From NCBI GenBank assembly GCA_947469885.1, contig CANIQT010000013.1, positions 13,604 through 77,603 of the forward strand: a stretch of DNA of 64,000 nucleotides, in the 5' to 3' direction. Both the position numbers and the translations under genes were made by a program. The DNA comes from Bacteroidota bacterium. Lineage in GTDB: Bacteria > Bacteroidota > Bacteroidia > 2-12-FULL-35-15. This document shows, piece by piece, positions 1 to 64,000 of this stretch. Every line of letters starts with the position of its first letter. Position 1 is the stretch's first letter. The notes beneath the pieces were generated by a model. It did no database searches, had not been told where the DNA came from, and saw only the letters and a list, made by a program, of their open reading frames with translations.

Positions 1-484
1 CAATAACATCTGCCGATTTTTTTAACATCGACTTGGAGGTATCTGCACCAAAATAATCAATCTTACAATTCGATGATTTGGCAAAACGGGCAACCCATTG
101 ATTAAATGCCAAACCCGAAGTAAACGGACCACAGCCGATGTCAATAAACAAAACATTTCTGTCTTTAACAAACAAATGAAGAAAACCCGATTGATTTGCA
201 TAAAAAGCATAACTGCTCGAAAAGTGCATCTGAAAATAATAATAACAATACAGGTCAACCAACTGTTCGGGTTTTATGCCTTCCACCGAATTCTTAAAAT
301 CTCCTCTCCCAAAGTTGATTAATGTTTTGCGGTGCTCGCCTCGTATTGCAATTGCTTCTACCGAATCGCTGTCGTAGTCAGTTGGGTTTCCAATTTTTCC
401 TGATTCAAATAACTCATTGGCAGGTTTCAAAAACTGCTCTTCAAAAAGGGTTACAAGGGCAGCGCTAAGTTCTACGTGTATCAT
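1..484 (-). CDS. class I SAM-dependent methyltransferase, 5' part (gene continues beyond window start)
   Basis: The minus-strand frame is open from the ATG at complement 482-484 to position 1. The translation MIHVELSAALVTLFEEQF...NVLFIDIGCGPFTSGLAFNQWVARF contains the glycine-rich SAM-binding motif I (DIGCGPF). It is absent from the ORF track because there is no in-window stop. Confidence 0.5.
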   Translation of the reverse strand, partial: MIHVELSAALVTLFEEQFLKPANELFESGKIGNPTDYDSDSVEAIAIRGEHRKTLINFGRGDFKNSVEGIKPEQLVDLYCYYYFQMHFSSSYAFYANQSGFLHLFVKDRNVLFIDIGCGPFTSGLAFNQWVARFAKSSNCKIDYFGADTSKSMLKKSADVI

Positions 485-709
485 ATAATACTTCCTATTT
501 TATGCAAAACTAATCTTTTTTATTAAGCATGTCACGTCCAAACGTCAGGCATTGGCTCCCCTCTCCTTTTTTCAAAGGGCAAACAGCCTGTGGCTGTTTG
601 AGCCAGTCTGTGTGATAGCGGTCGGGGGTGAGGTCCCGAATTAATGCTATCTTTGCAAAAATAATTACATCACCAAATTTTCAAATCACCAAATCATCAA
701 ATCAATTAA

Positions 710-2014
710 ATGTCAAACATAGTAGCAATAGTAGGCCGACCAAACGTAGGAAAATCAACACTTTTCAACCGGTTAACAGATAGTAGAAAAGCAATAGTTG
801 ATTCCGAATCGGGCGTAACCCGCGACAGGCATTATGGAAAGTCGGAATGGAACGGAGTGGAGTTTTCTGTCATTGATACCGGTGGTTATGTAAAAGGCTC
901 TGACGATGTGTTTGAAGGAGAAATTCGCAAACAGGTAAAGCTTGCAATTGATGAAGCCAATGTAATATTATTTGTACTAGATGTTTCGGAAGGAATAACA
1001 GGAGATGATGAAGTGGTGGCAGATATGCTTCGCAGAGGAAAGAAAAAGGTATTTGTAATTTCAAACAAAGTAGATAACCATGTTCGCCAAGGTTTGTCGG
1101 GCGAGTTTTATGCACTTGGATTAGGCGAGCCATACAACATTTCTTCCATCAGTGGCAGTGGTACTGGCGATTTGCTAGATGATGTGGTAGAAGCATTGGA
1201 GAAAGATGTAAATGTGGAAGAGTTGGAAATACCTAAGTTTGCTATAGTAGGCAGACCTAACGTTGGAAAGTCTTCATTCATCAATGCCTTGCTTGGCAAA
1301 GAACGAAACATAGTTACCCCTATAGCTGGAACCACCCGCGATTCCATCAATACACGATACACTGCATTTAATCACGATTTCCTTTTGATTGATACCGCAG
1401 GTATTCGTAAGAAATCGAAAGTGGAAGAAGATTTGGAATTTTATTCGGTGATGCGCTCCATCCGTGCCATCGAAGATTGTGATGTGTGTTTGCTTTTAAT
1501 TGATGCAACATTAGGTTTGGAAGCTCAGGATTTAAACATATTTCACTTGGCAGAAAAAAACAGGAAAGGAATTGTAGTAGTCATTAATAAATGGGATTTG
1601 GTTGAAAAAAACACCAACTCCACAAAAGAATACGAAGAAAAAATTCGTGAAAAATTACAACCGTTTAAAGATGTTCCTATTGTGTTTACATCAGCATTAA
1701 CCAAACAGAGAGTGTTGAAAGCAATTGAAGTAGCCGAGAAAGTAAACGAAAGCAGAACTCGGACTATCAAGACAAGAGAACTGAATGATGTGATGTTACC
1801 AATCATAGAACACTCGCCACCACAAGCACTCAAAGGCAAACACGTGAAAGTAAAATTCATCACTCAGTTGCCAACACATGCTCCTTCGTTTGCATTTTAC
1901 TGTAACCTGCCCCAATATGTTTCGGAAGCTTACATTCGTTTTCTTGAAAATAGATTAAGAGAAAACTTTGATTTTAATGGAGTACCGATACAGGTATTTA
2001 TGAGGAAGAAATAA
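710..2014 (+). CDS. der: ribosome-associated GTPase Der (EngA), tandem G-domain protein
   Basis: The 434-aa product has two G domains, each with a GRPNVGKS(T/S) P-loop and a DTGG/DTAG switch, plus a C-terminal KH-like domain. This is the classic EngA architecture. Confidence 0.9.
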
Positions 2015-2041
2015 ATTACCAATTCCATTTTTAATGTATTT

Positions 2042-4231
2042 TTGTCTGGTCAAAATAAATCAACACAGAGTTTTATGATGCAAAAACTGATTACATTAAT
2101 TGTGATATTATTTTCCTTTCAAAATAATAGCTATAGTCAAACCTGCCAAGATGTGAGTGTTGAACTTACGGCAGTGGTGCAATCGAATCCTGGTCTCATA
2201 ACATTGAATTGGGTGGCAAATGCAGCAGCCAATTCTCATGTTGTTTTCAGGAAACTAAAAACCGCATCCTCCTGGGGAACCTTTGTAGCAAGTCTTCCGG
2301 GCACAACTACACAATATATAGATTCAACAGTTGCTGTTGGTGTCAGTTATGAATATCAAATTATTCGCACAGGCACAGGGTTTTCGGGCTACGGATATAT
2401 TAATTCAGGAATATTAATTCCGGCAACGGAACAAAGAGGAAGTTTAATTTTGTTAGTTGACAGTTCATTTGCTTCTCCGCTTTCTCCTGAAATTACAAGA
2501 CTTCAAAAGGATTTGGAAGGAGACGGGTGGAAAGTAATAACACATACTATTTCTCGAACAGCTTCTGTACCATCTGTAAAATCAATCATTGCAGCAGATT
2601 ATAACAACGACCCGACAAATACTAAAGCATTGTTTTTACTGGGACACATTCCTGTTCCGTACAGCGGAGACCTTAATCCTGACGGGCATCCCGACCATGA
2701 AGGAGCCTGGCCTGCAGATGTATTTTATGGAGATATGAACGGCACATGGACAGATGCATCAATAAATGTTTCAGTTGCTTCCGACCCCAGAAACATTAAT
2801 ATTGCAGGTGATGGGAAGTACGACCAATCAATGGTTCCTGGAAATGTTTCATTACAAATAGGAAGAGTAGATTTTGCAAACATGCCTGCCTTTGTTTCTT
2901 CCGAACAACAATTGCTTCAGAATTATTTAAACAAAGATCATGATTACCGAAACAAAGTTTTCACTGCTGTTCATCGTGCAGTAATTGATGATAACTTTGG
3001 ATACTTTGGCGGAGAAGCATTTGCAGCAAGTGGCTGGAGAAATGCAAGTCCATTGGTTGGCACTGCTAATGTAAGCGCAAATGATTATTTTACAACCATG
3101 ACAGGCAATAGTTACCTCTGGTCTTATGGTTGTGGAGGTGGTACTTATACAAGTGCTGGAGGAGTTGGAGCAACTACTGATTTCACAACATCAAATCTAC
3201 AAGGAGTTTTCTCTATGTTGTTCGGCAGTTATTTTGGCGACTGGGATTCGCAAAACAATTTCTTAAGAGCTCCTCTTGCACAAGGAACAACATTAACTAA
3301 CGTTTGGGCAGGCCGACCTCATTGGGTTTTTCATCACATGGGATTAGGAGAAAACATTGGTTATGATGTAAAAGTTACGCAAAGCAATAATAGCCTTTAC
3401 TCCTACAACTATGGCGGTCGCTTTGTTCATATAGCCCTCATGGGCGACCCAACATTAAGAAATGACATTATTGCACCGGTTTCAAATGTTGTTGCCACAT
3501 CAACCGGAACCAATGCAATCATTTCCTGGACTGCTTCTGCGGATACTGTACTTGGATATAATATTTACATGAAAAATGATTCTACAACAAATTATGAGAG
3601 GATTAATTCAACTCCAATAACCGGAACTACTTATACAGATATGTGTTTGCTTTATCCAGGAGTTTATACTTATATGGTGCGTGCAGTGGTATGTCAGGTT
3701 TCTCCTAGTGGTTCGTATTACAACATGAGTGAAGGCATAAGCGATACCACCTGGAACAATAATTATCTTGCAATAAACATAAATGCAACTTATACAATCG
3801 CAGGAAATGCAGTAACATTTACAAACACTTCTACTAATGCTACGAGCTATGAATGGATTTTTGGAGATGGTAACACAAGCACCTTTGCTAGTCCTGTACA
3901 CACGTACCCAAGCGGAAATTACAATACATTACTAATTGCAACAAACGGATGTAATACAGATACACTGGTTATTTATATTCCACTTTCTGCCGGAATAAAT
4001 GAATTGAGAACAAATGATATATCAATTTTTCCAAACCCAACAACCGGGAAATTTCAACTAACAACTAATAACAATCAATCAACAACTATTACAATCAGCA
4101 ATACATTAGGAGAAATAATTTTGGAAGTAAAAGATTTAAAATCTAATTTTGAAATTGATTTGTCAAATCAACCAAAAGGAATTTATTTTCTAAGAATAGG
4201 AAATATAAATAGAAAAATAATAAAACAATAA
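2042..4231 (+). CDS. secreted multidomain protein with Fn3-like N-terminus, PKD domain and T9SS type-A C-terminal sorting domain; function unknown
   Basis: A signal peptide is most likely from the internal Met, MMQKLITLIVILFSFQNNSYSQ, giving an alternative start near 2075. A PKD-like block reads YEWIFGDGNTSTFASPVHTYPSGNYNTLLIATNGCNTDT. The C-terminal ISIFPNPTTGKFQL...KGIYFLRIGN fits the Por secretion tail (CTD) pattern. Confidence 0.6.
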   Translation: MSGQNKSTQSFMMQKLITLIVILFSFQNNSYSQTCQDVSVELTAVVQSNPGLITLNWVANAAANSHVVFRKLKTASSWGTFVASLPGTTTQYIDSTVAVGVSYEYQIIRTGTGFSGYGYINSGILIPATEQRGSLILLVDSSFASPLSPEITRLQKDLEGDGWKVITHTISRTASVPSVKSIIAADYNNDPTNTKALFLLGHIPVPYSGDLNPDGHPDHEGAWPADVFYGDMNGTWTDASINVSVASDPRNINIAGDGKYDQSMVPGNVSLQIGRVDFANMPAFVSSEQQLLQNYLNKDHDYRNKVFTAVHRAVIDDNFGYFGGEAFAASGWRNASPLVGTANVSANDYFTTMTGNSYLWSYGCGGGTYTSAGGVGATTDFTTSNLQGVFSMLFGSYFGDWDSQNNFLRAPLAQGTTLTNVWAGRPHWVFHHMGLGENIGYDVKVTQSNNSLYSYNYGGRFVHIALMGDPTLRNDIIAPVSNVVATSTGTNAIISWTASADTVLGYNIYMKNDSTTNYERINSTPITGTTYTDMCLLYPGVYTYMVRAVVCQVSPSGSYYNMSEGISDTTWNNNYLAININATYTIAGNAVTFTNTSTNATSYEWIFGDGNTSTFASPVHTYPSGNYNTLLIATNGCNTDTLVIYIPLSAGINELRTNDISIFPNPTTGKFQLTTNNNQSTTITISNTLGEIILEVKDLKSNFEIDLSNQPKGIYFLRIGNINRKIIKQ

Positions 4232-4246
4232 GTAACACATTTCAGG

Positions 4247-4275
4247 CTCCGTAACCCCTCCCCTTTTTCCAAGGG
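4247..4275 (+). terminator. GC-rich hairpin (CCCCTCCCC / GGGGAGGGG) after the CTD protein gene; part of a dispersed element
   Basis: A perfect 9-bp inverted repeat, cccctcccc-tttttccaa-ggggagggg, lies immediately after the stop at 4231. Confidence 0.45.
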
Positions 4276-4312
4276 GAGGGGAAAGGGGTGAGGTCTAACA
4301 AATAAAATATTT

Positions 4313-6358
4313 ATGAAATTACAAAACTATGCCCTAGGTAAATGGCAATCAGGTGAAGGCGAAGGACAGACACTATTTAATGCCATTAATGGTGATACAA
4401 TAGCCACGGCATCAAGCAAAGGATTAGATTTTGCTGAGATGATGAACTATGCTAGAAAAGTGGGAGGACCAGCATTACGTAAACTTACTTTTCAGGAAAG
4501 AGGAAGAATGTTGAAAGCATTAGCTTTACATCTTCAATCAAAAAAAGAAGTCTTTTATAAATTAAGCTGGGCAACCGGAGCAACCAGAACTGACAGCTGG
4601 GTAGACATTGAAGGTGGAATCGGAAATTTATTTGCTTATGCAAGTCTAAGAAGACAATTTCCTGATGAAACATTTTGCCTTGAAGGAGATGTTGCAAAGC
4701 TTAGTAAAAATGGCACGTTCATAGGTCATCACATCTGTGTACCGAAAGAAGGAGTGGCCATTCATATCAATGCATTTAACTTTCCTGTGTGGGGAATGTT
4801 GGAAAAAATAGCCGTTAACCTTTTTGCAGGTGTGCCTGCAATCGTAAAACCAGCAACCGTTACATCGTTTTTAACTGAAGCAGTAGTAAAAGAAATAGCA
4901 GATTCAAAAATACTTCCTGAAGGCGCTTTACAATTAATTTGTGGAAGCGCTAATGGAATTTTAGACCATGTAGAATCACAAGATATCGTAACATTTACAG
5001 GTTCGGCAAGCACAGGTAAAATGCTGAAAGCACATCCCCGTTTACTGGAAGAAGCTGTGCCATTTAATATGGAAGCAGATTCTTTAAACTGTTGTGTACT
5101 TGGTTCAGATGCGGTTCCAGGAACTCCGGAGTTTGATATTTTCATTAAAGAAGTTCTAAGAGAAATGACTACCAAAGCAGGGCAAAAATGTACTGCAGTA
5201 AGAAGAATTATTGTTCCTGAAAATTTAGTGGAGGATGTACAAATAGCTATGGGTAAGCGATTAGTCACCACTACTATTGGCGACCCAAATGTGGAAGGTG
5301 TACGAATGGGAGCATTGGCTGGCAAATCACAACAAAAAGAAGTAGCAGAAAAAGTAATGCAATTAGCCAAAACACAGGAAATTGTTTTCGGTGATTTAAA
5401 TAACTTCTCGGTAACCGGTGCAGACAAAGAAAAAGGAGCGTTTATGTCTCCTATATTATTCTTAAATAAAAATCCATTTAAGAATTTGGATTGCCATAGC
5501 GTTGAAGCCTTTGGCCCTGTAAGTACTATTATGCCTTATAAAACCATTGAGGAAGCAATTGAATTAGCCAAGATGGGAAAAGGTTCTTTAGTTTGTTCGA
5601 TTATAACAGGAGATGATAAAATTGCAAAACAATTTGTAATCGGTGCTGCGTGTATGCACGGTCGTATTTTAGTTTTGAATGCTGATTGTGTTAAAGAAAG
5701 CACTGGTCATGGTTCTCCAATGCCTATGCTTACTCATGGCGGACCAGGAAGAGCTGGTGGTGGCGAAGAGATGGGAGGCAAAAGGGGAGTGTTTCATTAT
5801 CTGCAACGAACCGCTATTCAAGGCTCTCCAACTTCGATTACAAATATTACCAATAATTATCAATACGGTGCAAAATATATTCAAAAAGAAATTCATCCCT
5901 TCAAAAGATATTTTGAAGAACTCGAAATTGGTGAAACTTTAATTACGGATACTCACCTTGTAACTCTTGAAAATATTGAAGCATTTGCAGAGTTAAGTGG
6001 CGATAAATTTTATGCACACATGGATGCAAACTCACTTGAAGGTACCATTTTTACAGGTCGAGTAGCTCATGGATATTATATTTTATCTCGCGCTGCAGGT
6101 TTATTTGTGGATGCTCCTAAAGGTCCTGTGTTGCTAAATTATGGAATTGATGAGTGTAGATTTACAAAACCTGTTTACCCAGGAGCAACTATCGGAGTCC
6201 GATTTACTTGTAAGGAAAAAGTTGAACAGGAAAAGAAAACAGAAGAAGATATTGCAAAAGGAATTGTAAAATGGCTGGTAGATGTGTTTGACGAAACAGG
6301 AGAAACAGTTGCTATAGCTACAATTCTCACAATGGTGAAAAAGAAAAACCAGGATTAA
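4313..6358 (+). CDS. paaZ: bifunctional PaaZ-type protein: N-terminal aldehyde dehydrogenase fused to C-terminal MaoC-like (R)-hydratase (oxepin-CoA hydrolase / 3-oxo-5,6-dehydrosuberyl-CoA semialdehyde dehydrogenase)
   Basis: The product is 681 aa, the same length as E. coli PaaZ. It shows long recognisable collinear blocks with E. coli PaaZ: AFNFPVWGMLEKIA, MEADSLNCCVLG, TTKAGQKCTAVRRIIVPE, ESTGHGSPMPMLTHGGPGRAGGGEEMGG, YLQRTAIQGSPT, IHPFKRYFEELEIGETL, GDKFYAHMD and RVAHGYYILSRAAGLFVDA. Confidence 0.85.
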   Translation: MKLQNYALGKWQSGEGEGQTLFNAINGDTIATASSKGLDFAEMMNYARKVGGPALRKLTFQERGRMLKALALHLQSKKEVFYKLSWATGATRTDSWVDIEGGIGNLFAYASLRRQFPDETFCLEGDVAKLSKNGTFIGHHICVPKEGVAIHINAFNFPVWGMLEKIAVNLFAGVPAIVKPATVTSFLTEAVVKEIADSKILPEGALQLICGSANGILDHVESQDIVTFTGSASTGKMLKAHPRLLEEAVPFNMEADSLNCCVLGSDAVPGTPEFDIFIKEVLREMTTKAGQKCTAVRRIIVPENLVEDVQIAMGKRLVTTTIGDPNVEGVRMGALAGKSQQKEVAEKVMQLAKTQEIVFGDLNNFSVTGADKEKGAFMSPILFLNKNPFKNLDCHSVEAFGPVSTIMPYKTIEEAIELAKMGKGSLVCSIITGDDKIAKQFVIGAACMHGRILVLNADCVKESTGHGSPMPMLTHGGPGRAGGGEEMGGKRGVFHYLQRTAIQGSPTSITNITNNYQYGAKYIQKEIHPFKRYFEELEIGETLITDTHLVTLENIEAFAELSGDKFYAHMDANSLEGTIFTGRVAHGYYILSRAAGLFVDAPKGPVLLNYGIDECRFTKPVYPGATIGVRFTCKEKVEQEKKTEEDIAKGIVKWLVDVFDETGETVAIATILTMVKKKNQD

Positions 6359-6364
6359 TAAATT

Positions 6365-6688
6365 ATGTTAGACAAAAATGTTTTAAACGGAAAAGATTAT
6401 TACGCTGTAATTTTCTCAAACACAAAATCGGACGATATGGAAGGTTATGCAGAGATGGATAATTTGACAATGGAACTAGCAGCAAAACAAAAAGGCTACC
6501 TTGGTTTCGAAGCTGTATCGAACGGGAAGAATACTGTTTTTGTTTCATATTGGGAAACCAAGGAAGATATTAATGAATGGAGTAAAAATGCCGTCCACCT
6601 TAAAGTAAAAGCGAATGCTCACAAGTGGTACACACGGTATTTAAGCCAAATTTGCAAAGTAGAAAATTCTCGTTATTTTGAATACTAA
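6365..6688 (+). CDS. small ABM/Dabb-like (antibiotic biosynthesis monooxygenase fold) protein, hypothetical
   Basis: This 107-aa ORF is tightly linked, 7 nt downstream of paaZ. Its size and alternating hydrophobic pattern are compatible with a ferredoxin-like ABM fold. The assignment is weak. Confidence 0.35.
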   Translation: MLDKNVLNGKDYYAVIFSNTKSDDMEGYAEMDNLTMELAAKQKGYLGFEAVSNGKNTVFVSYWETKEDINEWSKNAVHLKVKANAHKWYTRYLSQICKVENSRYFEY

Positions 6689-6697
6689 TTTAATACC

Positions 6698-7108
6698 ATG
6701 GAAAGAAAAATTTACAACCCGATTCAAAAAGATACAGTAACTTTTTTAAAAACGGCTGAAGATACCAACGGTGAATACACTCAGGTGGAAGTAGAACTTA
6801 CCAATGGAGGCGGTGTCGGACTACATTATCATAAAACATATTCGGAACGATTTACATGTTCAGAGGGTGAAGTGCAAGTGCAGTTGAATAAAAGTATTCT
6901 TACCCTTGCACCTAAAGAATCCGCAATTGCACATCCTAATGTAAATCATTTTTTCAGAAACAGGTCGGGCAAAACATGTAAATTTATAGTAGAACTTCGC
7001 CCGGCAAGCCGGGGATTTGAACAATCTTTGCAAATTGGTTACGGACCGGCTCGAGATGGACAGACAAAAAAGAATGGCTTCCCAAAGGATAAATTAGCTT
7101 TAGCCTAG
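6698..7108 (+). CDS. cupin domain protein
   Basis: The 136-aa product has the G(X)5HXH-like motif GLHYHKTYSERF and a second conserved-barrel segment, typical of the small RmlC-like cupins. Confidence 0.5.
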   Translation: MERKIYNPIQKDTVTFLKTAEDTNGEYTQVEVELTNGGGVGLHYHKTYSERFTCSEGEVQVQLNKSILTLAPKESAIAHPNVNHFFRNRSGKTCKFIVELRPASRGFEQSLQIGYGPARDGQTKKNGFPKDKLALA

Positions 7109-7383
7109 CTGTTTGATATTAGCGAAAGTAACTTTCCAGGCTGGATGAGCATTTTTGAATTCATCCTTCGAAAACAAGCTAAGAAAGCCAAACTCAAAGG
7201 TATTAACCAATTTTTAGATAATAAATACGTCAAATTTTAATCGGTTTATTTTCGTCTTTTAATAATCTAATGTTTCTACCCTTAATGGCAGATTCATCGA
7301 TGATTAAAAAATAATCCACTAATTATTTCATTTCTAACGATTTATTTGTATATCTTTGTACTCTTGCCTAAATAATAAATGTC

Positions 7384-7836
7384 ATGTTTGAAATATTAAA
7401 AAGTTTTGAAACTAAGTTTGGTCATCTAAAGAAGAAAGGATTGACCATTGAAGGATTATCTTTGATAGACGTTAAAAAGAAGAAACACGTAATCAAAATT
7501 TCCCGCCCTTTAGTATTTGATAATCGTTTGCTTCCAAAGCGTTTCGAAGGTTTGGATATCAAGACAAATATTAAATTAACGGATGAATTGCCAAAAGAAT
7601 TTAACGTAGACCGTAGTCAACCTGATTGGCATAAAAAGCAATACATCTGGGCTCCTGAACGATTTGTAAAGTATGTTAATCGTTGCGAAAAAGAAATTAA
7701 AGCACAATTAAATAGTCCTTTAATGACCAAGCCGGAATTGCTAGATGCATTGTGTTTCGGTAATTACGAAGAGCACAAACAAAAAAGTATGCAATTGATT
7801 AAAGAAGGTAAATTGCCTGCATATAGTGAGAATTAA
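7384..7836 (+). CDS. hypothetical protein (150 aa, basic, no recognisable motif)
   Basis: It is an intact ORF in a coding-like composition context, followed by a hairpin and T-run terminator. Confidence 0.4.
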   Translation: MFEILKSFETKFGHLKKKGLTIEGLSLIDVKKKKHVIKISRPLVFDNRLLPKRFEGLDIKTNIKLTDELPKEFNVDRSQPDWHKKQYIWAPERFVKYVNRCEKEIKAQLNSPLMTKPELLDALCFGNYEEHKQKSMQLIKEGKLPAYSEN

Positions 7837-7859
7837 TTTATTTTAATTTTACAGATATA

Positions 7860-7896
7860 AAAAGCACGTTGAGAAATCAAGGTGCTTTTTTATTTT
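7860..7896 (+). terminator. rho-independent terminator
   Basis: The sequence aaaagcac-gttgagaaatcaag-gtgctttttt forms a hairpin followed by a T-run. Confidence 0.5.
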
Positions 7897-7947
7897 ACTT
7901 TATTTACCTTCGCCTCAAATATTAAATACGAAATTCTAAATCAGTTT

Positions 7948-8706
7948 ATGGAAGGTTACGTTAAATCAGCTACTACAAACAATATTACAACAATTACTTT
8001 TTTTCATCCACAAAGCAATTCTTTGCCCGGAACATTATTAAGACAATTAGCTGAAGAAATTACCAACGCAGGAAATGATTCAAATGCAAAAGTTATTGTT
8101 CTTCAAAGTGAAGGTGAAAAAGCTTTTTGTGCAGGTGCATCATTTGATGAATTAATTATTATTAAAGATTTTGAAACAGGAAAGAAGTTTTTCTCCGGAT
8201 TTGCATTAGTAATAAATGCTATTCGGACCGCCCCAAAGTTTGTTCTTGCAAGGGTCCAAGGAAAAGCAGTTGGTGGTGGTGTTGGAATTGCAAGTGCAGC
8301 TGATTACACATTAGCACTTGAATCCGCTTCAGTAAAATTAAGTGAATTAGCAGTTGGAATTGGTCCGTTTGTAGTTGGTCCTGCCGTTGAAAGAAAAATA
8401 GGAACATCTGCTTTTACTTCTTTATCCATCAATGCAACTGAATGGCAAACTGCTGACTGGGCTAAAGAAAAAGGATTGTATGTTGAAATATATAAAACAG
8501 TTGGTGAAATGGACACAGCTATCGCCACTTTAGCAACTCAACTTTCCAACTCAAATCCAGAAGCCATGCAGATGCTTAAAAAAATATTCTGGAAAGGAAC
8601 TGAAAACTGGGACACACTTTTAATTGAACGTGCGGAAATGAGCGGCAAATTGGTGCTTTCAGAATTTACTGTTAATGCAATAAATAAATTCAAATCAAAA
8701 TCTTAA
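7948..8706 (+). CDS. enoyl-CoA hydratase/isomerase (crotonase) family protein
   Basis: The track ORF 7882..8706 runs into the upstream terminator T-run. The likely start is the ATG at 7948 (MEGYVKS...). The crotonase oxyanion-hole regions read AFCAGASFDEL and GKAVGGGVGIASAADYTLA. Confidence 0.75.
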   Translation: MEGYVKSATTNNITTITFFHPQSNSLPGTLLRQLAEEITNAGNDSNAKVIVLQSEGEKAFCAGASFDELIIIKDFETGKKFFSGFALVINAIRTAPKFVLARVQGKAVGGGVGIASAADYTLALESASVKLSELAVGIGPFVVGPAVERKIGTSAFTSLSINATEWQTADWAKEKGLYVEIYKTVGEMDTAIATLATQLSNSNPEAMQMLKKIFWKGTENWDTLLIERAEMSGKLVLSEFTVNAINKFKSKS

Positions 8707-8707
8707 T

Positions 8708-9007
8708 ATGCTTAGCGATTCAACAACTACTATGAAACGGCTTTTAAATGTAGGCGTTGGTGAAGGAATATCATTTATTGTTTTACTTGGAATTGCAATG
8801 CCATTAAAATATATTGCTGGCATGCACACTCCCGTGCGTATTACAGGAAGTATTCACGGTGTATTGTTTATTTGGTATGCAATTGTGTTGTTACAAGCAA
8901 AGTTTGCTAACGGATTTTCGAATAAAAAAACGGCAATCGCTTTTCTCTTGTCTTTTCTGCCTTTCGGTACCTTTTTCCTAAAAAAAATAGTATTGATGGA
9001 CATTTAA
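8708..9007 (+). CDS. small integral membrane protein (DUF3817-like)
   Basis: The 99-aa product has two or three hydrophobic helices. The start may be the internal MKRLL. Confidence 0.4.
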   Translation: MLSDSTTTMKRLLNVGVGEGISFIVLLGIAMPLKYIAGMHTPVRITGSIHGVLFIWYAIVLLQAKFANGFSNKKTAIAFLLSFLPFGTFFLKKIVLMDI

Positions 9008-9010
9008 ATT

Positions 9011-10321
9011 CTATTTCGAAATCTCCATCTTTACTTTCTTGTTTTTTATTTTTTCATTCTTAACTAAAGAAAGGACTAAATCAATTTTTTTTCTGCTTAT
9101 TGCGGCATAAGAAGTAAAATCTAATACTTCAATTAAACCCAAATCATCCTTATTTAGCTTCCCTTTTTGCAATAGCATCCCTACTATATCCATTTTATTT
9201 ATCTTATCCTTTTTTCCAGACCCAATATAAAGTGTACACCAAGAAGTATTTTCGGGGATCAAGTTTTTTTCGGAAAGCTTTTCTTCTATAGGTTTTTCTT
9301 TTATAAAGGCTGGAACATATTCACCCTCTGATAAAATTAAATAAGAAGTTCCTGATGCATTCATTCTTGCCGTGCGCCCGTTTCGGTGAATAAATATTTC
9401 CTCGGTATGAGGTAATTGGTAATGAATAATGTTTTTTATTTCAGGAATATCAAGTCCTCTAGAAGCTAAATCAGTAGTGACTAAAATATTGTTAGTACCG
9501 TTTCTCAGCTTTATCAGTGCCCGCTCTCTGTCCTCCTGTTCCATCTTACCATGAAATGTACCATGCAACAATCCTTTCTCTTTAAGCAAATCACTGATAC
9601 GGTCCACAGCATCCCGGTGATTACAAAATACAAGAGTTCCTATATTACCTAACTTACAAATTAAACCAAACAAAGTATCCAGTTTGTCTTTTCCTTCTGA
9701 TTTTACAATTCTTAATTTTAATCCTTTGGGTTGAGTTGGCGAGTTGTTTAGAAAATTTAATTCGAAAGGGTTAGTAACCCCAGTAAATTCAGGTATTTCC
9801 ACAAGGTTTGTAGCAGAAGTAAGTATCCTTTTTTTTAATTTTTTTAATTGGAAAATTATAAACATCATTTCCTCTTTGAAACCGAATTCCAGTGCTTTAT
9901 CAAACTCATCAAGGACTAAAGATGTAATAGATGAAGTATCAAAATTATTATTCCTAATGTGATAAGCAATCCTCCCTGGTGTTCCGATAAGCAATGCTGG
10001 AGGATGTTCTAGGTTGTTCTTTTCTGTCTTTGTGGAATGGCCGCCATAACAACAATTTACCTTAAATCCCGTGTTCATTAATTTAAATACTTGTTCTATC
10101 TGCAATCCTAACTCTCTTGAAGGGACAATTATCAATGCTTGAATACCTAGACAATTTTTATCTAAAGAAATCAATAGCGGCAATAAAAACCCAATTGTTT
10201 TTCCAGAACCTGTAGGTGAAAGTAAAACTATATCATTATATTTTTTACTTGCCTCAATAGTTGAAAGTTGCATTTCATTCAGCTTTGCAACATTTAGATT
10301 ATCAAGTATTTTTTGTATCAT
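9011..10321 (-). CDS. DEAD-box ATP-dependent RNA helicase
   Basis: It carries motif I SPTGSGKT, motif II VLDEFD, motif Ib TPGRI, motif III SAT and motif VI HRNGRTAR. Confidence 0.85.
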   Translation of the reverse strand: MIQKILDNLNVAKLNEMQLSTIEASKKYNDIVLLSPTGSGKTIGFLLPLLISLDKNCLGIQALIIVPSRELGLQIEQVFKLMNTGFKVNCCYGGHSTKTEKNNLEHPPALLIGTPGRIAYHIRNNNFDTSSITSLVLDEFDKALEFGFKEEMMFIIFQLKKLKKRILTSATNLVEIPEFTGVTNPFELNFLNNSPTQPKGLKLRIVKSEGKDKLDTLFGLICKLGNIGTLVFCNHRDAVDRISDLLKEKGLLHGTFHGKMEQEDRERALIKLRNGTNNILVTTDLASRGLDIPEIKNIIHYQLPHTEEIFIHRNGRTARMNASGTSYLILSEGEYVPAFIKEKPIEEKLSEKNLIPENTSWCTLYIGSGKKDKINKMDIVGMLLQKGKLNKDDLGLIEVLDFTSYAAISRKKIDLVLSLVKNEKIKNKKVKMEISK

Positions 10322-10571
10322 AATTTGTTTTTAGGAGGCAAAGGTATTGTTAATTTACGTGGTATTGGGAGATATACTTGGCTTTAAAACTTGACAACAC
10401 TAATAAAAGAAAAAAATTCTTTTATGTTATAGAAAAAATTGACAAGCGAATAGTTGACAGAGAAAAGGTAATACTGATTTCCAAAAATTATTTCTTTTCC
10501 CCAATTTTTTCTCGTAAAAATTTTCATTCATTCAATATTATTATATTTGCACCTAAACCAATCGTTAGCAA

Positions 10572-11231
10572 ATGACAATTCATAGAGAAGGTTATCCTTC
10601 AATAGCCATTACAATTTGTATTGTAGCCATTATTAATGGAGTAACACATTATTCGTTTTCCGATTTTCCTATTGTTTTGTGGCTGGGATATGTGCTTTCA
10701 GCATTTTTATTAATTATCATTCTTCAGTTTTTTAGAAGTCCTAAGAGGGATATAACAGTAAATACAAATAACATTATTGCACCAGCAGATGGCAAGGTTG
10801 TAGTAATTGAGCAAGTTTCTGAATCTGAGTATTTTAACGAAAAACGATTACAGGTATCTATTTTCATGTCCCCATTAAATGTGCATATTAATCGTTTTCC
10901 CATTTCTGGAATAATTAAATATGTAAAGTACCATCCTGGCTTATTCCTTGTTGCGTGGCATCCAAAATCGTCCACCGATAACGAAAGGACAACCATTGTT
11001 GTGAAACATGATAATGGTCAAGAGGTAATGTTTCGTCAAATAGCAGGAGCTATGGCGAGACGGATTGTGAATAATGCTATGCACGGTAATGATGCAATAC
11101 AAGGCGAAGAGTTTGGTTTTATCAAATTTGGTTCGCGAGTAGACTTGTTGTTACCTTTAGGAGTAAAAGTAAAAGTGAAACTAGAAGAAAAAGTAACTGG
11201 AGGAGAAACGGTAATCGCCACTTTTGTTTAA
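10572..11231 (+). CDS. psd: phosphatidylserine decarboxylase family proenzyme (short Bacteroidota type)
   Basis: The 219-aa product has an N-terminal membrane anchor, the Psd-type FMSPLNVHINRFPISG motif and a C-terminal GSRVD self-cleavage-like segment. Confidence 0.7.
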   Translation: MTIHREGYPSIAITICIVAIINGVTHYSFSDFPIVLWLGYVLSAFLLIIILQFFRSPKRDITVNTNNIIAPADGKVVVIEQVSESEYFNEKRLQVSIFMSPLNVHINRFPISGIIKYVKYHPGLFLVAWHPKSSTDNERTTIVVKHDNGQEVMFRQIAGAMARRIVNNAMHGNDAIQGEEFGFIKFGSRVDLLLPLGVKVKVKLEEKVTGGETVIATFV

Positions 11232-11328
11232 GTTTAACTAATCTTAACACAATTTTAATCGATGTTGAGATTTTTGGTATCTTTGTTGCACTATTAACGA
11301 AAATATAAATCAACTAATAAAAAACAAA

Positions 11329-11619
11329 ATGAAAAAACTATTTTTAATGCTTGCCTTCACAGGAATTGTTGGAGCAGCAACAGCAAACACATTAGTAACA
11401 TTTTCTAAAAGTACAATTATATTTGTAGGAGATGATAAAAAGGGAGACGACAAGAAAAAAGAAGGAAAATCTTGCAGTAAAGATGAAAAAGCAGGTTGCA
11501 AAAAAGGAGACGGCAAATCTTGCTGTCATGCAAAAGCAGAAGGAGATGCAACTGGCAGCACAAAATCAACAGATGCAAAAACTAGTACTAGTGCAACTGC
11601 AACGCCCGCTAAAAAATAA
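11329..11619 (+). CDS. small secreted Lys/Asp/Cys-rich low-complexity protein
   Basis: Signal peptide MKKLFLMLAFTGIVGAATA. The mature part reads DDKKGDDKKKEGKSCSKDEKAGCKKGDGKSCCHAKAEGD... with five Cys and one His. It has its own terminator. Confidence 0.45.
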   Translation: MKKLFLMLAFTGIVGAATANTLVTFSKSTIIFVGDDKKGDDKKKEGKSCSKDEKAGCKKGDGKSCCHAKAEGDATGSTKSTDAKTSTSATATPAKK

Positions 11620-11645
11620 TTAATAAGTAGTTCTTAATTTAGAAT

Positions 11646-11680
11646 CCCTACTGTAGAAATATAGTAGGGGTTTTTTTTTG
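11646..11680 (+). terminator. rho-independent terminator
   Basis: ccctact-gtagaaata-tagtaggg followed by T9. Confidence 0.65.
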
Positions 11681-11685
11681 AAAAT

Positions 11686-12378
11686 TTATAACAAATCAAA
11701 AAGCTGCTTCAGGCTTGTAATTTCATAAGTAATTTCTTCCGAATGTTTTTCTCTTTTAGGATTAAAAAACAATTGATGGATCCCTGCTTCACGTGCACCA
11801 ATAATATCAGCTTCCAGATTATCACCAATCATAAGGCTATTGTCAATTTTAGCATTCGCTAATTTAATGGCATAATTAAAAATGCACACATTCGGCTTTT
11901 TATAACCTGCCGCTTCTGAAGTAATCGTATTTTTAAAATAGTGATCGATACCAGAATGTTTCATTTTAATATGTTGAACCTCTTCGAAACCGTTTGTAAT
12001 AATATGTAAAGAATATTTTTTTTGGAGATAGCTAAGTATTTCAATAGTATAAGGAAAAAGATTGGTTTTTAAGGGAGCATTTTTTACATATTCATTTCCA
12101 ATTGTTTCCGCTAATGTTCTATCGTTGATATCAAACAGTTGAAACACTTCATAAAAACGAGAATAACGCAAAGTATCTTTATCAATTAATCCTTTTCGAT
12201 ATTCGTCCCACATTCTGTTGTTGATATGAAGGTATTTGTTCAGAAAATCCTCAAAGGATACAATTCCTTTTTCCTTCAGATTGTATTTTTCGAAAAGTTC
12301 AGCAAATGTTTCTCTTGAATTTGCTTCAAGGTCCCAAAGAGTATGATCAAGATCAAAAAAGATATGTTCGTATCGCAT
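11686..12378 (-). CDS. HAD-IA family hydrolase, YjjG-like 5'-nucleotidase
   Basis: HAD motif I FFDLDHTLWD, motif III K and motif IV MIGDNLEADIIGAREAGI are present. Confidence 0.75.
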   Translation of the reverse strand: MRYEHIFFDLDHTLWDLEANSRETFAELFEKYNLKEKGIVSFEDFLNKYLHINNRMWDEYRKGLIDKDTLRYSRFYEVFQLFDINDRTLAETIGNEYVKNAPLKTNLFPYTIEILSYLQKKYSLHIITNGFEEVQHIKMKHSGIDHYFKNTITSEAAGYKKPNVCIFNYAIKLANAKIDNSLMIGDNLEADIIGAREAGIHQLFFNPKREKHSEEITYEITSLKQLFDLL

Positions 12379-12832
12379 TAATTAAAGGTTTGTATAAAAA
12401 ATAAGAGGTAACAGACCAAATCAATACGGAAGAGAACATATAAATTAAAATAGTTTGTTTGTTTTTATAATAACGCACGGCAAGAAAACAACCAAGTGGG
12501 AGAGAAAAAATAAGTGGAGTCAAAAAGGAAATACCTACCAAACCAAAACGTTTTTTAATTTTAACAATAAATCGTTTTTGCTTTGTAAATATTTTGGGAG
12601 GAGGAAGATGTGGATGAGTAATCCTTTTTCGAGCTTGTCGTTTTTTATAATTGGCAATAATTATTTCGCTCAAAAAAGTAAAAACGGTAATACCTGTAAA
12701 ACCGCCAAGAGAAGTAACTGTAACAGCTTCAAAGAAATGAAACCCCATTCCTAATGCCATCGGAATGCCGCCAAACACAAATTTAATTGTGCTTACCAAA
12801 AAAACAGAAAGTATTTCCCACCAGGAGTCCAA
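12353..12832 (-). CDS. small multi-pass membrane protein, hypothetical
   Basis: The 159-aa product has four hydrophobic segments. It overlaps the downstream HAD gene start by 26 nt, which suggests an operon. Confidence 0.4.
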   Translation of the reverse strand: MDSWWEILSVFLVSTIKFVFGGIPMALGMGFHFFEAVTVTSLGGFTGITVFTFLSEIIIANYKKRQARKRITHPHLPPPKIFTKQKRFIVKIKKRFGLVGISFLTPLIFSLPLGCFLAVRYYKNKQTILIYMFSSVLIWSVTSYFLYKPLINAIRTYLF

Positions 12833-12843
12833 TATTGTACGGA

Positions 12844-13491
12844 TTAAATTTTTGTGCCGTATGCTAAATCCCCTGCATCGCCAAGTCCAGGAACTATATA
12901 CGACTGAGCGGTTAATTCATCATCAACAGCACCACACCACAAGGTAACATTTTCGGGTAAATGTTTTCGTGCATAATCAATCCCCTCAACTGATGCTATC
13001 AAAGAAACGATATGTGTATGTAAAGGTTTGCCTCGTTGCATCATGGCTTTGTAAGTAAGCACCATTGAAGTCCCTGATGCTAGCATTGGGTCGCAAAGAA
13101 TTAACACCTTGTTATTTAAATCTGGGCATGCTAAATATTCCACTTTTACATCAAAGGTTCCATCTTTATGATGTTTACGATAGGCGGATATAAAAGCATT
13201 CTCAGCTTTATCAAAATAATTTAATACACCATGATGAAGTGGTAAACCTGCACGCAAGATGGTTGCAATAACTGGCTGTTCCTTCAGTTGCTGGATAGAA
13301 GCTATACCTAACGGAGTAGTAACATCTCTGGATTCATAACTTAATGTCTTACTTATTTCATATGCCATTACCTCACCCATCCTTTCAAGATTTCTCCGAA
13401 ACCGCATACTATCTTTTTGAATATTTTCATCTCTTATTTCTGCAATAAAATGATTGAAGAGAGAATTCGTAGCTACTAAAATGTGTACCAT
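12844..13491 (-). CDS. upp: uracil phosphoribosyltransferase
   Basis: PRPP-binding motif DPMLASGTS. The C-terminal YIVPGLGDAGDLAYGTKI is nearly identical to the E. coli Upp C-terminus. Confidence 0.9.
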   Translation of the reverse strand: MVHILVATNSLFNHFIAEIRDENIQKDSMRFRRNLERMGEVMAYEISKTLSYESRDVTTPLGIASIQQLKEQPVIATILRAGLPLHHGVLNYFDKAENAFISAYRKHHKDGTFDVKVEYLACPDLNNKVLILCDPMLASGTSMVLTYKAMMQRGKPLHTHIVSLIASVEGIDYARKHLPENVTLWCGAVDDELTAQSYIVPGLGDAGDLAYGTKI

Positions 13492-13496
13492 AACTT

Positions 13497-14417
13497 TTAT
13501 GATTTTAATTTTTTAATCCATTTTGCCACCTGAGGCAAAGTGTTTTTTTCGACTTGTAAATATACATAATCTTTTGCTCCAAATTTTTTATAAAACTGAG
13601 CTACTGATTCAACTGACGAACCACCGAAGTCAAGGTCATATTTATTTCCTGAATATTGTTTCACAAAATAATCAATTAACAGATACATAGCCCCTTTTGT
13701 TTTTCCATTCACTGTTATTCCGTTTTTTAGATAAGTAAATTTATTATTGCTGAACATAAAAAATGCTGCTGCGCATAATTCGTCACCGTCATAAATTGCA
13801 ATTGATTGCCCCATTTTATTTTCAAGACAAGCGTACATAAGATTAGTAAGTACTTTATAATCATTTGCATTAAATATCTCTAATTCCCCACCCTTTGTAG
13901 TTTTAAAAAGGTTAACAATCTTTTCTGGTTCAATATTTAGGTGAATTTGCAATCCCGCTTTTATTGCTTTTTTAATACTTCGTTTGGTGTTTTCTGAATA
14001 GTTTTTCTGTATGGTTTCATACGATGACTTTAAATCTAACAACTGAAATTGTTTTTCTGTGGTTTGTATTCCTTCAATTTTAAATGAATTTGTTTCATGC
14101 AGACAGAATTCAATGTATTTGAATTTAGAAGGAATAGCTTCAAAAAATTCATATACTAATTGATGTGTAATTTTAGATTTTGAAAAGACACCAAAATAAC
14201 GGGTAAAAAATGGTTGATAGATATAATTGATTTTATATTTGGATTTAGTAGCAACCGGAAAAACTGTTTCGTAATCATTTAGAACCAATGCTGACCAGTT
14301 ACCTGCAACTATATCTAAATACCATGAATAAACAAAAATACAGGTATTAGAACTGTTGGCAATACACTTATCCCACTTTTGTTTATTAATATTTCTATTT
14401 TCGATGAAAGCAATCAT
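13497..14417 (-). CDS. FemAB-like / GNAT-fold acyltransferase (Acetyltransf_6-like), hypothetical
   Basis: This 306-aa ORF is in a same-strand block with sugar-modifying enzymes. The second half has a GNAT-like beta-alpha pattern. The call is weak. Confidence 0.35.
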   Translation of the reverse strand: MIAFIENRNINKQKWDKCIANSSNTCIFVYSWYLDIVAGNWSALVLNDYETVFPVATKSKYKINYIYQPFFTRYFGVFSKSKITHQLVYEFFEAIPSKFKYIEFCLHETNSFKIEGIQTTEKQFQLLDLKSSYETIQKNYSENTKRSIKKAIKAGLQIHLNIEPEKIVNLFKTTKGGELEIFNANDYKVLTNLMYACLENKMGQSIAIYDGDELCAAAFFMFSNNKFTYLKNGITVNGKTKGAMYLLIDYFVKQYSGNKYDLDFGGSSVESVAQFYKKFGAKDYVYLQVEKNTLPQVAKWIKKLKS

Positions 14418-15406
14418 TTATTTTTAAACATTTTTGAATATGTCGCAAAATTGTAGTTGGTTTTATTCTTTTCCACAAATTTTTCCAATTCTTGCAAGGA
14501 GTAACGCGAAAGTGATTTTGGGTGACCTATTACCACCATATTTTCAAATTTTTTTCTTTTCAATTTTTTTAAAGCTTTTTCCAAAAGACTAGCATTATAC
14601 CCATCTATACTAACAGTGCAATCTGTATATTGTGTGAGCATTTTTTTTCTTTGACCGGGTGCAGATATGGCTCTCCCATCACCTAAAGGTTTGTGAAGAT
14701 AAGGATTCTTACGGCCCAATAAAAATAATTTCCAAAAGAACAAAGGTGAATTTCTAATTGAACTAATTGGTAATTCGGTAAAATATCCCGTGGGGTTTTC
14801 TATCTCTGGCTCATCTTCAAACTTGTAAATATCTTTATCTGGTGCGTTTCTAAAATCATAACTGTAGTGTTCTGAAGTATAAAATCCTTTTCTAAAAACA
14901 CTGCTGTCAACAGTGATGTTGTTCTGCTTAAATATTTTTTTAAGTTTACTGAAAGGCTGTAAACACCATCCACCTGCACGATAAGTAAAAATTGTTTTTC
15001 CTGTTAAATCAGTCAATACCTTTTTGTAGTTCATTACAATGCTTTCAATTTCATTTTCACTGAAATCAGTCAACTTATACCTTTTTACATCAATTATCCA
15101 GTGTTCTCCATTGTAATAGCTATCTTCCCAATGTGGATGAATATGTAATTGTATATCGTGTCCTGAATTAGATAAATATTTTACCTGCACAGTAATTTTC
15201 TTGTAATCATTTTCTAATTGCGGGAATTGTTTTCTGAATTCGTCCAGTTTTAAAATAAAGCCACAATCAACAAAAAAGCAAAAGCGAACATTGTGTTTTT
15301 CGGCAATACGAATTAGCTCAGAGGTGGGATAAATGATACATTTTTCAACCGTTCCATGGATTTCGCCAAAGAAAATTTCATAGTCAAGTGTAATGTATAT
15401 ATTCAT
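14414..15406 (-). CDS. polysaccharide deacetylase-like (NodB homology) protein
   Basis: The N-terminal ITLDYEIFFG resembles the TFD(D/V)E start of CE4 deacetylases, and HIHPHWED is His-rich. Inferred. Confidence 0.45.
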   Translation of the reverse strand: MNIYITLDYEIFFGEIHGTVEKCIIYPTSELIRIAEKHNVRFCFFVDCGFILKLDEFRKQFPQLENDYKKITVQVKYLSNSGHDIQLHIHPHWEDSYYNGEHWIIDVKRYKLTDFSENEIESIVMNYKKVLTDLTGKTIFTYRAGGWCLQPFSKLKKIFKQNNITVDSSVFRKGFYTSEHYSYDFRNAPDKDIYKFEDEPEIENPTGYFTELPISSIRNSPLFFWKLFLLGRKNPYLHKPLGDGRAISAPGQRKKMLTQYTDCTVSIDGYNASLLEKALKKLKRKKFENMVVIGHPKSLSRYSLQELEKFVEKNKTNYNFATYSKMFKNK

Positions 15407-15417
15407 TTAAAGATTTC

Positions 15418-16308
15418 TTAACTTCCAAATGGGGTGTACATAGTAATACCTCTTTCATTGTAATTTTTCATCATTACTTCAAGCATTTTGTTTGCGTCAA
15501 TCAGCATACTTTGTGCTTCACCAATGGAACCTTTTATTAAAAGACCTTCTTTTTCAAACATTGGTTTTAGTGCATCACAATTTCGTTTGGCTGAATATTC
15601 AGGATTATGCACTTTCGTTTTCATAATTGATTTATTTCCTTTTTCATCAATCATTTCAACTTCAAATATCTTGTTGTCATAAACGGGAAACTTAAAATCA
15701 ACAGCATCTTCCAAAGTATGTAAATTTGTACAGGCTCCATTTAGTGTTGTTCCCAGCATTAAAATTTTCCCATTCATCAAACAAAGTTTTCTGAAAGGAG
15801 AATATTCATTGTAAGGTGTTAATTGCCCAAAGTGAGAATTAGTGTAATATTCAGCTAATCTTCCTTTTGCGCAAACTGAATCCGTTGGGTGAAAACTTCT
15901 GAATACATCATTTAATTTTCTAAAATATTCAGTAATAATTCCCATTTGTGATGGAGTGTTCTTTCTATCAAAATAAGGATTTTGTTCAAGGTATGTTTTG
16001 TTTCTTCCACTAGCACTGAAAGTTGGAAACAGTAAAGTTCCATTCTCTCCAACACATTCAAACAAAGCATTTACAACTGTTTCAGCTCCACCATCCACAA
16101 ACCCAATTTTACTTAAACTACTATGAACTAAAACTGAATCATCTTTTTTTATTCCTATTTTATTAAAGTCATTTATTAGTTTTTGTTTTGAAATTCCTTT
16201 CTGAGCAAGTTGTTGGTCATGTAATTGTTTTCTTCTCTGATTTTTCTTCAGCCTTTTTCCCAATTCAAGCAGAAATTCGGGAGTGTATTTTAATATAAAC
16301 TGTTTCAT
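15418..16308 (-). CDS. AAC(3)-family N-acetyltransferase (aminoglycoside 3-N-acetyltransferase fold; probably a sugar N-acetyltransferase here)
   Basis: The VLVHSSLSKIGFVDGGAETVVNALFECVGENGTLLFPTFS block matches the AAC(3) family signature. Confidence 0.6.
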   Translation of the reverse strand: MKQFILKYTPEFLLELGKRLKKNQRRKQLHDQQLAQKGISKQKLINDFNKIGIKKDDSVLVHSSLSKIGFVDGGAETVVNALFECVGENGTLLFPTFSASGRNKTYLEQNPYFDRKNTPSQMGIITEYFRKLNDVFRSFHPTDSVCAKGRLAEYYTNSHFGQLTPYNEYSPFRKLCLMNGKILMLGTTLNGACTNLHTLEDAVDFKFPVYDNKIFEVEMIDEKGNKSIMKTKVHNPEYSAKRNCDALKPMFEKEGLLIKGSIGEAQSMLIDANKMLEVMMKNYNERGITMYTPFGS

Positions 16309-16325
16309 ATTTCTTATGGAGAAAT

Positions 16326-17630
16326 TTACCTTGTTGCGTATTCCACCATTTCTTCATATACAGCACGCCATCCTTTCCATAATTTTTGGTCATTAATGGT
16401 ATCATTGTGCCAAAGACTAATAAATACACCATTCACTACTTTTACCTCATCAATCATTGGTTTTATTTTCTGCATCGCATCTTCTGGATGCACTTTCATA
16501 TAATATTTCAGAGTACCTTCCATAATAGCAAATGGATGAATTTTTAATTTTGTTTCCATCTCCATATCCAAATCATAAAAATTGAAGGGTGTACATATAC
16601 TTGCTCTGAACCCAATTTGAGAAGCGAATCCCATTGTGTAATCATCTGTTATATCAATATCAATCAGGTTACGATAAGTTTCCGGCAAGGTTAATTTCAA
16701 GAAGTGTTGGCGACTTTTGGTAACATCTCTGTGTAACACTTTTGCCAAACGGCTTACTTCTTTTTTTAATTGGGCTTTACTTTTGTTGGAGCCATAAGAA
16801 GGGTGAATTCCAATCTCTGCATAGTCTCCAAGCATTTTTATAAGTGATTGAAAACGTTTGCTTTCAATGGGCAAATTTTTATCGTTTACTCCATAATCTC
16901 CAAGAAGAAAAAAGTAGATGCTTTTGAAATTGTATTTTTTTAATATTGCTAATTGAAAATCATAAGTGTCGTAAGGATCTTTCTCTAGTCCAAATAATAC
17001 GCGGTTCCTTTCAGTTATTTCTTTAAAATTTAAAGTAGATAATGATTTGAGATAACCACCAATGCTTCTTGTGAAACCTTTTTCGCGATAGGCATAAGCA
17101 TTATCTATATCTATTGTTGAGATGAATTCGTATTTCTTTTCAGGAAACGAAAGTTCGGGATATCTTTTTTGAAGTAAACCCTTTATCCAATTTGCCCAGA
17201 TATTCACTATAGGTTTCTGTAAAAAATTGTTTAAAAATGCCAAACTGTCCTTTGCCTCAAATCTTCCATGCTCATCTCTAATGTGTGGTAAGTATTCTTC
17301 GTATCTTGAAACGAGATAAAAGGATGCTGCAAAAACATCAAAAGGCAAAGCGGATAACTTTCCAGTGGCATAAAATACTTTGTTAGAGTTGAATTCGAAA
17401 ACTGAAATATTTTGTTCCGTTATTCCTGATTCAAACAATAAATTTCTCGAAATAAAAAACAATTCATCATTAATTGGATTGTTTGTATAGCTTAGTTTAA
17501 AGTCTTGATAATTTTTAAACTCTTCAATATTTGATGTCAAAACGAAATTAATTCCAAGTAAGTCTCTGAAAATTAAATTGAATATGTACTTATTACGATG
17601 AGTAATATTATGTGTATAAATGAGTAGCAT
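16326..17630 (-). CDS. hypothetical protein, possibly deacetylase/hydrolase-like
   Basis: A 434-aa ORF in the same block. The segment IGIHPSYGS is reminiscent of a NodB His motif. No firm assignment. Confidence 0.35.
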   Translation of the reverse strand: MLLIYTHNITHRNKYIFNLIFRDLLGINFVLTSNIEEFKNYQDFKLSYTNNPINDELFFISRNLLFESGITEQNISVFEFNSNKVFYATGKLSALPFDVFAASFYLVSRYEEYLPHIRDEHGRFEAKDSLAFLNNFLQKPIVNIWANWIKGLLQKRYPELSFPEKKYEFISTIDIDNAYAYREKGFTRSIGGYLKSLSTLNFKEITERNRVLFGLEKDPYDTYDFQLAILKKYNFKSIYFFLLGDYGVNDKNLPIESKRFQSLIKMLGDYAEIGIHPSYGSNKSKAQLKKEVSRLAKVLHRDVTKSRQHFLKLTLPETYRNLIDIDITDDYTMGFASQIGFRASICTPFNFYDLDMEMETKLKIHPFAIMEGTLKYYMKVHPEDAMQKIKPMIDEVKVVNGVFISLWHNDTINDQKLWKGWRAVYEEMVEYATR

Positions 17631-17632
17631 CC

Positions 17633-18787
17633 TTATTTAATATTTTCAATTATTTGTTCACAAATAAATTCTGCTGCCTTTCCATCTCCAAATAAATTAG
17701 GAAAGTATAGTGTATTGTTTTCTGCAAAGTGATTAAAGGCTTCTGTAATTCTATTTTCATCAGTGTCTGTAAGTTTTGCTGAGCCACATGTTACAAGCTC
17801 AGTCCATTCGGTTTCGGGACGAAGAATAATACACGGCTTGTTGAAAAAGAAAGCTTCCTTTTGAACTCCACCAGAATCCGTCATTATTAGACTTGCGTTT
17901 TTCTCCAACGCTATCATTTCTAAATACGAAACTGGAGGTGTTATTTTAATAAAAGGATTGGTTTTTATTTGACAATAAAGTTCAGATGAAAGGTTTTGCA
18001 CTAACAGTTTGGAAGTTCTTGGATGCAAAGGAATAATTATGTTGATTTTTTTTTTAGTTGCAATTTTATTTAAAGCATTGAATAAATTATTTAATCTGGA
18101 AGGTTCATCTGTATTATTATTTCTATGAATAGTTGCTAAAATAAAATTATTACTTTCTAAATTATTATCTTTTAAAATGGTTGTTTTTTGTTCAGCTTTG
18201 GTAGAAAAAAAGAGGCTGTTGTCCAACATTATATCTCCACAATGATAAATTTTAGGATTATCATTTGAATAAGGAGAAGTGTTGTTTTCCCTAAATCCTT
18301 CTTTAACTAAATTATTATAACCTGTAATTGTAGGTGAAAATAATAGAGTCGATACATGATCGCAAATAATGCGATTAATTTCTTCAGGCATTGATTTGTT
18401 AAAAGAGCGCAAACCCGCTTCGATATGAATTACAGGAATGAAAATTTTTGAAGCTGCAATTGCACCTGCCAATGTTGAATTGGTGTCGCCATATAAAATT
18501 ATACAACTGGGTTTTTCCTTTAAAAGGATTTCTTCGATTCCTTCAATCATTAATGAAGTTTGTTTTCCGTGCGTTCCCGAACCGACATTTAAGTTATAAT
18601 TCGGATTAGGAATTTCTAATTCTTCGAAAAAAACATCTGACATATTATCATCGTAATGTTGCCCTGTATGAACAATTATCTCCAAAATTTTATCAGCAAA
18701 TTTATTTTTGATGGCTCTGCTTAATGCAGCAGATTTGATTATTTGCGGACGGGCACCAATTATAGTAAGTATTTTTATTTGTTGCAT
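17633..18787 (-). CDS. UDP-N-acetylglucosamine 2-epimerase family
   Basis: LTIIGARPQIIKSAAL, VHTGQHYDDNMSDVFF and HIEAGLRSFNKSMPEEINR are hallmark 2-epimerase blocks. Confidence 0.85.
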   Translation of the reverse strand: MQQIKILTIIGARPQIIKSAALSRAIKNKFADKILEIIVHTGQHYDDNMSDVFFEELEIPNPNYNLNVGSGTHGKQTSLMIEGIEEILLKEKPSCIILYGDTNSTLAGAIAASKIFIPVIHIEAGLRSFNKSMPEEINRIICDHVSTLLFSPTITGYNNLVKEGFRENNTSPYSNDNPKIYHCGDIMLDNSLFFSTKAEQKTTILKDNNLESNNFILATIHRNNNTDEPSRLNNLFNALNKIATKKKINIIIPLHPRTSKLLVQNLSSELYCQIKTNPFIKITPPVSYLEMIALEKNASLIMTDSGGVQKEAFFFNKPCIILRPETEWTELVTCGSAKLTDTDENRITEAFNHFAENNTLYFPNLFGDGKAAEFICEQIIENIK

Positions 18788-18807
18788 TCTTAATTTTTGA
18801 ACTTTAC

Positions 18808-19506
18808 TTATAGAATTCCTTCATCTGCAAAACTGTAGTAACCTGAATCAGTCATAATTAAATGGTCAGACAAAGGAATTTCCATTATTTTTCCTGCTTC
18901 TTTAATACTTCTTGTAATTTTAATATCTGCTTCTGAAGGAAGTTTGTTCCCCGAAGGATGATTATGACAAATAATTATTGAACTTGCATAATGTTCAATT
19001 GCTGTCTTGAAAATTATTTTTGTGTCCACCACAGTTCCTGCTACACCACCTCGACTTATCAATTCTTTTTTAATAACCGCATTTGCTCTGTTCAGAATTA
19101 ACATCCAGAATTCCTCATGAGGTAAATCTAAAAAGGATGATTTCATCACTGCAAAAACATCTTTACTCGAAATAATAATTTCACGTTTTAAAGTTTCTGA
19201 GTCTTTTCTTCTTCTGCCTAATTCCAATGCTGCAATTATACTTATTGCTTTGGCTTCACCAATGCCTTTAAATTTCATTAATTCCTGAACGGATAGTTTC
19301 CCTAATTCATTCAAATTATTACCCACACTTGATAATATCCGTTTTGATAATTCAACAGCAGTTTCCTCTCTATTTCCTGAACTGATTAATATGGCAATAA
19401 GTTCAGCTTCGGTAAGAACATGTCTTCCTTTACTCAAAAGCTTTTCACGAGGGCGGTCTTCCTCAGCCCACGATTTAATTCCAAAAGGTTGTTTATTATC
19501 TTCCAT
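18808..19506 (-). CDS. radC: RadC-family JAB/MPN domain protein
   Basis: It has an HhH N-domain and the JAMM motif HNHPSGN. Confidence 0.85.
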   Translation of the reverse strand: MEDNKQPFGIKSWAEEDRPREKLLSKGRHVLTEAELIAILISSGNREETAVELSKRILSSVGNNLNELGKLSVQELMKFKGIGEAKAISIIAALELGRRRKDSETLKREIIISSKDVFAVMKSSFLDLPHEEFWMLILNRANAVIKKELISRGGVAGTVVDTKIIFKTAIEHYASSIIICHNHPSGNKLPSEADIKITRSIKEAGKIMEIPLSDHLIMTDSGYYSFADEGIL

Positions 19507-19542
19507 AATTTAAAACAGATTATAAAGGTAACATAAAAACAT

Positions 19543-19571
19543 AAAAAAAGTCCCGCAATACTGCGAGACTT
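19543..19571 (-). terminator. rho-independent terminator of rpsT
   Basis: On the minus strand there is a hairpin aagtctcgca-gtat-tgcgggactt followed by T7. Confidence 0.5.
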
Positions 19572-19605
19572 AAAATATTTTAACTGATAACGATGCTAGA
19601 CTTAA

Positions 19606-19863
19606 TTATTTTTTAAGTGCGTTCACTTTTTTAGTCAATTTGGACTTCAAATTGGCTGCTTTGTTTTTGTGAATAACATTTTTCTTAGCCAATTTATCAA
19701 CCATAGCAATAACTTTAGGAAGTTTTGTAGCAGCAGATTTTTTACTTTCATCCTCTCTTAAATCTTTCATTGCATTACGCATTGTTTTTGCTTGGTAACG
19801 ATTTGTTAGTCTTTTAGCATCGTTCGAACGAATTCTTTTGATACTTGATTTGTGATTTGCCAT
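19606..19863 (-). CDS. rpsT: 30S ribosomal protein S20
   Basis: [36 protein letters not shown] is the bS20 signature. The product is 85 aa. Confidence 0.9.
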
Positions 19864-19937
19864 TGTTTTTTATTTATTTTTATTAATAAGATAATCAAAT
19901 TTATTTTTCGATTAGCCCTTGTACCTACTACTTTCAG

Positions 19938-20009
19938 TAGCCCGTAGGGGAATCGAACCCCTCTTTCCAGGATGAAAACCTGGCGTCCTAACCCCTAGAC
20001 GAACGGGCC
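19938..20009 (-). tRNA. tRNA-Glu (anticodon UUC)
   Basis: Reverse complement GGCCCGTTCGTCTAGGGGTTAGGACGCCAGGTTTTCATCCTGGAAAGAGGGGTTCGATTCCCCTACGGGCTA. It folds as a cloverleaf with a 7-bp acceptor stem (first pair G-U), D-stem GTCT/GGAC, anticodon stem CCAGG/CCTGG, loop TTTTCAT and T-arm AGGGG-TTCGATT-CCCCT. CCA is not encoded. Confidence 0.8.
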
Positions 20010-20094
20010 CAAATACCCTGTTTTATTTTTTGGGAGTGCAAATGTAGATTAAAAATTGAAAGTAGCAAAACATTTTTTACTATTTAGCCTATTT

Positions 20095-20787
20095 TTAACT
20101 AAAATCGTCATTATCTGCCTGAAAGCGGAATCCTAACCTTTTGCCAGTTTTTATCTGCATTCCTTCACTTGCAGTCTGCATATCGGCAACAGATATTTCT
20201 TTAATAGAATCGAAGGGAGGTGTAAACAAATCAAAATTTAAACAATAAAGAATGGTGGACTCAAGTACTGATTTTATTGCATCTTCATCGATTACAGAGT
20301 GAATAAAATCATTGTATAAAAATCCTAATTGTCTCTTTCCTTCTACAAAATAGTGATTTTCTTTATTTACAAATATACGTCCAATAACATAACCCGAATC
20401 ATTAACTCTATTGTAAGTAAACGAATCATTCAGAAAATTATAAATATTGATAATTCCGCAAAAGGAGCGAAGATGGTCTTCTTTAACATAGGAACTCTTC
20501 CAGACATTGTGAGATTTATCAAATTCGAATATATTAGTGTGCATATTAAATATTAGCAAATCACCAGCCACTCTTAATTCGAATTCAAAAGCACCTTTTT
20601 CTTTATAATCAATAATAACACGCTTATCAATAGCTGTTGCTTCTTTTTTTAATTCAGCAGCCACTTGTTTTGCAGTCGATTTCAAAATATTAAAAGCATG
20701 GAGAGTATTTGCATATACATCCTGTTTCATACTCGATTTTTCTTTGAGGGTTCTAACAATCAACTCTCTTGGTGTTGGTTTATCCAT
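20095..20787 (-). CDS. hypothetical protein (230 aa)
   Basis: An intact ORF between tRNA-Glu and proS with no motif I can name. Confidence 0.4.
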   Translation of the reverse strand: MDKPTPRELIVRTLKEKSSMKQDVYANTLHAFNILKSTAKQVAAELKKEATAIDKRVIIDYKEKGAFEFELRVAGDLLIFNMHTNIFEFDKSHNVWKSSYVKEDHLRSFCGIINIYNFLNDSFTYNRVNDSGYVIGRIFVNKENHYFVEGKRQLGFLYNDFIHSVIDEDAIKSVLESTILYCLNFDLFTPPFDSIKEISVADMQTASEGMQIKTGKRLGFRFQADNDDFS

Positions 20788-20798
20788 TATTATTTATT

Positions 20799-22271
20799 TT
20801 AATATGCTTTTGCAAATACGACTTTTTGTGCTGAAGGCTTTCCACTGTAAATACAAGTCCCTGTTTCCAATTTATTATTTAAAGGAATGCAACGAATTGT
20901 TGCTTTTGTTTCTTCCTTAATTTTTTGTTCTGTTTCAGAAGTCCCATCCCAGTGGGCCATTACAAAACCAGGAGTTTCTTCTAATATTCTCTTAAATTCA
21001 TCATAAGTATCAGCTGAATATGTTTTGGTTTCACGCATTGCCAAAGCTTTTTGAAACAAATTATCCTGTATTTGTGCTAAGAGATGTTCAATTTTATTTT
21101 CAATATCTGCTTGTTGTAGCGTTTCTTTTTCCATCGTGTCGCGTCTTGCTACTTCCACAGTTCCGTTTACCAAGTCTCTTGCTCCAATGGCTATTCGAAC
21201 AGGAACACCTTTTAATTCGTATTCTGCAAATTTCCAACCTGGACGTTGATTATCCCTGTTATCATATTTTACAGAAATGCCTTTGGCCTCCATTGCTTTT
21301 TTCATCTTGAAAACCACTTCATTAATTTGTGCTAATTGCTCTTCTCCTTTGTATATAGGTACGATTACCACTTGAAAAGGAGCCAATTTGGGAGGCAATA
21401 CCAATCCCTTATCGTCCGAATGTGACATTATTAATGCTCCCATTAATCTTGTAGAAACACCCCAAGATGTTGCCCAAACAAAATCCTGTTTGCCCTCTTT
21501 GCTTGCAAATTTTACATCAAATGCCTTGGCGAAATTTTGTCCTAAAAAATGTGAAGTGCCTGCCTGCAATGCTTTTCCATCCTGCATCAATGCCTCTATA
21601 CAATACGTTTCTATTGCTCCTGCAAATCGTTCGTTAGCAGTTTTAATTCCTTTTATTACTGGCATTGCCATAAATTGTTCAGCAAAATCAGCATATACAT
21701 TCAACATTTGTTCTGTTTCTGCAATTGCTTCATCAGCTGTGGCATGCGCTGTATGTCCTTCCTGCCAAAGAAACTCCGTGGTTCTCAAAAACAATCTTGT
21801 TCGCATTTCCCATCTCACCACATTTGCCCATTGATTAATTAATAATGGTAAATCTCTGTACGATTGTATCCATCCTCTATAGGTATTCCATATAATTGTT
21901 TCAGAAGTTGGGCGAATGATTAATTCTTCATCCAGCTTGGCTGTTTCGTCCACAACAACACTGCCATCAGGCGCTGTTTTTAAGCGGTAATGAGTAACCA
22001 CTGCGCATTCTTTTGCAAAACCTTCGACATGACTTGCCTCTTTGCTGAAAAACGATTTTGGAATAAATAAAGGAAAGTAAGCATTTACATGCCCAGTATC
22101 TTTAAACATTTTGTCCAATGCTTGTTGCATTTTTTCCCAAATAGCATATCCATAGGGCTTAATAACCATACAACCTTTTACGGCTGAATGCTCAGCCAAA
22201 TCAGCTTTTACAACCAACTCGTTGTACCATTCCGAATAATTCTCCTCGCGGGTTGATAATTCCTTACTCAT
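20799..22271 (-). CDS. proS: proline--tRNA ligase (archaeal/eukaryotic-like class II, Bacteroidota type)
   Basis: The 490-aa product starts [49 protein letters not shown], typical of Bacteroidota ProRS. Class II motifs and a C-terminal zinc-binding-like domain are present. Confidence 0.85.
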
Positions 22272-22400
22272 AATAAATTTTTGTGGTATAGTATTTGTAT
22301 TTTTGCATAATAATAACTTTACAAAAATAGAAAATAAACCTTTTGTTTATCCATTTGTCAAAGGAATATAAAAAATAAGAATTCAAATAAATTTAATAAA

Positions 22401-23942
22401 ATGAAAACCAGATTAATTGTTTCAGTTGTTGCGTTAATTGCATTGGCATCTTGCAATTCGCCTAAAAGTGCTACTAAGAGTACTTATGATGACGACATTT
22501 ATTATACTTCAAAAGACGCTGCTGCTGACAAAGAAAAGCAAAAGCTAGAAGCAGAAAATAAAAAACTGAGAGAAGAAAACGAACGAAAATCGGCTCAGTT
22601 GGACGAATATGCCCGTAATCAAAATAAGCCAGAACAACCTGCTTTGAGTCAGAAAAAAAGCACTTATGCCAATTCCAATGATGATGATTATTATAACCCA
22701 TCACAGAGCTCTACTTCATCTACCACAGATGAAAATGGTGCTGTTGTGAATAATACCACCAACAATTATTACGAAAAACCGTTTAATTATGATGATTATT
22801 ATGACGATGAATATGCGGTACGTTTAAGACGTTTCCATAATAGTTGTGGTACTTCTTATGGATATTACGATAACTATTACACCAATTCATATTGGTATAA
22901 TAATGACCCTTATTATTATGGTTCTTCTGTTTATATGGGTTACAATTTTTGGGGACCAAGTTATGCCACTTTTGCTTATTGCCCAAGCTACAACTATTAT
23001 TCTAACATGGGTTGGGGATACGACCCTTGGTATAACCCTTACGGATATTATGCTTACAATAATTACAACCCTTACGGTGGTTATTATGGTTGCAATCCTT
23101 ATGGTTATAACCCTTACGGTTACAATCCCTATGGCTATAACTCTTATGGATACAACCCTTACGGATATGACCCTTATGGTTATAACCCATATGCGTACAA
23201 CAATAATTATTTCAACAGTTACGACAACAATAGTTATTATTATGGTCCGCGAGGTGGAAACTCTGGTGCAGGAGGTACTGGTCGTACTACAACGCAACCA
23301 ACATTAGCAAGCCGTTATATTGCTGCTGTGGAAACTGAAACTCATAAACCTTTTGAAGAAACAAAAGGAAGAACTTCTAATCCTCATTTGCTACATACCA
23401 CTGTGGCTGATTATTCAACAAAACCAGCAAGTCATTCAACTAATTACGAAAAACCGAATGGTCCGGTTAATCCTAATCATAAAGTGGATGATTCGGAAAT
23501 TCGTGATAACAATAAACCTGCTGCCAATGAAGTTAAACCGAGAGAACATGCTGAGGACTATTATCAAGGAAAACCGATACGTGTGGAGCAACCAAATAAT
23601 AACAATACCATTCATAATGATCAGGCTAAACCGAGAAATGAGGCGCCTAGAAACGAGCAACCAAGATATGAAGCACCAAGAAATGAACAGGCGCAGCCAC
23701 GTAACGAACAACCAAGGAACAACCAGTCTCAACCTAGAAATGATGTGCCCAGAAATACGGAGCAGTCAAAACCAAGAACTGAGAAACCTCGCTTTGCACA
23801 GTCTTCGCCTGTTTTTTCAGAGCCAAGAAGCAATTCTCCTTCTCTATCTCCTGCAAGCGGAAGCAATAATGGTGGCAGTGTGAGAAGCAATTCTTCAAGT
23901 GGCACTCCATCCAATAGTTCGGGTGGTGGTAGAAGAAAATAA
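22401..23942 (+). CDS. lipoprotein with coiled-coil N-region, Tyr/Asn/Pro/Gly-rich NPYGY tandem repeats and C-terminal PRNE(Q/A)P repeats
   Basis: Lipoprotein signal MKTRLIVSVVALIALASC with a lipobox Cys. The NPYGYNPYGYNPYGYNSYGYNPYGYDPYGYNPYAYNN block lies near 23030-23210. The KPRNEAPRNEQPRYEAPRNEQAQPRNEQPRNNQSQPRND block lies near 23630-23800. Antisense and other-frame track ORFs in this span are artefacts of the repeats. Confidence 0.6.
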   Translation: MKTRLIVSVVALIALASCNSPKSATKSTYDDDIYYTSKDAAADKEKQKLEAENKKLREENERKSAQLDEYARNQNKPEQPALSQKKSTYANSNDDDYYNPSQSSTSSTTDENGAVVNNTTNNYYEKPFNYDDYYDDEYAVRLRRFHNSCGTSYGYYDNYYTNSYWYNNDPYYYGSSVYMGYNFWGPSYATFAYCPSYNYYSNMGWGYDPWYNPYGYYAYNNYNPYGGYYGCNPYGYNPYGYNPYGYNSYGYNPYGYDPYGYNPYAYNNNYFNSYDNNSYYYGPRGGNSGAGGTGRTTTQPTLASRYIAAVETETHKPFEETKGRTSNPHLLHTTVADYSTKPASHSTNYEKPNGPVNPNHKVDDSEIRDNNKPAANEVKPREHAEDYYQGKPIRVEQPNNNNTIHNDQAKPRNEAPRNEQPRYEAPRNEQAQPRNEQPRNNQSQPRNDVPRNTEQSKPRTEKPRFAQSSPVFSEPRSNSPSLSPASGSNNGGSVRSNSSSGTPSNSSGGGRRK

Positions 23943-23960
23943 ATTCTAATAAATTTTTAA

Positions 23961-25430
23961 ATGAAAAAGCTGTTTATAGTTTTATTTATAGGCATTGAGG
24001 TTTTATGTTCCATTTTGGGAATGGCACAAAACGATGTGGATGCCATGCGTTATTCACAACTTACATTTGGAGGGACTGCTCGATTTGCCTCTATGGCAGG
24101 CTCTATGGGTGCATTGGGTGGCGATATTTCTACTCTAAGTTTCAACCCTGCTGGTGTTGCGGTGTTGAGAAGGTCCGAACTTTCCATCACTCCTTCGTTT
24201 TATGCTGCTGGCTCTTCGTCCACTTTTAATGGATCCAATTCGGGTGATAGTAAATTAAATGTAAACCTGGGAAACATTGGTTTAGTGGGTGCTGTAAAAC
24301 TAGACGAAGAAAAAAACGGAGGATGGCAGTTTATTAATTTTGGATTTGGTTACAACCGCACTGCTAATTTTCACAAACGAATTAATATTGTTGGCGATAA
24401 CACATCAAGCTCTTTGTTGGATAGTTATGTTACTGCTGCAAACGGGCACAGCTCTTCCGACTTCGATGTTTTTTCTACAGACCTTGCTTATCAAACTTAT
24501 TTGATAAATCCGAATTTAGCCACAGCAGACACTAATGATTTTAATCATGTAATACGACATTATGGTGAAAAACAAAAAAAAGAAATTGAATCAAAAGGCT
24601 CGATGGGTGAAATGTTTTTCAGCCTTGGTGGTAATTATAAAAACAAAGTATTTGTCGGTGCCACAGTGGGTGTGGTTCATGCCGCGTATTCGGAAGAAAG
24701 CAACTATTCGGAAGCGGACACGGAGGATACCATTCCTAATTTCAAATCGTTTACGTATTATCAAACTTTGTCGTCAAAAGGAAGTATTTATTGGAATGGA
24801 ATTAATTTTAAAGTCGGTGTGATTGTAAAACCAATTGAATGGCTTCGAGTTGGAGTTGCGGTACACGCACCTACTCACCTTAATTTTAATGACAATTACA
24901 CCAGTGCCATGCATTCGGATTTAGATAATGGGGTGGCTTATCAATCGGATACTGTGAAAGGTAAATTTAGTTATTCGATTACCACTCCATATCGTGCTAT
25001 TGGTAGTTTGGGCTTTGTGATTAAAAAAATTGGGTTGCTTAATGTGGAGTACGAATATGTGGATTATAGTTATGCTTCGCTCAATTCTCACCCCAATGTT
25101 TTTGGTGATGTAAACTCGGGCATCCGAAGCAAATATACTGCTACAGGAAATTTAAGAGTTGGTGGTGAAGTGCGACTAGACCCTGTTGCTTTCCGCATTG
25201 GATATGCGTTGTATGGCAGTCCGTTTAAAAAAGGCGACAACAAAAATGCCACTCGCAGTAGTTATACTTTTGGTGCTGGATATAGAAGAGATAAATTTTT
25301 TATTGATGGCGCTTATATTTTTTCTGCTTATTCTGAAAAAAATTATTTGTACGATTCGTCAACCTTAGAACCTGTTTCCACCGATTATAGAAGTTCAAGT
25401 TTTATGGTTACTGTTGGAGTTCGGTTTTAG
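23961..25430 (+). CDS. FadL/TodX-family outer-membrane beta-barrel transporter-like protein
   Basis: After the signal peptide the N-terminal pattern reads AMRYSQLTFGGTARFASMAGSMGALGGDISTLSFNPAGVA, which parallels the E. coli FadL mature N-terminus (GRAYSGEGAIADDAG...NPA). It is Tyr/Gly-rich with a barrel-like alternation and a C-terminal aromatic residue. Confidence 0.5.
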   Translation: MKKLFIVLFIGIEVLCSILGMAQNDVDAMRYSQLTFGGTARFASMAGSMGALGGDISTLSFNPAGVAVLRRSELSITPSFYAAGSSSTFNGSNSGDSKLNVNLGNIGLVGAVKLDEEKNGGWQFINFGFGYNRTANFHKRINIVGDNTSSSLLDSYVTAANGHSSSDFDVFSTDLAYQTYLINPNLATADTNDFNHVIRHYGEKQKKEIESKGSMGEMFFSLGGNYKNKVFVGATVGVVHAAYSEESNYSEADTEDTIPNFKSFTYYQTLSSKGSIYWNGINFKVGVIVKPIEWLRVGVAVHAPTHLNFNDNYTSAMHSDLDNGVAYQSDTVKGKFSYSITTPYRAIGSLGFVIKKIGLLNVEYEYVDYSYASLNSHPNVFGDVNSGIRSKYTATGNLRVGGEVRLDPVAFRIGYALYGSPFKKGDNKNATRSSYTFGAGYRRDKFFIDGAYIFSAYSEKNYLYDSSTLEPVSTDYRSSSFMVTVGVRF

Positions 25431-25553
25431 TTCTTTTGTCATTATTTGTTGCACAACATCCCCAGAGTGAAAAAAAATCCAGTTCTTGAAAAGGGCGGGA
25501 TTTTTTTGGTTAAGGTTTGGATATTAGAATTCAGGATTTAAAATTTGAAATTT

Positions 25554-27026
25554 TTACTCAACAACATTTAGCAATACACAAGCATCGCTTTGTTCCACTT
25601 TTACTTTTTTTAGTATCTCCATCGATTGCTCTCTTGTTGTCACATAATCAACAAAAACATAATGATAATGAAGGGGTGCATAATATATATAGGAAGAGTT
25701 TGGATACCCTTTGTTTTTAAAAGTTTCGATAAAAGCTAAAGCATAAAAGTTGTAATAAAATGTACCAATTACTACATAATATCCCACTTTAACAGGCTTT
25801 CCGTTCTGGTCTTCAAAATCTTTTTTGCTGATTACTCTTATACCATCTTTATCTTCGATACCAATTTTTAATAATTTTCCCGCACCATTTTTGCCTGTCA
25901 TGTCGGTGTTTTTCGTTTCATCAATTTTTACATTTTGGGGTTCAGGAGCTCCTTGTTTTTCCATTGCATCTACTCTTCCGTTGGTTTTTTTTAAGTCCGA
26001 TTTTATTTTTTCAATTTCCATTTTCAGACTATCTATCTTTAAATTATTTTTATTTTGCAATTGATTGTCATCGGTAACCTGCTTTTTCAAATCGGCAATA
26101 TCCGCCTGCAACTCTTCCAGCTCTTTCTTTTTCTTCGAACCGAAAGTATAACCAAGCAGCAGTTCGTGGCTAGTACCTGCATACGAATTTATATTACTTG
26201 TAATAAAATCGTAAGCATAACCGATAGTAAACGACTGATGAATTTTTACAAAAGCACTCGCGCTGATGGCGTAATTGCTTTTATAGGTAACACCAATTCC
26301 TGCTATTTTTTTCCAGTCGAATAATAAATTAATATCGTATTGAATAGGCGCACCAGGAATGTATCTTACTAATACTAAAGGAGAGCAACCGATGTTTTGC
26401 TGTTTAGAAATATCAAAATTATATTTTAATGAAGCCAAATAATGGCGCGACATTTCGTAAACCGAATGAGAATAATTATCCATATAAGTAATTTTATTTC
26501 CTAATAATTGGGGTACAGAAATTCCTACTTTTAATTTTTTCCAATTGAATAACAAGCCTGCATTTCCATCAAAAGAAGTTTTGCTTTGCGACTGACTGAA
26601 CAAAGATAAATCATTAGCATCTTTCACAATAAATTTTGAAAAATCAATTTTATTTTCAATAATGCCTAATGCTACCCCAAATGTAAGAAAGGAATTTTCG
26701 CTCGTTTTTATACGATAGGAATACGAACCGTAAGCCCCAATTCTGCTGGTAATATCGGTAATGTCATTATAAATAACTGCACCTAGTCCTGCTTTTTTAT
26801 CCTGTATAGAACCGTCAAGCGTAATCATTCGGGTAACGGGACTGCTGGGCATATCAGTCCATTGCGAGTGATTAACCAGAAACGCATTGGTATTGTTTGT
26901 ATTACCAGTGTATGCCGGATTGTAAACAAACGGAGTTTGGTAATACTGGCTGAACATCGGTATTTGCTGACTTTGAGCAATGCTTCCGATAAAAACAGAA
27001 ATGAGTATGAGTGTAATTTTTTTCAT
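25554..27026 (-). CDS. PorP/SprF-family T9SS outer-membrane protein with C-terminal coiled-coil plus SPOR-like extension
   Basis: The N-terminal QQIPMFSQYYQTPFVYNPAYTGN is the PorP/SprF signature. The barrel covers about 300 aa. It is followed by a KKKKELEELQADIADLKKQ coiled coil and a C-terminal KVGYYVVIGTFYYNFYALAFIETFKNKGY... segment resembling a SPOR peptidoglycan-binding fold. Confidence 0.7.
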   Translation of the reverse strand: MKKITLILISVFIGSIAQSQQIPMFSQYYQTPFVYNPAYTGNTNNTNAFLVNHSQWTDMPSSPVTRMITLDGSIQDKKAGLGAVIYNDITDITSRIGAYGSYSYRIKTSENSFLTFGVALGIIENKIDFSKFIVKDANDLSLFSQSQSKTSFDGNAGLLFNWKKLKVGISVPQLLGNKITYMDNYSHSVYEMSRHYLASLKYNFDISKQQNIGCSPLVLVRYIPGAPIQYDINLLFDWKKIAGIGVTYKSNYAISASAFVKIHQSFTIGYAYDFITSNINSYAGTSHELLLGYTFGSKKKKELEELQADIADLKKQVTDDNQLQNKNNLKIDSLKMEIEKIKSDLKKTNGRVDAMEKQGAPEPQNVKIDETKNTDMTGKNGAGKLLKIGIEDKDGIRVISKKDFEDQNGKPVKVGYYVVIGTFYYNFYALAFIETFKNKGYPNSSYIYYAPLHYHYVFVDYVTTREQSMEILKKVKVEQSDACVLLNVVE

Positions 27027-27068
27027 TTGACTTTTGTTTATCTGATAAATAAAATTTGTTTTTAATTG

Positions 27069-29123
27069 TTAATTCCCTCCACTGATAATGGTAACTCCTC
27101 CCTTAAATATTTTTTCAGAGCCTGTAAATTTTAATACATAATAATAGGTGCCATCGGGCAACAATTCTCCGTTATAAGTTCCTCCCCAATCATTTTTGTA
27201 AGGCGAAGCGGTATATACTTCCTGTCCGTACCTGTTGAAAACAGCAAGTGAATTATCAGGATAGTTTTCAATATTCTGTATGTTCCATAAATCGTTCAAG
27301 CCATCGCCATTTGGCGTTAAAGCATTTGATGCGTTGAATAAATAATCATTCCGCACTTTGATTAAAAGCGAACTACTATTGCTGCAACCGTTGTCATCAG
27401 TCACAGTCAGCAAATAAGTTGTTGTAACAAGTGGTTCTGCAATGGGATTATAAATATTCGAATTACTTAATCCTGTGGCGGGCAACCACGAAAAAATAAC
27501 ACCTTGTTGTGCGTTCAATGTATATGAAAATCCAAGACTGATAATTGTATCATTGCCCGGATAAGCCACAGGCAATGGAAATACTTCCACTACAATAGAA
27601 TCTGAATTGACACAACTGGTAGTTGGATTAGTTACAGTTAGATGATATGTTCCGGAAGTACTTACCACAATGCTTTGTGTGGTATCGCTTGTGCTCCATG
27701 AATAGGTTAATCCGTTCTCGCCAGACAAAGTAACATTCCCTCCAAAGCAAAAGGAGGTTGGTCCGGAAGGTGTAATGGTTGGGTTGGGCAGTGGATTCAC
27801 AATCGCATTGTTTGTAATTGTACTTACACATCCCATGTCGGATATTACTTTTAAAGTAGTTGGATAAGTTCCGGCAAGAGCATACAAATGAATCGGATTT
27901 GTTGCAACAGATGAAGTGCTGTCGCCAAAATTCCAGATTATAAATTGCAATAACCCTGTGCTTACTGTTGAACTATTAACGAACACCGATGTTTGCCCGA
28001 TACATACATCAGCAACACTGAAACCGGCTACAGGTGTTGGATTTACAGTAATAACTGTAATTGAAGAAGTATCGGTAGAACACACTCCGCTTTGTACAAT
28101 CGCACTATATGAAGTAGTTGAATCTAAGTTTGAATAAACTAATGAAGTAGTTGTGTCTACAATGTTCACCCAGGTTATTCCACCGTCAGTAGAAGAAGCC
28201 CAGTTTAATATATTTCCTGTAAATCCGCTGAGAGTAATTGTTCCACCATTTGCACCGCTGCATACTGTGGCTGCACCGGCTGTAGTTCCACCGTTAGATG
28301 GAGGGCTCACAGTAACAATTGCCGTGTCAGAAAATGTGGAGGCACAAACCCCGTTTTGTATAACTGCACGAAATGCAGTAGTAATTACAAGGTTGTTATA
28401 AGTTTGTGTGTTTTGAGTATTCCCTATTGAATACCATGTAAAACCACCATCAGAAGATGATTCCCAACTAATGATGCTTCCGGTGTTTCCTGAAAGTGTA
28501 TGTGTTCCTGTATTTGCACCCGAACAAACTGTTGTACTTCCTGAAATGTTCCCTCCAACAGAATTAGGAGTTACTAAAATAGTTGCTATAGAAGAGGTAT
28601 CACTTCCGCAAACACCATTCTGAACAATAGCAGCATATTCTCTTGTTGCATTTAGGTTCGTATAATTTTGAGTTGCACTTGTGTTGGGAATGTTTGTCCA
28701 GGTTGCACCCCCGTTAGTAGAAAACATCCAGTTTAAAACAGCTCCCGAATACCCAACTAACGAAAGTGTTCCCGAATTAACACCATGGCAAACAGTAGCA
28801 CTTCCGTCAATAATGCCGTAAGGATTTGGCGGTTCCGATACAATGACTGATTCCACCAGAGGAGTGCAGGGCGTTGCATCGTTGATAGTCAAGGTATAAG
28901 TAATCCAAGCCGATAGCCCAACAGCTGTTTGTGTTGTTTGTCCTCCTGGCATCCATAAAAATGTATAAGGTAGCGTTCCTCCCGAAGGGTTGGCAGTTGC
29001 TGTTCCGTCATTTCCACCAAAGCAGGTTACATTGGTAATGCTGGTAGTATTAATAATTGGGCATTGTCCGATACATGCTCCAGTGTATACCAGCAAACAA
29101 ACAATTGATAGGGATATTTTCAT
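27069..29123 (-). CDS. T9SS type-B C-terminal-domain adhesin-like protein (SprB-like cargo) with four Ig/PKD-like ~85-aa repeats
   Basis: The C-terminus LTPNGDGLNDLWNIQNIENYPDNSLAVFNRYGQEVYTASPYKNDWGGTYNGELLPDGTYYYVLKF is the gliding-motility-associated type-B CTD. It lies immediately upstream of a porP/sprF-like gene, the usual cognate pairing. Confidence 0.7.
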   Translation of the reverse strand: MKISLSIVCLLVYTGACIGQCPIINTTSITNVTCFGGNDGTATANPSGGTLPYTFLWMPGGQTTQTAVGLSAWITYTLTINDATPCTPLVESVIVSEPPNPYGIIDGSATVCHGVNSGTLSLVGYSGAVLNWMFSTNGGATWTNIPNTSATQNYTNLNATREYAAIVQNGVCGSDTSSIATILVTPNSVGGNISGSTTVCSGANTGTHTLSGNTGSIISWESSSDGGFTWYSIGNTQNTQTYNNLVITTAFRAVIQNGVCASTFSDTAIVTVSPPSNGGTTAGAATVCSGANGGTITLSGFTGNILNWASSTDGGITWVNIVDTTTSLVYSNLDSTTSYSAIVQSGVCSTDTSSITVITVNPTPVAGFSVADVCIGQTSVFVNSSTVSTGLLQFIIWNFGDSTSSVATNPIHLYALAGTYPTTLKVISDMGCVSTITNNAIVNPLPNPTITPSGPTSFCFGGNVTLSGENGLTYSWSTSDTTQSIVVSTSGTYHLTVTNPTTSCVNSDSIVVEVFPLPVAYPGNDTIISLGFSYTLNAQQGVIFSWLPATGLSNSNIYNPIAEPLVTTTYLLTVTDDNGCSNSSSLLIKVRNDYLFNASNALTPNGDGLNDLWNIQNIENYPDNSLAVFNRYGQEVYTASPYKNDWGGTYNGELLPDGTYYYVLKFTGSEKIFKGGVTIISGGN

Positions 29124-29294
29124 GTGATATAGTATTTTTTCTTAATTCTAAAAACACCAAACACTATAAATTTGTCCAATTCTTAATGTTCAATATTTTC
29201 TTTACAATCTTTAGAGTAAAATTAAGGTAAGTTATGAAGGGAAAAATGTTGTTTTAATAAAATTATGAACTATGATTTGTTCATAGCCATTATT

Positions 29295-29837
29295 TTATTT
29301 TCTAAGGGATGTTGTAAAATTATTTATTGCCTCCACACAATTGTTTAATCGCTCTTCTCCTACTCCATTCACAATAAAATACTTTCCATTTATATTGTTT
29401 ATTTCCTTTAAATACCAATCAAAAAAGAAATCTCTGCGGTGCGGATTTTCTCTCAAAACATCTTTCACAAAAGGCAAATCGGGGCAGGTTAATAAATACA
29501 AGTCGTATTTATTTTTAACCAAATTATCAGAAATAAATTCAGGGTAAACATTAAATACATCCAAACACCATACTTTAGAAATGATTAATTCCGTATCAGC
29601 AAAAATAAATTTATTTGCGTTTTTTATCAATTCGTTTTCTTGTTTCAACTGTTCTTTCGCAATCAAAATAATATCATCTAAATTATATTTTCTGTTGATG
29701 GAAGATAAATAGTTGCGAGAATATTCAGGAACCCAAACAGTGTTAAAGTGTTTTGCGAGTGCTTCTGAAAGTGCACTTTTTGCAGTACTTTCAGGACCAA
29801 TGAGTGCAATACGGATTATGCTATTTTTTTCTTCCAT
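29295..29837 (-). CDS. NadR-like ribosylnicotinamide kinase (AAA_28 P-loop kinase)
   Basis: P-loop IALIGPESTAKSALSEALA. The 180-aa size fits, and the start overlaps pnuC by 22 nt. Confidence 0.55.
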   Translation of the reverse strand: MEEKNSIIRIALIGPESTAKSALSEALAKHFNTVWVPEYSRNYLSSINRKYNLDDIILIAKEQLKQENELIKNANKFIFADTELIISKVWCLDVFNVYPEFISDNLVKNKYDLYLLTCPDLPFVKDVLRENPHRRDFFFDWYLKEINNINGKYFIVNGVGEERLNNCVEAINNFTTSLRK

Positions 29838-30418
29838 TGTATATATCCAACTACTGCAAGAAGGGTGTAAATAAAATAAAGTAACGCAATTAAATAAAAA
29901 TCTCTAAACGAATAAAGAACAATGGCGAGTACATCAATTACAATCCAGAACAGCCAATTCTCTATTATTTTTTTTGCAGTCATCCAAGTGGCTACTAAAC
30001 TAAATGCGGTGATAAACGCATCCAAATAAGGCATTACCTGTGTTGAATAAGTATGCGCAACAAATCCAAACGGAATCCATACAAAGCAAGCGATTAAAAT
30101 CAAAAATAAATTTTTGATGAATGAAAACGAAACAATTTTTAGTTCCTTCTTTTCTTTCGAGCCATGCAACCATTGATACCAGCCATACACACCTATCAAT
30201 ACATAAAATACCGACAAGCCACTTTCCAAAAACAAATTGCCTGAAAAACAAAAATAAACGGATAAAGCAGAAGAGATGATTCCGAACAACCAACACCACA
30301 CATTTTCAATAGCCGCTAACACCACATACAGCAAAGCAGTAATAAAAATAAGCCATTCGGTAAAAGATGTTTGATAAAAAGTGGAGAGGAGAGAATCTGA
30401 AAATGAAGATAAGAACAT
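29816..30418 (-). CDS. pnuC: nicotinamide riboside transporter PnuC
   Basis: A 200-aa protein with seven hydrophobic helices and PnuC-like WxxxG/YxWY motifs (GVYGWYQWLHG). Confidence 0.7.
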   Translation of the reverse strand: MFLSSFSDSLLSTFYQTSFTEWLIFITALLYVVLAAIENVWCWLFGIISSALSVYFCFSGNLFLESGLSVFYVLIGVYGWYQWLHGSKEKKELKIVSFSFIKNLFLILIACFVWIPFGFVAHTYSTQVMPYLDAFITAFSLVATWMTAKKIIENWLFWIVIDVLAIVLYSFRDFYLIALLYFIYTLLAVVGYIQWKKKIA

Positions 30419-30490
30419 TTTAATAAATACAATGTAGATAAATTTTACTCCTGTCAGGGTTTAGAACCCCGACAGGAGTAGGAAAGAAAA

Positions 30491-31126
30491 TTACTCAATA
30501 GGAATATTTAATTCCTTAAACTTTTCAACGATTTGATTGAACTCCACATTTGGTTCTTTGCGTTTCCAAACCGAGGTATAAAATGCCAATCCATGAAACC
30601 CAATTTTCTCCGCCTTTTCAATCGAAGATGCATCCACCCCTCCCCTAGCAATTACTTTAAAATCACTTTTTCGAATGGCAGATGCTAAACTGTGCTCTGT
30701 AAATCCGCTTTGAAATTTACTACTCAAACTATCGAAAACAGGGCTTAAAAAAACATAGTTATAACTATATTGACTATTTTTTTCTAGCAATTGCCCAATG
30801 TTGTTAAACGAAGTGGTAATTTCAATTTCGGGATTTACAAAACGAATAATTTTAATCGTAATCCAAGTTTTTAATGCATTTTTTTTGTGCGATTTGGTAA
30901 GATGAATTCCTTTCAATTTAAATTTGCGAGCAAGGTTGTGATGGGAGTGGATAACAATTCGGTTATGAAAATGCTCAGGAATGCTCTTGATAAACTGTTT
31001 CATCGTGTAAGTTGAATATTTATGCTTTCGGAGATGAAACGTTTCGAGCCCCGATTCGAAAAGACGGGTCACCATTTCTGTTTCGTTTTCAATATTTTTG
31101 GAATTGGAAATAACAATTACTTTCAT
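30491..31126 (-). CDS. thiamine phosphate synthase (ThiE/TenI) family TIM-barrel protein
   Basis: VFLSPVFDSLSSKF and ARGGVDASSIEKAEKIGFHGLAF resemble the ThiE phosphate-binding C-terminal strands. Confidence 0.5.
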   Translation of the reverse strand: MKVIVISNSKNIENETEMVTRLFESGLETFHLRKHKYSTYTMKQFIKSIPEHFHNRIVIHSHHNLARKFKLKGIHLTKSHKKNALKTWITIKIIRFVNPEIEITTSFNNIGQLLEKNSQYSYNYVFLSPVFDSLSSKFQSGFTEHSLASAIRKSDFKVIARGGVDASSIEKAEKIGFHGLAFYTSVWKRKEPNVEFNQIVEKFKELNIPIE

Positions 31127-31137
31127 TGTTTATTGTT

Positions 31138-31878
31138 TTATAATTTATGAATTGCTGAAGAAATATTTTTTATTAATGAAGCATCTTTTTCAATTGCGTT
31201 GCCTACTACTATTATATCTGCACCTGCTTTGCAAGCAGCCACTGCTTTTTCGGAGCTATTAATTCCTCCACCCACTATCACCGGAATATCAACAGCCGAA
31301 GCTACTTTTTTAATCATTGTATCGGTTACGTTTTTTTGTGCCCCACTTCCTGCATCCAGGTAAATTAATTTCAGCCCCAGCATTTCGCCTGCCATAGCAG
31401 TACACATGGCTATATCATCTTTATCAGTTGGTATTGGCAAGGTATTACTCATATACGATGCAGCCGTTTGCCGTCCGCTTTCTATCAACATATACCCCGA
31501 AGGAATAACTTCTAATCGAGAAGATTTTAATAAAGGAGCAGCTATAACATGGTCGCCAATTAATAAATCGGCATTGCGACCAGAAATAAGAGACAGTAAA
31601 AAAATAGCATCAGCACTCTTGCTTATCTGTAAATTATTGCCGGGAAAAATGATAACAGGAATAGTGGTCATTTCTTTTATCTTAACAATGCAATCCTCGA
31701 AACTTCCATTAGTTATAAGGCTTCCGCCAACCATAATAAAATCAACCCCAGCCGCTTCGGCAAGTTTTATTATTTTTGTTGATTCAAATTTATCAGGGTC
31801 AATTAATAATGCAAATTGTTTCTTTCCTTGTTTCTTGCTTTTTAAAATTAAAGAATATATCGATTTCGGTATCATCAA
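31138..31878 (-). CDS. geranylgeranylglyceryl / heptaprenylglyceryl phosphate synthase family (PcrB/GGGPS) protein
   Basis: It is collinear with B. subtilis PcrB blocks: FALLIDPDK, FIMVGGS, PVIIFPGN, YLDAGSGA, VIVGGGI and IIVVGNAIEKD. Confidence 0.75.
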   Translation of the reverse strand: MMIPKSIYSLILKSKKQGKKQFALLIDPDKFESTKIIKLAEAAGVDFIMVGGSLITNGSFEDCIVKIKEMTTIPVIIFPGNNLQISKSADAIFLLSLISGRNADLLIGDHVIAAPLLKSSRLEVIPSGYMLIESGRQTAASYMSNTLPIPTDKDDIAMCTAMAGEMLGLKLIYLDAGSGAQKNVTDTMIKKVASAVDIPVIVGGGINSSEKAVAACKAGADIIVVGNAIEKDASLIKNISSAIHKL

Positions 31879-32023
31879 ATTTTATATATTTACACCGCAA
31901 TATTAATTAAATGATTCAAGCAGAAAAGAAATTTGTAATAAAAAAGTAATATTTAATTTATTAAAAAATATTTTCGGTTCAAAAATTTTTAGATATTTAC
32001 ACAAAATTTAAAGAAATAAAAAT

Positions 32024-33067
32024 ATGAAGTCAATTAACCTAAACATCAAATTATCTATTTTAATTTTATTCGGATTGTTATGCCAATCTACTGTAAAATC
32101 ACAAGAGTCTCTTTACCCTTTTTCTGATAAAGGAAAATACGGCTACATCAATAAAACCGGAAAGGTGGTTATTCCTGCTACATACGAGTTTGGCGAAAAA
32201 TTTTATGAGGGAATGGCAATAGTAAAAACCGGTGGGAAAAGAGGTTTCATTGATGGAACGGGAAAGTTAGTTATACCTGCACAATACGATTCAAAAGTAG
32301 ATAGTTATTTTTCTGATGGATTGGCTTGTGTTAAACAAGGTGGAAAATTTACCTACATTGATAAAACTGGTAAAGTAATTATAGAACCTAAATGCGATTT
32401 CGCCTACAAATTTTCTGAGGGCATTGCTCGCATTCAAATTGACAATAAATTTTCATTTATCGATAAAACCGGAAATCAAGTTATTAAACCTTTGTACGAA
32501 GGCGGGTTTGATTTTAAAGAAGGATTGGCTCGTGTAAAACTAAATGGCAAATGGGGCTTTGTTGACAAAACGGGGAAAGTTGTAGTTGATTTTAAATATG
32601 ACGAAACATTTGAATTTTCGGAAGGGTTGACCAATGTAAGAATTGGAGATGAAAAAACAGGTAAATGGTCGTACATTGACAAAACTGGTAAAACGGTTAT
32701 CCCAGGACCTTTTGACAGAGCTTATACATTTTCCGATGGAATGGCTTGTGTTCGTGTGGGAGATTATAAAACAGGAAAGTTTGGTTATATTGATAAAACA
32801 GGTAAAATGGTGATAGCTGCTAATTATACCGGTTCCGATTCTTTTTATGATGGCATGGCTTGTATCACTTCTTCTCCTTTATCAGGAGGAACATTAAAAG
32901 ATGCAAAATGGCAGTACATTGACAAAACTGGTAAAATTGTTGTTTCGCGCGGGTCGGATTTTGTTGCTCATTTTGAAAAAGGATTGGCGTATGTTAGCTA
33001 CGATGGTCAGTTAAATTACATTGATAAAACAGGCAAAGCAGTTTGGACTGCCGGAGATAAAAAATAG
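32024..33067 (+). CDS. WG-repeat (KWG) containing secreted protein
   Basis: Signal peptide, then about 12 tandem ~27-aa repeats of the form KWG(Y/F)IDKTGKVVI. Confidence 0.7.
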   Translation: MKSINLNIKLSILILFGLLCQSTVKSQESLYPFSDKGKYGYINKTGKVVIPATYEFGEKFYEGMAIVKTGGKRGFIDGTGKLVIPAQYDSKVDSYFSDGLACVKQGGKFTYIDKTGKVIIEPKCDFAYKFSEGIARIQIDNKFSFIDKTGNQVIKPLYEGGFDFKEGLARVKLNGKWGFVDKTGKVVVDFKYDETFEFSEGLTNVRIGDEKTGKWSYIDKTGKTVIPGPFDRAYTFSDGMACVRVGDYKTGKFGYIDKTGKMVIAANYTGSDSFYDGMACITSSPLSGGTLKDAKWQYIDKTGKIVVSRGSDFVAHFEKGLAYVSYDGQLNYIDKTGKAVWTAGDKK

Positions 33068-33088
33068 ATAACGATACTATATATTCAT

Positions 33089-33143
33089 AGTGCGAAATTT
33101 TTTTGTTATGGAAATAACAAGTAATTTCGCACTTTCTTTTTTA
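33089..33143 (+). terminator. rho-independent terminator with nested stem-loop
   Basis: A 10-bp outer stem agtgcgaaat/atttcgcact encloses an inner 7-bp hairpin ttgttat-ggaa-ataacaa. It is followed by ttctttttt. Confidence 0.55.
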
Positions 33144-33168
33144 ATACTAATCAATAATCAATAAAAAA

Positions 33169-34488
33169 ATGTCAAATACATCAGTGGAAAAATTTGTGAA
33201 ATACAAAGTAAAAGATATGTCCTTAGCAGAATGGGGACGTAAAGAAATTAAATTAGCAGAGGCAGAAATGCCGGGCTTAATGTCGTTGCGTGCCGAGTTT
33301 GGTGCTTCCAAACCCTTAAAAAATGCACGTGTTGCAGGTTGTTTGCACATGACTATTCAAACAGCAGTATTAATAGAAACCCTTGTGGAACTGGGTGCAG
33401 AAGTTACTTGGAGTTCGTGTAACATTTTCTCGACACAAGACCATGCTGCCGCTGCAATTGCCGCTGCCGGTATACAGGTATATGCTTGGAAAGGAATGAA
33501 CGAGCAGGAATTTGACTGGTGCATTGAACAAACATTGTTTTTTGGTGAAGACCGCAAACCATTAAACATGATTTTGGATGATGGTGGAGATTTAACCAAC
33601 ATGGTGTTCGACCGTTTTCCTGAGTTGATAAAAGAAATTAAAGGTCTGTCGGAAGAAACAACAACTGGGGTTCACCGTTTGCACGAGCGCATGAAAAACG
33701 GAACTTTACATGTTCCTGCTATCAACGTAAACGACTCTGTTACCAAATCAAAATTTGATAACAAATACGGTTGTCGCGAATCGTTGGTGGATGCTATCCG
33801 CAGAGCTACCGATTTAATGCTTGCTGGAAAGGTGGCTGTGGTGGCTGGATACGGTGATGTTGGAAAAGGTTCGGCTGAATCTTTATCTTCTCAAGGAGTA
33901 AGAGTAATTGTTACCGAGATTGACCCTATTTGTGCATTGCAAGCTGCAATGGACGGTTATCAAGTAATGAAAATGGATAACGCCATTAAAGAGTCTGATA
34001 TTATTGTTACTGCAACAGGAAACAAAAATATAATCTCTGAGCGTCATTTCCGTGCCATGAAACACAATGCTATTGTATGTAACATTGGTCACTTTGATAA
34101 CGAAATTGATATGGCTTGGTTGAACAAAAACTATGGCACTACCAAAGATGTAATTAAACCACAAGTGGATAAATACACCATTGATAAAAAAGATATTATT
34201 GTTTTAGCTGAAGGTCGTTTGGTAAATTTAGGTTGCGGTACAGGACATCCGTCTTTTGTAATGAGCAACTCGTTTACCAATCAAACATTGGCGCAATTGG
34301 AGCTTTGGAGCAATGCAGCCAATTACGAAAACAAAGTTTATACCTTACCAAAACACTTGGACGAAAAAGTAGCACGTTTGCACCTTGCAAAAATTAATTG
34401 TGAGTTGGATATTTTAACTTCTGAACAAGCTGCTTATATTGGTGTAACCGTTGAAGGTCCGTTTAAAAAAGACGATTACAGATATTAA
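33169..34488 (+). CDS. ahcY: adenosylhomocysteinase
   Basis: The N-terminal [23 protein letters not shown], an NAD-binding GYGDVGKG and conserved SAHH blocks are present. The product is 439 aa. Confidence 0.9.
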
Positions 34489-34531
34489 TCCGATTTCAGA
34501 TTTCAAATTTCAGATTTGAATATTAAAAAAA

Positions 34532-34566
34532 CTCCCCCGATAAACATATCGGGGGAGTTTTTTTTG
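34532..34566 (+). terminator. rho-independent terminator
   Basis: ctcccccga-taaacata-tcgggggag followed by T8. Confidence 0.7.
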
Positions 34567-34641
34567 TGTAGCAAGACTTACTTAATTATTTTACATAGTT
34601 AACCTGCTAATAAATAAAATTCTATCTTTGAAAAAACTTAA

Positions 34642-36708
34642 ATGAAGAAACTCTTTCCCCTAGTTATTGTTATTAATCTTTTACTGTGTCCGGCTTTTGC
34701 TCAAAACAAAGTCATTGATTCTCTTCAAGCAGAATTAACAAAAACAACGGATGATACCACCCGCCTTAAAATATATTTGGCACTTGGCCAGGTATGCAAT
34801 GTAAAAGATAATTTGAAATATGCTCAACCTGCACTGAAGCTTGCAGATAAACTTATTGCTCATACATTTCAGAATAATAAGAAAAATGAATTTTTAAATC
34901 AGAAGGCGGAAGTTTGTATTTTCTTTTCCAATTACTATTTTTATATTAATGATACCGCCAAAATAGCAGAATGGCAGCAAAAACTTATATCTATTTATAA
35001 AGAAACAAAAGATACAAATAGTATTGTGGATACATATTTGGGGTACAGTAGTTATTTTAAGAGTATAGGCAACTTTCCAAAATCATTAGACTGGAGCAAA
35101 AAAGGATTATCCGTATCCACAGAAATGAATTACAAAAAAGGCATTTCAAGGGCGTTATGTTATATCGGAGATATCTATCGCGACCAGGGCGAAAAAGGTC
35201 AGGCACTTCAAAACTATACCAAGGCGTTAAACCTGTTGTACGAGCTTAACGACACCACTTTACTGGTGGATGCATTGTTGGCAACAGGAGGACTTTTCCG
35301 CACTCCTCAATATTATAATCGGGCCCTTGCTTTGTGCGAAGCAAAAAAAATGAATGATAAAGTAAGTTATATCTATCGATTTTTAGGGCAGATATATCGA
35401 GAACATAAAATTTACGATACTTCATTAATAAATTATCAAAAAAGTGCATCACTCTTTGAAGCGATGAAGAATAAAGAAATGGTGAAAGATATTTTGGATG
35501 ATATAGGGTTGGTGTATGAGGAAAAAGGAGATTTGGAAAAAGCACTTGACTATCATTTAAAGGCATTAAAATCAGCCAAAGAACTTAACTATGAATATGG
35601 AATTGCCTCGTCTTATCTTTGTTTGGCTCGTACATACAACAAACAAAAAAATTACAAGCTCGCTAAAGACTATAGCGACCGTGCGCTGAAAATGAAAAAC
35701 CAGTTTAATATTGAAACTAACCGCAATGCCGAACTAACTGCTTCACAAATAGATTCGGCAGGTGGAAATAAAAACGAAGCTTTTGAGCACTATAAGCAAT
35801 ACATCTTGCTTCGCGATAAAATGCAAAGTGAAGAAATACACAAAGCAGCAGCTCAAGAGAAATTTCAAAACGAATTTGATAAACAACAGACAATTGCTAA
35901 ATCGGAACAAGAAAAAATAAAAGCAGTGGCAAATGCAGAAAGTAAAAAGCAAAAACTTATACTTCTTTTTGTGGTGCTTGGTTTGATGTTGGTATTGGTG
36001 TTTGCAGGCTTTGTGTTTCGTTCGTTACAGATAAGAAATAAACAGAATAAAATTATCACTTCGCAAAAAGCAGAAGTAGAAAAAGAAAAACAAAGAAGTG
36101 ATGAACTATTGCTTAACATTTTGCCCGAAGAAGTAGCCGAAGAGTTGAAACAAAAAGGAAGCGCAGAAGCAAAACAGTTTGATAATGTTACTGTTCTGTT
36201 TACCGATTTTGTTGGCTTTACCTTGATAAGCGAAAAACTAACACCAAAAGAATTGGTTGCCGAAATACATTATTATTTTACCGAATTTGATAAAATAACA
36301 GAGCGGAACGGGTTGGAAAAAATTAAAACCGTTGGCGATGCTTACCTTGCCATTTGTGGTTTACCTAATGAAGATAAATATCATGCAAAAAAAACGGTTC
36401 AAGCAGCGCTGGAAATAATTGAGTTTATTAATAGGCGGGCAGCAGAAGGAGGAAAGTTTAATATTCGCATAGGTATTAATTCAGGCTCGGTGGTAGCAGG
36501 TATAGTTGGTGTTAAAAAGTTTGCGTATGATATTTGGGGAGATACGGTAAACACAGCTGCAAGAATGGAACAAAACAGCCAAAACGGTAAAATAAATATT
36601 TCAGAATCTACTTATCAGTTAGTAAAAAACGACTTTAAATGTGTACACAGGGGAAAAATAGAAGCAAAAAACAAAGGCGAAATTGATATGTATTTTGTGG
36701 AAAAATAA
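34642..36708 (+). CDS. TPR-repeat sensor adenylate/guanylate cyclase (class III), membrane-anchored
   Basis: Signal peptide, then multiple TPR-like repeats, a TM helix LILLFVVLGLMLVLVFAGFVF, and a cyclase domain with VLFTDFVGFT and KTVGDAY motifs. Confidence 0.8.
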   Translation: MKKLFPLVIVINLLLCPAFAQNKVIDSLQAELTKTTDDTTRLKIYLALGQVCNVKDNLKYAQPALKLADKLIAHTFQNNKKNEFLNQKAEVCIFFSNYYFYINDTAKIAEWQQKLISIYKETKDTNSIVDTYLGYSSYFKSIGNFPKSLDWSKKGLSVSTEMNYKKGISRALCYIGDIYRDQGEKGQALQNYTKALNLLYELNDTTLLVDALLATGGLFRTPQYYNRALALCEAKKMNDKVSYIYRFLGQIYREHKIYDTSLINYQKSASLFEAMKNKEMVKDILDDIGLVYEEKGDLEKALDYHLKALKSAKELNYEYGIASSYLCLARTYNKQKNYKLAKDYSDRALKMKNQFNIETNRNAELTASQIDSAGGNKNEAFEHYKQYILLRDKMQSEEIHKAAAQEKFQNEFDKQQTIAKSEQEKIKAVANAESKKQKLILLFVVLGLMLVLVFAGFVFRSLQIRNKQNKIITSQKAEVEKEKQRSDELLLNILPEEVAEELKQKGSAEAKQFDNVTVLFTDFVGFTLISEKLTPKELVAEIHYYFTEFDKITERNGLEKIKTVGDAYLAICGLPNEDKYHAKKTVQAALEIIEFINRRAAEGGKFNIRIGINSGSVVAGIVGVKKFAYDIWGDTVNTAARMEQNSQNGKINISESTYQLVKNDFKCVHRGKIEAKNKGEIDMYFVEK

Positions 36709-36835
36709 TACCCAAATAAAAAAAGCAATGTAGGCATTGCCAAGCCCCCCGCCCTGTTGACCATAGCCTCTGACTAAATTCGATTTAACAAGACTTCCAG
36801 TCTTTTTAGCCTTTGTTGGTGTTTTTCACCAACAA

Positions 36836-37053
36836 ACGTGTGAAGAAAAAAATCGGGATATTTAATTTCGTACGTTTGCAGGTGAAAAACACCTGCAAAG
36901 GCATCGTTTTCGTTAATAATTAAGAACACCAACAACGGCTAAAAACGTGTGAAGAAAAAAATCGGGATATTTAATTTCGTACGTTTGCAGGTGAAAAACA
37001 CCTGCAAAGGCATCGTTTTCGTTAATATTTAAGAACACCAACAATGGCTAAAA
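36836..37053. repeat. two tandem copies of a 109-bp unit (98 percent identical), each containing a 10-bp-stem hairpin TTTGCAGGTG-aaaaa-CACCTGCAAA; flanked upstream by an inverted partial copy (ttttagcctttgttggtgtt, 36816-36835)
   Basis: Direct comparison of 36836-36944 with 36945-37053 shows 2 mismatches. The inverted repeat between 36816-36835 and the unit ends aacaccaacaa(c/t)ggctaaaa is visible in sequence. Confidence 0.85.
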
Positions 37054-37405
37054 GGCTTTCAGTATTTTTATTTATATGGTTATCTACACCTTTCTTCAAA
37101 TTCATAAAACAAAGATAAGTATAATTGCTACAGAGCAAAAGTTAAAGGCACAAAAATAAATTAGGGCTTTAATAATTTATACTTCTGTTTGGCATACCTT
37201 CTGATGTAGGCTCAACTATATTTTCAAAATCCTTGTATCTTTTTTAACTTTTTGCGTTATTACTATAAAAACAAAAAATATTTACGGAAAAATGTAACCT
37301 TTTATTTTATCTTTCGTAAAACTAGATATAACCACAAAACAATAAGCGCATGAAACACCCCTACCAACAGTAAACATCAAAAAATCAGTGCGCTTAAAAT
37401 TTTTT

Positions 37406-37446
37406 AACCATTAACCATTATCACTTAACCATTATCCATTAATCAC
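37406..37446 (+). promoter_or_regulatory. cluster of reiterated AACCATTA(TC) motifs upstream of the sigma-factor gene (candidate operator/promoter element)
   Basis: The sequence aaccattaaccattatcacttaaccattatccattaatcac carries three or four copies of CCATTA within 40 bp, ending 16 bp before the TTG-initiated ORF. Confidence 0.25.
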
Positions 37447-37528
37447 GGCTATCGGTTCTTTCTTGTTTGCTGTCCATTCCGTCCACACGGGATTCGTAAA
37501 TTCGTATTTATTAGTTATCCGAACCAGA

Positions 37529-38119
37529 ATGACAAAAGAACAAAAAAGAGAGGCAGAGCAACTTAGAGATGCGCCCCTCATTCAGCAACACAGAGATGGC
37601 GATGCAAAAGCATTTGCCCAACTTGAAAAACTTTACAAAACTCCCCTTTATTGGTATAGCTATAAAAAGCTGGGCAATCGCCCGGATGCTGAAGATGCCG
37701 TGCAGGAAGTATTTATAAGAGCAGTGGAAGCTATCAACAATGGAAACTACAGGGAAGAAATGCATTTTGGCGGGTGGTTGCACACAACAGCCCGCAATTA
37801 TATAGAGCATATTCAGAAAAAGAAAAAGCCAACTATAAAAAATGTGGAAGAATTACCAGAGGTGATGATGGAAGAAACAGAAAGTAAAGAAGAAATTAAA
37901 GAAAAAAGAAAACGGGTACGCAGCCTGTTTAAAGGGTTATCGCTCAGTGAAGCTAAATTAATGTTGCTTCGTTACTGGCATAAACTAAAATGGAAAGAGA
38001 TTGCAAAACGACTTAAAATAACTGAAAAGTATGCATCAGGGCTACATTCAAAGATTATTAAGAAGTTTCAAAAAAAGGCGGGTGAAAATATTTTTTTGAA
38101 AAATGGTGGGATTTTTTGA
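37529..38119 (+). CDS. sigma-70 family (ECF-type) RNA polymerase sigma factor
   Basis: Region-2-like DAVQEVFIRAVEAINNG...GWLHTTARNYI and a region-4 HTH KWKEIAKRLKITEKYASGLHSKIIKKFQKK. The track ORF begins at a TTG (37463). The ATG at 37529 (MTKEQK) is the likelier start. Confidence 0.65.
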   Translation: MTKEQKREAEQLRDAPLIQQHRDGDAKAFAQLEKLYKTPLYWYSYKKLGNRPDAEDAVQEVFIRAVEAINNGNYREEMHFGGWLHTTARNYIEHIQKKKKPTIKNVEELPEVMMEETESKEEIKEKRKRVRSLFKGLSLSEAKLMLLRYWHKLKWKEIAKRLKITEKYASGLHSKIIKKFQKKAGENIFLKNGGIF

Positions 38120-38194
38120 GTTTTGTGTATTGTATATATAAAGGGTGTTATCGTTCTTTAAATAGTAAAATTGATTTCAAGTGAAATCTGTCGC

Positions 38195-38278
38195 GTTTCC
38201 GAAGGAATGCGACACGTTTCCGAAGGAATGCGACACGTTTTCGAAGGAATGAAACAAGTTTCCTTGGAAACAGAACAA
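38195..38278 (+). repeat. four tandem 21-bp iteron-like direct repeats (GTTTCCGAAGGAATGCGACAC x2 perfect, x2 degenerate)
   Basis: 38195-38215 and 38216-38236 are identical. 38237-38257 has 3 mismatches. 38258-38278 is degenerate and contains the palindrome gtttcc-tt-ggaaac. Confidence 0.85.
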
Positions 38279-38334
38279 ATTTTAGTAGAAACAAAATAGT
38301 AAATAAAATTATAATCAATTAAAACAAGAAAAAG

Positions 38335-38442
38335 ATGAACAGCGTATTATTTCAAAGTTTCGGGATTTTTAGTCTTTTATCCTTGCTGCAGTTATACAGC
38401 GTAAAGAAGCAAAAAAAAAGGAGGTGTAAAATGTCATGGTAA
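38335..38442 (+). CDS. possible 35-aa upstream ORF (MNSVLFQSFGIFSLLSLLQLYSVKKQKKRRCKMSW) overlapping the start of the downstream gene (ATGGTAA)
   Basis: It is in frame from the ATG at 38335 to the TAA at 38440-38442. A strong Shine-Dalgarno-like AAAGGAGGTG lies at 38417-38426, which is unusual for Bacteroidota. Confidence 0.25.
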   Translation: MNSVLFQSFGIFSLLSLLQLYSVKKQKKRRCKMSW

Positions 38443-39038
38443 TCGTAAAAAATGGTTTAAAGGGAAAAAATCCTTCACAACGGGCAACATACTGTTTGAG
38501 AGTGAAAACAAAAACCACGGGAAATGCGTTTTTTCCTGATGCGGGTCCGTTTTTGGCACCGCTGGGAGATGCAGCAGCAGCAGTGAACACTGCATTGCAA
38601 AACCCGTTGGGGACAGCCGCCACAGTGAGAGAAAAAAATGGCGTGCTTAGGGTAAAGATGAACAAGTTTGTTGCTCACGTGCAGGGTGTGATAGATGAGG
38701 TGTCGGACGACCTGGCTTTGGAAATGCTTTCTACAATTGATTTGGAAGCAAAGATAGAGACACCAGTGCATATTCCTGATTTGTCGGCTAAGCAAGGTAG
38801 AGAAGCAAATTCAATAGCGGTGCGAAGAATTGCTGAAAGAAAACGGGTGACATACAGATTTCAAATCTGTACCGACCCGTCTTTGGAAGAGAACTGGAAA
38901 GATGCTAAAACATCGAGCAGGGCTAAAGTCGTGATTCGGGAATTAATTTCAGGTACCAAGTATTATTTGCGTGTTGCAATTATACGGGGCGATGTTCAGG
39001 AAGATTGGTCAGATTACATTTCTATCATTGTTGATTAA
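38436..39038 (+). CDS. hypothetical protein with C-terminal Fn3-like fold (200 aa), GC-richer than surroundings
   Basis: Intact ORF. The C-terminal SGTKYYLRVAIIRGDVQEDWSDYISIIV is beta-sandwich-like. The antisense track ORF 38475..38795 is rejected. Confidence 0.5.
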   Translation: MVIVKNGLKGKNPSQRATYCLRVKTKTTGNAFFPDAGPFLAPLGDAAAAVNTALQNPLGTAATVREKNGVLRVKMNKFVAHVQGVIDEVSDDLALEMLSTIDLEAKIETPVHIPDLSAKQGREANSIAVRRIAERKRVTYRFQICTDPSLEENWKDAKTSSRAKVVIRELISGTKYYLRVAIIRGDVQEDWSDYISIIVD

Positions 39039-39062
39039 GAAATGTGTGTGGTCTAGATTGAA

Positions 39063-39146
39063 AAAACTCACTGAGTGATGTAAATGGATAAAAGTTGGTT
39101 ACACAGTAACCTTCTCCGCAAGCATCAAAGCAGTGAGTTTTTTATT
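39063..39146. terminator. long bidirectional-terminator-like structure: 11-bp outer stem aaaactcactg/cagtgagtttt enclosing an inner hairpin ggttac-acag-gtaacc, followed by a T-run
   Basis: The inverted repeats are read directly. The structure lies between convergent genes (38436..39038 plus strand, 39170..39595 minus strand). Confidence 0.45.
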
Positions 39147-39169
39147 TTAATACTTTCGAAATAAAAAAA

Positions 39170-39595
39170 TTAATTATAAATATGCAACGTGGTTCCGTCA
39201 AAGGTGGTGTTGTAGGTTTTAAGCGGCACAGAGGCAGGTCCGTTGGTTACGGTGCCATCATAAAGCGAAAATTTGGAATGACAACACGTGTCGGTAGCTA
39301 ATATATGAGTAGCATCCACCACCACTGTGGCGCAGGGTTGAGAAGGCTGGTAGGTACAGTTGCGCTCGTAAGCTATAATTTCGGAAGTAGTTTTGCGGTA
39401 CAATAATATTCCTCTCACTCCTCCTGTTATATAAGTATATCCTCCAATGGCATTCAAATCAATAAAACTAGGGCTGCTGGTGTATATATAAATATCTACA
39501 CTGGCTAAGGGCACATTGTTGTCTTGTTGTTTTTTGCAATTGAATGCAAACACAATAACCGAAACAAGAAGTAGTAGTTTAAAAACCGATTTCAT
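39170..39595 (-). CDS. small lipoprotein, hypothetical (Cys-rich)
   Basis: Signal peptide MKSVFKLLLLVSVIVFAFNC with a lipobox Cys. The 141-aa product has six further Cys (CTYQPSQPC, DTCCHSKF). Confidence 0.5.
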   Translation of the reverse strand: MKSVFKLLLLVSVIVFAFNCKKQQDNNVPLASVDIYIYTSSPSFIDLNAIGGYTYITGGVRGILLYRKTTSEIIAYERNCTYQPSQPCATVVVDATHILATDTCCHSKFSLYDGTVTNGPASVPLKTYNTTFDGTTLHIYN

Positions 39596-39784
39596 TTATT
39601 GGAAAATTATAAGCAACAAAATTAAGCAAATTTATTTAACCTGATAAATAAACGGTGTGGGCATTATATTATTACTTTTGTTGCTCATTAATAGATTGAT
39701 TCTACCATATTTCATGTGAAATAGAAAAAAATTAAACACATAGGTACATAACTCAACTTGCTAGTGGTGAAACTGTTTAAAAGT

Positions 39785-39921
39785 CAATAGCCACGACCTT
39801 TAGGTCGTGGTAACATTTGATTATAAAAATTGGCTTTAGCCAAAAAATTGTTGTTTTTGTTGGGCTGAAGCCCAATTACATCTTTAATTATTTTCCCCCG
39901 ACCTAAAGGTCGGGGCTATTG
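39785..39921. mobile_element. 137-bp MITE-like element: 26-bp imperfect terminal inverted repeats (24/26), each arm itself a perfect 8-bp-stem hairpin, enclosing two further hairpins
   Basis: The left arm is caatagccacgacctttaggtcgtgg (39785-39810). The right arm is ccccgacctaaaggtcggggctattg (39896-39921). The internal hairpins are ttggct-tt-agccaa (39830-39843) and ttgggct-ga-agcccaa (39860-39875). Confidence 0.4.
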
Positions 39922-39982
39922 TTAGTAGTCCAATACAAGTGCTTTTTCAACTATCAACTTGAGTTACTAGAAGAAAGAAACC

Positions 39983-40315
39983 TTGCAGAACTTATATATG
40001 TATAGAAAAATATTCAGAAAATTAATTTTACTCCTTCTTTGTTTGTTACCATTCACCATGGTGGATGCACAAGAAAAGAAACAGGAAAGCAAAGGAGCTA
40101 TATCAGCAAAAGTGCAACGGAGAGCAGCAAGGCAAAAATGGAAAGACCAGCGCAAAACAGAAAGAGCTCAGAAAAAGGCTGTAGCAGCACATCACAAGCG
40201 ACTTCAAACAAAAAAAACATTGAAAAGCATGAAGCAGCAGAAAAAAAAGAGCGACCGACTGAGAGATAATAAGCGAGAACCCTTTTTTGTCAGATGGTTT
40301 AAATTTAAGCATTGA
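39983..40315 (+). CDS. small secreted highly basic Lys/Arg/Gln-rich protein
   Basis: The likely start is the internal MYRKIFRKLILLLLCLLPFTMVDAQ signal peptide. The mature part is KKQESKGAISAKVQRRAARQKWKDQRKTERAQKK... Confidence 0.4.
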   Translation: MQNLYMYRKIFRKLILLLLCLLPFTMVDAQEKKQESKGAISAKVQRRAARQKWKDQRKTERAQKKAVAAHHKRLQTKKTLKSMKQQKKKSDRLRDNKREPFFVRWFKFKH

Positions 40316-40699
40316 CGGGCATTACAGTCAATATTTTAGGTATTTAAAAAACTTTTTTAAAAAATAAATGAAAAAAAGTTTGGTGAATCAAAATTAATGT
40401 CGTAATATTGCAACATAATTTAATTAGACAGCATCCCCAAACGTTTAAATTAAGTACTCAGACAGTTTCTGTGTCTGCGTTTAATAATTTCCAAAATCAC
40501 GTATTGTTAATTAATTCTTAATAATTATTTAAAAAATTAATTATTATTAATTGAACTGAATTTTAGCACATTAAAATTCGAAAATAGTTTTATAAAAAGA
40601 ATTAAAAAAAAATATTTGTTAATGAAAATTAAAAAATCATATATTTACGCGCTTTTAAATTTTGCACGAGTTTAAATAATAAAAATAATACAATATAAT

Positions 40700-43600
40700 A
40701 TGCTACGAAAATTACTATCTACCTTATCAATCGTTGTTGCAACTTCCGGCTGGATGATGGCACAAAACGAATCAGCAATTAAAGTTAAGTTGACCGACAA
40801 AAACAGTCATGAAACCATTCCGTTTGCAAACGTGATTGTGGAAATGGGCGGTATTCAGGCGGGTATCGGAACCACCAATATAGATGGTGAGGCAATGATA
40901 AAACCATTGAACCCTGGTAAGTATGATGTGAAAGCTACTTATGTAGGCTATCAAACAGTAGCCATTTCTAATATAACAGTTTCTGTTGGAAAAACAGTTT
41001 ACTTAAATATGGAAATGACCGCAGGTCAGGAATTAAAAGTGGTAGAAATTACCGAATGGAAAGAACCATTGATTGACCCGGATACAAAATCGGGTGGAAC
41101 AGTGACCCGCGAAGAATATGAAAATATGGCTTCGAAAAACATTAACTCTGTGGCTGCAACCACTGCAGGAGTTTATCAGAAAGATGAAGGTGGTTCTTTA
41201 AATATGCGTGGTGCCCGTGATAATGGTACTGCTTATTATGTAGATGGTCAAAAAGTAATTGGAAGTGCAGGTGTGCCGCAAGGTGGTGTGGAGCAGATTA
41301 CTACTATTGTGGGTGGTACTCCGGCTGAATACGGAGATGAAACAGGAGGTATTGTGGCAATTACTACCAGAGGACCTGCAAGTAAATACACTGGAAGTGT
41401 GGAATTAATTACATCAGGTGTTGGCGAAAAGAAAGGATTGGATGCTTACGGATATAACTTTATTGGATTTTCGGTAAATGGTCCTATATTAACCAAAAAA
41501 GATTCTGCCACTAGCAGCAAAAAATCAGTTTTAGGTTTCTCTATTTCCGGTTCCGCGATAACTGAAAAAGAACCTAATCCATCTGCAGGAGGTTTTTATA
41601 AAGTAAACAGTGATAAACTTTCTGAAATAGAACAAACTCCGCTTCGGTCGAACGGACAAGGTGGTTTGATACCCAATGCTGAGTTTGTGACCAAAGACGA
41701 CATGACCAGAGTGAAAGCGAAAACCAATGTTGGTTCCAACACTTTATTATTAAACGGAAAAGTAATTTACCAACCTACCACCAACATGGGAATTACGTTA
41801 GGTGGTTCGGTTGAATACAATAAACGTCACGATTTTGTTTACGAATACGCCTTGTTTAATCCAAGCAACAACCCTCAAACCACAGCAAGCACTTGGAGAG
41901 CTTACGCAAAATTGACTCAAAAATTTAATTCCGCTACATCAAAAGAAGAAGAAAAATCAGGATCTATTATCAAGAATGCTTATTTTACCATGCAGGCAAG
42001 TTATGCTAAAACCCACAGCAAAACATGGGACGATGACCACAAAGACAATATTTTTGATTACGGTTACATTGGTAAATTTGTACAGGAAAAAACGGTTAAC
42101 TACGACTACAAACCCGAACAGGCTATTTATTTAAGACACCCTGATGGAACTATTTATTTAGATACCGTAACCGGAGCTATTATGAATGGATGGAGAGATA
42201 GTATTCTTTATTTTACTCCTTCAAATGTAAATCCGAATGGAGTAGCATATACAAATGAATACTATGCCAATCAATATGCTCAGGGATTGTATCCTGAAAA
42301 TGGAGTTGATGTTCAAGGAGGTTTAGGGTTGATGAATGGAGACAGACCTTCCAATATCTACTCATTATGGTACAACACTGGTCGTCAGTACAACGGCTAT
42401 AGCTGGAGCGATGAAACACAATTTAGAGTATTTGCCAACTTTTCGGCAGATATTAAAAAACATGCCATCTCTTTAGGTTTTGAGTATGAACAGAGATCAC
42501 AAAGAGCCTATTCATTAGCTCCAATTGGTTTATGGACCTTGATGCGTCAGTTAGCCAACTACCATTTAAAGAATTTAGATTCCGTTGCCACAGCTTATGA
42601 TACTCAATTTGGAACCTTTTATTACTACGACAGAAAAAATGACGGAACTCAAAACCAGTTCGACCGTAGTTTCAGACAAAGTTTAGGAATGGATGTAAAC
42701 GGAACGGATTGGATTGATATTGATTCGTACGACCCGTCTAAATTTTCGATTGACATGTTTAGTGCTGATGATTTGTTAAACAATGGTAGTTCGTATGTTA
42801 GTTATTACGGATACGACCATACCGGACAAAAAATAAAAGGAAAACCAAGTTTGGATGATTTCTTTACCGCTAAAGACGATAAAGGAAATTACACCCGTCA
42901 GATAGGTGCTTATCAACCTATTTATATTGCTGGTTACATTCAAGACAAATTTGATTTCAGAGATTTGAAATTTAATGTTGGTTTGCGTGTCGACCGTTTT
43001 GATGCCAACCAAAAAGTATTAAAAGATAAATACTTATTATATGAAGCACGAACAGCAGGCGAAGTTAGTTCAATAGGTGGCAGTAATATTAACCACCCAT
43101 CAAACATTGGCGATGATTATGTAGTGTATGTGGATAACAAAGATAATCCAAGCCGAATAGTTGGTTATCGTGATGGAGATACCTGGTACAATGCGCAAGG
43201 AACTACTATTACCGACCCTTCGTCATTAACAGGAGCGAATACTGTGGATGGTGCTATTAACCCTTACCTTGTTGACCCATCTTCGGCTAAAAAGAAAATA
43301 ATTAGTACAAAAGTATTTCAAGATTACAAGCCTCAACTTAACTTTATGCCGCGTATAGCTTTCTCTTTCCCTATTTCGGATGTGGCAAGTTTCTTTGCTC
43401 ATTACGATGTGTTGACACAACGCCCTCCGGGAGGAAACAGATTAGATCCTATTGCTTACCTTAATATGGAAAACCTAAGCGGAGGATTTATTAATAACCC
43501 AAATTTGAAACCTGAAAAAACAACAGATTACGAATTAGGATTTCAAGAGGTATTGAATGAAAAGAAAAATTCAGTGTTGAAAATTACTGCTTTTTATCGC

Positions 43601-44443
43601 GAATTAAGAAACATGGTACAAGCAGTTCAGGTTTTCCAAGCGTATCCTACTACTTATAATACCTTTGATAATATTGACTTTGGTACGGTAAAAGGAATGT
43701 CGTTGACCTACGAACTAAGAAGAATGGCAACAGGAGTTGCTCTTACTGCTGGTTACACACTTCAGTTTGCAGATGGTACAGGGTCTTCTACCTCTGACGG
43801 AGCAAATGTGGTGGCTGCGGGAGAGCCTAATTTAAGAAACCCACACGCTTTGGATTTTGACCAACGTCATACTATTACCATAAATGTGGATTACCGTTTT
43901 GGAGGAAGCAAAGATTACAAAGGACCAACCTGGACTCGCAAAAAAGGAGACAGCGAAAAAATTATTAAGATATTTGAAAATGTTGGAGCCAATTTAACTG
44001 TTAGAGCAGGTTCGGGTACTCCATATAGTAAACAGGCAAACATTACTCAAGATGGAGCATTTGGTATTGCTGACCGTAGAATATTAAAAGGTAAAATTAA
44101 TGGTTCGAACTTACCTTGGAATTTTAAAATTGACTTAAAAATTGACAAAGACATAGAAGTGACTTGGGGTGGTAAAAAAGAAGGACAAGAGAAAAAGCAC
44201 GGAAATTTGAATGTTTATTTACAAGTATTAAATTTGTTGAACACAAAAAACATCAATGGAATTTATAAAGCAACTGGTAACCCGGATGATGATGGTTATT
44301 TGGCTTCTCCTTCCGGACAGGCATCGTTGGCAGGCAGAAATGATGCTACCGCATTCACCGATTTATATGATATCAAAATTAACAATCCTGGAAATTACAG
44401 TCGCCCGAGGGTGATTCGTTTAGGTATTGTTCTTGAATTTTAA
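40700..44443 (+). CDS. TonB-dependent receptor-like outer-membrane protein (CarboxypepD_reg-like domain + plug + large beta-barrel)
   Basis: Signal peptide, then a CarbopepD_reg-like segment IKVKLTDKNSHETIPFANVIVEMGG...KYDVKATYVGYQTVAISNITV, and a plug-like NMRGARDNGTAYYVDGQKV. It is 1247 aa with a C-terminal ...RLGIVLEF ending in Phe, as in TonB-dependent barrels. Confidence 0.65.
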   Translation: MLRKLLSTLSIVVATSGWMMAQNESAIKVKLTDKNSHETIPFANVIVEMGGIQAGIGTTNIDGEAMIKPLNPGKYDVKATYVGYQTVAISNITVSVGKTVYLNMEMTAGQELKVVEITEWKEPLIDPDTKSGGTVTREEYENMASKNINSVAATTAGVYQKDEGGSLNMRGARDNGTAYYVDGQKVIGSAGVPQGGVEQITTIVGGTPAEYGDETGGIVAITTRGPASKYTGSVELITSGVGEKKGLDAYGYNFIGFSVNGPILTKKDSATSSKKSVLGFSISGSAITEKEPNPSAGGFYKVNSDKLSEIEQTPLRSNGQGGLIPNAEFVTKDDMTRVKAKTNVGSNTLLLNGKVIYQPTTNMGITLGGSVEYNKRHDFVYEYALFNPSNNPQTTASTWRAYAKLTQKFNSATSKEEEKSGSIIKNAYFTMQASYAKTHSKTWDDDHKDNIFDYGYIGKFVQEKTVNYDYKPEQAIYLRHPDGTIYLDTVTGAIMNGWRDSILYFTPSNVNPNGVAYTNEYYANQYAQGLYPENGVDVQGGLGLMNGDRPSNIYSLWYNTGRQYNGYSWSDETQFRVFANFSADIKKHAISLGFEYEQRSQRAYSLAPIGLWTLMRQLANYHLKNLDSVATAYDTQFGTFYYYDRKNDGTQNQFDRSFRQSLGMDVNGTDWIDIDSYDPSKFSIDMFSADDLLNNGSSYVSYYGYDHTGQKIKGKPSLDDFFTAKDDKGNYTRQIGAYQPIYIAGYIQDKFDFRDLKFNVGLRVDRFDANQKVLKDKYLLYEARTAGEVSSIGGSNINHPSNIGDDYVVYVDNKDNPSRIVGYRDGDTWYNAQGTTITDPSSLTGANTVDGAINPYLVDPSSAKKKIISTKVFQDYKPQLNFMPRIAFSFPISDVASFFAHYDVLTQRPPGGNRLDPIAYLNMENLSGGFINNPNLKPEKTTDYELGFQEVLNEKKNSVLKITAFYRELRNMVQAVQVFQAYPTTYNTFDNIDFGTVKGMSLTYELRRMATGVALTAGYTLQFADGTGSSTSDGANVVAAGEPNLRNPHALDFDQRHTITINVDYRFGGSKDYKGPTWTRKKGDSEKIIKIFENVGANLTVRAGSGTPYSKQANITQDGAFGIADRRILKGKINGSNLPWNFKIDLKIDKDIEVTWGGKKEGQEKKHGNLNVYLQVLNLLNTKNINGIYKATGNPDDDGYLASPSGQASLAGRNDATAFTDLYDIKINNPGNYSRPRVIRLGIVLEF

Positions 44444-44515
44444 TTCATAAAAAAACGACAAATAGAATAGTAAAAAAATTAAAAATATCCCCTATAACGA
44501 ATAAATAAATAAATT

Positions 44516-47500
44516 ATGAAAAAGAAAAATTTTAACGTAATCGTTTTGTCAATTTTCTTGGCATTTGCATTCGGTGCATTTGCAAAAGAAAACATTGGAG
44601 GTGGAAGTCATCCAACAAACCCTCCGGGTAACAATTCAGCCAAGTCGGTAAATGCTCAATGCGTAAATGCTACAGCACAAATAGATTTGGACATCAACAA
44701 TGTAAGAGCCAAAATTATGAATGGAGGCGACATGTGGTGGGATATTTTTGCTTCCACGAACGCTAGGTATCAGGTACCTAAACCTGCAAGTAGTTCTACC
44801 ATCGGACCAAGCTCACAGTTCGCAAGTTCTGTGTGGGTTGGAGGTTACGATGCTGGTGGTCAGCTAAAAGTAGCTGCTCAAACGTATCGCCAGAGCGGAA
44901 ACGACTATTGGCCCGGACCATTGAAAGATGATGCAACTACCGATGCAGGCAGATGTTTGCTTTGGGATAGATTCTACAAATTGAACCGTAAAGATGTTCA
45001 GGCTTATTACGAATGGGTAATGGGTGGTTCTATTGGAGTAAATCCTATCATTTCGGGAGCATCATTGCCTGATGCTTGGGCTACTATCACAGATTGGCCT
45101 GCTGTAAGTCCTGATAACCATCCTTTAGCTCCTTTTTATGATATTGATGCCAATAATGAATACGACCCAAGTGTGGGTGATGTTCCTGATTTTGATGTTA
45201 CTGGTACAAGAGGTTGCAATGCTCAGCTATATGGCGACCAGTGTATTTTTTGGGTGTTTAATGATAAAGGAAATATACACACCGAAACAGGAGGTGAAGC
45301 CATAGGATTGGAAGTACAGGCACAGGCATTTGCTTTTCAGACCAACGATGAAATTAACAATGCTACCTTTTACAAATATAAATTAATTAACAAAGGTTCG
45401 TTTGTATTAGATAGTACGTTCTTCGGATTGTGGGATGATGCCGATTTGGGAGATTATTCTGACGATTATGTAGGTTGTGATGTTGGTCTTGGGTTGGGTA
45501 TTCTTTATAATGGAGATGCGGTGGACGGTACCGGTGGTGCTACGCACTATGGAGCTAACCCTCCTGCAGTGGGTGTTGACTTTTTTGAAGGACCAAAGGC
45601 TGATACGAATGGTTTAGATGATCTTTCTAGTTCAAGACCGGCTTCATTCATTAATTATGGAAACACTGTGGTTGATGATGAGCGTTTAGGGATGTGTCGT
45701 TTCATGTATTTTAATAATGACTTTACTCCCGTTAACGGAAACCCGGAAGCAACAGATGATTATTACCAATACTTATCAGGAACATGGAAAAATGCAACTC
45801 CAATAACTTATGGTGGAGATGGTACAACAGGAAGTGTGCCATGTGCGTATATGTTCCCTGGAAGTTCGGATGCTCCTGCCTTTTTTGGAACAAATGGAGT
45901 AATTCAGCCAGCATGGAGCGAAACAGCAGTGCCTGCTGATAGACGTTTCCTTGAAAGTGCTGGTCCTTTTAAATTATATCCTGGTGCTGTCAACTACATT
46001 ACCGTTGGTGTTCCTTGGGCAAGAGCCACTCAAGGAGGTCCTTTGGCTTCTGTAGCACTTTTGAAAGGTGCTGACTCTAAAGTTCAGCAATTGTTCAACA
46101 ACTGTTTCTCTACGTTAAATGGTCCTGATGCTCCTAACTTAACGATTCAGGAATTGGATAAAGAATTAATATTAACCTGGTCCAATCCTTCTAATTCAAA
46201 CAACGCAAACGAAAGATATACTGAAGATTACGATAAATCCTCTGGGGCAGATTCGTTGTACCGCTTTCAAGGGTACATGGTGTATCAGTTAAAAGATGCT
46301 TCGGTGAGTGCCACCGATTTATACAATGTGGACAAGGCACGTTTAATTTTCCAGTGCGATAAAAAAGACAATGATAAACCAAATGGTGCAGCTCAGATAG
46401 TGAACTATACCAATGATATTACTATTTCAGCATTGGTTCCACAAGAAATGGTGAACGGTGTTGATAAGGGTATCATACATTCTTTGTCTGTAAAATCAGA
46501 TAAATTTGCAACTGGTAGCGATGTGTTGATTAATCACCACACCTATTATTTTGCAATTATTGCTTATGGTTACACACCAACTCAAGTGCCTACTAATCTT
46601 AACCAATTGCAAGACTACAAACCATTTATTGCAGGAAGAAGATTTATGGATGCTACTTTTTATCATACTGCTATTCCTCATATCCCTTCGCCAGAAGCAA
46701 ATGGAACACAGGCACAATCATCGTATGGTACAGGTCCAAAATTAACAAGAATAGAAGGACAGGGTAATGGTGCAATGGTGTTGGATTTAACTTCAGGTAC
46801 TGTGGACGAAATAATGAATTCAGGTTCTGGATGGCGCTCTATTCATCCTCAATATGAAAACTCTCACGGTCCAGTAAACATGAAAGTGATTGACCCATTG
46901 AATGTACCAGCCAACAGAAATTTCAGATTCATTATGAACGGAAGGGTTGTTACTAATTTATCTTCCATACCTACAACTGCTACATGGGATTTGATTGATA
47001 TGGATAATCACGATACTGTTCATTCCGAAACAAGTATTGCTTTGCCAAATGAGCAAATTATCAATGGGCAATCATCTGGTTCTGCTGCGGTTTCTATTCC
47101 TCGATGGGGGCTATCTGTTAATTCAGTTTATACGTATGATCCAGGATTAGCAGGTTGTGTTGATAATGGCTATTTGGAAGCTACAATGACTTTTGCTGAC
47201 CCTGTTAAAGCATGGTTGACGGGAGTGCCCGATGCGGAAGGATTGGATTATCATAACTGGATTCGTTCAGGAACTTTTACTTCTAAAAATCCGTTAGGAT
47301 TTGACGATTATGCAGGAAAAGACGATCAACAGTTTTACGAAAAAATGATTGGCGGCACATGGTCTCCTTATCGTATGGCTTCTATGGTGGTTCCAACCAC
47401 TGCAACAAACCCAGTAATTATGACGGGTAGTCCGGCATGGAACAGTTCTTCTGCCATGGGTCAGGATTTATTATCCAACCTTGCAAGTGTGGATGTAATT

Positions 47501-48592
47501 ATTACCAGCGACCGCTCTAAATGGACTAGATGTCCGGTTATTGAGTTGGAAGAAGCTACTAACTTGGCAATAGGCAATACTCCAAAAATGAAAATGCGTA
47601 GTTCTGCTTCAGTTGATAAAAATGGTACTGCCAACTTCCCTTCGACAGACAATAGCGATTACTCTACAGGTATGAGTTGGTTCCCTGGGTATGCAATTAA
47701 TCTTGAATCAGGAGAGCGTTTGAACATGGCTTTTGGAGAAGATTCTTGGTTGGTAGCTGACCATGGTGCAGATATGATGTGGAATCCAACTACAACGGAC
47801 CTTTCGGCAACAGACAATACTCCAGTTTTTGGAGGGAAACACTATATATATGTGTTCGGGCATAATGGTAACAAATTGTTCCCATCAAACGACCCGCATT
47901 TCCCAAATCAAATAAAAAACATGCCTCGTTACGATGGTGGTGCTTTCACTCATAATATGTTGTCGGTGGCTACCATGTCAGATGCATCTAACCTTTATGC
48001 ACGTGCGGTTTATGGCGATGCTATGTGGGTAAATATTCCTTTACTTGTACCTGGGCACAGTTTATTTGAAACTGATGTAAAAGTACGTTTGAGAGTTGCT
48101 AAATCGTACCAGTTTGGTTATGCAGGTTTAATTGCCCCTTTAACTGATACCTCGTTAACTGCTACCAATCACAATTTACCGATGTACGATTTTAATACAG
48201 CAGATATTGGAACCAAAACAAGTGATGCAGATGCTGCGGCTAATGCGCTTGACTTGATTAATGTAGTTCCAAATCCGTATTATGCGTACTCCGGATACGA
48301 ACTTTCGACAGCTGAAGTGAAAGTAAAAATAACCAATCTACCAGAAAAATGTACTGTAACTATTTATACTTTAAATGGCACATTGGTGAGAGCATTTAAA
48401 GTGGATCAGCCTGGTTATGCAAGAGACAAAATGGGGGTAGCGGTTACCTCTATTGACTGGGATTTGAAAAACCAAGTTAGAATTCCAATTTCGAGCGGAC
48501 TTTATATTATACATATAGATGTTCCTGATGTTGGAGAGAAAAACATTAAATGGTTTGGTGTGATGCGTCCGATAGATTTAGAAGCTTATTAA
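44516..48592 (+). CDS. large secreted protein (1358 aa) with T9SS type-A CTD; positional candidate for PorU-like T9SS sortase
   Basis: Signal peptide MKKKNFNVIVLSIFLAFAFGAFA. The C-terminal VVPNPYYAYSGYELSTAEVKVKITNLPEKCTVTIYTLNGTLVRAF...GLYIIHIDV is a CTD. It lies immediately upstream of a PorV-like gene, the porU-porV order. The C25 catalytic dyad is not verified. Confidence 0.5.
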   Translation: MKKKNFNVIVLSIFLAFAFGAFAKENIGGGSHPTNPPGNNSAKSVNAQCVNATAQIDLDINNVRAKIMNGGDMWWDIFASTNARYQVPKPASSSTIGPSSQFASSVWVGGYDAGGQLKVAAQTYRQSGNDYWPGPLKDDATTDAGRCLLWDRFYKLNRKDVQAYYEWVMGGSIGVNPIISGASLPDAWATITDWPAVSPDNHPLAPFYDIDANNEYDPSVGDVPDFDVTGTRGCNAQLYGDQCIFWVFNDKGNIHTETGGEAIGLEVQAQAFAFQTNDEINNATFYKYKLINKGSFVLDSTFFGLWDDADLGDYSDDYVGCDVGLGLGILYNGDAVDGTGGATHYGANPPAVGVDFFEGPKADTNGLDDLSSSRPASFINYGNTVVDDERLGMCRFMYFNNDFTPVNGNPEATDDYYQYLSGTWKNATPITYGGDGTTGSVPCAYMFPGSSDAPAFFGTNGVIQPAWSETAVPADRRFLESAGPFKLYPGAVNYITVGVPWARATQGGPLASVALLKGADSKVQQLFNNCFSTLNGPDAPNLTIQELDKELILTWSNPSNSNNANERYTEDYDKSSGADSLYRFQGYMVYQLKDASVSATDLYNVDKARLIFQCDKKDNDKPNGAAQIVNYTNDITISALVPQEMVNGVDKGIIHSLSVKSDKFATGSDVLINHHTYYFAIIAYGYTPTQVPTNLNQLQDYKPFIAGRRFMDATFYHTAIPHIPSPEANGTQAQSSYGTGPKLTRIEGQGNGAMVLDLTSGTVDEIMNSGSGWRSIHPQYENSHGPVNMKVIDPLNVPANRNFRFIMNGRVVTNLSSIPTTATWDLIDMDNHDTVHSETSIALPNEQIINGQSSGSAAVSIPRWGLSVNSVYTYDPGLAGCVDNGYLEATMTFADPVKAWLTGVPDAEGLDYHNWIRSGTFTSKNPLGFDDYAGKDDQQFYEKMIGGTWSPYRMASMVVPTTATNPVIMTGSPAWNSSSAMGQDLLSNLASVDVIITSDRSKWTRCPVIELEEATNLAIGNTPKMKMRSSASVDKNGTANFPSTDNSDYSTGMSWFPGYAINLESGERLNMAFGEDSWLVADHGADMMWNPTTTDLSATDNTPVFGGKHYIYVFGHNGNKLFPSNDPHFPNQIKNMPRYDGGAFTHNMLSVATMSDASNLYARAVYGDAMWVNIPLLVPGHSLFETDVKVRLRVAKSYQFGYAGLIAPLTDTSLTATNHNLPMYDFNTADIGTKTSDADAAANALDLINVVPNPYYAYSGYELSTAEVKVKITNLPEKCTVTIYTLNGTLVRAFKVDQPGYARDKMGVAVTSIDWDLKNQVRIPISSGLYIIHIDVPDVGEKNIKWFGVMRPIDLEAY

Positions 48593-48653
48593 TCCATTAG
48601 ATTCGCACAATAAGAATAAAAAAAATAGTATTGAACAACGAAAAAAAAAAGAT

Positions 48654-49763
48654 ATGAAAAAACGTTATAAATTAGTAGCAACTTTGGTTATTGTTGTCGT
48701 GTCATCGGTTATTCCTGGCAATATGCTAAAGGCTGGAAATCCTGACCGTGTAGGACAAGCCGGAGCAACAGAATTGTTAATAAACCCATGGGCACGTAGC
48801 TCTGGGTGGGCAGGAAGTAATGTTGCCGGAGTTAGAGGATTGGAATCCATATTTTCGAATGTGGCAGGTACAGCATTCACCAAAAAAACAGAGTTGATTT
48901 TTGCACGTACTCAATGGCTAAAAGGAACTGATATTAATATTAATGGTTTTGGTTTAACCCAACATGTGGGCGAAACAGGAGCTATTGGATTGTCGGTGAT
49001 GTCGATGAGATTTGGTGATATTCCTATTACCACCACAGATGTGCCTGAAGGCGGATTGGGAACTTTCTCTCCTCAGTTTATGAACATTACTGTTTCATAT
49101 GCAAAAGGGTTTTCGGATAATATTTATGGAGGATTAGCCGTAAAAGTAATTACCGAAAAAATTGCTAACGTGGGTGCTAGAGGTGTAGCTTTGGATGCAG
49201 GTATTCAATATGTAACCGGAAAGCGCGAACAATTGAAGTTTGGAATTGCGCTTCAAAACTGGGGACCTAAAATGAAATACACTGGAGATGGTTTAGGTTT
49301 CAAAACTCAAGTTCCGGCTAGTACCACTACTGCTACCATGACAGTTGAACAACGCTCAGAGCAATTTGAATTACCTTCGTTATTAAGCATTGGTGCAGGG
49401 TATGACTTTTATGTAAAAAAAGACAGTGCTTCGATGAAAATGCATCGCATTACTGCAATGGGAACTTTTACTTCGTGCGCATTCGACAAAAACCAATATA
49501 AATTAGGTTTGGAATACGCTTGGAAAAGTATGCTTATGCTTCGTGTAGGTTATACTATCGAAAAAGGAATTACTAAGGATTTGGATTATTCTTCGGAATC
49601 TTCTAACACAAGTTTGACCACTGCATTAAAAGGACCAAGCGCAGGTTTTACTTTTGAGATTCCGTTTGGTAAAAATAAATCAACTTTTGGTATTGATTAT
49701 TCTTACAGAGCAACCAATACTTTTGGAGGCACCCATTCGATTGGTGCACGTGTGAATTTATAG
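48654..49763 (+). CDS. PorV/PorQ-family (FadL-like) outer-membrane protein, candidate T9SS shuttle PorV
   Basis: The 369-aa product has a signal peptide, then GQAGATELLINPWARSSGWAGSNVAGVRGLESIFSNVAG, which matches the PorV-type (E/F)LLIxPDARxxGMGxxGVA N-terminal pattern. It is barrel-like and ends IGARVNL. Confidence 0.45.
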   Translation: MKKRYKLVATLVIVVVSSVIPGNMLKAGNPDRVGQAGATELLINPWARSSGWAGSNVAGVRGLESIFSNVAGTAFTKKTELIFARTQWLKGTDININGFGLTQHVGETGAIGLSVMSMRFGDIPITTTDVPEGGLGTFSPQFMNITVSYAKGFSDNIYGGLAVKVITEKIANVGARGVALDAGIQYVTGKREQLKFGIALQNWGPKMKYTGDGLGFKTQVPASTTTATMTVEQRSEQFELPSLLSIGAGYDFYVKKDSASMKMHRITAMGTFTSCAFDKNQYKLGLEYAWKSMLMLRVGYTIEKGITKDLDYSSESSNTSLTTALKGPSAGFTFEIPFGKNKSTFGIDYSYRATNTFGGTHSIGARVNL

Positions 49764-49791
49764 TATTTTTTTATAATTTTTGTATTCATAA

Positions 49792-49830
49792 AAGAGAGTC
49801 CCGCTATTGCGGGATTCTCTTTCTGTTTTA
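49792..49830 (+). terminator. rho-independent terminator
   Basis: agagagtcccgc-tatt-gcgggattctct followed by ttctgtttt. Confidence 0.6.
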
Positions 49831-49857
49831 TCACTGACTAACTAAACAATAATAATT

Positions 49858-50331
49858 ATGTCAAACATTTCTTATTTTACAGAAGAGGGATTAAAAAAAA
49901 TTCAAGAAGAATTGCACCAACTAATGGCAGTGGAGCGCCCTTCTATTTCAAAACAAATTGCTGAAGCTCGCGACAAAGGCGACTTATCAGAAAATGCGGA
50001 ATACGATGCCGCCAAGGAAGCGCAAGGCTTATTGGAAATGCGAATTTCGAAACTGGAAGCAGTGGTTAAAAATGCGCGCGTTATTGACGAATCGAATATG
50101 GATGTATCGAAAGTATTGGTGCTTTCGAAAGTAAAAATTAAAAACAAAGCTACGGGAGCAATGATGGCTTACACACTTGTGGCTGAAAACGAAGCTAATT
50201 TTAAGGAAGGAAAAATTTCTGTTGACTCGCCTATCGGTAAAGGTTTGCTAGGAAAGAAAAAAGGAGATACTGCCGAAATAAAAGTGCCTTCGGGAGTGAT
50301 GCAGTTTGAAATTGTGGAAATTTCGCGTTAA
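49858..50331 (+). CDS. greA: transcription elongation factor GreA
   Basis: The 157-aa product shows a coiled-coil N-domain with GDLSENAEYDAAKEAQ and an FKBP-like C-domain. Confidence 0.9.
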   Translation: MSNISYFTEEGLKKIQEELHQLMAVERPSISKQIAEARDKGDLSENAEYDAAKEAQGLLEMRISKLEAVVKNARVIDESNMDVSKVLVLSKVKIKNKATGAMMAYTLVAENEANFKEGKISVDSPIGKGLLGKKKGDTAEIKVPSGVMQFEIVEISR

Positions 50332-50749
50332 TTATAATTCTAAATCCTTAATCAAATTGGCTAGTATTTTTTCAAGAATAATTGCAGGCGAAATACCTTG
50401 TTACAAAATTGCGGAGAACGACAAATTCTTTGCTTTTTTGGATGTGTTCCCATTGGTTCATGGTCATGTGTTGGTGGTTCCAAAAACGGAGACCGATTAT
50501 ATTTTTGATATTGCTGATGCCGATTTGGCTGAAATGATGGTGTTCGCTAAAAAGGTTGCTAAAGCCATAAAATTGGCTGTTCCGTGCAAACGCATTGGTG
50601 TTGCAGTTATCGGTTTGGAAGTACCTCATGCTCATATTCACCTGGTGCCTATGAATACCGCCAACGATATTAATTTTACCCAAGCTAAGCTAACACCTAC
50701 TGCTGAAGAGCTTAGTGTCATAGCGGTAAAAATACGTTCAGTGTTTTAA
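50306..50749 (+). CDS. HIT (histidine triad) family hydrolase
   Basis: HIT motif PHAHIHLVP. The track start overlaps greA by 26 nt. The true start may be the TTG near 50358 (LASIFSRIIAGEIP). Confidence 0.75.
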   Translation: MKLWKFRVNYNSKSLIKLASIFSRIIAGEIPCYKIAENDKFFAFLDVFPLVHGHVLVVPKTETDYIFDIADADLAEMMVFAKKVAKAIKLAVPCKRIGVAVIGLEVPHAHIHLVPMNTANDINFTQAKLTPTAEELSVIAVKIRSVF

Positions 50750-51170
50750 TTGGTTTTAAAAATCACCACTACCCTTTTACAAGCAATTCTGTTATTAACG
50801 AAAAAGGTCAAAAAAAGAGTTTGGGACATATCCCTGATTGGGGAATGCGTCCACACAAATGTTTGGGTGTATTCCCAGTCAGGGATAGGTTCCACACAAG
50901 CATTCGGTAGGATTCCTCAGCCGGTGAATATATAGGGTATAATTTATGGTGCTTGTTGTGGGATTTAATTGATTCTATACTGATTAACAATAAGTTCTTA
51001 CAAGAAAAAGGTTTTTAGCAAAATGTTTTTGCTCACTTTTGCCAAAAAAAAGGTTATTTTATTTTACTAAAATCATCTTTTATATCAAATTATATTATTA
51101 ATATTGTAGCATGATTACAATGCTCTTAAATATAATGCTCCTTGCATTAATTATTGTAATTATTAAATTG

Positions 51171-51198
51171 CACCGCACCGCACCGCACCGCACCGCAC
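51171..51198. repeat. pentanucleotide microsatellite (CACCG)5 + cac
   Basis: caccgcaccgcaccgcaccgcaccgcac is read directly. It lies about 205 bp upstream of the likely start (51403) of the 1425-aa CTD protein gene. Confidence 0.9.
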
Positions 51199-51357
51199 AC
51201 AAGCGCAGCAGCGGCAGATAATAAATTATATTTATTTTTTTCAAAGTCCATTCGCATTTTGCGTTTGGGCTTTTTTTATTCCCCTTGAGAGAAGCAAGGG
51301 GTGTGTTTAAAAAAAACAGAACGCAGATGACGCGGATTAGGCGGATGAACACTGATT

Positions 51358-54300
51358 ATGAATTTCAGATTACAAATTATAAACCCTAAAACAAAAAACG
51401 AAATGAAAAAACAATTACTTAAATTAGTGATGCTCGCCTGTATATTTATAGGAGTGGGAGCAAAAACGATGAATGCGCAAAGTGGTGATAGTTGCACCAC
51501 GGCAAAAGATTTTTTACCAGATACCAGTATGGTACCTCAGGTAGAAATAATGAGTAATGGAACAGTGTGGTACAAGTTTACTGCAATTGATTCTAATTTA
51601 ACAATAAAATTGGTTGAACTTTTTTCTTCTCCGGGTAACAAAGTGCTTAGTGTAAAAGTGAGGATAGCTAATTGCAGTAATCCAAGTATTATAGCCAGCG
51701 ATACCATTACTGATTTGTATGATTCAGCACTTGTAATTACAACCACATTGCTTGATTCGGGTAGTGTTTATTATTTGGAAATAACAAAAAACAACAGCAC
51801 TGAAGAAGTTAAAATGTTGATAGTGGTTGATAATAATCCGAAAATAAATTGGGGCTGCACAGTACCACCTCAATGTGAGTATGTTTTTAATGGAGATTTT
51901 GAAGATTATCTTTCAGTGCCAACCGGAGGGCCAAACCAATATAATCCCGGACAAATTTTCAGAACGTGTAATTGGTCAACTGCAAATATTGGAACCCCTG
52001 ATTATTTTATGACAATAGCTCCTGCAAATTCAAATTTTGGAGTACCAAATAACGTGGCAGGAGCTGGTGCTTTTTCAATTAATTCAGCAGGCACAACCCC
52101 AAGTGGGGGAGCGTATGGAGGAATAAATGCCTGGTGGGGAGGGCAGCCAGCAGGTTTGTCTGAATGTATTCAAGGAAATTTGGTGTGTCCACTCACAGCA
52201 GGAGTAAATTATATTGTTTCATTTTATGTACATCAGGCAAGTTTTTCTCATTTTACAGTCCCAATGCTGGGAGCCGCTATAACAAACGGCAGTATAGCTA
52301 CAGCAACTGTATTTGCCCCTGTTCCCCCAGCAGGCTCGGTAATAGCAGGAGGGTTGACAAGTACAAATAACTGGCAACTTATTACAGGAGTCTATTGTGC
52401 AACAGGAGGAGAAGACCATATTACTATTGGAGATTTTTGGCCCCTGCAACCACCAATTCCAAACGGCTTTGGGCAGGCACAGGCAGCTTATTATTACATA
52501 GATGGTATTTCTGTTTCGCCCATGCCATTAGCTGTTACAACTTCAACTATTTGTTCGGGCGAAACACCCGTACTGAACAATAACTATTGCGGTGCCCAAA
52601 TGGACTGGACTTCAACCTACCCATGGTCGTGTGCAGCTTGTATAGACCCTAATCCAAGTTTACCTTTTCTATCGAGTAGCGAATCGTTTACGGCTACTCT
52701 TACATTGTGCGATGGATGTGTTCAAACTTCAACAGCTGTGGTAACTGTTGCTCAGCCTCCTGTTATTATAATTACAGGAAGTATAACATCGTGTACCGGT
52801 GCGGGTACGGTTTATACTGCACTTCAATTAGGAGTTACCCAATCGCCAGTGACTTATAGCTGGACAGCAAGTAACGGAGCATCTCAATCGGGCACAAGCA
52901 ATACTTTTACTCCAGGGTTTTCATCAGCGGGAGGTACTATCTATTGTACCATTACAAACGCTGCTACAGGCTGTAAAGGCACTGCTTCGTTATATGTTGG
53001 CAGCTGCTGCGAGCCACCTACCCCCAACATTAATTTTACCAATACAGCTGTAAATGTGTTGCCGGGTAGCCTGGCAGCAAACAGTATGGGAACCTGGAAT
53101 AGTTCCACCTATGAGGTGAAAGGCAAAACATTTTCGATTAACGGAACATTTACCGTTAATATGGATTTGACCTTGATGGGATGTACCGTATTGATGGGTT
53201 ATGGTACAACCATTAATATCAGTCCGGGAAAAAAATTAATTATTACCGATTTGGTGGACCCAACTTTACCTTGGCTTATATCTCATTTGTATGCCTGTAA
53301 AGAAATGTGGAGTGGTATCAATGTTATCTACTCTAACAGTTCATTACTCATAGACCATGGAACCACTATTGAAGATGCTGAAACAGCTGTATTTGCAACC
53401 AATGGAGGGGATGTAACTATTGGAGGCTACTATAATCAAACAGGGCAATTAAAAGTAATTTTTAATAAAAACCTAAAAAATGTAGTTATAAATAATTCCG
53501 GCACACATGTATATACTACCAATACCATTACGGCAACCGATTTTGAATGTATTGTAGGGCAAATACCACAAGGCGGAAGTAATGTGAATGGAGGTAATTT
53601 TTTAATGTTTCCTCATGCTAACATACGTCCTGATGTAGGGGTGGATTTGAATATGGTAAATAATATAACCATTGGAAGTGCTGCCAGTGCCAATTTATTA
53701 AACAAATTTGAAAACATGGATTACGGCATACGGTCGGATAAAAGTAACCTGATTGTTTACAACAACTTGTTTCAGGACATTACCATGCCTCAGAATATAT
53801 TTATTGGTAGTTGTTTGCCGGGTACTGCTATATGTGCCAAAGGAAACATTTCCAGCAATTATCCTCCTTATATGATTGTGGGCAGTTCATCTGCCGGAAA
53901 TTACATCAACACGTTTAACAATTGCGGAGTGGGCATAGATGCAGGAAAAACAATGAACCAAACCATTTGGGAAAACCATTTTAATAATATTAAAAAATGG
54001 GCAATACGTGAAAATACCAACCTGACGTGCAGTATTGTTATTGCACAAAATCATATTGTTAATGCACAGATTGGTATTGACTGTTTCAACAGCTTGTTTT
54101 CGTATGTAGATATTTACAATAATGATATTACAAACAGTGGGGGTTTGGCAAATGTAATTGGCATAAATGTGAACGAGCCCACACCTTCTCCGACTGGATA
54201 TTACAGAATACATTACAACAACATTAACTATGTTCGCTCTGGAATATTGGCTAACGGACTAACAGGCTCCAACATTGATAGGAACAATATTCGAATTACT

Positions 54301-55635
54301 CCTACTACTATTAATAATCCTCTGCCTTGCTATGGTGTGAAGGTGGACAACAGCCGTAAGTGCAATGTGGTGGCAAACTGGGTGCTGGGCACCACCATCG
54401 ACCGTTGGGTGTATGGTATTGACCTGAATTCAGTATGCAGTAGTAATCAAGTAACCTGCAACGAAAGCCATACCGTGGGGCGTGGGTTGTTTTTTGGAGG
54501 AAACCAACTGCCCGGTACGTTAATAGCAAAAAACATGATGGATAATAACCTGGAAGGGTTTGTGATAAATGGAAATAATGGTCAAGTTGGTCCTCAGAGC
54601 AGTTTTTTCGGTGTTTCGTGCGATAATACTTGGTCGCCTAATATGACCTTTAACACAGCAAATTACGGTAACGCTCCAGGGAATCTCTCTATCTTATATG
54701 TTAGAACTCCATGCGGTACTCCTTACTGCCCTAGTCCTTGGAATATGTATCCAGGTTCTTTACTTTATAATATACCTCAATTTGTTGCTGCAAGCAATTT
54801 AAGTTACACCTGTCCTGTGGTATTGCATCCCTTTGCAAATGCAGCAACTCATGCCATGTTATTAAAAATAGCAGGTGATTCAATTCCTGTTGAAGAATAC
54901 GATTCTGCAACCATATTTATGATGCACCAAAACCTGTATAGATACTTAGCCTCCGATTCTACTTTTTTAACCAACGACAGTTTATTACAATCGTTTGTTC
55001 AGGAAATGAATGAAGGTAATCTTGGAAAGTTAGATTCTATAGAGCGTATGTTTGCTAAACCAGCCACAATGGATACCACCCAATTGCTTAGTTTGCTGGC
55101 ACTGGTCAATTCTATTACTGCCAGCAGCAGTGTGGAAGCAAACAGTGCATGGCTATACAAACAAATGCTAACCAATTTGCTTCAACGCAAAGAATGGGAC
55201 AGCACTCAAATATACAGCTTGAGAGACTTGGCATGGAAATGTGCTCATACCGATGGGGCAGCAGTGCTACAGGCAAGAGCCATATTGTCTCAGTTAGACA
55301 CTGTTGAATATTATAATATTTGCGAACTTGGAGATGAGTTGACTCCAAAAATCCATTGGACAGTTAATCAACCTACCAAAAGGAATTCATTCAAATTGTT
55401 TCCAAATCCAAACAATGGACAAATGAATTTGATTTATTCATTAAGTAAATCAGATAAGGGTGAATTAAATTTATATGATTTAAGAGGGTTACTAATTAGA
55501 AAATACTCATTGCAATCTGGCGAAAATAATCAATTGTTCATTAATGAATCAGAATTAGGTAACGGAGTATATTTTTATAAAGTGATGGTGAATGATGAAT
55601 TAAAATCAAGTGACAAGATTGTAATTATTAAATAA
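51358..55635 (+). CDS. very large secreted protein: CBM4_9-like N-terminal jelly-roll domain, parallel beta-helix repeats, T9SS type-A CTD
   Basis: The real start is probably 51403 (MKKQLLKLVMLACIFIGVGA signal). PbH1-like repeats include NNITIGSAASANLL..., NHIVNAQIGIDCFNS... and NNIRITPTTINN.... The C-terminal KLFPNPNNGQMNLIYSLSK...NGVYFYKVMVNDELKSSDKIVIIK is a CTD. Confidence 0.65.
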   Translation: MNFRLQIINPKTKNEMKKQLLKLVMLACIFIGVGAKTMNAQSGDSCTTAKDFLPDTSMVPQVEIMSNGTVWYKFTAIDSNLTIKLVELFSSPGNKVLSVKVRIANCSNPSIIASDTITDLYDSALVITTTLLDSGSVYYLEITKNNSTEEVKMLIVVDNNPKINWGCTVPPQCEYVFNGDFEDYLSVPTGGPNQYNPGQIFRTCNWSTANIGTPDYFMTIAPANSNFGVPNNVAGAGAFSINSAGTTPSGGAYGGINAWWGGQPAGLSECIQGNLVCPLTAGVNYIVSFYVHQASFSHFTVPMLGAAITNGSIATATVFAPVPPAGSVIAGGLTSTNNWQLITGVYCATGGEDHITIGDFWPLQPPIPNGFGQAQAAYYYIDGISVSPMPLAVTTSTICSGETPVLNNNYCGAQMDWTSTYPWSCAACIDPNPSLPFLSSSESFTATLTLCDGCVQTSTAVVTVAQPPVIIITGSITSCTGAGTVYTALQLGVTQSPVTYSWTASNGASQSGTSNTFTPGFSSAGGTIYCTITNAATGCKGTASLYVGSCCEPPTPNINFTNTAVNVLPGSLAANSMGTWNSSTYEVKGKTFSINGTFTVNMDLTLMGCTVLMGYGTTINISPGKKLIITDLVDPTLPWLISHLYACKEMWSGINVIYSNSSLLIDHGTTIEDAETAVFATNGGDVTIGGYYNQTGQLKVIFNKNLKNVVINNSGTHVYTTNTITATDFECIVGQIPQGGSNVNGGNFLMFPHANIRPDVGVDLNMVNNITIGSAASANLLNKFENMDYGIRSDKSNLIVYNNLFQDITMPQNIFIGSCLPGTAICAKGNISSNYPPYMIVGSSSAGNYINTFNNCGVGIDAGKTMNQTIWENHFNNIKKWAIRENTNLTCSIVIAQNHIVNAQIGIDCFNSLFSYVDIYNNDITNSGGLANVIGINVNEPTPSPTGYYRIHYNNINYVRSGILANGLTGSNIDRNNIRITPTTINNPLPCYGVKVDNSRKCNVVANWVLGTTIDRWVYGIDLNSVCSSNQVTCNESHTVGRGLFFGGNQLPGTLIAKNMMDNNLEGFVINGNNGQVGPQSSFFGVSCDNTWSPNMTFNTANYGNAPGNLSILYVRTPCGTPYCPSPWNMYPGSLLYNIPQFVAASNLSYTCPVVLHPFANAATHAMLLKIAGDSIPVEEYDSATIFMMHQNLYRYLASDSTFLTNDSLLQSFVQEMNEGNLGKLDSIERMFAKPATMDTTQLLSLLALVNSITASSSVEANSAWLYKQMLTNLLQRKEWDSTQIYSLRDLAWKCAHTDGAAVLQARAILSQLDTVEYYNICELGDELTPKIHWTVNQPTKRNSFKLFPNPNNGQMNLIYSLSKSDKGELNLYDLRGLLIRKYSLQSGENNQLFINESELGNGVYFYKVMVNDELKSSDKIVIIK

Positions 55636-55644
55636 ATAACTTTA

Positions 55645-55680
55645 AACAATAACTTCTATCAAATGATAGAAGTTATTGTT
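55645..55680 (+). terminator. perfect 16-bp-stem hairpin (aacaataacttctatc / gatagaagttattgtt), terminator/attenuator 12 nt before the next ATG
   Basis: The inverted repeat is read directly and is followed by tatcttt. Confidence 0.5.
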
Positions 55681-55692
55681 TATCTTTGAAAG

Positions 55693-56673
55693 ATGAAAAA
55701 AATATTAAATCTTATATTTTGTGTTTTGTGTTTCGTGAATAATCTCAAGTCGCAAAATCTTGTACCTAACGAATCATTTGAAGTTTTGGACAGTTGCCCA
55801 AACAATCAGGGAAGAATATATCTTGCTCTGCCGTGGTTTCAACCTTGCATATATTCAGGTAATACCCATAACTCTTCAAGCTCCGATATTTACAATCCAT
55901 GTGCTTTATGGGCTCCAGCTGGAGTTCCGGTCAATATGGTTGGTTCCCAATTTGCCAGAATTGGTGTTGGATATGCAGGTATTCACCCAGATGTTGACAC
56001 TTTTAATTACCGCGAATACATTGAAGTCCCATTATTATCGCCATTAATTGCCAATAAACTGTATTGTGTAAAGTTTTATGTTTCCTTGGCTGAAACGTCA
56101 CATCATGCCATAAGTAATATGGGGGCATATTTTTCAAATGATAGCTTATTGGATACTTCGTATTATCATGCCATAGATTATGTTTTTCCGCAAATAGAAA
56201 ATCCTGGAAATGTTTTTTTAAATGATACTGCAAATTGGGTGTTGGTTTGGGGTAATTTTATTGCTACTGGTGGAGAGCGGTTTATGACAATAGGAAATTT
56301 TCATAATCATGCAAATACAAATGTTCAAAATTTGAACGGAGGTTCTCTAGGCAACTGGTCGTATTATTACATAGATGATGTAAGTGTTATAGATTGCGAT
56401 AGTATAAGTGGGGTAAAAGAAATGAATGATGAAATGGAAGTGAGCATTGCGCCCAACCCGGCAAAGGATGAATTACGAATTAAGAATTATGAATTAGGAA
56501 TTAAAACAATAAAAATATATAACCTGCTAAGTGAATGTGTCTATAACACAACAATAAAACAATTAAACACTATAACCATTGATGTTGCCTATTTACCCAA
56601 AGGCATCTATTTTATTGAACTGCAAAGTGAGAAAGGAACTGCGAGAAAGAAGTTTATAAAGGACGGCAAATAG
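55693..56673 (+). CDS. secreted CBM4_9-like domain protein with T9SS type-A CTD (paralog A)
   Basis: Signal peptide MKKILNLIFCVLCFVNNLKSQ, an NLVPNESFE jelly-roll start, and the C-terminal SIAPNPAKDELRIKN...KGIYFIELQ CTD. Confidence 0.65.
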   Translation: MKKILNLIFCVLCFVNNLKSQNLVPNESFEVLDSCPNNQGRIYLALPWFQPCIYSGNTHNSSSSDIYNPCALWAPAGVPVNMVGSQFARIGVGYAGIHPDVDTFNYREYIEVPLLSPLIANKLYCVKFYVSLAETSHHAISNMGAYFSNDSLLDTSYYHAIDYVFPQIENPGNVFLNDTANWVLVWGNFIATGGERFMTIGNFHNHANTNVQNLNGGSLGNWSYYYIDDVSVIDCDSISGVKEMNDEMEVSIAPNPAKDELRIKNYELGIKTIKIYNLLSECVYNTTIKQLNTITIDVAYLPKGIYFIELQSEKGTARKKFIKDGK

Positions 56674-56698
56674 CCAGTGGTTATTTGAGCGAGTATGT

Positions 56699-57388
56699 GT
56701 GAATGCAGATTCCACTTTTTTAACCAACGACAGTTTATTACAATCGTTTGTTCAGGAAATGAATGAAGGTAATTTAGGAAAATTAGATTCCATTGAGCGG
56801 ATGTTTGCAAAACCAGCTACAATGGATACCACCCAATTACTTAGCTTACTGGCATTGGTCAATTCCATTACTGCAAGCAGCGCGGTGGAGGCAAATAGTG
56901 CCTGGCTGTACAAACAAATGCTTGGAAATTTATTAGCTGGAAAAGATTGGGACAGTACTCAAATATCCAGTTTGAAAGATTTGGCTTGGAAATGCGCCCA
57001 CACCGATGGGGCGGCAGTGCTGCAAGCAAGAGCTATTTTATCGCAATTAGATACTGTTGAATATTATAATATTTGCGAACTTGGAGATGAGTTGACTCCA
57101 AAAAGCCATTGGACAGTTAATCAACCTATGAAAGGGAATTCCTTCAAATTATTTCCTAATCCCAATAATGGTAGTATGAATTTGATATATACTTTGAATA
57201 AAAATGAGAAAGGGGAATTATATCTTTATGATTTGGCGGGAATACTGATTAAAAAATATACTTTACAAGTAGGTGAAAACAATCAACTTTTCATCAATGA
57301 GTCAGCATTGAGTAATGGTGTGTATTTTTATAAAGTAATGATAAACGATGAATTAAAAACAAGTGCAAAAATTGTAATTATTAAATAA
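56699..57388 (+). pseudogene. truncated duplicate of the C-terminal 229 aa (linker + CTD) of the 1425-aa protein; no signal peptide
   Basis: 56706-57388 aligns with 54958-55635 at roughly 85-90 percent identity, with long perfectly identical patches. The ATG at 56699 is created at the duplication junction. Confidence 0.55.
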
Positions 57389-57397
57389 ATAACTTTA

Positions 57398-57434
57398 AAC
57401 ATAAACTTCTATCAAACTGATAGAAGTTTATGTT
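57398..57434 (+). terminator. second copy of the 16-bp-stem hairpin, with two compensatory base-pair swaps
   Basis: aacataaacttctatc / gatagaagtttatgtt. Stem positions 5 and 6 changed in both arms so that pairing is preserved. Confidence 0.5.
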
Positions 57435-57446
57435 TATCTTTGGAAG

Positions 57447-58415
57447 ATGAATAAAGCATTCTTTCTTTTCGTAATATTGAACTTGACTCAGAATCTTTCA
57501 ATGAATGGACAAAACCTTGTACCTAATTCCTCTTTTGAAGTAATTGATTCTTGCCCTACTATAGATGGAAAGCTATATTTTGCGCAACCATGGTTTCAGC
57601 CCTGCATTTATTATGGGAACACGAAAAACTCTTCTAGTTCCGACATCTTCAGTTATTGTGCGTCATACATGGGTGTTCCTACTAATGGAGAAGGTTCTCA
57701 ATTTGCAAGGACAGGTAACGGATATGCAGGTTTTAGTCCTTACGCTGGTATTAATAATGGTCGCGAATATAACGAAGTTCAACTATTATCACCGTTAATA
57801 GCCAATAAACTCTATTGTGTAAAATTTTATGTTTCATTAGCTGAAACCTCACGATACGCAATTAGCAAATTAGGTGTGTATTTTTCCGTAGATAGTTTAT
57901 TAGATACTTCCTATTATCATGCAATAGATTATGTTTTTCCGCAAGTAGAAAACCCTAGTAATATTTTTTTAAATGATACATCTAATTGGATGTTGGTATG
58001 GGGAAATTTTGTTGCAACTGGTGGAGAGCGGTTTATGACAATTGGTAATTTTCATAATCCCGCAAATACAAATGTTCAAAACGTAAACGGAGGTTCTTTT
58101 TATTGGACATATTATTATATAGATGATGTAAGTGTAGTAGATTGTGATAGTATAAGTGGGGTAGGGGAAATTAATGGAGAGGTGGATGTGAGCATTGCGC
58201 CTAATCCTGCAACGGATGAATTACGAATTAAGAATTATGAATTAGGAATTAAAACAATAAAAATATATAACCTGCTAAGTGAATGTGTCTATAACACAAC
58301 AATAAAACAATTAAACACTATAACCATTGATATTGCCTATTTACCCAAAGGCATCTATTTTATTGAAGTACAAAGTGAGAAAGGAATAAAGAGGAGAAAG
58401 TTTGTGAAAGAATAA
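57447..58415 (+). CDS. secreted CBM4_9-like domain protein with T9SS type-A CTD (paralog B)
   Basis: The 322-aa product is collinear with paralog A at about 75 percent aa identity. Its CTD coding part is nearly nucleotide-identical to that of paralog A. Confidence 0.65.
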   Translation: MNKAFFLFVILNLTQNLSMNGQNLVPNSSFEVIDSCPTIDGKLYFAQPWFQPCIYYGNTKNSSSSDIFSYCASYMGVPTNGEGSQFARTGNGYAGFSPYAGINNGREYNEVQLLSPLIANKLYCVKFYVSLAETSRYAISKLGVYFSVDSLLDTSYYHAIDYVFPQVENPSNIFLNDTSNWMLVWGNFVATGGERFMTIGNFHNPANTNVQNVNGGSFYWTYYYIDDVSVVDCDSISGVGEINGEVDVSIAPNPATDELRIKNYELGIKTIKIYNLLSECVYNTTIKQLNTITIDIAYLPKGIYFIEVQSEKGIKRRKFVKE

Positions 58416-58596
58416 AAACACGATTAACCCACCAACATCCTCCTCGTCATAAATTTCTTATTTCTTCGATTTGCGATATAAAAATTTTTACTACTTTGGT
58501 GCAACCATTTTAATGTTCTAAGCATCCTTATAGATGGGTGGTGGAATTGGAACAATTTATTGTTAACCATTTTAGTTAATTTAAATCTACTTTTAG

Positions 58597-58908
58597 ATGA
58601 AAAAAATAATTTTAGCATGTGTTGTATCTGTTTTTTTTGTGGGTGTTTCTATAAGTCAAACCACTGCTGAACCTGCAAAACTAACCGCTGCAAGCATAGA
58701 AGGAACTTACCAAATTCAGGTGGTTAATTCGAGAAATCAACCTTACATACCTGCTAACCTTAACCAGTTAGTGTTAGACAACAGAGATGCCACTGAGGTA
58801 AAATATGTGACTTTAGGAACAGAAGTACGTTTGAAAGTACTTCCACTTTCCGAAATAAATAAGCCTGATTTTAAACCTTTACAAAAGATTGCGCATGTTC
58901 GTAATTAA
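58597..58908 (+). CDS. small secreted hypothetical protein
   Basis: Signal peptide MKKIILACVVSVFFVGVSISQ, a 103-aa product. Confidence 0.45.
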   Translation: MKKIILACVVSVFFVGVSISQTTAEPAKLTAASIEGTYQIQVVNSRNQPYIPANLNQLVLDNRDATEVKYVTLGTEVRLKVLPLSEINKPDFKPLQKIAHVRN

Positions 58909-58918
58909 ATTCATTAAC

Positions 58919-61900
58919 ATGAAAAGAGTACTTTTCCTTGTTTCCTTATTTGTTTTCAATTTTGCATTTGGTCAGGCTCCGCCAAATGATAACTGTATAA
59001 CCCCACAGGTTATTGTTATTCCTGCATCTGGTACAATTTGTGTTAACTCAACCAACATAAACGCCACAAGCGATGGGTTTCTGAACACTTGCGATGTAGG
59101 TGTTCCGGGCAATGAAGTATGGTTTGCATTTGTTGCAACCGGAACTTCCAACACTGTTACAATCACACCAAATGGCGGGACTCCTGCACAGTTTGCGGTG
59201 GTTTCGATGCAAAATACCAATTGCGCTTCGGGCTCTTATAACATTTGTAATGCCAGTGCAACAGCAGGTGGTGCGGCATCGGTTACTTATTCTTACACTC
59301 CGGGTTCCCAAATATTATTTTCGGTAGAAACAGAAGGGGCAGACGGAACCTTTCAGGTGTGTGTAACCTCCACTACTCCACCTCCCGGACCAGGTAGTTC
59401 GTGTGCTACCGCAACATCTATTTGTACAATGGCTCCGTTTACTCAAAATCCAATGCCGTCCAATGTGACTGCATTGTTACCATCTTGTTTTTTTGTTAAT
59501 CTTCAACAACCGGTGTTTTATCAGTTTACAGCTGGTACCACCGGAACTTGTGCTTGGTCTGCTACTCCGCTTGGAGCGGTTGAATACGATTGGGCAATGT
59601 ACAATATTACAGCTGGTTGCCCAGGAGTGGAAGTTGCTTGCAATTATGATTATAATTTCAGCGCAGGTTCACCTGTAGGAATGGCTATAGGTTCGCCATC
59701 CCTCTGCCCAACTAGTTCAGTGGCGGTGAGTGCATCTGATGAAATGTGCCCTCCCATTGTTGTCACAGCCGGGCAAACCTATTTGATTGTGATAGATAAT
59801 TTCGACTTTAATGGTATCGGATTTGATTTTGCTTGGGGCAATGGAACTTTTCAGATGCCAAGTTCTTCGTTTACTGTAAATCCAACAAATGCCTGCAATT
59901 CGGCACTTGCTACATTTGTAAATAATAGTGTGCCTGTTGCTGCTGCTTCTCATTGGGATTTTGGTGATGGAACTACTTCTAACCTTCACAGTCCGCCACC
60001 ACACAATTATCCTACACCCGGAACTTATTTGATTTCGTTAACCACTACTACCGCTAACGGTTGTCAATATATCAGTTCGAACAGTGTTACGGTAAATACG
60101 ACACCAACCATGACCACACCACCCAACATTTCGGTGTGTGCAGGTACAGCCATTGCAGCAAGTAATTTTGTGAGTAACCCTACGGGAGCCACCTTCGCAT
60201 GGACCAACTCAAATAACGCCATCGGATTGGCTGCTAATGGAACAGGAAACACCCCTGCTTTCACTTCCACTAATGGTACAGGTTCAAATATTGTTTCTAC
60301 CATCACTGTTACTCCTACTCGAAATGGATGTGCGGGAACACCAGTAAATTATACTATTACTGTTACACCTGGTCCAACCATTGCTAATGCAGGTCCCGCA
60401 CAAAGTGTTTGCGGTACAACAGCCACACTTGCCGGAAACACAGCAACTACAGGGGTAGGAACATGGACACTCGTTAGCGGTGCAGGAACAATTACAAATC
60501 CGAATTCACCAACATCTGGTGTAACAGGGCTTGGAGTAGGTGCCAATGTTTTTCAATGGACAATTATTAGTGCACCTTGCCCAAATTCTACTAGCCAAGT
60601 AACTATCACCTCTGGAAACGCCACCAGTGCCTCGGTTGCAGGTCCTAATCAAACCGTTTGTGGCACCACAGCAACACTAGCAGGAAATGCTCCTGCGGTT
60701 GGTGTGGGTACTTGGACATTAGTAAGCGGAGCAGGAACTATCACTACTCCCGGTTCTCCAACATCAGGGTTAACCGCCCTTGGAGTAGGTGCCAATGTTT
60801 TTCAATGGACAATAACCAACGCAGGATGCCCTTCTACTTCTAGTCAAGTAACTATTACTGCAGGTGCTATACCAACTGTGGCAGTTGCAGGAGGTAATCA
60901 AATTGTATGTGGAACAACTGCTACATTGGGTGGTAACACCGCAACTGTTGGTGTTGGCACATGGACACTGGTTTCGGGAGCAGGAACCATTACCAGTCCT
61001 AATTCACCATCATCAGGTGTAACAGCACTTGGACCCGGTGCCAATGTATTTCAATGGACGATTGCACTTTTACCCTGTCCTGCTACGTCAAGTCAAGTAA
61101 CCATCACTTCGGTGCAAGTACCCACTGTAGCTGCTGCAGGACCTAATCAAACCGTTTGCGGAACGAATGCAACATTAGCAGGAAATGTTGCAGCCATCGG
61201 AACCGGGCTTTGGACTGTCGTTAGCGGTTCGGGAACAATTGCCAACACTGGATTAAACAACTCTGCTATAACAGCACTTGGTGCAGGAGCCAATGTGTTT
61301 CAATGGACTATATCGAATGCACCATGCGCTTCCACATCAGGTCAGGTAACCATAACAGGAGTTACACCACCAACGGTGGCAGCTGCAGGACCTAATCAAA
61401 CTGTTTGTGGAACTACCGCTACATTAGCTGGAAACCTTGCTGCATCAGGCACAGGGCTATGGACATTGATAAGCGGTACAGGAACAATTACTACCCCGTC
61501 TTCTGAAACATCAGGATTAACAGCACTTGGAGTAGGAGCCAATGTATTTCAATGGACCATATCCAATGCGCCTTGCCCTACATCCACTAGTCAGGTAACC
61601 ATTACAGGAGTTGCGGTGCCTACTGTAGCTGTTACGGGACCTAACCAAACAGTTTGTGCCACTACCACCAACTTAGCCGGAAACATTGCAGCTGCTGGTT
61701 CAGGGCTTTGGACATTAGTAAGCGGAGCAGGAACAATAACAACACCAGCATCCGAATCAACTGGAATAACAGCACTTGGCATAGGAGCCAATGTGTTTCA
61801 ATGGACCATCTCAAATGCACCTTGCCCTTCCACTTCGAGCCAGGTAACCATTACCGCAGGCACACCTTCTACAGTTGCAGCTGCCGGACCCAATCAAACC

Positions 61901-64000
61901 GTTTGTGGAACGTCAGCAACACTTGCAGGAAACGCTGCTGTGGTTGGAGTTGGAGTGTGGACACTGGTTTCAGGAAGCGGAACCATTACCAATCCTACGT
62001 TACCTAATTCGGGAGTTACGGGTTTAGGATTTGGAGCCAATGTGTTTCAATGGGAAATTGATAATCTTCCTTGTCCTCCATCCACTAGTCAGGTAACTAT
62101 TACAGCTGTTGATGTTCCTACTGTTTCGGTGGCAGGTCCTAATCAAAATATTTGCGGAACTACCGCCACATTAGCCGGAAATGCTGCAACAACAGGCACG
62201 GGACTATGGACATTGGTTAGTGGAAGCGGAACTATTTCAACACCTTCGCTCGCAACATCAGGTATTACAGGGTTGACAGTGGGTAACAATGTTTTCGACT
62301 GGACCATTTCCAATGCACCTTGTCCTGCTTCTTCTACACAAGTAACTATTGCTGTTAGTTCCATACCAACGGTTGCCAATGCAGGACCTAATCAAACTGT
62401 ATGCGGAACAACAGCTACATTAGCAGGAAATACTGCTACAACAGGTGTTGGAACCTGGACATTAATTTCAGGTGCCGGAACAATTACTAATCCTGCATTG
62501 GAAAATTCAGGTGTTACAGGTCTTGGACCGGGAGCAAATGTGTTTCAATGGCAGATAGATTTATTGCCTTGCCCGCAAACAACCAGTCAGGTAACTATTA
62601 CATCCGTTGCTACTCCAACTGTGGCAGCAGCTGGACCTAACCAAACAGTTTGCGGAACAACTGCAACATTAGCAGGAAACCTTGCTGCCGTGGGTACAGG
62701 AGTATGGACATTAGTTTCAGGAACTGGAACAATTACCAATACAGGATTAAATAATTCAGGTATTACAGCACTTGGAGCAGGAGCTAATGTATTTCAATGG
62801 ACTATTTCGAATGCGCCTTGTCCTGCTTCTACTAGTCAGGTAACCATTACAGGCGTTTCTATACCAACTGTTGCCAATGCAGGAGCTAATCAAACAGTTT
62901 GCGGAACCAATGCTACATTAGCCGGAAATGCTGCTGCTGTTGGTACAGGAGCATGGACAGTCGTTAGCGGAAGCGGTACATTTACAAATTCTACCTCTGA
63001 AACATCAGGTATTACTGCACTTGGAGTAGGTGCCAATGTTTTTGAATGGACGATATCAAATGGTATTTGTCCTCCAACATCAAGTCAGGTAACCATTACA
63101 GGAGTAGCTACTCCAACCGTTGCTGCTGCAGGACCTAACCAAACCATTTGTGCTACTACAGCTACATTAGCCGGAAATATTGCCACCACAGGCACAGGAG
63201 TGTGGACAGTAGTAAGTGGTGCAGGAACTATCACTAATCCTGCTTCTCCAACTTCAGGAGTTACTGGCTTAACTGTTGGTACAGATGTGTTTCAATGGAC
63301 GATTACTAATGCACCTTGTCCTGCAAGTTCAAGTCAAGTTACAATCACAGTAGGTGCCCCAACCACTATTGCTAACGCTGGTGTAAATCAAAACGTTTGC
63401 GGAACAACAGCTACTTTAGCAGGTAATGTGCCTGTTACCGGAACAGGTGCATGGACAGTAGTTAGCGGAGGAGCAACTGTTACAAGTCCATTAGCTTTCA
63501 ATTCAGGTGTTACCAATCTTGCACCTGGGGCTAATGTTTTTGAATGGACTATCTCTAGTGCTAACTGTCCTCCAACTACCAGTCAGGTAACTATTACAGC
63601 TACTCCAATACCTCCTGCACCGGTTGTTGTATCGCCTCTCAACTATTGTCAGTTTGATGTGGCAGGTGTTCTTTCAGCTACAGGAACCAATTTATTATGG
63701 TACACCAATTCCACTGGTGGTGTTGGAAGCCCTATAGCACCAACTCCTTCTACTACTTTATCTGGTACCACTAATTATTATGTTTCGCAAACAATAAACG
63801 GATGCGAAGGTCCGAGAACTTTTATTGCGGTGATTGTGGCTACCTTTCCTGTTGCAAGTTTTTATGCTCCGTTAACAAGCAGTATCGAAAATCCGGTTAT
63901 TCATTTTACAGACGAATCAGTGGGTGCTACTTCATGGTCGTGGAATTTTGGTGATTTTTCATCAGGAGCAAATAACACGAGTACTTCTCAAAACCCAACC
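58919..64000 (+). CDS. giant cell-surface adhesin-like protein, 5' 1694 codons (continues beyond window): N-terminal domain, PKD domain, then 13 tandem ~80-aa Ig/PKD-like repeats
   Basis: Signal peptide MKRVLFLVSLFVFNFAFGQ and a PKD-like HWDFGDGTTSNLHSPPPHNY. Repeats of the form PTVAAAGPNQTVCGTTATLAGN...GTWTLVSGAGTITNP...GANVFQWTISNAPCP.STSQVTIT run from about 60350 to 63600 with a 240-bp period. Antisense track ORFs within are artefacts. Confidence 0.75.
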   Translation, partial: MKRVLFLVSLFVFNFAFGQAPPNDNCITPQVIVIPASGTICVNSTNINATSDGFLNTCDVGVPGNEVWFAFVATGTSNTVTITPNGGTPAQFAVVSMQNTNCASGSYNICNASATAGGAASVTYSYTPGSQILFSVETEGADGTFQVCVTSTTPPPGPGSSCATATSICTMAPFTQNPMPSNVTALLPSCFFVNLQQPVFYQFTAGTTGTCAWSATPLGAVEYDWAMYNITAGCPGVEVACNYDYNFSAGSPVGMAIGSPSLCPTSSVAVSASDEMCPPIVVTAGQTYLIVIDNFDFNGIGFDFAWGNGTFQMPSSSFTVNPTNACNSALATFVNNSVPVAAASHWDFGDGTTSNLHSPPPHNYPTPGTYLISLTTTTANGCQYISSNSVTVNTTPTMTTPPNISVCAGTAIAASNFVSNPTGATFAWTNSNNAIGLAANGTGNTPAFTSTNGTGSNIVSTITVTPTRNGCAGTPVNYTITVTPGPTIANAGPAQSVCGTTATLAGNTATTGVGTWTLVSGAGTITNPNSPTSGVTGLGVGANVFQWTIISAPCPNSTSQVTITSGNATSASVAGPNQTVCGTTATLAGNAPAVGVGTWTLVSGAGTITTPGSPTSGLTALGVGANVFQWTITNAGCPSTSSQVTITAGAIPTVAVAGGNQIVCGTTATLGGNTATVGVGTWTLVSGAGTITSPNSPSSGVTALGPGANVFQWTIALLPCPATSSQVTITSVQVPTVAAAGPNQTVCGTNATLAGNVAAIGTGLWTVVSGSGTIANTGLNNSAITALGAGANVFQWTISNAPCASTSGQVTITGVTPPTVAAAGPNQTVCGTTATLAGNLAASGTGLWTLISGTGTITTPSSETSGLTALGVGANVFQWTISNAPCPTSTSQVTITGVAVPTVAVTGPNQTVCATTTNLAGNIAAAGSGLWTLVSGAGTITTPASESTGITALGIGANVFQWTISNAPCPSTSSQVTITAGTPSTVAAAGPNQTVCGTSATLAGNAAVVGVGVWTLVSGSGTITNPTLPNSGVTGLGFGANVFQWEIDNLPCPPSTSQVTITAVDVPTVSVAGPNQNICGTTATLAGNAATTGTGLWTLVSGSGTISTPSLATSGITGLTVGNNVFDWTISNAPCPASSTQVTIAVSSIPTVANAGPNQTVCGTTATLAGNTATTGVGTWTLISGAGTITNPALENSGVTGLGPGANVFQWQIDLLPCPQTTSQVTITSVATPTVAAAGPNQTVCGTTATLAGNLAAVGTGVWTLVSGTGTITNTGLNNSGITALGAGANVFQWTISNAPCPASTSQVTITGVSIPTVANAGANQTVCGTNATLAGNAAAVGTGAWTVVSGSGTFTNSTSETSGITALGVGANVFEWTISNGICPPTSSQVTITGVATPTVAAAGPNQTICATTATLAGNIATTGTGVWTVVSGAGTITNPASPTSGVTGLTVGTDVFQWTITNAPCPASSSQVTITVGAPTTIANAGVNQNVCGTTATLAGNVPVTGTGAWTVVSGGATVTSPLAFNSGVTNLAPGANVFEWTISSANCPPTTSQVTITATPIPPAPVVVSPLNYCQFDVAGVLSATGTNLLWYTNSTGGVGSPIAPTPSTTLSGTTNYYVSQTINGCEGPRTFIAVIVATFPVASFYAPLTSSIENPVIHFTDESVGATSWSWNFGDFSSGANNTSTSQNPT

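Follow-up and report, generated by a model that had tools for sequence, protein, structure and literature searches.

Does the repeat-dense stretch at 36.7-40.3 kb, between a cyclase gene and a TonB-like operon of a freshwater Bacteroidota genome, represent one acquired island, or is it put together from unlike parts? An initial annotation, made from the letters of the window (the whole 64,000-nucleotide stretch of DNA that was analysed), described a "repeat-dense islet", and all of the features that it listed are present at or near the positions it gave. The islet is a set of variable inserts in a conserved gene row, and not one island. The best joint explanation combines a junction of backbone and inserts, a sigma-driven ORF200 cassette, read-through from the sigma gene into ORF200, a tandem array acting as a rheostat, and a masked Shine-Dalgarno sequence; we give this combination a probability of about 50%.

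Conserved Gene Row and Inserts

Two relatives, L048 and L050, share the row WG-SAHH-ORF141-basic-TonB-like-1358aa, in which SAHH, a Rieske-like lipoprotein, a small basic protein and the TonB-like operon are separated by spacers of ~50-80 bp. Amino acid identity with the window is 95% for SAHH and 81% for the TonB-like protein in L048, and 92% and 65% in L050. SAHH and ORF141 are convergent in both relatives, with one common hairpin in a spacer of ~70-80 bp. The cyclase, sigma and ORF200 genes were not found in this row, the cyclase has no tblastn match in L048 or L050, and the whole of insert A has no blastn match there. The backbone and insert features are as follows, with the polarity of insertion versus deletion read from these two relatives only:

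34525..34565, unstranded: terminator hairpin 3' of SAHH, the left edge of insert A versus the relatives (sequence read)
~34.57-39.15 kb: insert A, with the cyclase, 109-bp repeat pair, ECF sigma, 21-bp array and ORF200 (synteny with L048, L050)
34642..36708, + strand: TPR and adenylate/guanylate cyclase gene (Pfam Guanylate_cyc 7e-57), part of insert A
39170..39595, - strand: ORF141, conserved Rieske-like lipoprotein (homologue clusters, weak PDB matches, synteny with L048 and L050)
~0.3 kb in the ORF141/basic-protein spacer: insert B, containing the 137-bp inverted repeat (synteny with L048, L050)
40001..40315, + strand: small, very basic protein, N-terminal hydrophobic segment, signal-peptide-like by eye

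ORF141 has 112 homologue clusters, mostly at 53-86% identity, several of which are labelled 'Rieske (2Fe-2S) protein' by their source; its PDB matches are weak and are to Rieske ferredoxins only. The basic protein, which had been correctly recognized from the sequence, shows 70% identity in L048 and 54% in L050 at the same position. Since both genes occur in L048 and L050 in conserved synteny, ORF141 is evidently an ancestral backbone gene and not cargo, and the basic protein likewise appears to be ancestral backbone. Their inclusion in the islet was mistaken.

The ORF200 Cassette

The main insert is, we infer, a self-contained gene cassette driven by its own sigma factor. It is ordered as a TGTAAC-N16-CGTA motif, an ECF sigma gene, a conserved box, a 21-bp array, a leader of ~90 nt, a 10-nt Shine-Dalgarno, ORF200 and a terminator:

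37234..37318, + strand: two ECF-type promoter motifs (regex scan; assigned at motif level)
37404..37446, + strand: TTAACCA/CCATTA microsatellite in the sigma leader (tandem-repeat scan)
37450..37462, + strand: conserved box TATCG(G)TTCTTT, copy 1, 5' of sigma (alignment)
37529..38119, + strand: ECF sigma factor gene
38149..38162, + strand: conserved box TATCGTTCTTTAAA, copy 2, between sigma and array (alignment)
38192..38275, + strand: 21-bp tandem array (VNTR) of unit CGTTTCCGAAGGAATGCGACA; decayed copies besides the 3.3 good ones
38353..38441, + strand: structured 5' leader, ending at the start codon (RNAalifold)
38417..38426, + strand: extended Shine-Dalgarno AAAGGAGGTG, 10 nt, serving ORF200 (ATG 38436)
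38436..39038, + strand: ORF200
39061..39143, unstranded: long branched hairpin flanked by A and T runs

The ECF-type sigma gene proposed at first sight is borne out by Pfam Sigma70_r2 (5e-12; r4 also matches) and TIGR02937 (89 bits). It encodes 196 aa in two domains, region 2 and region 4, has no adjoining anti-sigma gene, and adjoins ORF200 only in the window lineage. Motif 1 reads TGTATC-N15-GCGTT (37234-37258) and motif 2 TGTAACC-N16-CGTA (37293-37318). The blocks of the motif are kept while its spacer has diverged in L011, L020, L021, L024, L025 and L026; it lies 5' of sigma in the window and 200-250 bp 5' of the arrays in sigma-less loci, and a loose form of it occurs in the window at chance density (3 vs 2.8 expected). 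The box, in the form CGTTCWTTRAA, is found 5' of the array in the aligned ORF200-clade lineages, and by eye in L023, L027, L047 and the L048 cassette. The reiterated CCATTA motifs of the initial annotation are the microsatellite at 37404-37446, which aligns with GATTACACATTAAC in sigma-less loci; an independent role was looked for and not found.

The sigma factor would transcribe its own gene from the ECF-type promoter motif, and as there is no terminator 3' of sigma, sigma-dependent transcription would read through the array and leader into ORF200. Autoregulated ECF sigma operons are known from Bacillus, where promoters of the sigW/sigX type read TGAAAC/TGTAAC-N16-17-CGTA. The window resembles them in its two-domain sigma, in a motif with AAC (-35) and CGT (-10) 5' of the factor's own gene, and in a downstream gene that is apparently co-transcribed. 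It differs in the missing anti-sigma neighbour, and in the 316-bp gap between sigma and ORF200 with its tandem array and structured leader; most relatives, moreover, have the promoter motif and the target gene but no sigma gene with them.

ORF200 itself is predicted to be an N-terminal helical bundle with a C-terminal FN3 domain and no signal peptide (AlphaFold2 mean pLDDT 81). Its structure matches are to generic helical bundles and FN3 only, and it has no Pfam, NCBIfam, PHROG or PADLOC match; 12 close clusters sit within a wider superfamily of ~200-aa proteins. The annotated Y-shaped hairpin downstream (39061-39143; -31.5 kcal/mol, z -5.9) is a putative bidirectional terminator for the convergent ORF200 and ORF141, and an equivalent long hairpin with a T-run follows 7/7 of the ORF200-clade genes examined. 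The suggestion of a "regulatory hotspot" came close to the truth, as much non-coding structure (promoter motif, sigma, array, leader, terminator) belongs to one transcription unit.

The cassette occurs without sigma in at least 7 other chromosomal neighbourhoods, and none of the window's neighbouring proteins is common to these. Like phage "morons", ORF200 brings along its own promoter motif, leader and terminator, and its neighbours are unrelated from one genome to another. Unlike them, it is not found in prophages and has no homologue in phage or IMG/VR collections.

Structured Leader and Shine-Dalgarno

The leader is predicted to fold into helices GGGAU/AUCCU and GCUG/CAGC inside a GUUUC:GGAGG pairing that covers the Shine-Dalgarno. 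In an alignment that had been fitted to the model, pairing holds in 95% of cells, two-sided changes occur at 6 pairs, and 0/500 shuffles reach the score. The Shine-Dalgarno pairing, helix 1, is nearly invariant, and covariation is therefore no test of it. The covariance model matches only 5' of ORF200-clade genes (72-97 bits), and the leader has no Rfam family match.

The sequence AAAGGAGGTG is the sole Shine-Dalgarno match longer than 4 nt among 41 window genes, and it is kept in the ORF200 clade and in L027 and L028. Bacteroidia ribosomes ignore Shine-Dalgarno sequences, and rpsU is the only gene led by one in F. johnsoniae (PMC7797042, PMC9976891, PMC13000453); a ribosome-binding site of the ORF200 type is almost never seen in this phylum. 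As in Flavobacteriales rpsU (PMC9976891, PMC13000453), the sequence is long and perfect, it precedes the only such gene nearby, and the ribosomes of the phylum hide their anti-Shine-Dalgarno. Unlike in rpsU, it serves a function-unassigned gene and not bS21, and its predicted pairing partner is a strand of the leader further upstream.

Helix 1 would mask the Shine-Dalgarno and so gate ORF200 translation. Riboregulators that work by such masking, including RNA thermometers and translational riboswitches, likewise have a multi-helix leader with an outer helix that pairs the Shine-Dalgarno and inner helices with compensatory changes; the ORF200 leader differs in having no Rfam family or known ligand or signal, and in belonging to a phylum whose translation is Shine-Dalgarno-independent. 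The sequence may be unusable in this phylum, in which case masking may be irrelevant. The same Shine-Dalgarno had been assigned to an upstream ORF. It is real, but it serves ORF200: a coding uORF (38336-38441; also a 3-codon ATG at 38431) is not supported, as it overlies the conserved RNA structure and its ATG is missing in L023 and L025.

The 21-bp Array

The array core (38194-38263) holds 3.3 copies with 89% matches. Every ORF200-like gene of two AT-rich clades has an array 5' of it, with a period of 21 or 42, and in the 201 kb examined all non-coding tandem arrays of 3 or more copies are ORF200-type 5' arrays. Copy number is 3.3 in the window vs 9.3 in L011, L012 and L030, with flanks 97% identical; other strains contrast at 8.8 vs 5.8 (flanks 98.1%) and 18.1 vs 17.1 (100%), all counts being from short-read assemblies, in which tandem repeats can be collapsed and contigs often break within arrays. 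The unit consensuses are unrelated between lineages, except for the window vs L023 (16/21). Purine bias is weak and array folding is the same for sense and antisense strands, so that little ties the array to the RNA level. The arrays are non-coding, and we propose that they would form a hypermutable stretch of the 5' leader whose changing length adjusts how much ORF200 each strain makes, much like the rheostat of a contingency locus.

Among contingency loci, Haemophilus influenzae hmw1A/hmw2A carry 7-bp repeats upstream. Phase-variable tandem repeats of the MIRU type are described in M. tuberculosis (PMC12817950). The ORF200 array shares with such loci and VNTRs a non-coding upstream position and a copy number that differs between near-identical strains. 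Its unit, however, is 21 bp vs 1-9 bp; the array is kept over deep divergence (35% protein identity) with complete turnover of unit sequence; and its gene product lacks a signal peptide and is not known to act at the surface.

It is possible, but unlikely, that the arrays are operator- or iteron-like DNA sites, where a protein bound every two helical turns would serve as a roadblock, decoy or activator platform. Candidate binders would be the upstream HTH regulator (the ECF sigma here; LuxR/GerE-type in L048), ORF200 or a host factor. All lineages keep a period of exactly 21 bp, most units appear by eye to have a short dyad-symmetric core (TTCCGAAGGAA, TGTGACACA, GCAACTTGC, GGAGAAAGTTCTCC, TTCATGAA), and in both cases with a gene immediately 5' of the array (n=2) it encodes a sigma-region-4/LuxR-type HTH protein. 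However, the units are unrelated in L020, L021 and L024 although the ORF200 proteins are closely similar by eye and the leaders well conserved, which makes co-evolution of array and ORF200 unlikely, and no DNA-binding fold was found in ORF200. The common -35-like hexamer TGYRAC is not significant (5/9 arrays, a count that 10% of permutations also reach), and most loci have no adjacent regulator gene. The label "iteron-like" holds for the spacing: as in plasmid and phage iterons, ~20-bp direct repeats stand two helical turns apart beside a gene, and iteron sequence is replicon-specific. It does not hold for the setting, which is chromosomal core with no Rep gene or protein, replicon, plasmid or phage context, and the repeats do not track the adjoining protein.

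Nor does it seem likely that the arrays are functionless minisatellites of one ancestral-leader origin, maintained by concerted evolution and slippage, so that importance would lie in the flanking leader and promoter alone. Concerted evolution does predict a unit sequence that drifts while its period is inherited; the arrays of L025, L026 and L033 are decayed, that of the window has only 3.3 units, and the arrays have no common motif and no sense/antisense asymmetry in folding. But useless DNA tends to be deleted from bacterial genomes, and these arrays have been kept throughout two clades, no lineage lacking one, and between paralogues whose proteins share only 35% identity. Their GC content is 37-49%, that of the adjoining leaders 24-40%, and in L048 a similar array and box precede a different helical/FN3-like gene. 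The rheostat proposal is the one that we retain.

Palindromic Elements

Two palindromic elements accompany the inserts:

36803..37053, + strand: 109-bp palindromic repeat element; a left inverted end, then two tandem copies of core plus right end
39785..39921, unstranded: 137-bp inverted-repeat element (insert B), 32-nt arms 88% complementary, -59.9 kcal/mol, z -8.5

The annotated 109-bp tandem pair was found at 36834-37053 (2.0 copies, 98% matches; none expected by chance), with an inverted copy (23-24 nt) of the repeat end at 36803-36826. A diverged copy adjoins an ORF200 paralogue in L027, L028 and L034. The 137-bp element lies in the divergent spacer between ORF141 and the basic protein, which is 405 bp in the window vs ~50-80 bp in L048 and L050, and homologous DNA is absent from these two relatives. 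It was called "MITE-like", which fits its anatomy; neither the window and loci nor IMG/VR, scanned for the arm pattern, gave a second copy. Both elements resemble MITEs and REP-/Correia-type repeats in their size (110-140 bp), terminal inverted repeats, stable hairpins, intergenic position and empty site in relatives. They depart from MITEs in lacking a recognisable target-site duplication and a known partner transposase; in the sequence examined, moreover, the 137-bp element occurs only once and the 109-bp element very few times.

That the palindromes are small-RNA genes or regulatory RNA structures, instead of mobile-repeat remnants, we consider improbable. Their folds are very stable (one 109-bp unit at -50 kcal/mol, z -6.4; z -8.5 for the 137-bp element), both are intergenic and 5' of genes, and the 109-bp core is common to the window, L011 and L027/L028, that is, between species. 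Against this, both strands fold about equally well, and Rfam gives no match at the gathering threshold and otherwise chance-level ones only. The single 109-bp copy of L011 has a 34-nt insertion in its hairpin loop, that of L027 has a mismatch, and a 3-bp deletion (L011) and a G>A change (L013) disrupt the hairpins of the 137-bp element.

Composition and the Single-Island Reading

The initial annotation saw 36.7-40.3 kb as a possible single decayed mobile island that had lost its integrase, and for those borders the idea is already contradicted and very improbable. Synteny does identify inserted material versus L048 and L050, as the annotation had supposed for a minimal island. But ORF141 and the basic protein are ancestral, and the insert begins 5' of the cyclase, so that the supposed left flank itself lies within it. 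Flanks do vary between strains, with left borders at ~37170, ~37205 and ~37273, and thus no defined ends; L003, L004, L011 and L013 have yet other flanks, for which real rearrangement and chimeric contigs are both possible. As annotated, no integrase or transposase is found among the window ORFs, and no tRNA is closer to the stretch than ~14 kb. Homologues in phages or plasmids were not found either, and by its content the DNA does not appear to be mobile.

The two ORFs described as GC-richer are indeed above the window's gene average (35.6 +/- 3.4% GC, 28.5 +/- 4.6% GC3), and their GC3 is the highest in the window. ORF200 has 43.4% GC and 39.3% GC3, and ORF141 40.4% and 39.4%. The z-score is ~2.3-2.4 for both values of ORF200 and for GC3 of ORF141, and only 1.4 for overall GC of ORF141. 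Tetranucleotide usage in this region is ordinary (z -0.8 to +0.5), and with values so near 0 composition marks no island. The higher GC of ORF200 is a gene-family trait in 8/9 loci.

As for heptad-repeat peptides encoded by the 21-bp units (21 nt = 7 codons), gene callers put 42-87 aa ORFs on several arrays and some arrays are open in at least one frame, but stops in all six frames (L025, L026, L033), called ORFs on strands that differ by locus, and homologous window and L023 units open in different frames already refute this candidate, which keeps next to no probability.

One further motif lies to the right, 5' of the TonB-like operon:

40409..40435, + strand: promoter-like motif TGCAAC-N16-GCATC

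It occurs 2 times in the window vs 0.12 expected, and also 5' of large secreted-protein genes in L019-L026. A related sequence is in the same place in L048 and L050.

Genomic setting of the region

The window comes from a freshwater-lake Bacteroidota population and is AT-rich (36.6% GC), and identical contigs are found in the MAG GCA_947472355.1 as well as in several assemblies of lake metagenomes. The initial annotation had read positions 36709-40320 as one repeat-dense islet between a cyclase gene and a TonB-dependent-like gene, possibly a regulatory hotspot or, if acquired, a decayed or minimal island. The observation is confirmed, as all nine features listed there, repeats, hairpins and genes among them, are real, and the interpretation is partly supported. 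The features of the region are as follows.

Features of the region (window coordinates; strand where noted)
about 34566-39150: insert A, with the cyclase gene, 109-bp repeats, sigma factor gene, 21-bp array, ORF200 and long hairpin
36834-37053: 109-bp tandem pair
37404-37446: run of CCATTA motifs
37529-38119: ECF-type sigma factor gene
38194-38263: iteron-like 21-bp array
38436-39038 (+): ORF200, somewhat above the window average in GC
39061-39143: branched (Y-shaped) long hairpin
39170-39595 (-): ORF141, Rieske-like lipoprotein, likewise somewhat above average in GC
about 0.3 kb, between ORF141 and the basic protein gene: insert B
39785-39921: 137-bp inverted repeat, carried by insert B
40001-40315: small basic protein gene

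The ancestral arrangement of this region was read from two ORF141 homologues on long contigs, L048 and L050 (the latter 1.86 Mb). Amino acid identity to the window is 95% for SAHH, 81% for the TonB-like protein and 86% for ORF141 in L048, and 92%, 65% and 69%, respectively, in L050. Both contigs present the same order of genes: WG-repeat protein, SAHH, ORF141 (convergent), small basic protein, TonB-like receptor, 1358-aa protein and 369-aa protein. The spacer between SAHH and ORF141 is about 70-80 bp with a single bidirectional terminator in these relatives, and 4.7 kb in the window; about 4.6 kb of DNA between the two genes is missing from both. The spacer between ORF141 and the basic protein gene is about 50-80 bp in the relatives, as opposed to 405 bp in the window. 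The extra DNA at both junctions has no match in L048 or L050, and therefore represents two inserts, A and B. Synteny thus bears out the presence of additional DNA, with borders unlike those proposed, and the islet does not stand as one unit between its flanks, for the cyclase gene is cargo, while ORF141 and the basic protein belong to the backbone.

As an acquired island, the region keeps only the insertion of DNA relative to its relatives. Gene calls and profile searches of the window yield no integrase or transposase, in agreement with the earlier description, and borders made of a tRNA gene or direct repeats are missing. There is no tRNA within about 14 kb, the nearest (19937-20009) lying some 14.6 kb away from the insert. 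In tetranucleotide usage the stretch does not stand out as an island (z -0.8 to +0.5). Strains that are 95-100% identical carry yet other flanks: the left flank differs in L003, L004 and L011, with breaks near 37170, 37205 and 37273, and the right flank in L013, with a break near 39975. These junctions have no fixed element ends, and some of the contigs may be chimeric. A discrete mobile block with fixed ends is rejected, as the left border is different in each strain. The region is a variable junction within a conserved backbone.

The backbone gene ORF141 belongs to a large and well-conserved Bacteroidota family of 112 clusters, nearly all at 53-86% identity. Several homologues are named Rieske (2Fe-2S) protein by their sources, and its PDB similarities are to Rieske ferredoxins only, all weak. 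By eye, the second Rieske box (C-C-H...) is kept, C-T-Y stands at the expected first Cys-x-His box, and the N-terminus resembles a lipoprotein signal (…AFNC). ORF141 may not bind a canonical 2Fe-2S cluster.

The ORF200 cassette

The notable content of the region is a relocatable cassette that runs from promoter to terminator and carries a persistent, sequence-fluid 21-bp VNTR and a leader predicted to mask the Shine-Dalgarno (SD) sequence; its architecture is well supported. The close family of ORF200 is tiny, with 12 clusters among 5.8 billion proteins, and a profile search places it in a broader superfamily whose members are uncharacterised and about 200 aa long; the fold is a helical bundle plus FN3. 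Close homologues lie in neighbourhoods that are unrelated (arylsulfotransferase, TPR proteins, giant secreted proteins, polyphosphate kinase, NADH dehydrogenase subunits, DprA), and the anatomy of the cassette is the same in every homologue with DNA to inspect.

Order of elements in the ORF200 cassette
1: ECF-type promoter motif AAATGTA(A/T)C-N15-16-CGT(A/T), about 650-700 bp upstream, blocks conserved and spacer diverged
2: conserved box CGTTCWTTRAA
3: period-21 tandem array
4: leader (about 90-130 nt) with AAAGGAGGT at its end
5: the open reading frame
6: long hairpin with a T-run

A phage, plasmid or defence origin is rejected, as ORF200, ORF141 and the basic protein have no match in PHROG or PADLOC, and ORF200 has no homologue in IMG/VR, INPHARED or PLSDB. 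The GC content of ORF200 (40-44%) is above its own locus background in 8 of 9 loci, and is thus largely a family trait and no pointer to recent import.

Distant ORF200-like genes, at about 25% identity, are found on high-GC soil contigs (L043-L046, with the gene at L043:4001-4624, and L040:3552-4001), adjoining ECF sigma and Ser/Thr kinase genes. Their long upstream region, conserved by eye between L040 and L043, has neither tandem array nor SD.

Three steps would make this architecture work. The sigma factor and ORF200 would form one unit under an autoregulated ECF promoter; the number of 21-bp repeats would act as a rheostat, array length setting ORF200 expression; and the leader would mask the SD, gating translation. 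We give this mechanism, sigma read-through included, a probability of roughly 0.3 taken by itself. That the cassette is an undescribed relocatable expression module specific to freshwater Bacteroidota, combining an ECF-type promoter, a persistent, sequence-fluid 21-bp minisatellite whose length sets expression, and a new SD-masking leader RNA, is a further reading that we consider rather unlikely. If the mechanism is true, apparent "islets" in streamlined freshwater genomes can mix ancestral genes with small self-contained cassettes inserted at terminator-rich junctions; if it is false, the stretch amounts to an unremarkable patch of variable intergenic DNA.

Persistence and turnover of the 21-bp arrays

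In every lineage whose upstream DNA could be used, ORF200 has an array of period 21, or of a super-period of 42 or 63 bp, in front of it. Such arrays are likewise found before the genes of two paralogue lineages that share only 35% identity with ORF200 (L027/L028/L034 and L047), and are absent from L029, a 28%-identical relative, and from the high-GC soil relatives. Across the 201 kb of window and fetched loci, all non-coding tandem arrays of at least 3 copies and 60 bp belong to the ORF200-type arrays. Copy number ranges from 3.3, in the window, to 18. Near-identical pairs differ as well, with 3.3 vs 9.3 copies (flanks 97% identical), 8.8 vs 5.8 (98.1%) and 18.1 vs 17.1 (100%), so that the arrays behave as VNTRs among close strains; these counts come from short-read assemblies, which the repeats break, and need care. 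Contigs from several independent assemblies begin or end inside the 109-bp pair (window 36864) or inside 21-bp arrays (L019, L007, L039).

The sequence of the unit is fluid. Consensuses are unrelated across lineages, agreeing at 8-13 of 21 positions, which is chance level, with the exception of the window and L023 (16/21). In L020, L021 and L024 the leaders are closely similar, as are the ORF200 proteins by eye, and the arrays are unrelated (9-13/21). The array is thus conserved in its presence, position and period, and not in its sequence. There is no significant motif common to all arrays, the -35-like hexamer TGYRAC being non-significant in an unbiased test; RNA-level polarity is likewise rejected, as folding is equal in sense and antisense and purine bias is weak, and nothing specific on comparable 21-bp arrays was found in the literature.

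Coding repeats are rejected. In L025, L026 and L033 each of the six frames contains stops, the strand of the called ORFs is not consistent, and the open frame differs between the homologous units of the window and L023. The likeness to iterons, which are 17-22 bp long and phased at about 21-22 bp, lies in direct repeats of period 21 in 3.3 to 18 copies. However, there is no adjacent Rep gene or replicon, ORF200 is a helical bundle plus FN3 flanked by core chromosomal genes, tblastn reveals no plasmid or phage homologue of it, and array sequence does not co-vary with the ORF200 protein, as L020, L021 and L024 demonstrate. A site co-evolving with ORF200 fits the array pattern poorly. The pattern fits the concerted evolution of an old minisatellite, which may have been kept for a sequence-independent reason.

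Binding of the array by an upstream-encoded HTH protein is an alternative kept alive by an array in L048 that lies beside a LuxR/GerE-type HTH gene. This array (L048:15561-15775, 10.2 copies of 21 bp, unit GGAGAAAGTTCTCCGTAAGTT) is located at the other edge of the conserved gene block, between the HTH gene and a gene for a 232-aa protein (flanking genes, minus strand, in order of position: 14784-15482 and 15917-16435). It is preceded by GTTCTTTAAA-like boxes, and a terminator follows the 232-aa gene. By eye, the 232-aa protein has a helical N-terminus and an FN3-like C-terminus with a ...WSD..S..V ending; sequence homology with ORF200 could not be shown (hhalign probability 0.2%). The L048 array cassette is absent from the window, and its arrangement hints at a wider class of array-bearing cassettes.

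Returning to the rheostat, the arrays would represent, if the mechanism is true, a minisatellite held very long before one gene family despite sequence turnover, and a clean natural system for the study of sequence-independent array function and of long-unit VNTR rheostats in bacteria.

Leader RNA and the Shine-Dalgarno sequence

The leader, extending from the array to the start codon, is predicted to fold as a three-way junction with the helices GGGGY/RCCCU and GCUG/CAGC, enclosed by a GYUUC:GGAGG pairing. A covariance model built from seven sequences matches the leaders of the ORF200 clade only, at 72-97 bits, besides one weak, chance-level match in the window. Shuffled controls never reach the score (0/500), and slid controls pair at 43-51%. 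Among 14 pairs, 95% of cells are paired and 6 pairs are changed on both sides, in an alignment fitted to the model and drawn from few independent lineages. The helix predicted to pair with the SD is nearly invariant, so covariation cannot test it. Conserved structure, compensatory changes and a single gene family downstream mark the leader as a candidate cis-regulatory, riboswitch-like RNA. Rfam holds no match to it (38264-38441) at gathering thresholds or at E<=5. The weak window match falls on a junction between genes (13486-13565 (-), 25 bits, E 0.012) and is probably chance, because no SD is there.

The SD, AAAGGAGGTG, matches the 3' end of 16S rRNA over 10 nt, while the other 40 genes of the window match over at most 4 nt. 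It had been assigned to an upstream ORF; the SD is real and serves ORF200, and the upstream frames, whose start codons are absent in other lineages, overlie the conserved RNA structure. The anti-SD is sequestered in the ribosomes of Bacteroidia, and rpsU is the sole gene of F. johnsoniae that has an obvious SD (PMC7797042, PMC9976891, PMC13000453). If the module reading holds, bS21-free ribosomes, with their anti-SD exposed, would have in ORF200-family mRNAs a second natural client besides rpsU, in a phylum that is SD-blind. The mechanism would also add a conserved gene class with a strong SD in Bacteroidota, where rpsU is so far the sole clear case, and would make the leader a directly testable construct for the role of the retained anti-SD.

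Sigma factor and promoter motifs

The product of the sigma gene fits the ECF type (group 4), with regions 2 and 4 only and 196 aa, where about 200 aa are expected. Pfam gives Sigma70_r2 at 5e-12, with r4, r4_2 and Sigma70_ECF also matching, and the TIGR02937 score is 89 bits (cut-off 42.9). No cognate anti-sigma gene adjoins it. The window form of the promoter motif, TGTAACC-N16-CGTA at 37293-37318, is a candidate autoregulatory promoter of the type with AAC at -35 and CGT at -10, and has its blocks kept and its spacer diverged in six lineages; the loose motif is no denser in the window than chance predicts. This motif and the array enclose the sigma gene, which has a copy of the box on each side (37450-37462 and 38149-38162) and no terminator-like hairpin after it. 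From the promoter motif, the box layout and the absence of such a hairpin, we infer that sigma and ORF200 may be read as a single unit. A scan for sigma-70-type promoters and terminators is uninformative for this phylum and for long-loop hairpins.

The box, TATCG(G)TTCTTT, has two copies around sigma in the window and one in sigma-less loci. This doubling looks as if the box were the point at which the ORF200 leader either gained sigma by insertion or lost it.

A further promoter-like motif, TGCAAC(C)-N16-GCATC, occurs at 40409-40435 and 58500-58526 (2 in the window vs 0.12 expected), and at L019:1426, L020:4199, L021:4371, L023:7091, L025:4941(-) and L026:3596(-). It lies 70-300 bp 5' of genes for large secreted or outer-membrane proteins, and related sequence is found at the matching position in L048 and L050. 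The motif may be a promoter read by a further alternative sigma factor.

Palindromic elements

The palindromes fold far better than their shuffles (z -5.9 to -8.5). The 109-bp element, with inverted ends of 23-24 nt that are 91-92% complementary, is represented by one and a half units in the window and occurs in three lineages. L011 has one copy, whose central hairpin holds an insertion of 34 nt, and L027 and L028 have a diverged copy just past the terminator of the paralogue. Further copies are absent from the window, loci and relatives, and matches in the viral scan are chance seeds. Since these copies do not all keep the hairpin, selection for a structured RNA is unlikely; the element is read as a small dispersed repeat, apparently in decay.

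The 137-bp element has 32-nt arms, 88% complementary, and is at this site in all strains, its hairpins being broken in L011 by the loss of 3 bp and in L013 by a G>A substitution. No other copy is found in the window, loci or relatives, nor by an arm-pattern scan of IMG/VR. Both elements have the form of a MITE, being short and non-coding with terminal inverted repeats, and neither has a clear target-site duplication at its ends. The 137-bp element is thus MITE-like in anatomy and single-copy in all sequence searched. Known RNA families are rejected for the palindromes, as Rfam at gathering thresholds and at E<=5 gives only chance-level microRNA or leader matches.

Other observations in the window

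The 1358-aa protein encoded at 44516-48592, 3' of the TonB-like gene, has no Pfam match. A weak similarity to the C-terminus of T9SS PorZ (E 3.5e-5, far short of the cut-off) covers roughly its final 100 residues and suggests a type IX secretion C-terminal domain.

The genes at 55693-56673 and 57447-58415 are paralogous and apparently encode secreted proteins. Their downstream microsatellites, (GAATTAA)5 and AACAATAA x2.5, are identical for both paralogues (56470-56569 and 58218-58317, 1748 bp apart) and indicate a recent tandem duplication. The gene in the left flank of L003 and L011 is of the same family; as a counterpart of these window genes, at 55.7 and 57.4 kb, it is a mere paralogue (about 40-44% identity).

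Positions 60637-63177 hold a 249-bp tandem repeat of 10.2 copies (68% matches), apparently coding, in a long frame that runs off the window end. In tetranucleotide usage, no other part of the window stands out strongly (z about 4 for this one). A second coding tandem repeat, with periods of 15, 30 and 45 bp, lies at 23084-23201 within the ORF at 22401-23942.

Follow-up and report, generated by a model that had tools for sequence, protein, structure and literature searches.

The 109-bp tandem repeat that lies between a cyclase gene and a sigma-factor gene in the window, the whole 64-kb stretch of DNA that was analyzed, is very probably part of a REPIN/BIME-like REP cluster belonging to the subclass 2.6 RAYT-associated family of Bacteroidota, the right part of which was recently duplicated in tandem. 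Judged by its sequence, each hairpin in the cluster is a REP and a putative substrate of a RAYT, an HUH tyrosine transposase. A REP family of this kind has already been described, there is no new RNA gene here, and the locus itself is ordinary; recognizing it as REP keeps a structured repeat from being annotated as a small RNA, a terminator array, or a peptide gene. To our knowledge, almost all work on REP/RAYT systems has dealt with Proteobacteria.

The host genome is low in GC (~35%), and the cluster is sited in an 820-nt intergenic region, where it lies 100 nt past the cyclase stop codon. Neighboring genes, including those for a WG-repeat protein and a TonB-type receptor, look like those of Bacteroidota. 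The features of the region are given below in order of position, with the evidence for each in parentheses; L028, L049, and L069 are loci of the metagenome-assembled genome CANJYB01, which is taken up further on.

34642-36708, plus strand: TPR-adenylate/guanylate cyclase gene, the upstream neighbor (Pfam Guanylate_cyc)
36803-36945, no strand: composite element, REPIN/BIME-like, 143 nt, made up of REP-A, a spacer, an inverted REP-B, a spacer, and an inverted half-REP (inverted repeats, single-stranded DNA fold, unduplicated copies in CANJYB01)
36809-36836, plus strand: REP-A, of the TT/AA type, with the foot GCC at 36809-36811, the stem at 36812-36821/36827-36836, and the loop TTTTT at 36822-36826 (nhmmer family profile, E 2.5e-12)
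36834-36942, no strand: tandem unit 1, 109 bp, comprising spacer 1, REP-B, spacer 2, and the half-REP (TRF and repeat search)
36837-36874, no strand: spacer 1, 38 nt, resembling the spacer of L069 and unlike those of L049 and L028 (alignment)
36875-36902, minus strand: REP-B copy 1, of the CA/TG type, which reads GCC-TTTGCAGGTG-TTTTT-CACCTGCAAA on the minus strand (nhmmer, E 5e-10; pattern match)
36924-36945, minus strand: half-REP copy 1, a foot and left arm (GCCGTTGTTGGTGTTC) without the right arm (weak nhmmer match at 36925-36941; inverted repeat)
36943-37053, no strand: tandem unit 2, 109 bp plus 2 (TRF, repeat search, unit comparison)
36984-37011, minus strand: REP-B copy 2 (nhmmer, E 5e-10; pattern match)
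37033-37053, minus strand: half-REP copy 2, the closing end of the duplicated block (nhmmer match at 37034-37051; inverted repeat)
37529-38119, plus strand: ECF-like sigma-factor gene, the downstream neighbor (Sigma70_r2)

An initial annotation of this DNA had described two 109-bp units of 98% identity, each with a hairpin whose loop is aaaaa, and both descriptions were borne out. TRF returned a period of 109 with 2.0 copies, 98% matches, and a score of 426 at 36834-37053, and a repeat search placed the copies at 36834-36942 and 36943-37051. The units are distinguished by two substitutions, A/T at 36919 and C/T at 36936 (37028 and 37045 in unit 2), and because the copies have diverged by only ~2%, the duplication appears to be recent. 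The duplicated stretch of 109 bp runs from the last bases of the REP-A hairpin (hairpin A) to the outer end of the element, with its junction inside the AAA at 36834-36836, a 3-nt microhomology. The hairpin TTTGCAGGTG-AAAAA-CACCTGCAAA is found in both units, at 36875-36899 and 36984-37008, and a third hairpin of the same design but opposite orientation, TTTGTTGGTG-TTTTT-CACCAACAAA, stands ahead of unit 1 at 36812-36836. All three copies in the window have a GCC foot, a 10-bp stem, and a 5-nt loop, with hairpin z-scores of −5 to −6 (−9.7 kcal/mol and z −5.0 for REP-A; −10.8 kcal/mol and z −6.0 for REP-B copy 1). REP-A agrees with the family consensus at every position, and the stem of REP-B departs from that of REP-A by a two-base change that is compensated on both arms (TT/AA versus CA/TG).

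The inverted partial copy that the same annotation had placed at the edge of the repeat exists, though with another position and length: it spans 24 nt, pairs 36803-36826 with 36922-36945 at 92%, and is not the 20 bp directly before unit 1, which form a palindrome in their own right (hairpin A). The same left arm has a second possible partner at 37031-37053 (23 nt, 91%). Half-REP copy 1 is the right arm of this outer inverted repeat, and the homologous GGAACACCAACAAGGGC is present in L049. Within the element, REP-A and REP-B make up a doublet whose 46-nt arms (36809-36854 and 36857-36902) are 78% complementary and can be folded as one long hairpin. Folded as single-stranded DNA, 36803-36945 reaches −34.1 kcal/mol (z −6.9) on the plus strand and −35.5 kcal/mol (z −7.8) on the minus strand.

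The degenerate hairpin pattern TTTGNNGGTGWWWWWCACCNNCAAA matched three times in the window, against 0.07 matches expected by chance, and a profile search recovered one REP cluster in the 64 kb, with three full and two half copies. A survey of one genome per species in GTDB r232 with the same pattern yielded 109 stretches, ~93 of them in Bacteroidota, and several genomes had many loci. The hairpin was present in Flavobacteriales (Psychroserpens, Lacinutrix, Gelidibacter, Lutibacter, and Oceanihabitans), Chitinophagales (Niabella, Segetibacter, and Ilyomonas), Cytophagales (Runella, Arcicella, Fulvivirga, Ekhidna, Roseivirga, and Cesiribacter), and Sphingobacteriales (Mucilaginibacter). For consensus statistics, 110 Bacteroidota instances were oriented by their loop, which produced the family consensus GCC-TTTGTTGGTG-TTTTT-CACCAACAAA. 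The TTTTT loop is present in 100 of the 110, Watson-Crick pairing of the two free stem positions (with six pair types) is seen in 99, and the GCC foot is found, on one side only, in 90, versus none of 15 matches from other phyla. The Bacteroidota instances are almost all intergenic. The ~15 matches from other phyla were taken as chance, given that they have no flanking signature and lie mostly inside ORFs. The ~90 related loci provide a defined Bacteroidota REP consensus consisting of a GCC foot, a 10-bp stem, and a T5 loop.

Family members commonly come as inverted doublets with 35-78 nt between them, or as arrays in which full and half sites are combined. At eight other family loci the hairpins are overlapped by tandem repeats of 63-255 nt, from which we infer that tandem amplification is habitual in this Bacteroidota REP family. 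With a profile built from the instances, 221 copies were detected in the retrieved loci; none was detected in a 477-kb background of unrelated, mostly Bacteroidota DNA that had been fetched by a metagenome scan for relatives of the cyclase. No hairpin copies were found in 2.9 million viral contigs, which argues that the element is not phage-borne.

Clustering of the ORFs near the hairpins gave one recurrent neighbor, a protein of ~172 aa, at 12 loci (15 by tblastn), and no RAYT-type ORF occurs in the 477-kb background. The protein carries the HUH motif NH[ILF]H[LIV][IV]W and the tyrosine motif Y.YSS, and it matched the NCBIfam model NF047646 ("REP-associated tyrosine transposase") with E 6e-20 to 3e-23 (71-82 bits); of the four proteins tested, two exceeded the curated cut-off and the other two fell slightly short of it. 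The match to Pfam Y1_Tnp was weak, the sole match in the PDB was 4ER8, E. coli TnpArep (E 3e-4), and the IS200 model NF033573 reached 22 bits against a cut-off of 55. Each of the eight full-length RAYT genes is preceded by a foot-bearing T-loop hairpin, mostly 44-82 nt before the start codon, and followed by an inverted hairpin 2-17 nt past the stop; this flanking of the gene by inverted hairpins in all eight cases is the signature of a REP/RAYT system (REPtron). The RAYT-flanked reference copies, together with the doublet and tandem architectures, could be used for annotating the family and for tests of RAYT specificity. One of the contigs recovered, L039 (JBQGCI010000617.1; 4.4 kb), is labelled as an Acinetobacter pittii MAG and encodes a RAYT that shares 92% identity with the one from Niabella hibiscisoli (L093) and has the same REPs on its flanks; mis-binning of a contig from Chitinophagaceae is the likeliest explanation.

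The copies most similar to those of the window come from the MAG CANJYB01, which contains eight exact hairpin copies in seven loci; another genome, CALGLR01, contains copies in at least seven loci. A composite of ~140 nt occurs in CANJYB01 at four or more loci, among them L049, L069, L028, and L115, in other gene contexts and without the 109-bp duplication, and in L049 it is present once. Its architecture is REP-A of the TT type, a spacer of 24-38 nt, an inverted REP-B of the CA type, a spacer, and an inverted half-REP (GAACACCAACAnnGGC). Because the spacers fall into two unrelated subtypes and an extra hairpin is inserted in the REP-B of L069 and L028, it is only the REP modules that are conserved. 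The inserted sequence, at L069:5476-5510 and L028:~395-430, is a perfect palindrome (TCCCGCACGTGCGGGA) and perhaps represents another type of repeat lodged inside the first.

Among Logan contigs, four from independent runs (L001-L004) end at 36833/36834, the first base of the tandem repeat, and the REP cluster explains why short-read assemblies break exactly here. Exact-protein look-ups of the flanking genes added L008 and L009, which start inside the repeat, and L005, which is identical to the window. No copy-number or presence/absence variants were seen among these strain contigs, all of which end at the repeat, start in it, or equal the window. No empty site was found, the cyclase relatives in metagenomes being only paralogues or distant homologues at ≤45% identity over near-full length, in addition to one C-terminal fragment (L186) at 65% identity. 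A metagenome scan (JGI) with a unit-specific 28-mer returned no matches, and the organism is absent from those metagenomes. Two contigs from other metagenomes (L006:1-803 and L007:1-126) are 99.5-99.8% identical to the window over the sigma-factor gene and the sequence downstream, and they lose all similarity to the left of ~37188-37218. Their upstream sequences differ from each other and from the window, and that of L006 has a minus-strand ORF of 162 aa; the sigma-factor module thus occurs in at least three contexts. The boundary at ~37188-37218 could mark a rearrangement breakpoint beside the REP cluster or one end of a segment that is mobile or duplicated.

The assignment to a known family follows the description of TnpA_REP subclass 2.6 (group 5 of Bertels), whose members are proteins of ~179 aa, mostly from Bacteroidetes, that carry NH[LIV]H and YIH[QN]NP and are bordered by atypical REPs in which GTAG is lacking (Quentin et al. 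2018, PMC6006769). The RAYTs found here, at ~172-175 aa, share the motifs NH[LIV]H and YIH[QN]NP, and the REPs of this subclass and those described here are alike in their 10-bp stem (GTTGTTGGTG/CACCAACAAC), T-rich loop, GCC(G/T) foot, and lack of GTAG (PMC6006769). Table S1 of the same paper gives a hairpin with this type of foot, stem, and loop, GCCGTTGTTGGTGTTATCACCAACAACC, for the Runella slithyformis RAYT AEI49282.1; its stem starts with GTTG, whereas the stem starts with TTTG here. The window also differs from the subclass in that it contains non-autonomous repeats only, with no RAYT gene anywhere in its 64 kb, and in that TT/AA and CA/TG stem variants are paired in one doublet. The 16-mers that flank group 5 RAYTs match in abundance those found beside insertion sequences (Bertels et al. 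2017). A literature search by sequence strings returned eukaryotic primer coincidences only.

Compared with the REPINs of Pseudomonas and Enterobacteria (Bertels and Rainey 2011, PMC3116915), the arrangement is alike in being an inverted REP pair with a short spacer that forms one long hairpin, is dispersed in intergenic space, and is tied to a single-copy RAYT. It is unlike them in that the foot is GCC and not GTAG (canonical GT[AG]G), and in that the members of the doublet are systematically different stem variants accompanied in the unit by a third, truncated REP. The density of one cluster in 64 kb is also much lower than that of enterobacterial and pseudomonad REPs. The subterminal hairpins of IS200/IS605 elements offer a further analogy, in that the hairpin and foot here may likewise act as a hairpin-plus-guide substrate of a Y1 HUH enzyme and leave no target-site duplication; unlike those elements, the one described here carries no transposase, and the enzyme associated with it is of the RAYT family and not IS200. 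In the BIMEs of E. coli, REP subtypes alternate in orientation, are separated by linkers, and are amplified head to tail, and the host proteins IHF or gyrase bind at them. The composite of TT/AA and CA/TG REPs is similarly repeated head to tail (109 bp × 2), although there are only two units here and the sequences are unrelated.

An exact 25-nt REP core with the GCC foot is found in four Bacteroidota orders, an occurrence across orders that is a lower bound and an apparent invariance that is partly imposed by the search, the exact-match pattern having fixed the core; the associated RAYTs are 42-56% identical. The REPs of Proteobacteria, by contrast, are genus-specific. Such conservation might, though we consider it doubtful, reflect either an unusually ancient, tightly constrained RAYT-REP partnership or a function of the hairpin at the level of the host, for instance as a protein-binding or 3′ end processing site. 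On a host function, the paired TT/AA and CA/TG variants would be a functional heterodimeric unit, by analogy with the Y and Z REPs, which act as a paired unit in BIMEs.

Other readings of the repeat were weighed against a REP cluster. A stack of intrinsic terminators serving the cyclase, or a block that ends transcription in both directions between the two genes, would account for the position of the cluster 100 nt past the cyclase stop and for the want of a canonical plus-strand terminator of the cyclase's own, and ~72% of family members do face the 3′ end of a gene with their foot side; effects of E. coli REPs on termination and mRNA stability have been reported (PMC3733652). The remaining ~28%, however, face 5′ ends on the foot side, a terminator scan called none of the three hairpins, no U tract lies within 2 nt of a stem on either strand, and the GCC foot, the inverted doublets, and the flanking of RAYT genes are not properties of terminators. 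We therefore regard this reading as improbable. The stacked terminator array suggested by the initial annotation fails for lack of a U tract directly after the stem; the T-rich tail that it had noted, GGCATCGTTTTCGTT, is present, though it starts 7 nt past the stem and was not called by the scan. At most, the hairpins may contribute secondarily to forming 3′ ends or stabilizing mRNA, which would be compatible with their identity as REPs. Tandem small RNA genes, also put forward in the initial annotation, would make each unit an RNA of ~100 nt ending at the hairpin and its T-rich tail, and two observations agree with this: RNA folding of the region gives a strong structure (z −5.6), and a Bacteroidetes-type −7 box, TAcgTTTG, is found in each unit, at 36871 and 36980. 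Yet the box is formed by the TTTG of the REP stem and is missing from L049, conservation across loci is limited to the REP hairpins and foot, the spacers being of unrelated subtypes, and the family occurs in both orientations, adjoining both 5′ and 3′ gene ends and flanking RAYT genes, so that small RNA genes seem highly improbable. At the gathering threshold, Rfam searches of the whole window and of 18 related loci gave no match to the repeat; with E up to 10, the only matches in 36500-37700 were sub-threshold ones to models of miRNA precursors from plants and animals, which fit long hairpins in general, and the Rfam matches elsewhere, to a tRNA and a Flavo-1 RNA, are unrelated.

Two further readings can be given almost no credence. 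Each unit holds a frame, open from a GTG at 36840 or 36949 to a stop, for a 27-aa peptide (VKKKIGIFNFVRLQVKNTCKGIVFVN[N/I]), which would make the units tandem genes for precursor peptides; the frame is lost in homologous elements, L049 having no start codon and L069 being frameshifted by the inserted hairpin, and it crosses a palindrome that is conserved at the DNA level. None of the longer ORFs on the minus strand matched Pfam. A DDE-type MITE is no more credible: the 24-nt outer inverted repeat does bound a 143-nt unit, but there is no flanking direct repeat (CCAGTC on the left versus GGCTTT on the right), the apparent terminal inverted repeats are REP half-sites, and the associated protein is a Y1 HUH enzyme and not a DDE enzyme. 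A neutral, one-off duplication of unique sequence, which the initial annotation had tied to finding no other copies anywhere, is excluded by the many copies in other genomes. Its remaining suggestion, a replicative or recombinational element, pointed in the right direction, since the hairpins are the REPs of a RAYT family. An integron attC site was also considered and rejected, as the arms do not fit RYYYAAC/GTTRRRY.

For the REP cluster, a mechanism can be proposed by analogy with E. coli TnpA_REP and IS200/IS605: a RAYT whose gene lies elsewhere in the host genome would bind the folded hairpin and its foot on single-stranded DNA, cleave there, and rejoin the ends, an activity that would spread the elements and possibly amplify them. 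The duplication itself may have arisen by slippage or unequal exchange at the AAA microhomology of the junction or, alternatively, by RAYT-mediated strand transfer at the hairpin feet. Should the cluster affect the neighboring cyclase or sigma-factor gene, for instance by protecting 3′ ends or terminating transcription, this would be a by-product.

Several minor observations concern the same intergenic region. The "cyclase terminator" that had been placed before the units corresponds to a hairpin at 36724-36741 that is terminator-like on the minus strand only; in the sequence after the cyclase stop (36714-36741), the minus-strand stem runs from 36741 to 36724 and is then followed by a T run. 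Minus-strand −7 boxes (TAnnTTTG) are located at 37117-37110 and 37158-37151, with a TTTG 18 nt upstream of the first, and the chance frequency of TAnnTTTG in the window is ~1.4 per 820 nt; a minus-strand transcript of ~390 nt across the REP cluster is conceivable. The heptamer TTAACCA is repeated ~5.6 times at 37404-37446, ~85 nt upstream of the sigma-factor start, and a 21-nt unit (CGTTTCCGAAGGAATGCGACA) is repeated 3.3 times at 38194-38263, between the sigma-factor gene and the next ORF; these repeats may be operator or iteron-like sites.

Elsewhere in the window, TRF detected three short tandem arrays at 56470-56569 that recur 1748 bp downstream, at 58218-58317, with identical periods, copy numbers, and consensus sequences, which suggests a duplicated segment or gene. 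Finally, a 249-nt unit is repeated ~10 times at 60637-63177, with 68% match and a higher GC content (44-48%), and is probably part of a gene for a repeat-domain surface protein.

Follow-up and report, generated by a model that had tools for sequence, protein, structure and literature searches.

Structure of the repeat array

The window (the whole stretch of 64 000 nucleotides of Bacteroidota DNA analysed here) contains an array of tandem 21-bp repeats between a gene for an ECF-type sigma factor (196 a.a., starting at ATG 37529, as called on identical contigs) and a gene encoding a protein of 200 a.a., referred to below as p200 (Table 1). An earlier note on this DNA had described four repeats, and its account of the array itself holds: two perfect copies of GTTTCCGAAGGAATGCGACAC stand head to tail (38195–38215 and 38216–38236) and are followed by two degenerate copies, matching GTTTCCGAAGGAATGCGACAC at 17 out of 21 (38237–38257) and 12 out of 21 positions (38258–38278), the last with the palindrome GTTTCC-TT-GGAAAC. 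The repeats begin 76 nt past the stop codon of the sigma factor gene (38119) and end 157 nt ahead of ATG 38436, again as described, and the downstream gene is relatively GC-rich (43.4%, compared with 36.6% for the window and 36.3 ± 3.4% for its large ORFs). TRF reports 38194–38263 with a period of 21, 3.3 copies, 89% matches and a score of 112. We found an extra degenerate unit in register on either side, which makes an array of six units (38174–38299); the distance from the array end to the ATG is 136–157 nt in the window, and the promoter-like boxes are on the upstream side of the array.

The perfect unit consists of a short palindrome, TTCC-GAA-GGAA, plus GCGACAC. Unit 0 holds another palindrome (ATTTCA-AG-TGAAAT), and in the predicted fold GTCGC at its 3′ end pairs with GCGAC of unit 1. 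Seven contigs of the same strain type as the window extend across the array, and each has four units. No other 21-mer with three or fewer mismatches to GTTTCCGAAGGAATGCGACAC is found elsewhere in the 64-kb window (and none in 100 dinucleotide shuffles), no dispersed copies of REP type in the window plus 161 kb of related loci, and no other array with a period that is a multiple of 21 in the 225 kb of window and related loci.

Table 1. Features of the array region, with positions in the window
Feature	Position	Strand	Evidence
Candidate sigma-A type promoter, upstream of the array	38095–38125	+	motif scan; putative function
Upstream box CGTTCTTTAAA (family consensus CGTTC[AT]TT[GA]A[AT])	38152–38162	+	cross-locus conservation
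Unit 0, degenerate, ATTTCAAGTGAAATCTGTCGC	38174–38194	+	21-nt register, column consensus
Two perfect units, GTTTCCGAAGGAATGCGACAC	38195–38236	+	exact repeat, TRF
Two degenerate units (17/21 and 12/21), the last with GTTTCC-TT-GGAAAC	38237–38278	+	alignment to GTTTCCGAAGGAATGCGACAC
Unit 5, degenerate, ATTTTAGTAGAAACAAAATAG	38279–38299	+	in register, column consensus
A-rich spacer between array and structured leader	38300–38356	+	composition; partly alignable across loci
Three-way junction leader	38357–38410	+	predicted fold, lineage comparison
Strong Shine–Dalgarno sequence AAAGGAGGT	38417–38425	+	10 nt ahead of the ATG
p200, gene accompanying the array (200 a.a.)	38436–39038	+	homologue comparison

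The units abut without spacers and the neighbouring genes have no cas domains, unlike a CRISPR; a match to an Rfam CRISPR-DR family is at chance level (15 bits, against a gathering score of 39). In Rfam 15 a tRNA is the sole match of the window, six related loci have no match, and a permissive search of 38050–38460 gave matches of at most 17 bits, far under the cut-offs. The array is not protein-coding, and it is not a CRISPR, a known Rfam RNA, a replication origin, phage-borne or plasmid-borne.

Arrays of the same period upstream of p200 homologues

At orthologous loci the sequence of the motif differs from that of the window; what is conserved there is an array with a period of 21 nt, found upstream of p200 homologues in 13 lineages (in some cases as a 42-nt period). 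The comparison loci (numbered with an L below) are all metagenomic contigs; the homologues have 23–99% identity and their genomes 36–67% GC. All homologues of at least 35% identity with an intact upstream region have a 21-nt array that ends 145–230 nt before the ATG. The number of units is 4–6 in the window, 10 in L016, 6–7 in L021, at least seven in L024, ∼15 in L025, 19 in L009, 15 in L010, 11 in L026, ∼13 in L011 and L012, nine in L013 and six in L014. Four homologues with 23–26% identity, in genomes of 47–67% GC, likewise have an array: L029 contains a 42-nt higher-order repeat in ∼10–11 copies, and the top autocorrelation lags in L030, L031 and L032 are 21, 42, 63 and 84. These lags beat all 300 shuffles in L031 and L032; for L030, three out of four are at or above the shuffle maximum (0.37) and lag 21 (0.36) is just under it. 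The array of L031 is ∼940 nt away from the gene. A subgroup of the p200 family (L015 and L028) has no array, and L023, with a homologue of 70% identity, is uninformative (its gene has an IS element insertion at the 5′ end).

The p200 homologue is the sole conserved neighbour of the arrays. Judged by this comparison of loci, the partner of the array is the downstream 200-a.a. gene and not the ECF sigma factor gene, and the four repeats of the window represent a short allele of a non-coding array that is conserved, evolves rapidly, varies in copy number and has a 21-bp period. No description of such arrays was found in full-text searches of the literature. That the arrays precede a single small gene family in many uncultured Bacteroidota points to a kind of control element not described before.

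Sequence turnover, register and copy number

The unit sequences turn over, with 9–16 out of 21 positions common between lineages, and paralogous loci within one MAG have different units (L011 and L013 in one case, L012 and L014 in another). No sequence core common to all lineages was found, and there is no half-period of 10–11 nt; degenerate arrays do keep short cores at a fixed register, e.g. GGAAC in L025 and ..AAG...CT in L031, whereas homogeneous arrays are uninformative in this respect. The orientation of the units relative to the gene is ambiguous because the units are partly palindromic: the window unit matches that of L009 at 14 out of 21 positions on the + strand and at 16 out of 21 on the − strand.

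The register, in contrast to the sequence, is kept. It is held over 20 consecutive units in L031 despite a lag-21 identity of 45%, over 22 units in L029 and over 12–19 units in L025 and L032, but there are exceptions: L011 and L012 show a drift of 2 nt across 13 units. Since stop codons occur in all six frames across the arrays of L011, L029, L030 and L031 while the register is kept, the period is constrained by something other than a reading frame, and it seems that selection acts on the 21-nt rhythm itself.

Near-identical strains differ by whole units (four compared with 10, nine with six, and 19 with 18). The flanks of these strain pairs are 93–100% identical, with at least 98% in five out of six comparisons; the upstream flank of L013/L014 matches at 75 out of 81 positions. 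Higher-order repeats of 42, 63 and 126 nt are found, and units are homogenised within arrays and diverged between them. Base-paired hairpins within the units were considered and rejected, as column permutation shows no significant excess on either strand. Compensatory pairs can be picked out by eye (ATTTCA/TGAAAT and GTTTCC/GGAAAC in the window; TTCC/GGAA and TTTC/GAAA in L025).

The p200 family

p200 is predicted to have an N-terminal helical bundle (four helices) and a C-terminal FN3 domain. Pfam, NCBIfam and PHROG have no family that matches it, and inspection by eye showed no signal peptide. The family has >100 full-length representatives of ∼200 a.a. after clustering at 50% identity. The best matches of the N-terminal domain are Fap1 NR-alpha and talin/vinculin bundles, so the modelled fold is adhesin-like. 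Neither domain resembles a nucleic-acid-binding fold, and the p200 protein was for this reason rejected as the binder of the array. Genes of the family often adjoin those of giant T9SS surface proteins or adhesins. No relatives of p200 were found among 72 556 plasmids or in IMG/VR, and an identical p200 gene is also present on one contig of 187 kb.

Conserved elements around the array

Several other elements recur around the arrays (Table 1). We scanned for promoters with the −7 box consensus TAnnTTTG (PMC9723704). The candidate in the window comprises TTTG (38095–38098), a 19-nt spacer and GAGTTTTG (38118–38125), which matches five out of six specified positions of the box; it overlaps the stop codon of the sigma factor gene. 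Perfect TAnnTTTG boxes stand in the corresponding position before the arrays of L011, L012 and L013, and none of nine loci has one between array and ATG. The upstream box with the consensus beginning CGTTC is present in eight out of nine loci examined, 40–101 nt upstream of the array; in the window it sits 43 nt ahead of the first perfect unit and is the single match in 64 kb. A further block, TTTGA..ACCTACC, is conserved upstream of the CGTTC box in four loci. A sigma-54 promoter with the array as its enhancer was also considered and rejected: no GG-N10-GC element with at least eight out of 11 matches lies between array and ATG in 14 loci.

On the other side of the array, the stretch up to the ATG (38279–38435, including the spacer) has 44% A and 61% purine on the + strand, and this bias recurs in all low-GC relatives. 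The leader is predicted to form a three-way junction with helices P0 (GUUUC, 38357–38361, with GAAGC, 38406–38410), P1 (GGGAU, 38362–38366, with AUCCU, 38379–38383) and P2 (GCUG, 38385–38388, with CAGC, 38397–38400). The same fold is predicted independently in eight out of nine lineages, with P1 varying as GGGAU/AUCC, GGUU/AACC, GGGUUG/CAACCC, GAGGC/GCCUU and GGGGC/GCCC, and with a G-C to A-U change in P2 of L011. The fold of the window's own leader is no better than that of shuffles (z = 0.04), and the support for the structure comes from the lineage comparison instead of from this energy. The Shine–Dalgarno (SD) sequence contains AAAGGAGG, which is invariant in all 10 aligned loci. Such a strong SD is unusual because mRNAs of Bacteroidota generally have none (PMC6847099, PMC7797042).

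Alternative explanations

Any explanation starts from what is established: the array, its linkage to the gene family, the conservation of the period despite sequence turnover, the variation of copy number between strains and the non-coding nature of the repeats. One possibility, which we take seriously but consider unlikely on balance, is that the array acts as RNA, being the 5′ part of a long (350–900 nt) mRNA leader of the FN3 gene. The transcription start would then lie close to the −7-like and CGTTC boxes, ahead of the array, and the repeats might be a platform for an oligomeric RNA-binding protein, a determinant of stability or processing, or a sponge. The placing of the boxes agrees with this (perfect TAnnTTTG only upstream of arrays and in none of the nine loci after them, the five-out-of-six match of the window with TTTG at 19 nt, and the TTTGA..ACCTACC block in four loci), as do the covarying leader structure directly downstream, the absence of any predicted terminator between array and gene, and a sense-strand purine excess across array, spacer and leader (58–65% purine on the + strand of the arrays in 11 out of 12 lineages). 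Both strands of the array also fold better than dinucleotide shuffles in most lineages (z from −2 to −8). However, permuting columns among units gives the same local folding energy (z from −1.6 to +1.2, none significant), so that pairing within units receives no support from covariation: the column consensus fully explains the hairpin potential. The folding excess of the + strand is, moreover, not significant in L029, L030 and L031, no Rfam family is matched, and a transcript would have no obvious reason to keep a strict period of 21 or 42 nt. SD-like content per unit varies between lineages (z from −4 to +4); SD-like ribosome standby sites, for which a generic anti-SD sequence was assumed, were rejected on this inconsistency. 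It is less probable that the array is a functionless minisatellite, i.e. that a slippage-prone 21-bp repeat arose once in front of the ancestral gene and has been maintained as the array kept growing, shrinking and becoming homogenised, its period being simply a legacy of that origin. The unstable copy number of strains is what one would expect, and so are homogenisation within and divergence between arrays, the higher-order repeats of 42, 63 and 126 nt, the failure to find a universal core or a binder, and a subgroup (L015/L028) that manages without an array. But the position of the array with respect to the gene is the same in homologues of as little as 23% identity and across genomes of 36–67% GC, with all other neighbours changed; arrays decayed to 40–50% unit identity hold exact register over 12–22 units without the indels expected, and in 13 lineages the period has not shifted to 20 or 22.

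The remaining explanations are far less probable. The earlier note had suggested a replication initiator as a possible binder, and we consider it most unlikely that the repeats are iterons of a replicon or a centromere-like partition site, bound by an initiator or a centromere-binding protein. The form is right, with direct repeats of ∼21 bp at two-turn spacing beside an AT-rich stretch, and cognate-looking pairs of array and gene differ within one genome. In PLSDB, plasmid pSTA7437.01 of Stanieria cyanosphaera has 3.7 copies of the 21-bp unit TTTCCGAATGAACACAAAACG, ∼420 nt from a gene of the CyRepA1 replication family: an array of the same form, whose function is unannotated. This unit matches that of the window at 16 out of 21 positions, about the agreement expected by chance among the many 21-bp arrays contained in 7.3 Gb of plasmid sequence (a rough estimate; the BLAST E-value of 5e-4 treats the repeated units as independent). 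No Rep, ParA, ParB or ParR-like gene was found, the linked protein being a helical bundle with FN3, and there is no DnaA box within 1.4 kb (the nearest TTWTNCACA is at 36696, and counts across the window are below chance). The surroundings are chromosomal, with housekeeping and surface-protein genes that vary by lineage; the identical gene on the 187-kb contig and the absence of relatives from the plasmids and IMG/VR also argue against a replicon. A link with the sigma factor, the gene beside which the note had placed the array, is equally improbable, whether as an array of ECF-dependent promoters, an autoregulatory site or the terminator of the sigma factor gene. The array is on the same strand and close behind the gene, and its first unit with the flanking GTCGC makes a GC-clamped hairpin; however, the gene is adjacent in this species only and missing in all other array-bearing lineages, no unit has GGAAC-N16-17-CGT, manual reading found nothing consistent 16–17 nt upstream of the CGTTC box, and neither a + strand terminator-like site nor a −24/−12 element is predicted here. 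The geometry is thus that of neither an ECF-type nor a sigma-54-type promoter. A protein-coding heptad repeat (21 nt being seven codons), in a small ORF or an unannotated gene, is effectively refuted by the reading frames. Several frames are open across homogeneous arrays and gene callers put small ORFs on some of them, e.g. an ATG-initiated ORF of 105 a.a. in L025 that reads as xFLxxQx heptads and a TTG-initiated ORF of 56 a.a. on the − strand of the window (38148–38318). But there is no common frame (the one open in L025 and on the − strand of the window is closed by TGA in L009), most open frames have no start codon upstream of the array, and four arrays (L011, L029, L030 and L031) have stops in all six frames.

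A proposed phased platform for control of the FN3 gene

The cross-locus evidence places the array in the region that would control the helical-bundle/FN3 gene from upstream, and not in that of the sigma factor gene. The explanation that we favour, tentatively, is that it is a phased multi-site cis-regulatory platform, each unit spanning two helical turns, by which FN3 gene expression is adjusted; the binding of a factor, DNA as the relevant molecule and an effect on expression are all presumed in it. Cooperative binding of a regulator, as the earlier note had suggested, would be the most economical mechanism. Each unit would present a single short core for recognition, which in this clade is the palindrome RTTYC-N2-4-GRAAY, and because 21 bp are exactly two turns of B-DNA the cores would all lie on one face of the helix, where a factor could bind them cooperatively and so set the expression level. 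Slippage would add or remove whole 21-bp units, which would change the number of sites and also the distance from the upstream box or promoter to the structured leader, with the helical phase kept; copy number might in this way be a heritable and reversible dial, since sites and distance are altered and phase is not. The embedding of the array in a conserved non-coding architecture (the CGTTC box, the covarying three-way junction leader and the invariant SD) is consistent with such a platform. Because there is no universal core, one conserved factor is unlikely to serve all lineages unless its specificity and the array have evolved together. Curvature from phased bends was rejected, as a weak negative: a wedge model based on dinucleotide parameters gave nothing consistent, the array of L010 being strongly curved and those of L013 and L030 straighter than controls.

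A broader version of this proposal, which is doubtful at present, is that array, CGTTC box and three-way junction/SD leader make up a previously undescribed, phylum-wide class of cis-element whose function is set by periodicity rather than by sequence. The array could then serve as a lattice, on DNA or on the nascent leader, for the polymerisation of a dedicated oligomeric factor that co-evolves with it; or it could separate an upstream operator from the downstream leader by a variable distance while preserving phase.

Comparison with known repeat systems

Plasmid iterons (e.g. the 22-bp repeats of the R6K gamma origin, and those of pSC101, F and P1) resemble the arrays in being tandem direct repeats of ∼21 bp, at two-turn spacing and directly upstream of one particular gene; in both, array sequence diverges along with the gene, and different pairs coexist in one genome. 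The arrays differ in having no Rep-type initiator, DnaA boxes or replicon context, in a linked protein without a DNA-binding fold, and in copy numbers (up to 19–22) and strain variability well above the iteron norm. Partition centromeres of tandem repeats (parC of R1, sopC of F and parH of TP228) also have arrays of ∼10 or more direct repeats, directly in front of the genes under their control, and are platforms for oligomerisation, but our arrays are not accompanied by ParA/ParM or ParR/ParB/ParG genes, and their context is chromosomal and variable between lineages.

Contingency tracts include the 7-bp repeats upstream of hmw1A and hmw2A in Haemophilus influenzae, TAAA upstream of nadA in Neisseria meningitidis and AGAT in the uspA2 5′ UTR of Moraxella catarrhalis. 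Like these, the arrays have promoter-like elements on their upstream side and, on the other, the start codon of a gene whose product is probably surface-associated, and they vary in unit number between otherwise identical strains, and by analogy graded expression might be expected. Unlike them, the arrays have a unit of 21 bp instead of 1–7 bp, are kept across a whole gene family through very deep divergence, and are constrained in period even where they are degenerate and no longer prone to slippage.

Operators of LytTR regulators (AgrA, ComE and PlnC) have 9-bp repeats that are 12 bp apart, i.e. a period of 21 bp, and PhoB/PhoP bind tandem pho boxes. Direct repeats at 21–22 bp from centre to centre upstream of a gene are common to both, as is a short core with a variable remainder in degenerate arrays (e.g. 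GGAAC at fixed register in L025). Such operators have 2–4 repeats at −40 to −80 from the start site, whereas the arrays have 4–22 repeats and no half-period of 10–11 nt, and no regulator gene, response regulators included, is conserved beside them: the only adjacent LytTR system is in L028, whose homologue has no array. Sponge RNAs of the CsrB/RsmZ type carry many GGA hairpins, and strict periodicity is not one of their features. The arrays, if transcribed, would share the reiterated, short, hairpin-like purine-rich motifs, but they are strictly periodic, without covariation support for hairpins and without an Rfam match; to our knowledge CsrA is generally absent from Bacteroidota.

Implications

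Conserved non-coding features of bacteria are usually recognised by their sequence or by RNA covariation; here recognition came through a rhythm of 21 nt, which outlasts complete sequence turnover, large shifts in GC content and the disappearance of every neighbouring gene; copy number, meanwhile, switches from strain to strain. The sigma factor gene, nearest on the map, was the wrong partner, and the right one was revealed only by comparison across loci. An unannotated helical-bundle/FN3 family, with >100 clusters at 50% identity, is thereby singled out as one that may be elaborately regulated, and its invariant strong SD leader is notable in a phylum whose ribosomes normally ignore SD sequences. 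If the array is a regulatory dial, repeat-mediated contingency control would extend from the short homopolymer and tetranucleotide tracts of pathogens to long minisatellite units, and it would also reach free-living, uncultured freshwater Bacteroidota. And if a class of elements defined by periodicity does exist, it would give Bacteroidota a heritable, reversible dial for small adhesin-like FN3 proteins.

The 21-bp array and its conservation

The array is a cis element belonging to a single gene family, with a constrained period, a free sequence and a strain-variable copy number. In the window, an earlier note had described four tandem repeats at 38195-38278; two exact head-to-tail copies of GTTTCCGAAGGAATGCGACAC are indeed found there, together with two degenerate copies, the third with four mismatches and the fourth agreeing at 12 of 21 positions and containing the palindrome GTTTCC-TT-GGAAAC. 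The TRF score of the array is 112 (period 21, 3.3 copies, 89% matches), and no further copies with three or fewer mismatches were found elsewhere in the 64-kb window or in shuffled sequences. When the region is printed in 21-nt register, one extra degenerate unit is seen on each side, so the window array has six units (column consensus gTTTccgaaGaAAtg.gACAc). The downstream gene, described previously as GC-rich, has a GC content of 43% (versus 37% for the window). The window has the gene content of a Bacteroidota chromosome (e.g. a TonB-dependent receptor with a CarboxypepD_reg domain, and AdoHcy hydrolase); a PorV-like match is weak and under the Pfam cut-off, and a PorZ-like match is weak, partial and far under the cut-off.

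Features around the array in the window, and arrays upstream of homologues of the 200-aa protein (L numbers are comparison loci)
Feature or locus	Position in window	Identity to window protein	Sequence	Units or remark
ECF-type sigma factor gene	37529-38119			upstream of array
Promoter-like box	38095-38125		GAGTTTTG	positions include a TTTG 19 nt upstream
CGTTC box	38152-38162		CGTTCTTTAAA	sole match in window
Degenerate unit, upstream side	38174-38194		ATTTCAAGTGAAATCTGTCGC	21-nt register print
Degenerate unit, downstream side	38279-38299		ATTTTAGTAGAAACAAAATAG	21-nt register print
Leader three-way junction (predicted)	38357-38410
Shine-Dalgarno	38417-38425		AAAGGAGG
200-aa ORF without family assignment	38436-39038			downstream of array
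L016		99%		10 units, window's own 21-mer
L021		77%	TTTCAAAGGAAACACGTCACG	6-7 units
L024		62%	AGTTCAGCAGAAACAATGCAA	at least 7 units
L025		63%		~15 degenerate units
L009 / L018		62%	TCCCGTGGAAATGTGACGCAT	19 / 18 units
L010		56%	ACAACAAGAGTAGCGGCAACT	15 units
L026 / L027		53%	AGAGTGATGACCATTGCAACG	11 units
L011 / L017 and L012		49%		~13 degenerate units
L013 / L019 and L014		35%	CAAGAGAGTGTGACACAAACT	9 and 6 units

Homologues were gathered by protein search and by collection scan, two of each, and their contigs (all metagenomic) were then retrieved; we inspected 13 array-bearing lineages, the family as a whole having more than 100 representatives. Virtually all homologues are preceded by a tandem array with a 21-nt period, with unit sequence and number differing each time, so that of the conservation at orthologous loci raised by the earlier note the period stands but the unit sequence does not. 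The exact 200-aa protein is present on 14 metagenomic or MAG contigs, and the intergenic region is identical to that of the window in all seven that span it. The 21-nt rhythm is also seen at homologues of only 23-26% identity in genomes of 47-67% GC (L029-L032): L029 has a 42-nt higher-order repeat (~10-11 copies), and in L030, L031 and L032, whose arrays are too degenerate for TRF, the four strongest autocorrelation lags are exactly 21, 42, 63 and 84. All four lags exceed every one of 300 shuffles in L031 and L032; three of the four reach or exceed the shuffle maximum in L030, with lag 21 just below it (0.36 versus 0.37).

The array is missing from L015 and L028, which form a 210-aa subgroup and have another kind of structured region upstream. 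Both loci (~1810-1900 and ~2840-2940, respectively) contain CTCGTTTGTTTAACCGTATAT as a conserved element, with nested palindromes (TTTTGC.CCGGCCGG.GCAAAA) after it, and this other structured element may stand in for the array in their branch. A further exception is L023, a 70% homologue in which an IS has replaced the 5' end/first codons of the FN3 gene (L023 213-384 and 859-1722: a DDE transposase directly upstream and, beyond it, an unrelated 43-nt repeat in four tandem copies).

Besides the 200-aa gene, no conserved neighbours were found among the compared loci. The sigma gene recurs only within the window's own species, as do the TonB-type receptor and the 141-aa gene; in other lineages the loci are flanked by genes for giant GEVED/Ig_7/SprB-type surface proteins, by ppk/ppx, by dprA or by glycosyltransferase genes. 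No array whose period is 21 or a multiple of it was found elsewhere in the 225 kb of sequence scanned. Two MAGs each contain two paralogous gene-plus-array loci with unrelated units (L011 and L013; L012 and L014).

Copy number, register and unit sequence

Near-identical loci differ by whole units only (4 versus 10, 9 versus 6 and 19 versus 18 units in three pairs, whose flanks are 93-100% identical, and at least 98% in five of six flank comparisons), which makes the array an active VNTR. The register is kept in arrays that have decayed to 40-50% between-unit identity: against a leave-one-out profile, offset 0 is best for each of 20 consecutive units in L031, 22 out of 22 in L029, 19 out of 22 in L032 and 12 consecutive units in L025. 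A 2-nt drift across 13 units is seen in L011 and L012, so the register constraint, apparently a matter of selection, is strong but not absolute. A reading frame as the cause of the kept register was excluded, as stop codons occur in all six frames across the arrays of L011, L029, L030 and L031, and the frames open in other arrays have no start codon or differ between lineages; we regard a protein-coding array as next to impossible. The lineage consensuses agree at only 9-16 of 21 positions and no universal core was found across them; RTTYC-N2-4-GRAAY is common to the window's clade (window, L021, L024, L025, L009 and L011) and CRAGAGTG to L010, L026 and L013.

Elements on either side of the arrays

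A CGTTC[AT]TT[GA]A[AT] box, which includes the near-palindrome TTCA-T-TGAA, precedes the array by 40-101 nt in eight of nine loci. Farther upstream, TTTGA..ACCTACC..TAAACAA is common to four loci, and perfect copies of the Bacteroidota -7 box consensus TAnnTTTG (PMC9723704) are found in that region in L011, L012 and L013; no comparable -7 box was found between array and ATG in any locus scanned.

An A-rich spacer separates the array from a conserved leader, for which the same three-way junction is predicted in eight of nine lineages (window, L009, L010, L011, L021, L024, L025 and L026), with an outer stem GCUUC/GAAGC, a variable, covarying hairpin and GCUG/CAGC (ACUG/CAGU in L011). Then, 8-12 nt before the ATG, there is a strong Shine-Dalgarno sequence that is invariant; in an alternative RNAalifold structure GCUUC pairs with GGAGGU, which would mask it. 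We consider the leader and Shine-Dalgarno a candidate new cis-regulatory RNA. Bacteroidota mRNAs are described, in PMC6847099 and PMC7797042, as mostly without Shine-Dalgarno sequences. Purines make up 58-65% of the sense strand in 11 of 12 arrays; for the stretch from array to ATG the figure is 61-69% in all but one of 12 lineages, the exception being the GC-rich L029 at 51%.

The linked protein

The 200-aa protein shows no resemblance to a DNA- or RNA-binding fold, and no Pfam, NCBIfam or PHROG family was found for it except weak FN3 matches. By exhaustive profile search the family has 226 cluster representatives (E <= 1e-10), more than 100 of them full-length proteins of ~200 aa and the remainder giant multi-FN3 proteins; no relatives were found in IMG/VR or PLSDB. 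Genes from this 200-aa FN3 family are often beside or directly upstream of giant T9SS-type adhesin genes with SprB, Ig_7/CHU_C, GEVED or glycine-rich domains (e.g. L028 3001-6633, L009 7280-12277 and L010 4510-6984), which hints at a role linked to cell-surface or gliding adhesins.

Other repeats in the window

In the interval from the TPR-adenylate cyclase gene to the sigma gene, a 109-bp tandem duplication (36834-37053; two copies, 98% identical) has a hairpin TTTGCAGGTG-AAAAA-CACCTGCAAA in each copy and, together with 36803-36826, makes up long imperfect inverted repeats. At 37404-37446 there are 5.6 copies of the heptamer TTAACCA (TRF alternative: 21 nt, two copies), ~85 nt upstream of the sigma ATG at 37529; they may serve that gene as an operator or as part of its promoter. 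The 460-nt gap from the 141-aa to the 85-aa gene holds two GC-rich hairpins, CCACGACCTTTAGGTCGTGG (39785-39816) and CCCCGACCTAAAGGTCGGGG (39890-39921), whose 32-nt arms are mutually 88% complementary; with the wider inverted repeats around them (39749-39772 and 39943-39966) they look MITE-like. At 60637-63177 a 249-bp unit recurs ~10 times (68% matches), probably the repetitive part of a giant surface protein. Identical tracts of five GAATTAA (56470-56504 and 58218-58252) are found in the paralogous neighbour genes 55693-56673 and 57447-58415.

Comparison with known systems and interpretation

In form, plasmid iterons are closest to the array. The earlier note had mentioned a replication initiator, but neither a Rep gene, nor DnaA boxes, nor a replicon context was found when each was tested, and an iteron or centromere is very improbable. 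A 21-bp repeat in the Stanieria cyanosphaera plasmid pSTA7437.01 (L033 1482-1558; NC_019765.1 161477-161553; TTTCCGAATGAACACAAAACG, 3.7 copies, 98% matches) lies ~420 nt from a CyRepA1-family replication gene (PLSDB) and probably represents the iterons of that plasmid; its unit has 16 of 21 positions in common with the window unit, probably a coincidence, as a rough estimate puts such likeness near chance among many 21-bp arrays in 7.3 Gb. In behaviour, the closest are the repeat-variable promoter/5'-UTR tracts of contingency loci, from which the array differs in its unit length, its conservation across a gene family and a period that survives degeneration. It can be classed as a putative upstream regulatory tandem-repeat array; no Rfam family matches it, and full-text literature searching found no description of such arrays.

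In the main rival to the reading we favour, transcription would start at the promoter-like boxes upstream, and the array would act within a long leader RNA. The promoter scan, the purine bias and the extra folding energy of most arrays (z from -2 to -8) support this, whereas a column-permutation control gave no covariation past the palindromic consensus and three distant arrays have no significant sense-strand excess folding; we hold it possible, if rather unlikely. A neutral minisatellite would fit the unstable copy number, but not the array's deeply conserved position or its decay without indels, and appears improbable. A tie to the adjacent sigma factor, raised earlier as a candidate binder, finds no support, as that gene recurs at array loci in the same species only, and a sigma-related role has hardly any likelihood. 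Testing gave no support for a sigma-54 enhancer, SD-like standby sites or intrinsic curvature, the last being a weak negative. That the periodicity-dependent mechanism is something new we think a real possibility, though an unlikely one.

Twenty-one (and 42) bp correspond to two (and four) turns of B-DNA. At this spacing each unit would show the same helix face, and gain or loss of units would leave the helical phase unchanged, for which reasons we favour, tentatively and at somewhat less than an even chance, a phased multi-site binding platform that would set how strongly the FN3 gene is expressed, the number of units being the dial.

Follow-up and report, generated by a model that had tools for sequence, protein, structure and literature searches.

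The four-hairpin feature at 39785-39921 of a 64-kb stretch of Bacteroidota-like DNA (64,000 nucleotides, about 35% GC; the whole stretch is referred to as the window) is probably the core of a non-autonomous, REP/REPIN/BIME-type repeat, that is, an inverted doublet of a two-hairpin module and a gene-less relative of the units that enclose Y1 transposase genes of subclass 1.2. Its membership of a family of hairpin repeats that crosses phyla is held with high confidence. An earlier note on this DNA had offered a non-autonomous mobile element, a structured sRNA, and a multi-stem terminator or insulator as explanations; the first is the one favoured by the evidence. The autonomous counterpart would be a Y1/HUH (IS200-like) gene lying within the same hairpins, and the element is therefore placed with REP/REPIN/BIME sequences and not with the classical MITEs moved by DDE enzymes.

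Anatomy of the four-hairpin core

Features of the locus are collected in Table 1. Two inverted arms of 26 nt, CAATAGCCACGACCTTTAGGTCGTGG (39785-39810) and CCCCGACCTAAAGGTCGGGGCTATTG (39896-39921), were read in the sequence with a complementarity of 24/26, as the earlier note had described, and a repeat search extended this arm inverted repeat to 32 nt at 88% complementarity. Each arm contains a perfect hairpin with a 9-bp stem and a 2-nt loop, equivalent to an 8-bp stem (the length given in the earlier note) with a tetraloop, and the two short perfect hairpins reported between the arms, TTGGCTTTAGCCAA and TTGGGCTGAAGCCCAA, are likewise present. The core therefore reads CAATAG-CCACGACCT-TT-AGGTCGTGG ... 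TTGGCTTTAGCCAA ... TTGGGCTGAAGCCCAA ... CCCCGACCT-AA-AGGTCGGGG-CTATTG. The two "mismatches" between the arms represent a single compensated base pair, which is A-T in hairpin H1 and C-G in hairpin H4.

The core consists of one module of about 60 nt present twice, with the copies inverted. When reverse-complemented, the right half reads CAATAG-H4-(20 nt)-TTGGGCTTCAGCCCAA and matches the left half, CAATAG-H1-(19 nt)-TTGGCTTTAGCCAA. The plan of the module is an AATWG tag, a GC-rich H1 (8-9 bp, TTYA loop), an AT-rich spacer of about 20 nt and a small H2 of 4-6 bp, GG(G)CTTYAGCC(C), whose apex, CTTYAG, is identical to that of H1. The ends are inverted, as seen from the loops (TTYA at the left end, TRAA at the right) and from the tags (CAATAG ... 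CTATTG). Each half was folded into two local hairpins as single-stranded DNA, and the pair-blind nhmmer profile described below scored the window as two modules, the left one among them.

Table 1. Features at and around the four-hairpin element; positions are those of the window
Feature	Position	Strand	Basis or remark
Rieske-like lipoprotein gene	start 39595	-	one divergent neighbour
About 300 nt absent from the intergenic region of relatives (218-bp unit plus about 80 nt); ends approximate	39691..39988	.	synteny, MAFFT
Complete 218-bp unit amplified in the window's lineage; TA at each end	39749..39966	.	L103 copy, outer inverted repeats
Outer terminal inverted repeat, left arm TAACTCAACTTGCTAGTGG	39749..39767	+	repeat search; 16/19 against right arm in window
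Left module: CAATAG tag, H1, 19-nt AT-rich spacer, H2	39785..39843	+	sequence, nhmmer, ssDNA fold of both hairpins
5' tag CAATAG; family consensus A-A-T-W-G directly 5' of H1	39785..39790	+	column counts
Hairpin H1 CCACGACCT-TT-AGGTCGTGG	39791..39810	+	repeat search, fold
Hairpin H2 TTGGCTTTAGCCAA	39830..39843	+	sequence, fold, family covariation
Right module, inverted copy of the left: CAATAG tag, H4, 20-nt spacer, H3	39860..39921	-	sequence, alignment, nhmmer
Hairpin H3 TTGGGCTGAAGCCCAA = H2 of inverted right module	39860..39875	-	sequence, fold
Hairpin H4 CCCCGACCT-AA-AGGTCGGGG = H1 of inverted right module	39896..39915	-	repeat search, pattern scan, fold
Right-module tag: CTATTG on + strand = CAATAG on - strand	39916..39921	-	sequence
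Outer terminal inverted repeat, right arm CAACTATCAACTTGAGTTA	39948..39966	-	repeat search, L103 homology edge
Small basic-protein gene	ATG 39998	+	other divergent neighbour
TonB-dependent receptor gene	40700		next after small basic-protein gene

The four-hairpin feature was confirmed as genuine and well above chance, as had been claimed. The arm pattern occurred at a single site in the 64-kb window, and none of 100 shuffles gave any match. Structure prediction for RNA on both strands, which the earlier note had suggested, returned z-scores of -8.1 (+ strand) and -7.7 (- strand). For DNA a z-score of -6.9 was obtained for the 226-nt stretch 39745-39970, which spans the 218-nt unit. GC-rich perfect hairpins numbered just 10 in the entire window, both arm hairpins included.

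The hairpin family and its link to Y1 transposase genes

The pattern CAATAGCCNCGACCTNNAGGTCGNGG, derived from the arm and containing 22 fixed bases, was used to scan 596 Gb of sequence, in which about 0.07 matches would be expected by chance (our own estimate). The scan returned 99 loci, distributed over about 57 genome assemblies from Bacteroidota, Ignavibacteriota, Chlorobi and UBP2, the last assignment coming from a single record; the window's own locus was not among the 99. Bacteroidota hosts belonged to the Bacteroidales, Cytophagales, Chitinophagales and Flavobacteriales and included the isolate Flavipsychrobacter stenotrophus RB1R16, and the Chlorobi host was Prosthecochloris. Loci with the exact arm recurred within assemblies (JAIFNL 7, JAYVTB 6, JANOQK 5 and CAWFKW 5; quoted range 4-7). 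The element is thus not private to the source genome, and its family spans several phyla. A metagenome scan for the window's subfamily with GATGTAATTGGGCTTNAGCCCAAC returned the window's own locus alone. Full-text searches of the literature with GACCTTTAGGTC and similar strings gave only primers and unrelated papers. Viral contigs contained neither an arm match nor a relative of the Y1 enzyme, so that carriage by phage is without support.

Four forms of the repeat were found: single modules, four-hairpin doublets, collapsed single palindromes (CAATAGCCCCGACCTTAAGGTCGGGGCTATTG), and doublets within longer, lineage-specific repeats. Single modules (H1 plus H2) are common in Ignavibacteria, where they are dispersed without an outer repeat, and four-hairpin doublets like that of the window occur in about 20 other loci. 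In the bin_9 MAG (JAIFNL) the same longer repeat houses both the four-hairpin and the collapsed form.

An alignment of 60 modules pre-selected for hairpin formation (A1) was used to build an nhmmer profile, which scores sequence only, is blind to pairing and is biased against double changes. It detected 221 modules in 751 kb. These were extragenic in 215 of 221 cases; only 6 lay mostly inside an ORF of at least 120 codons, compared with 80% of all positions. Column and pair counts were taken from the 104 modules on which the scan pattern imposed no constraint. In this set the H1 pairs were 94-100% paired, with many double changes. The pair corresponding to the arm mismatches is dimorphic (CG53 / AT46 / broken 2), a second was CG79 / GC11 / TA10 / broken 1, a third CG85 / AT13 / GC3 and a fourth AT81 / TA5 / GC5 / CG3. 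Two pairs of H2 also covary (GC164/AT14 and CG175/TA6). In A1 itself covariation as strong as that observed was absent from all 500 shuffles, and pairing fell from 95% to 25-48% when the register was slid; as A1 was pre-selected for hairpins its pairing percentage is circular, so it serves as a supplementary control only and the covariation argument is carried by the pair-blind nhmmer set. The hairpins are under selection as structures, with the stems kept by compensatory changes. Conserved unpaired positions were also observed, in the 5' tag A-A-T-W-G and in the loop, T-T-N-A. The tag columns of the 104 modules gave A4 in 64/64, T6 in 91/91, W7 as A51/T40, and G8 in 88/93. The asymmetry of the loop suggests that one strand is read.

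ORFs from all 99 loci were clustered, and one small family was found to sit between paired hairpins. Its members are proteins of 140-147 aa (about 143 aa) that match Pfam Y1_Tnp (PF01797; E about 1e-28, 98.8 bits). They passed the NCBIfam IS200 model NF033573 (70.8 bits, cut-off 55) and failed REP_Tyr_transpos, NF047646 (33.6 bits, cut-off 80). In loci L002, L047 and L087 the order is tag-H1-spacer-H2-[tnpA]-H3-spacer-H4-tag, and in L087 the stop codon of tnpA falls within the H3 loop. Seven homologues were then fetched by protein, independently of the DNA pattern (L112, L113, L117, L120, L128, L129 and L130). They came from Ignavibacteriota (complete genome CP053446.1), Bacteroidota, metagenomes, and a Zixibacteria MAG, which is protein-named and, like the UBP2 assignment, a single record. 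Modules were present on both sides of the Y1 gene in all 10 loci examined (3 + 7), imperfectly in two of them: L130 has a degraded H3/H4 side downstream, and L117 has rearranged modules, with one more hairpin, of the iREP type, separating H2 from the gene.

At E <= 1e-10 the Y1 family comprises at least 2224 proteins. Among 120 homologues the motifs DH[IVL]H, WQ and Y-x3-Q-x2-HH were found in 106, 116 and 112 respectively, and the RAYT-type Y-x-x-x-NP in none. The closest solved structures were TnpA of IS608 and of ISDra2, with no TnpA_REP among the PDB hits. The bracketed enzyme carries DHIH, WQ and YIxNQEEHH. Subclass 1.2 of Quentin et al. 2018 is described with the motifs DH[IV]H, WQ and YIKNQKEHH, has a mean length of 148 aa and was found in Cyanobacteria and Bacteroidetes; it was described as low-copy and without IS properties, and the table of that survey gives "REP: no" (PMC6006769). 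Judged by these sequence characters, the bracketed enzyme matches subclass 1.2. No later paper on cognate repeats for the subclass was found in the searchable literature, an absence that is not proof.

No Y1 transposase gene is present within the 64-kb window. Hairpin pairs 1-3 kb apart, such as would enclose other cargo, were not found beyond the Y1 units of about 0.6 kb, and tnpB was absent from beside tnpA in the loci examined. On comparison of its sequence with these units, the window copy is a gene-less version of the module pair that brackets Y1 genes elsewhere.

The window locus and competing readings

The 141-aa neighbouring protein is encoded in identical form by nine contigs of freshwater metagenomes and one MAG (GCA_947472355.1), and the element is present in all of those contigs that reach far enough. 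In four sister contigs part of the H1 stem has been lost through a 3-bp deletion, which indicates that the copy at the window locus is not strongly constrained. On the far side of the element contig L103 carries another gene. The homology of this contig to the window (92.9%) begins precisely at 39966, and several differences from the window lie inside the element. This contig documents a second copy in the population, whether it is a true recombinant or an assembly chimera formed through the repeat, and the edge of its homology marks 39966, where the outer inverted repeat ends, as one limit of the amplified unit. At least two copies are thus documented in the window's lineage. The earlier note had weighed a single copy with no flanking duplication against a mobile element; instead there is this second copy, and there are many in other genomes. 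Several loci end inside a copy of the element, which indicates that the repeats break metagenome assemblies, and the repeats at the window locus may have produced L103 as a chimeric or recombinant contig.

Relatives L125 and L127 (82% and 76% protein identity) keep the gene order of receptor, small basic protein and divergent Rieske-like gene. Their divergent start codons are 101-103 nt apart, compared with 402 nt in the window, from which it follows that about 300 nt, the 218-bp unit included, were gained in the window's lineage. The gain argument uses the size difference and the MAFFT alignment alone; for exact placement of the junctions relatives at 76-82% are too diverged, and a gap-cheap global alignment scattered small blocks. 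The window copy was gained in this lineage and is now undergoing decay.

The description of a "137-bp MITE-like element" in the earlier note is fair as to shape, but its coordinates take in the core alone of a 218-bp unit. That unit contains no ORF, and its ends carry TAACTCAASTTG. The outer inverted repeats are 17-19 nt long and match left to right at 16/19 positions in the window and 17/19 in sister strains. They are specific to the lineage: no further copy was found in the rest of the window or in fetched loci outside the window's lineage. In three lineages the amplified unit runs 13-70 nt past the tags to outer inverted repeats of its own flanked by TA, the other two being AGAGGTTGTTTAAA (bin_9) and TTTAACCCAGATTATGCA (several Bacteroidia MAGs). 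The only candidate for a target-site duplication is the TA on each side, which is palindromic and could equally belong to the inverted repeat.

This arrangement is the ground for considering a classical MITE with terminal inverted repeats, in which a DDE transposase (e.g., IS630/Tc1-like, duplicating TA) would move the 218-bp unit through its outer repeats and the REP-like hairpins would be a passenger or a former insertion. The outer repeats delimit the unit common to both copies of the lineage, and the same design with other outer repeats, again flanked by TA, recurs in the two further lineages. We nevertheless consider this explanation unlikely. What is conserved across phyla is the hairpin module, whereas the outer repeats differ in each lineage; in Ignavibacteria the module is dispersed without any outer repeat, and it also brackets Y1 genes. 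It would be unparsimonious for three unrelated MITEs to have captured this core independently, and the TA may simply be inverted-repeat sequence. An unsystematic look through the 64-kb window revealed no DDE transposase with such ends.

A structured RNA transcribed from the intergenic region, whether an sRNA or a multi-stem terminator or insulator with an effect on the adjacent genes, is very improbable, and little was found to support these two suggestions of the earlier note. In favour of such an RNA are the very stable fold of both strands (z about -8), the compensatory changes that maintain the stems, and two lenient terminator-like matches, at H4 (+ strand) and H2 (- strand). Against this, the flanking genes are divergent, so that a terminator has no obvious use, and the element scored below threshold in every Rfam family, the best being plant miRNA precursors at 10-20% of the gathering score. 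With Rfam 15 the gathering threshold was passed only by a tRNA elsewhere in the window, and a permissive E-value over 39650-40050 gave a best match of 24.6 bits against a threshold of 211. The mirror symmetry, the singlet, doublet and collapsed forms, and the bracketing of a transposase point to a role at the DNA level. In addition, relatives do without the element, and sister strains tolerate the deletion that breaks H1.

Co-option by the host, either as a BIME-like site for nucleoid or topology proteins or as a new promoter region for the gene at 39998, is given hardly any probability. Such roles have been assigned to BIMEs of E. coli (PMC8266576). At the window locus the insertion moved the gene at 39998 about 300 nt from most of its former upstream region; about 10 nt of ancestral sequence were left beside the ATG, so the promoter of this gene now probably lies within the inserted DNA. 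Two observations argue against an essential role: H1 has decayed in sister strains, and relatives lack the element. From the sequence and general knowledge, an integron attC site (R'/R'' core sites and cassette array absent), CRISPR repeats (no array), and an IS110 bridge RNA or TnpB omega-RNA (neither gene lies alongside) were rejected.

Place among known systems and proposed mechanism

REP and REPIN sequences with domesticated Y1 transposases have been described chiefly in Proteobacteria, and the enzymes concerned are of class 2. Classical REPs co-evolve with the cognate enzyme and vary from one species to the next. The element resembles them in having a 20-nt perfect palindrome after a conserved short tag (AATWG), within the 20-50 nt by which REPs are recognised, and in occurring as singlets and as inverted doublets (REP plus iREP) joined by a linker, as defined in PMC8266576. 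Gene-less extragenic copies are many in other assemblies, with at least two in the window's lineage. As in a REPtron, an HUH/Y1 gene is bracketed by inverted copies of the repeat (in other genomes, 10/10 genes). Four differences were noted. The enzyme is of class 1 (IS200-like, Y-x3-Q-x2-HH), whereas RAYT, or TnpA_REP, is of class 2 (Y-x3-NP). The tag is (C)AATAG or AATTG, in contrast to the GTAG and CGTC tag classes described for REPs (PMC3733652, PMC8266576). The module has two hairpins where a REP has one. Its sequence is nearly constant across several phyla; that of a REP is usually confined to one species or genus. The element would work like the REPIN or BIME of a REPtron; it is not a strict RAYT member, because the enzyme class and the GTAG tag were tested and neither agrees.

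With IS200/IS605 it shares an associated transposase that passes PF01797 and NF033573 and is nearest to IS608 and ISDra2 TnpA (genes of other genomes), as well as hairpin ends with a short conserved 5' motif, comparable to IS608 guide sequences. As in PATEs (palindrome-associated transposable elements), copies that lack the gene retain both ends. However, the ends are inverted and form true inverted repeats, whereas those of IS200/IS605 lie on the same strand; no tnpB accompanies tnpA in the loci examined, and subclass 1.2 is described in the survey as low-copy and without IS properties (PMC6006769). IS200/IS605 elements are expected 3' of a fixed tetra- or pentanucleotide, with no duplication; at the window locus the diverged relatives gave no precise empty site. 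As for bacterial MITEs, the element is like them in being small, AT-rich, non-coding, intergenic and multicopy, with terminal inverted repeats and the capacity to form a long hairpin. Examples are Correia, Nezha, RUP and ERIC. These families are derived from DDE elements and have clear target-site duplications; here the sole linked gene is Y1/HUH and no duplication is unambiguous. What is new is a REP-like doublet tied to Y1 transposases of class 1, subclass 1.2, with a two-hairpin module and an unusual conservation across phyla.

By analogy with characterised relatives, the Y1 enzyme is likely to be the mobiliser of the repeat. TnpA of IS200/IS605 and TnpA_REP bind folded single-stranded hairpins, a short 5' motif selects the cleavage site, and a covalent 5'-phosphotyrosine intermediate is formed; for IS608 and ISDra2 TnpA, hairpin binding on single-stranded DNA and cleavage directed by a 5' guide are established (PMC8266576). 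The subclass 1.2 enzyme would similarly bind hairpins folded in single-stranded DNA, such as that of a replication fork. It would recognise AATWG-H1 and perhaps H2 as well, would use the 5' tag in the choice of cleavage site, and would act on one strand. Gene-less units could then be excised and reinserted, or copied, by the enzyme in trans. The two flanking modules face in opposite directions, so that "peel and paste" as described for IS608 is not transferable unchanged, and the arrangement behaves like the REP/iREP of REPtrons and BIMEs and not like the same-strand ends of IS608. The host would gain nothing from the window copy.

As a selfish repeat, the element at the window locus is of a well-known general type; its link to a transposase and its conservation across phyla are what should concern specialists in mobile DNA. 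A widespread hairpin repeat of Bacteroidota, Ignavibacteriota and Chlorobi is here tied to a class 1 subclass whose survey recorded no cognate DNA. We suggest, tentatively, that the subclass 1.2 enzymes are not orphans but have a REPtron-like partnership with the repeat AATWG-H1-spacer-H2, a second, independent REP-transposase system in class 1. If the link is true, it raises the question of why the repeat sequence stays nearly constant across phyla; the subclass 1.2 repeat may owe its almost unchanged sequence either to a common constraint or to frequent transfer from phylum to phylum. It would also provide single-stranded AATWG-H1-spacer-H2 DNA as a candidate substrate for the biochemistry of subclass 1.2, and would mark a second origin of the REPtron lifestyle.

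Block beside the element in the window

A block of about 4.4 kb (34642-39038) was found in the window between the AdoHcyase gene and the Rieske-like gene, with the coding content listed in the table. In a relative carrying the orthologous locus without the element (L125), these two genes are directly adjacent, which, as judged from gene order, places the window repeat at the border of a lineage-specific insertion.

Features of the window and of loci in other genomes
Feature	Sequence	Position	Strand	Remark
AdoHcyase gene	window	33169-34488		flanks the block
688-aa TPR and adenylate-cyclase-like protein	window	within 34642-39038
Sigma-70-like 218-aa protein	window	within 34642-39038
200-aa ORF	window	within 34642-39038
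Rieske-like gene	window	39170-39595		flanks the block on the other side
tRNA gene	window	19938-20009	-	Rfam, reaches gathering threshold
Nested CCTGCC...GGCAGG-type hairpin	L036	~6100-6260
Nested CCTGCC...GGCAGG-type hairpin	L060	~4960-5000
Nested CCTGCC...GGCAGG-type hairpin	L085	~3560-3590

Elsewhere in the window, the longest hairpin was a perfect, GC-rich stem of 11 bp at 4255-4281 (CCCCTCCCCTT-TTTCC-AAGGGGAGGGG), its sequence unrelated to that of the four-hairpin element. The tRNA gene was the sole Rfam match in the window at the gathering threshold. GC content was 0.44-0.48 at 60001-64000 against approximately 0.35 in the remaining window, and no rRNA was found by Rfam at 60001-64000.

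Repeats and assembly breaks

At seven of the loci in other genomes that match the arm pattern (L001, L068, L074, L075, L080, L089 and L092), the contig starts or ends inside an element; the repeat evidently breaks short-read assemblies. In L103, the contig holding a second copy of the window-lineage element beside a different gene, the repeat may have led to a chimeric assembly.

Hairpins, tandem repeats and transposase units at other loci

A second small hairpin was present within the H2 or H4 loop of otherwise normal elements at L036, L060 and L085, and looks like a nested insertion targeting hairpin loops. Short tandem repeats of CGACAATAGCC(C) directly adjoin H1 at L089 (1-50) and L029 (~2070-2110); these may be products of slippage or abortive processing.

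At L002, one of the loci with a Y1 (HUH/Y1 IS200-like) transposase gene between H2 and H3, the transposase-gene unit was flanked by a 10-nt direct repeat, AATATTACTC, at 3662-3671 and 4311-4320, unexpectedly for a Y1 transposase. At another such locus, L047 (5600-7050), eleven modules were clustered around the Y1 gene within 8 kb. This cluster mixes two stem types, CCCCCATCT and CCCCGACCT, and its arrangement around the gene resembles a REPtron-style array (REP with TnpA_REP).
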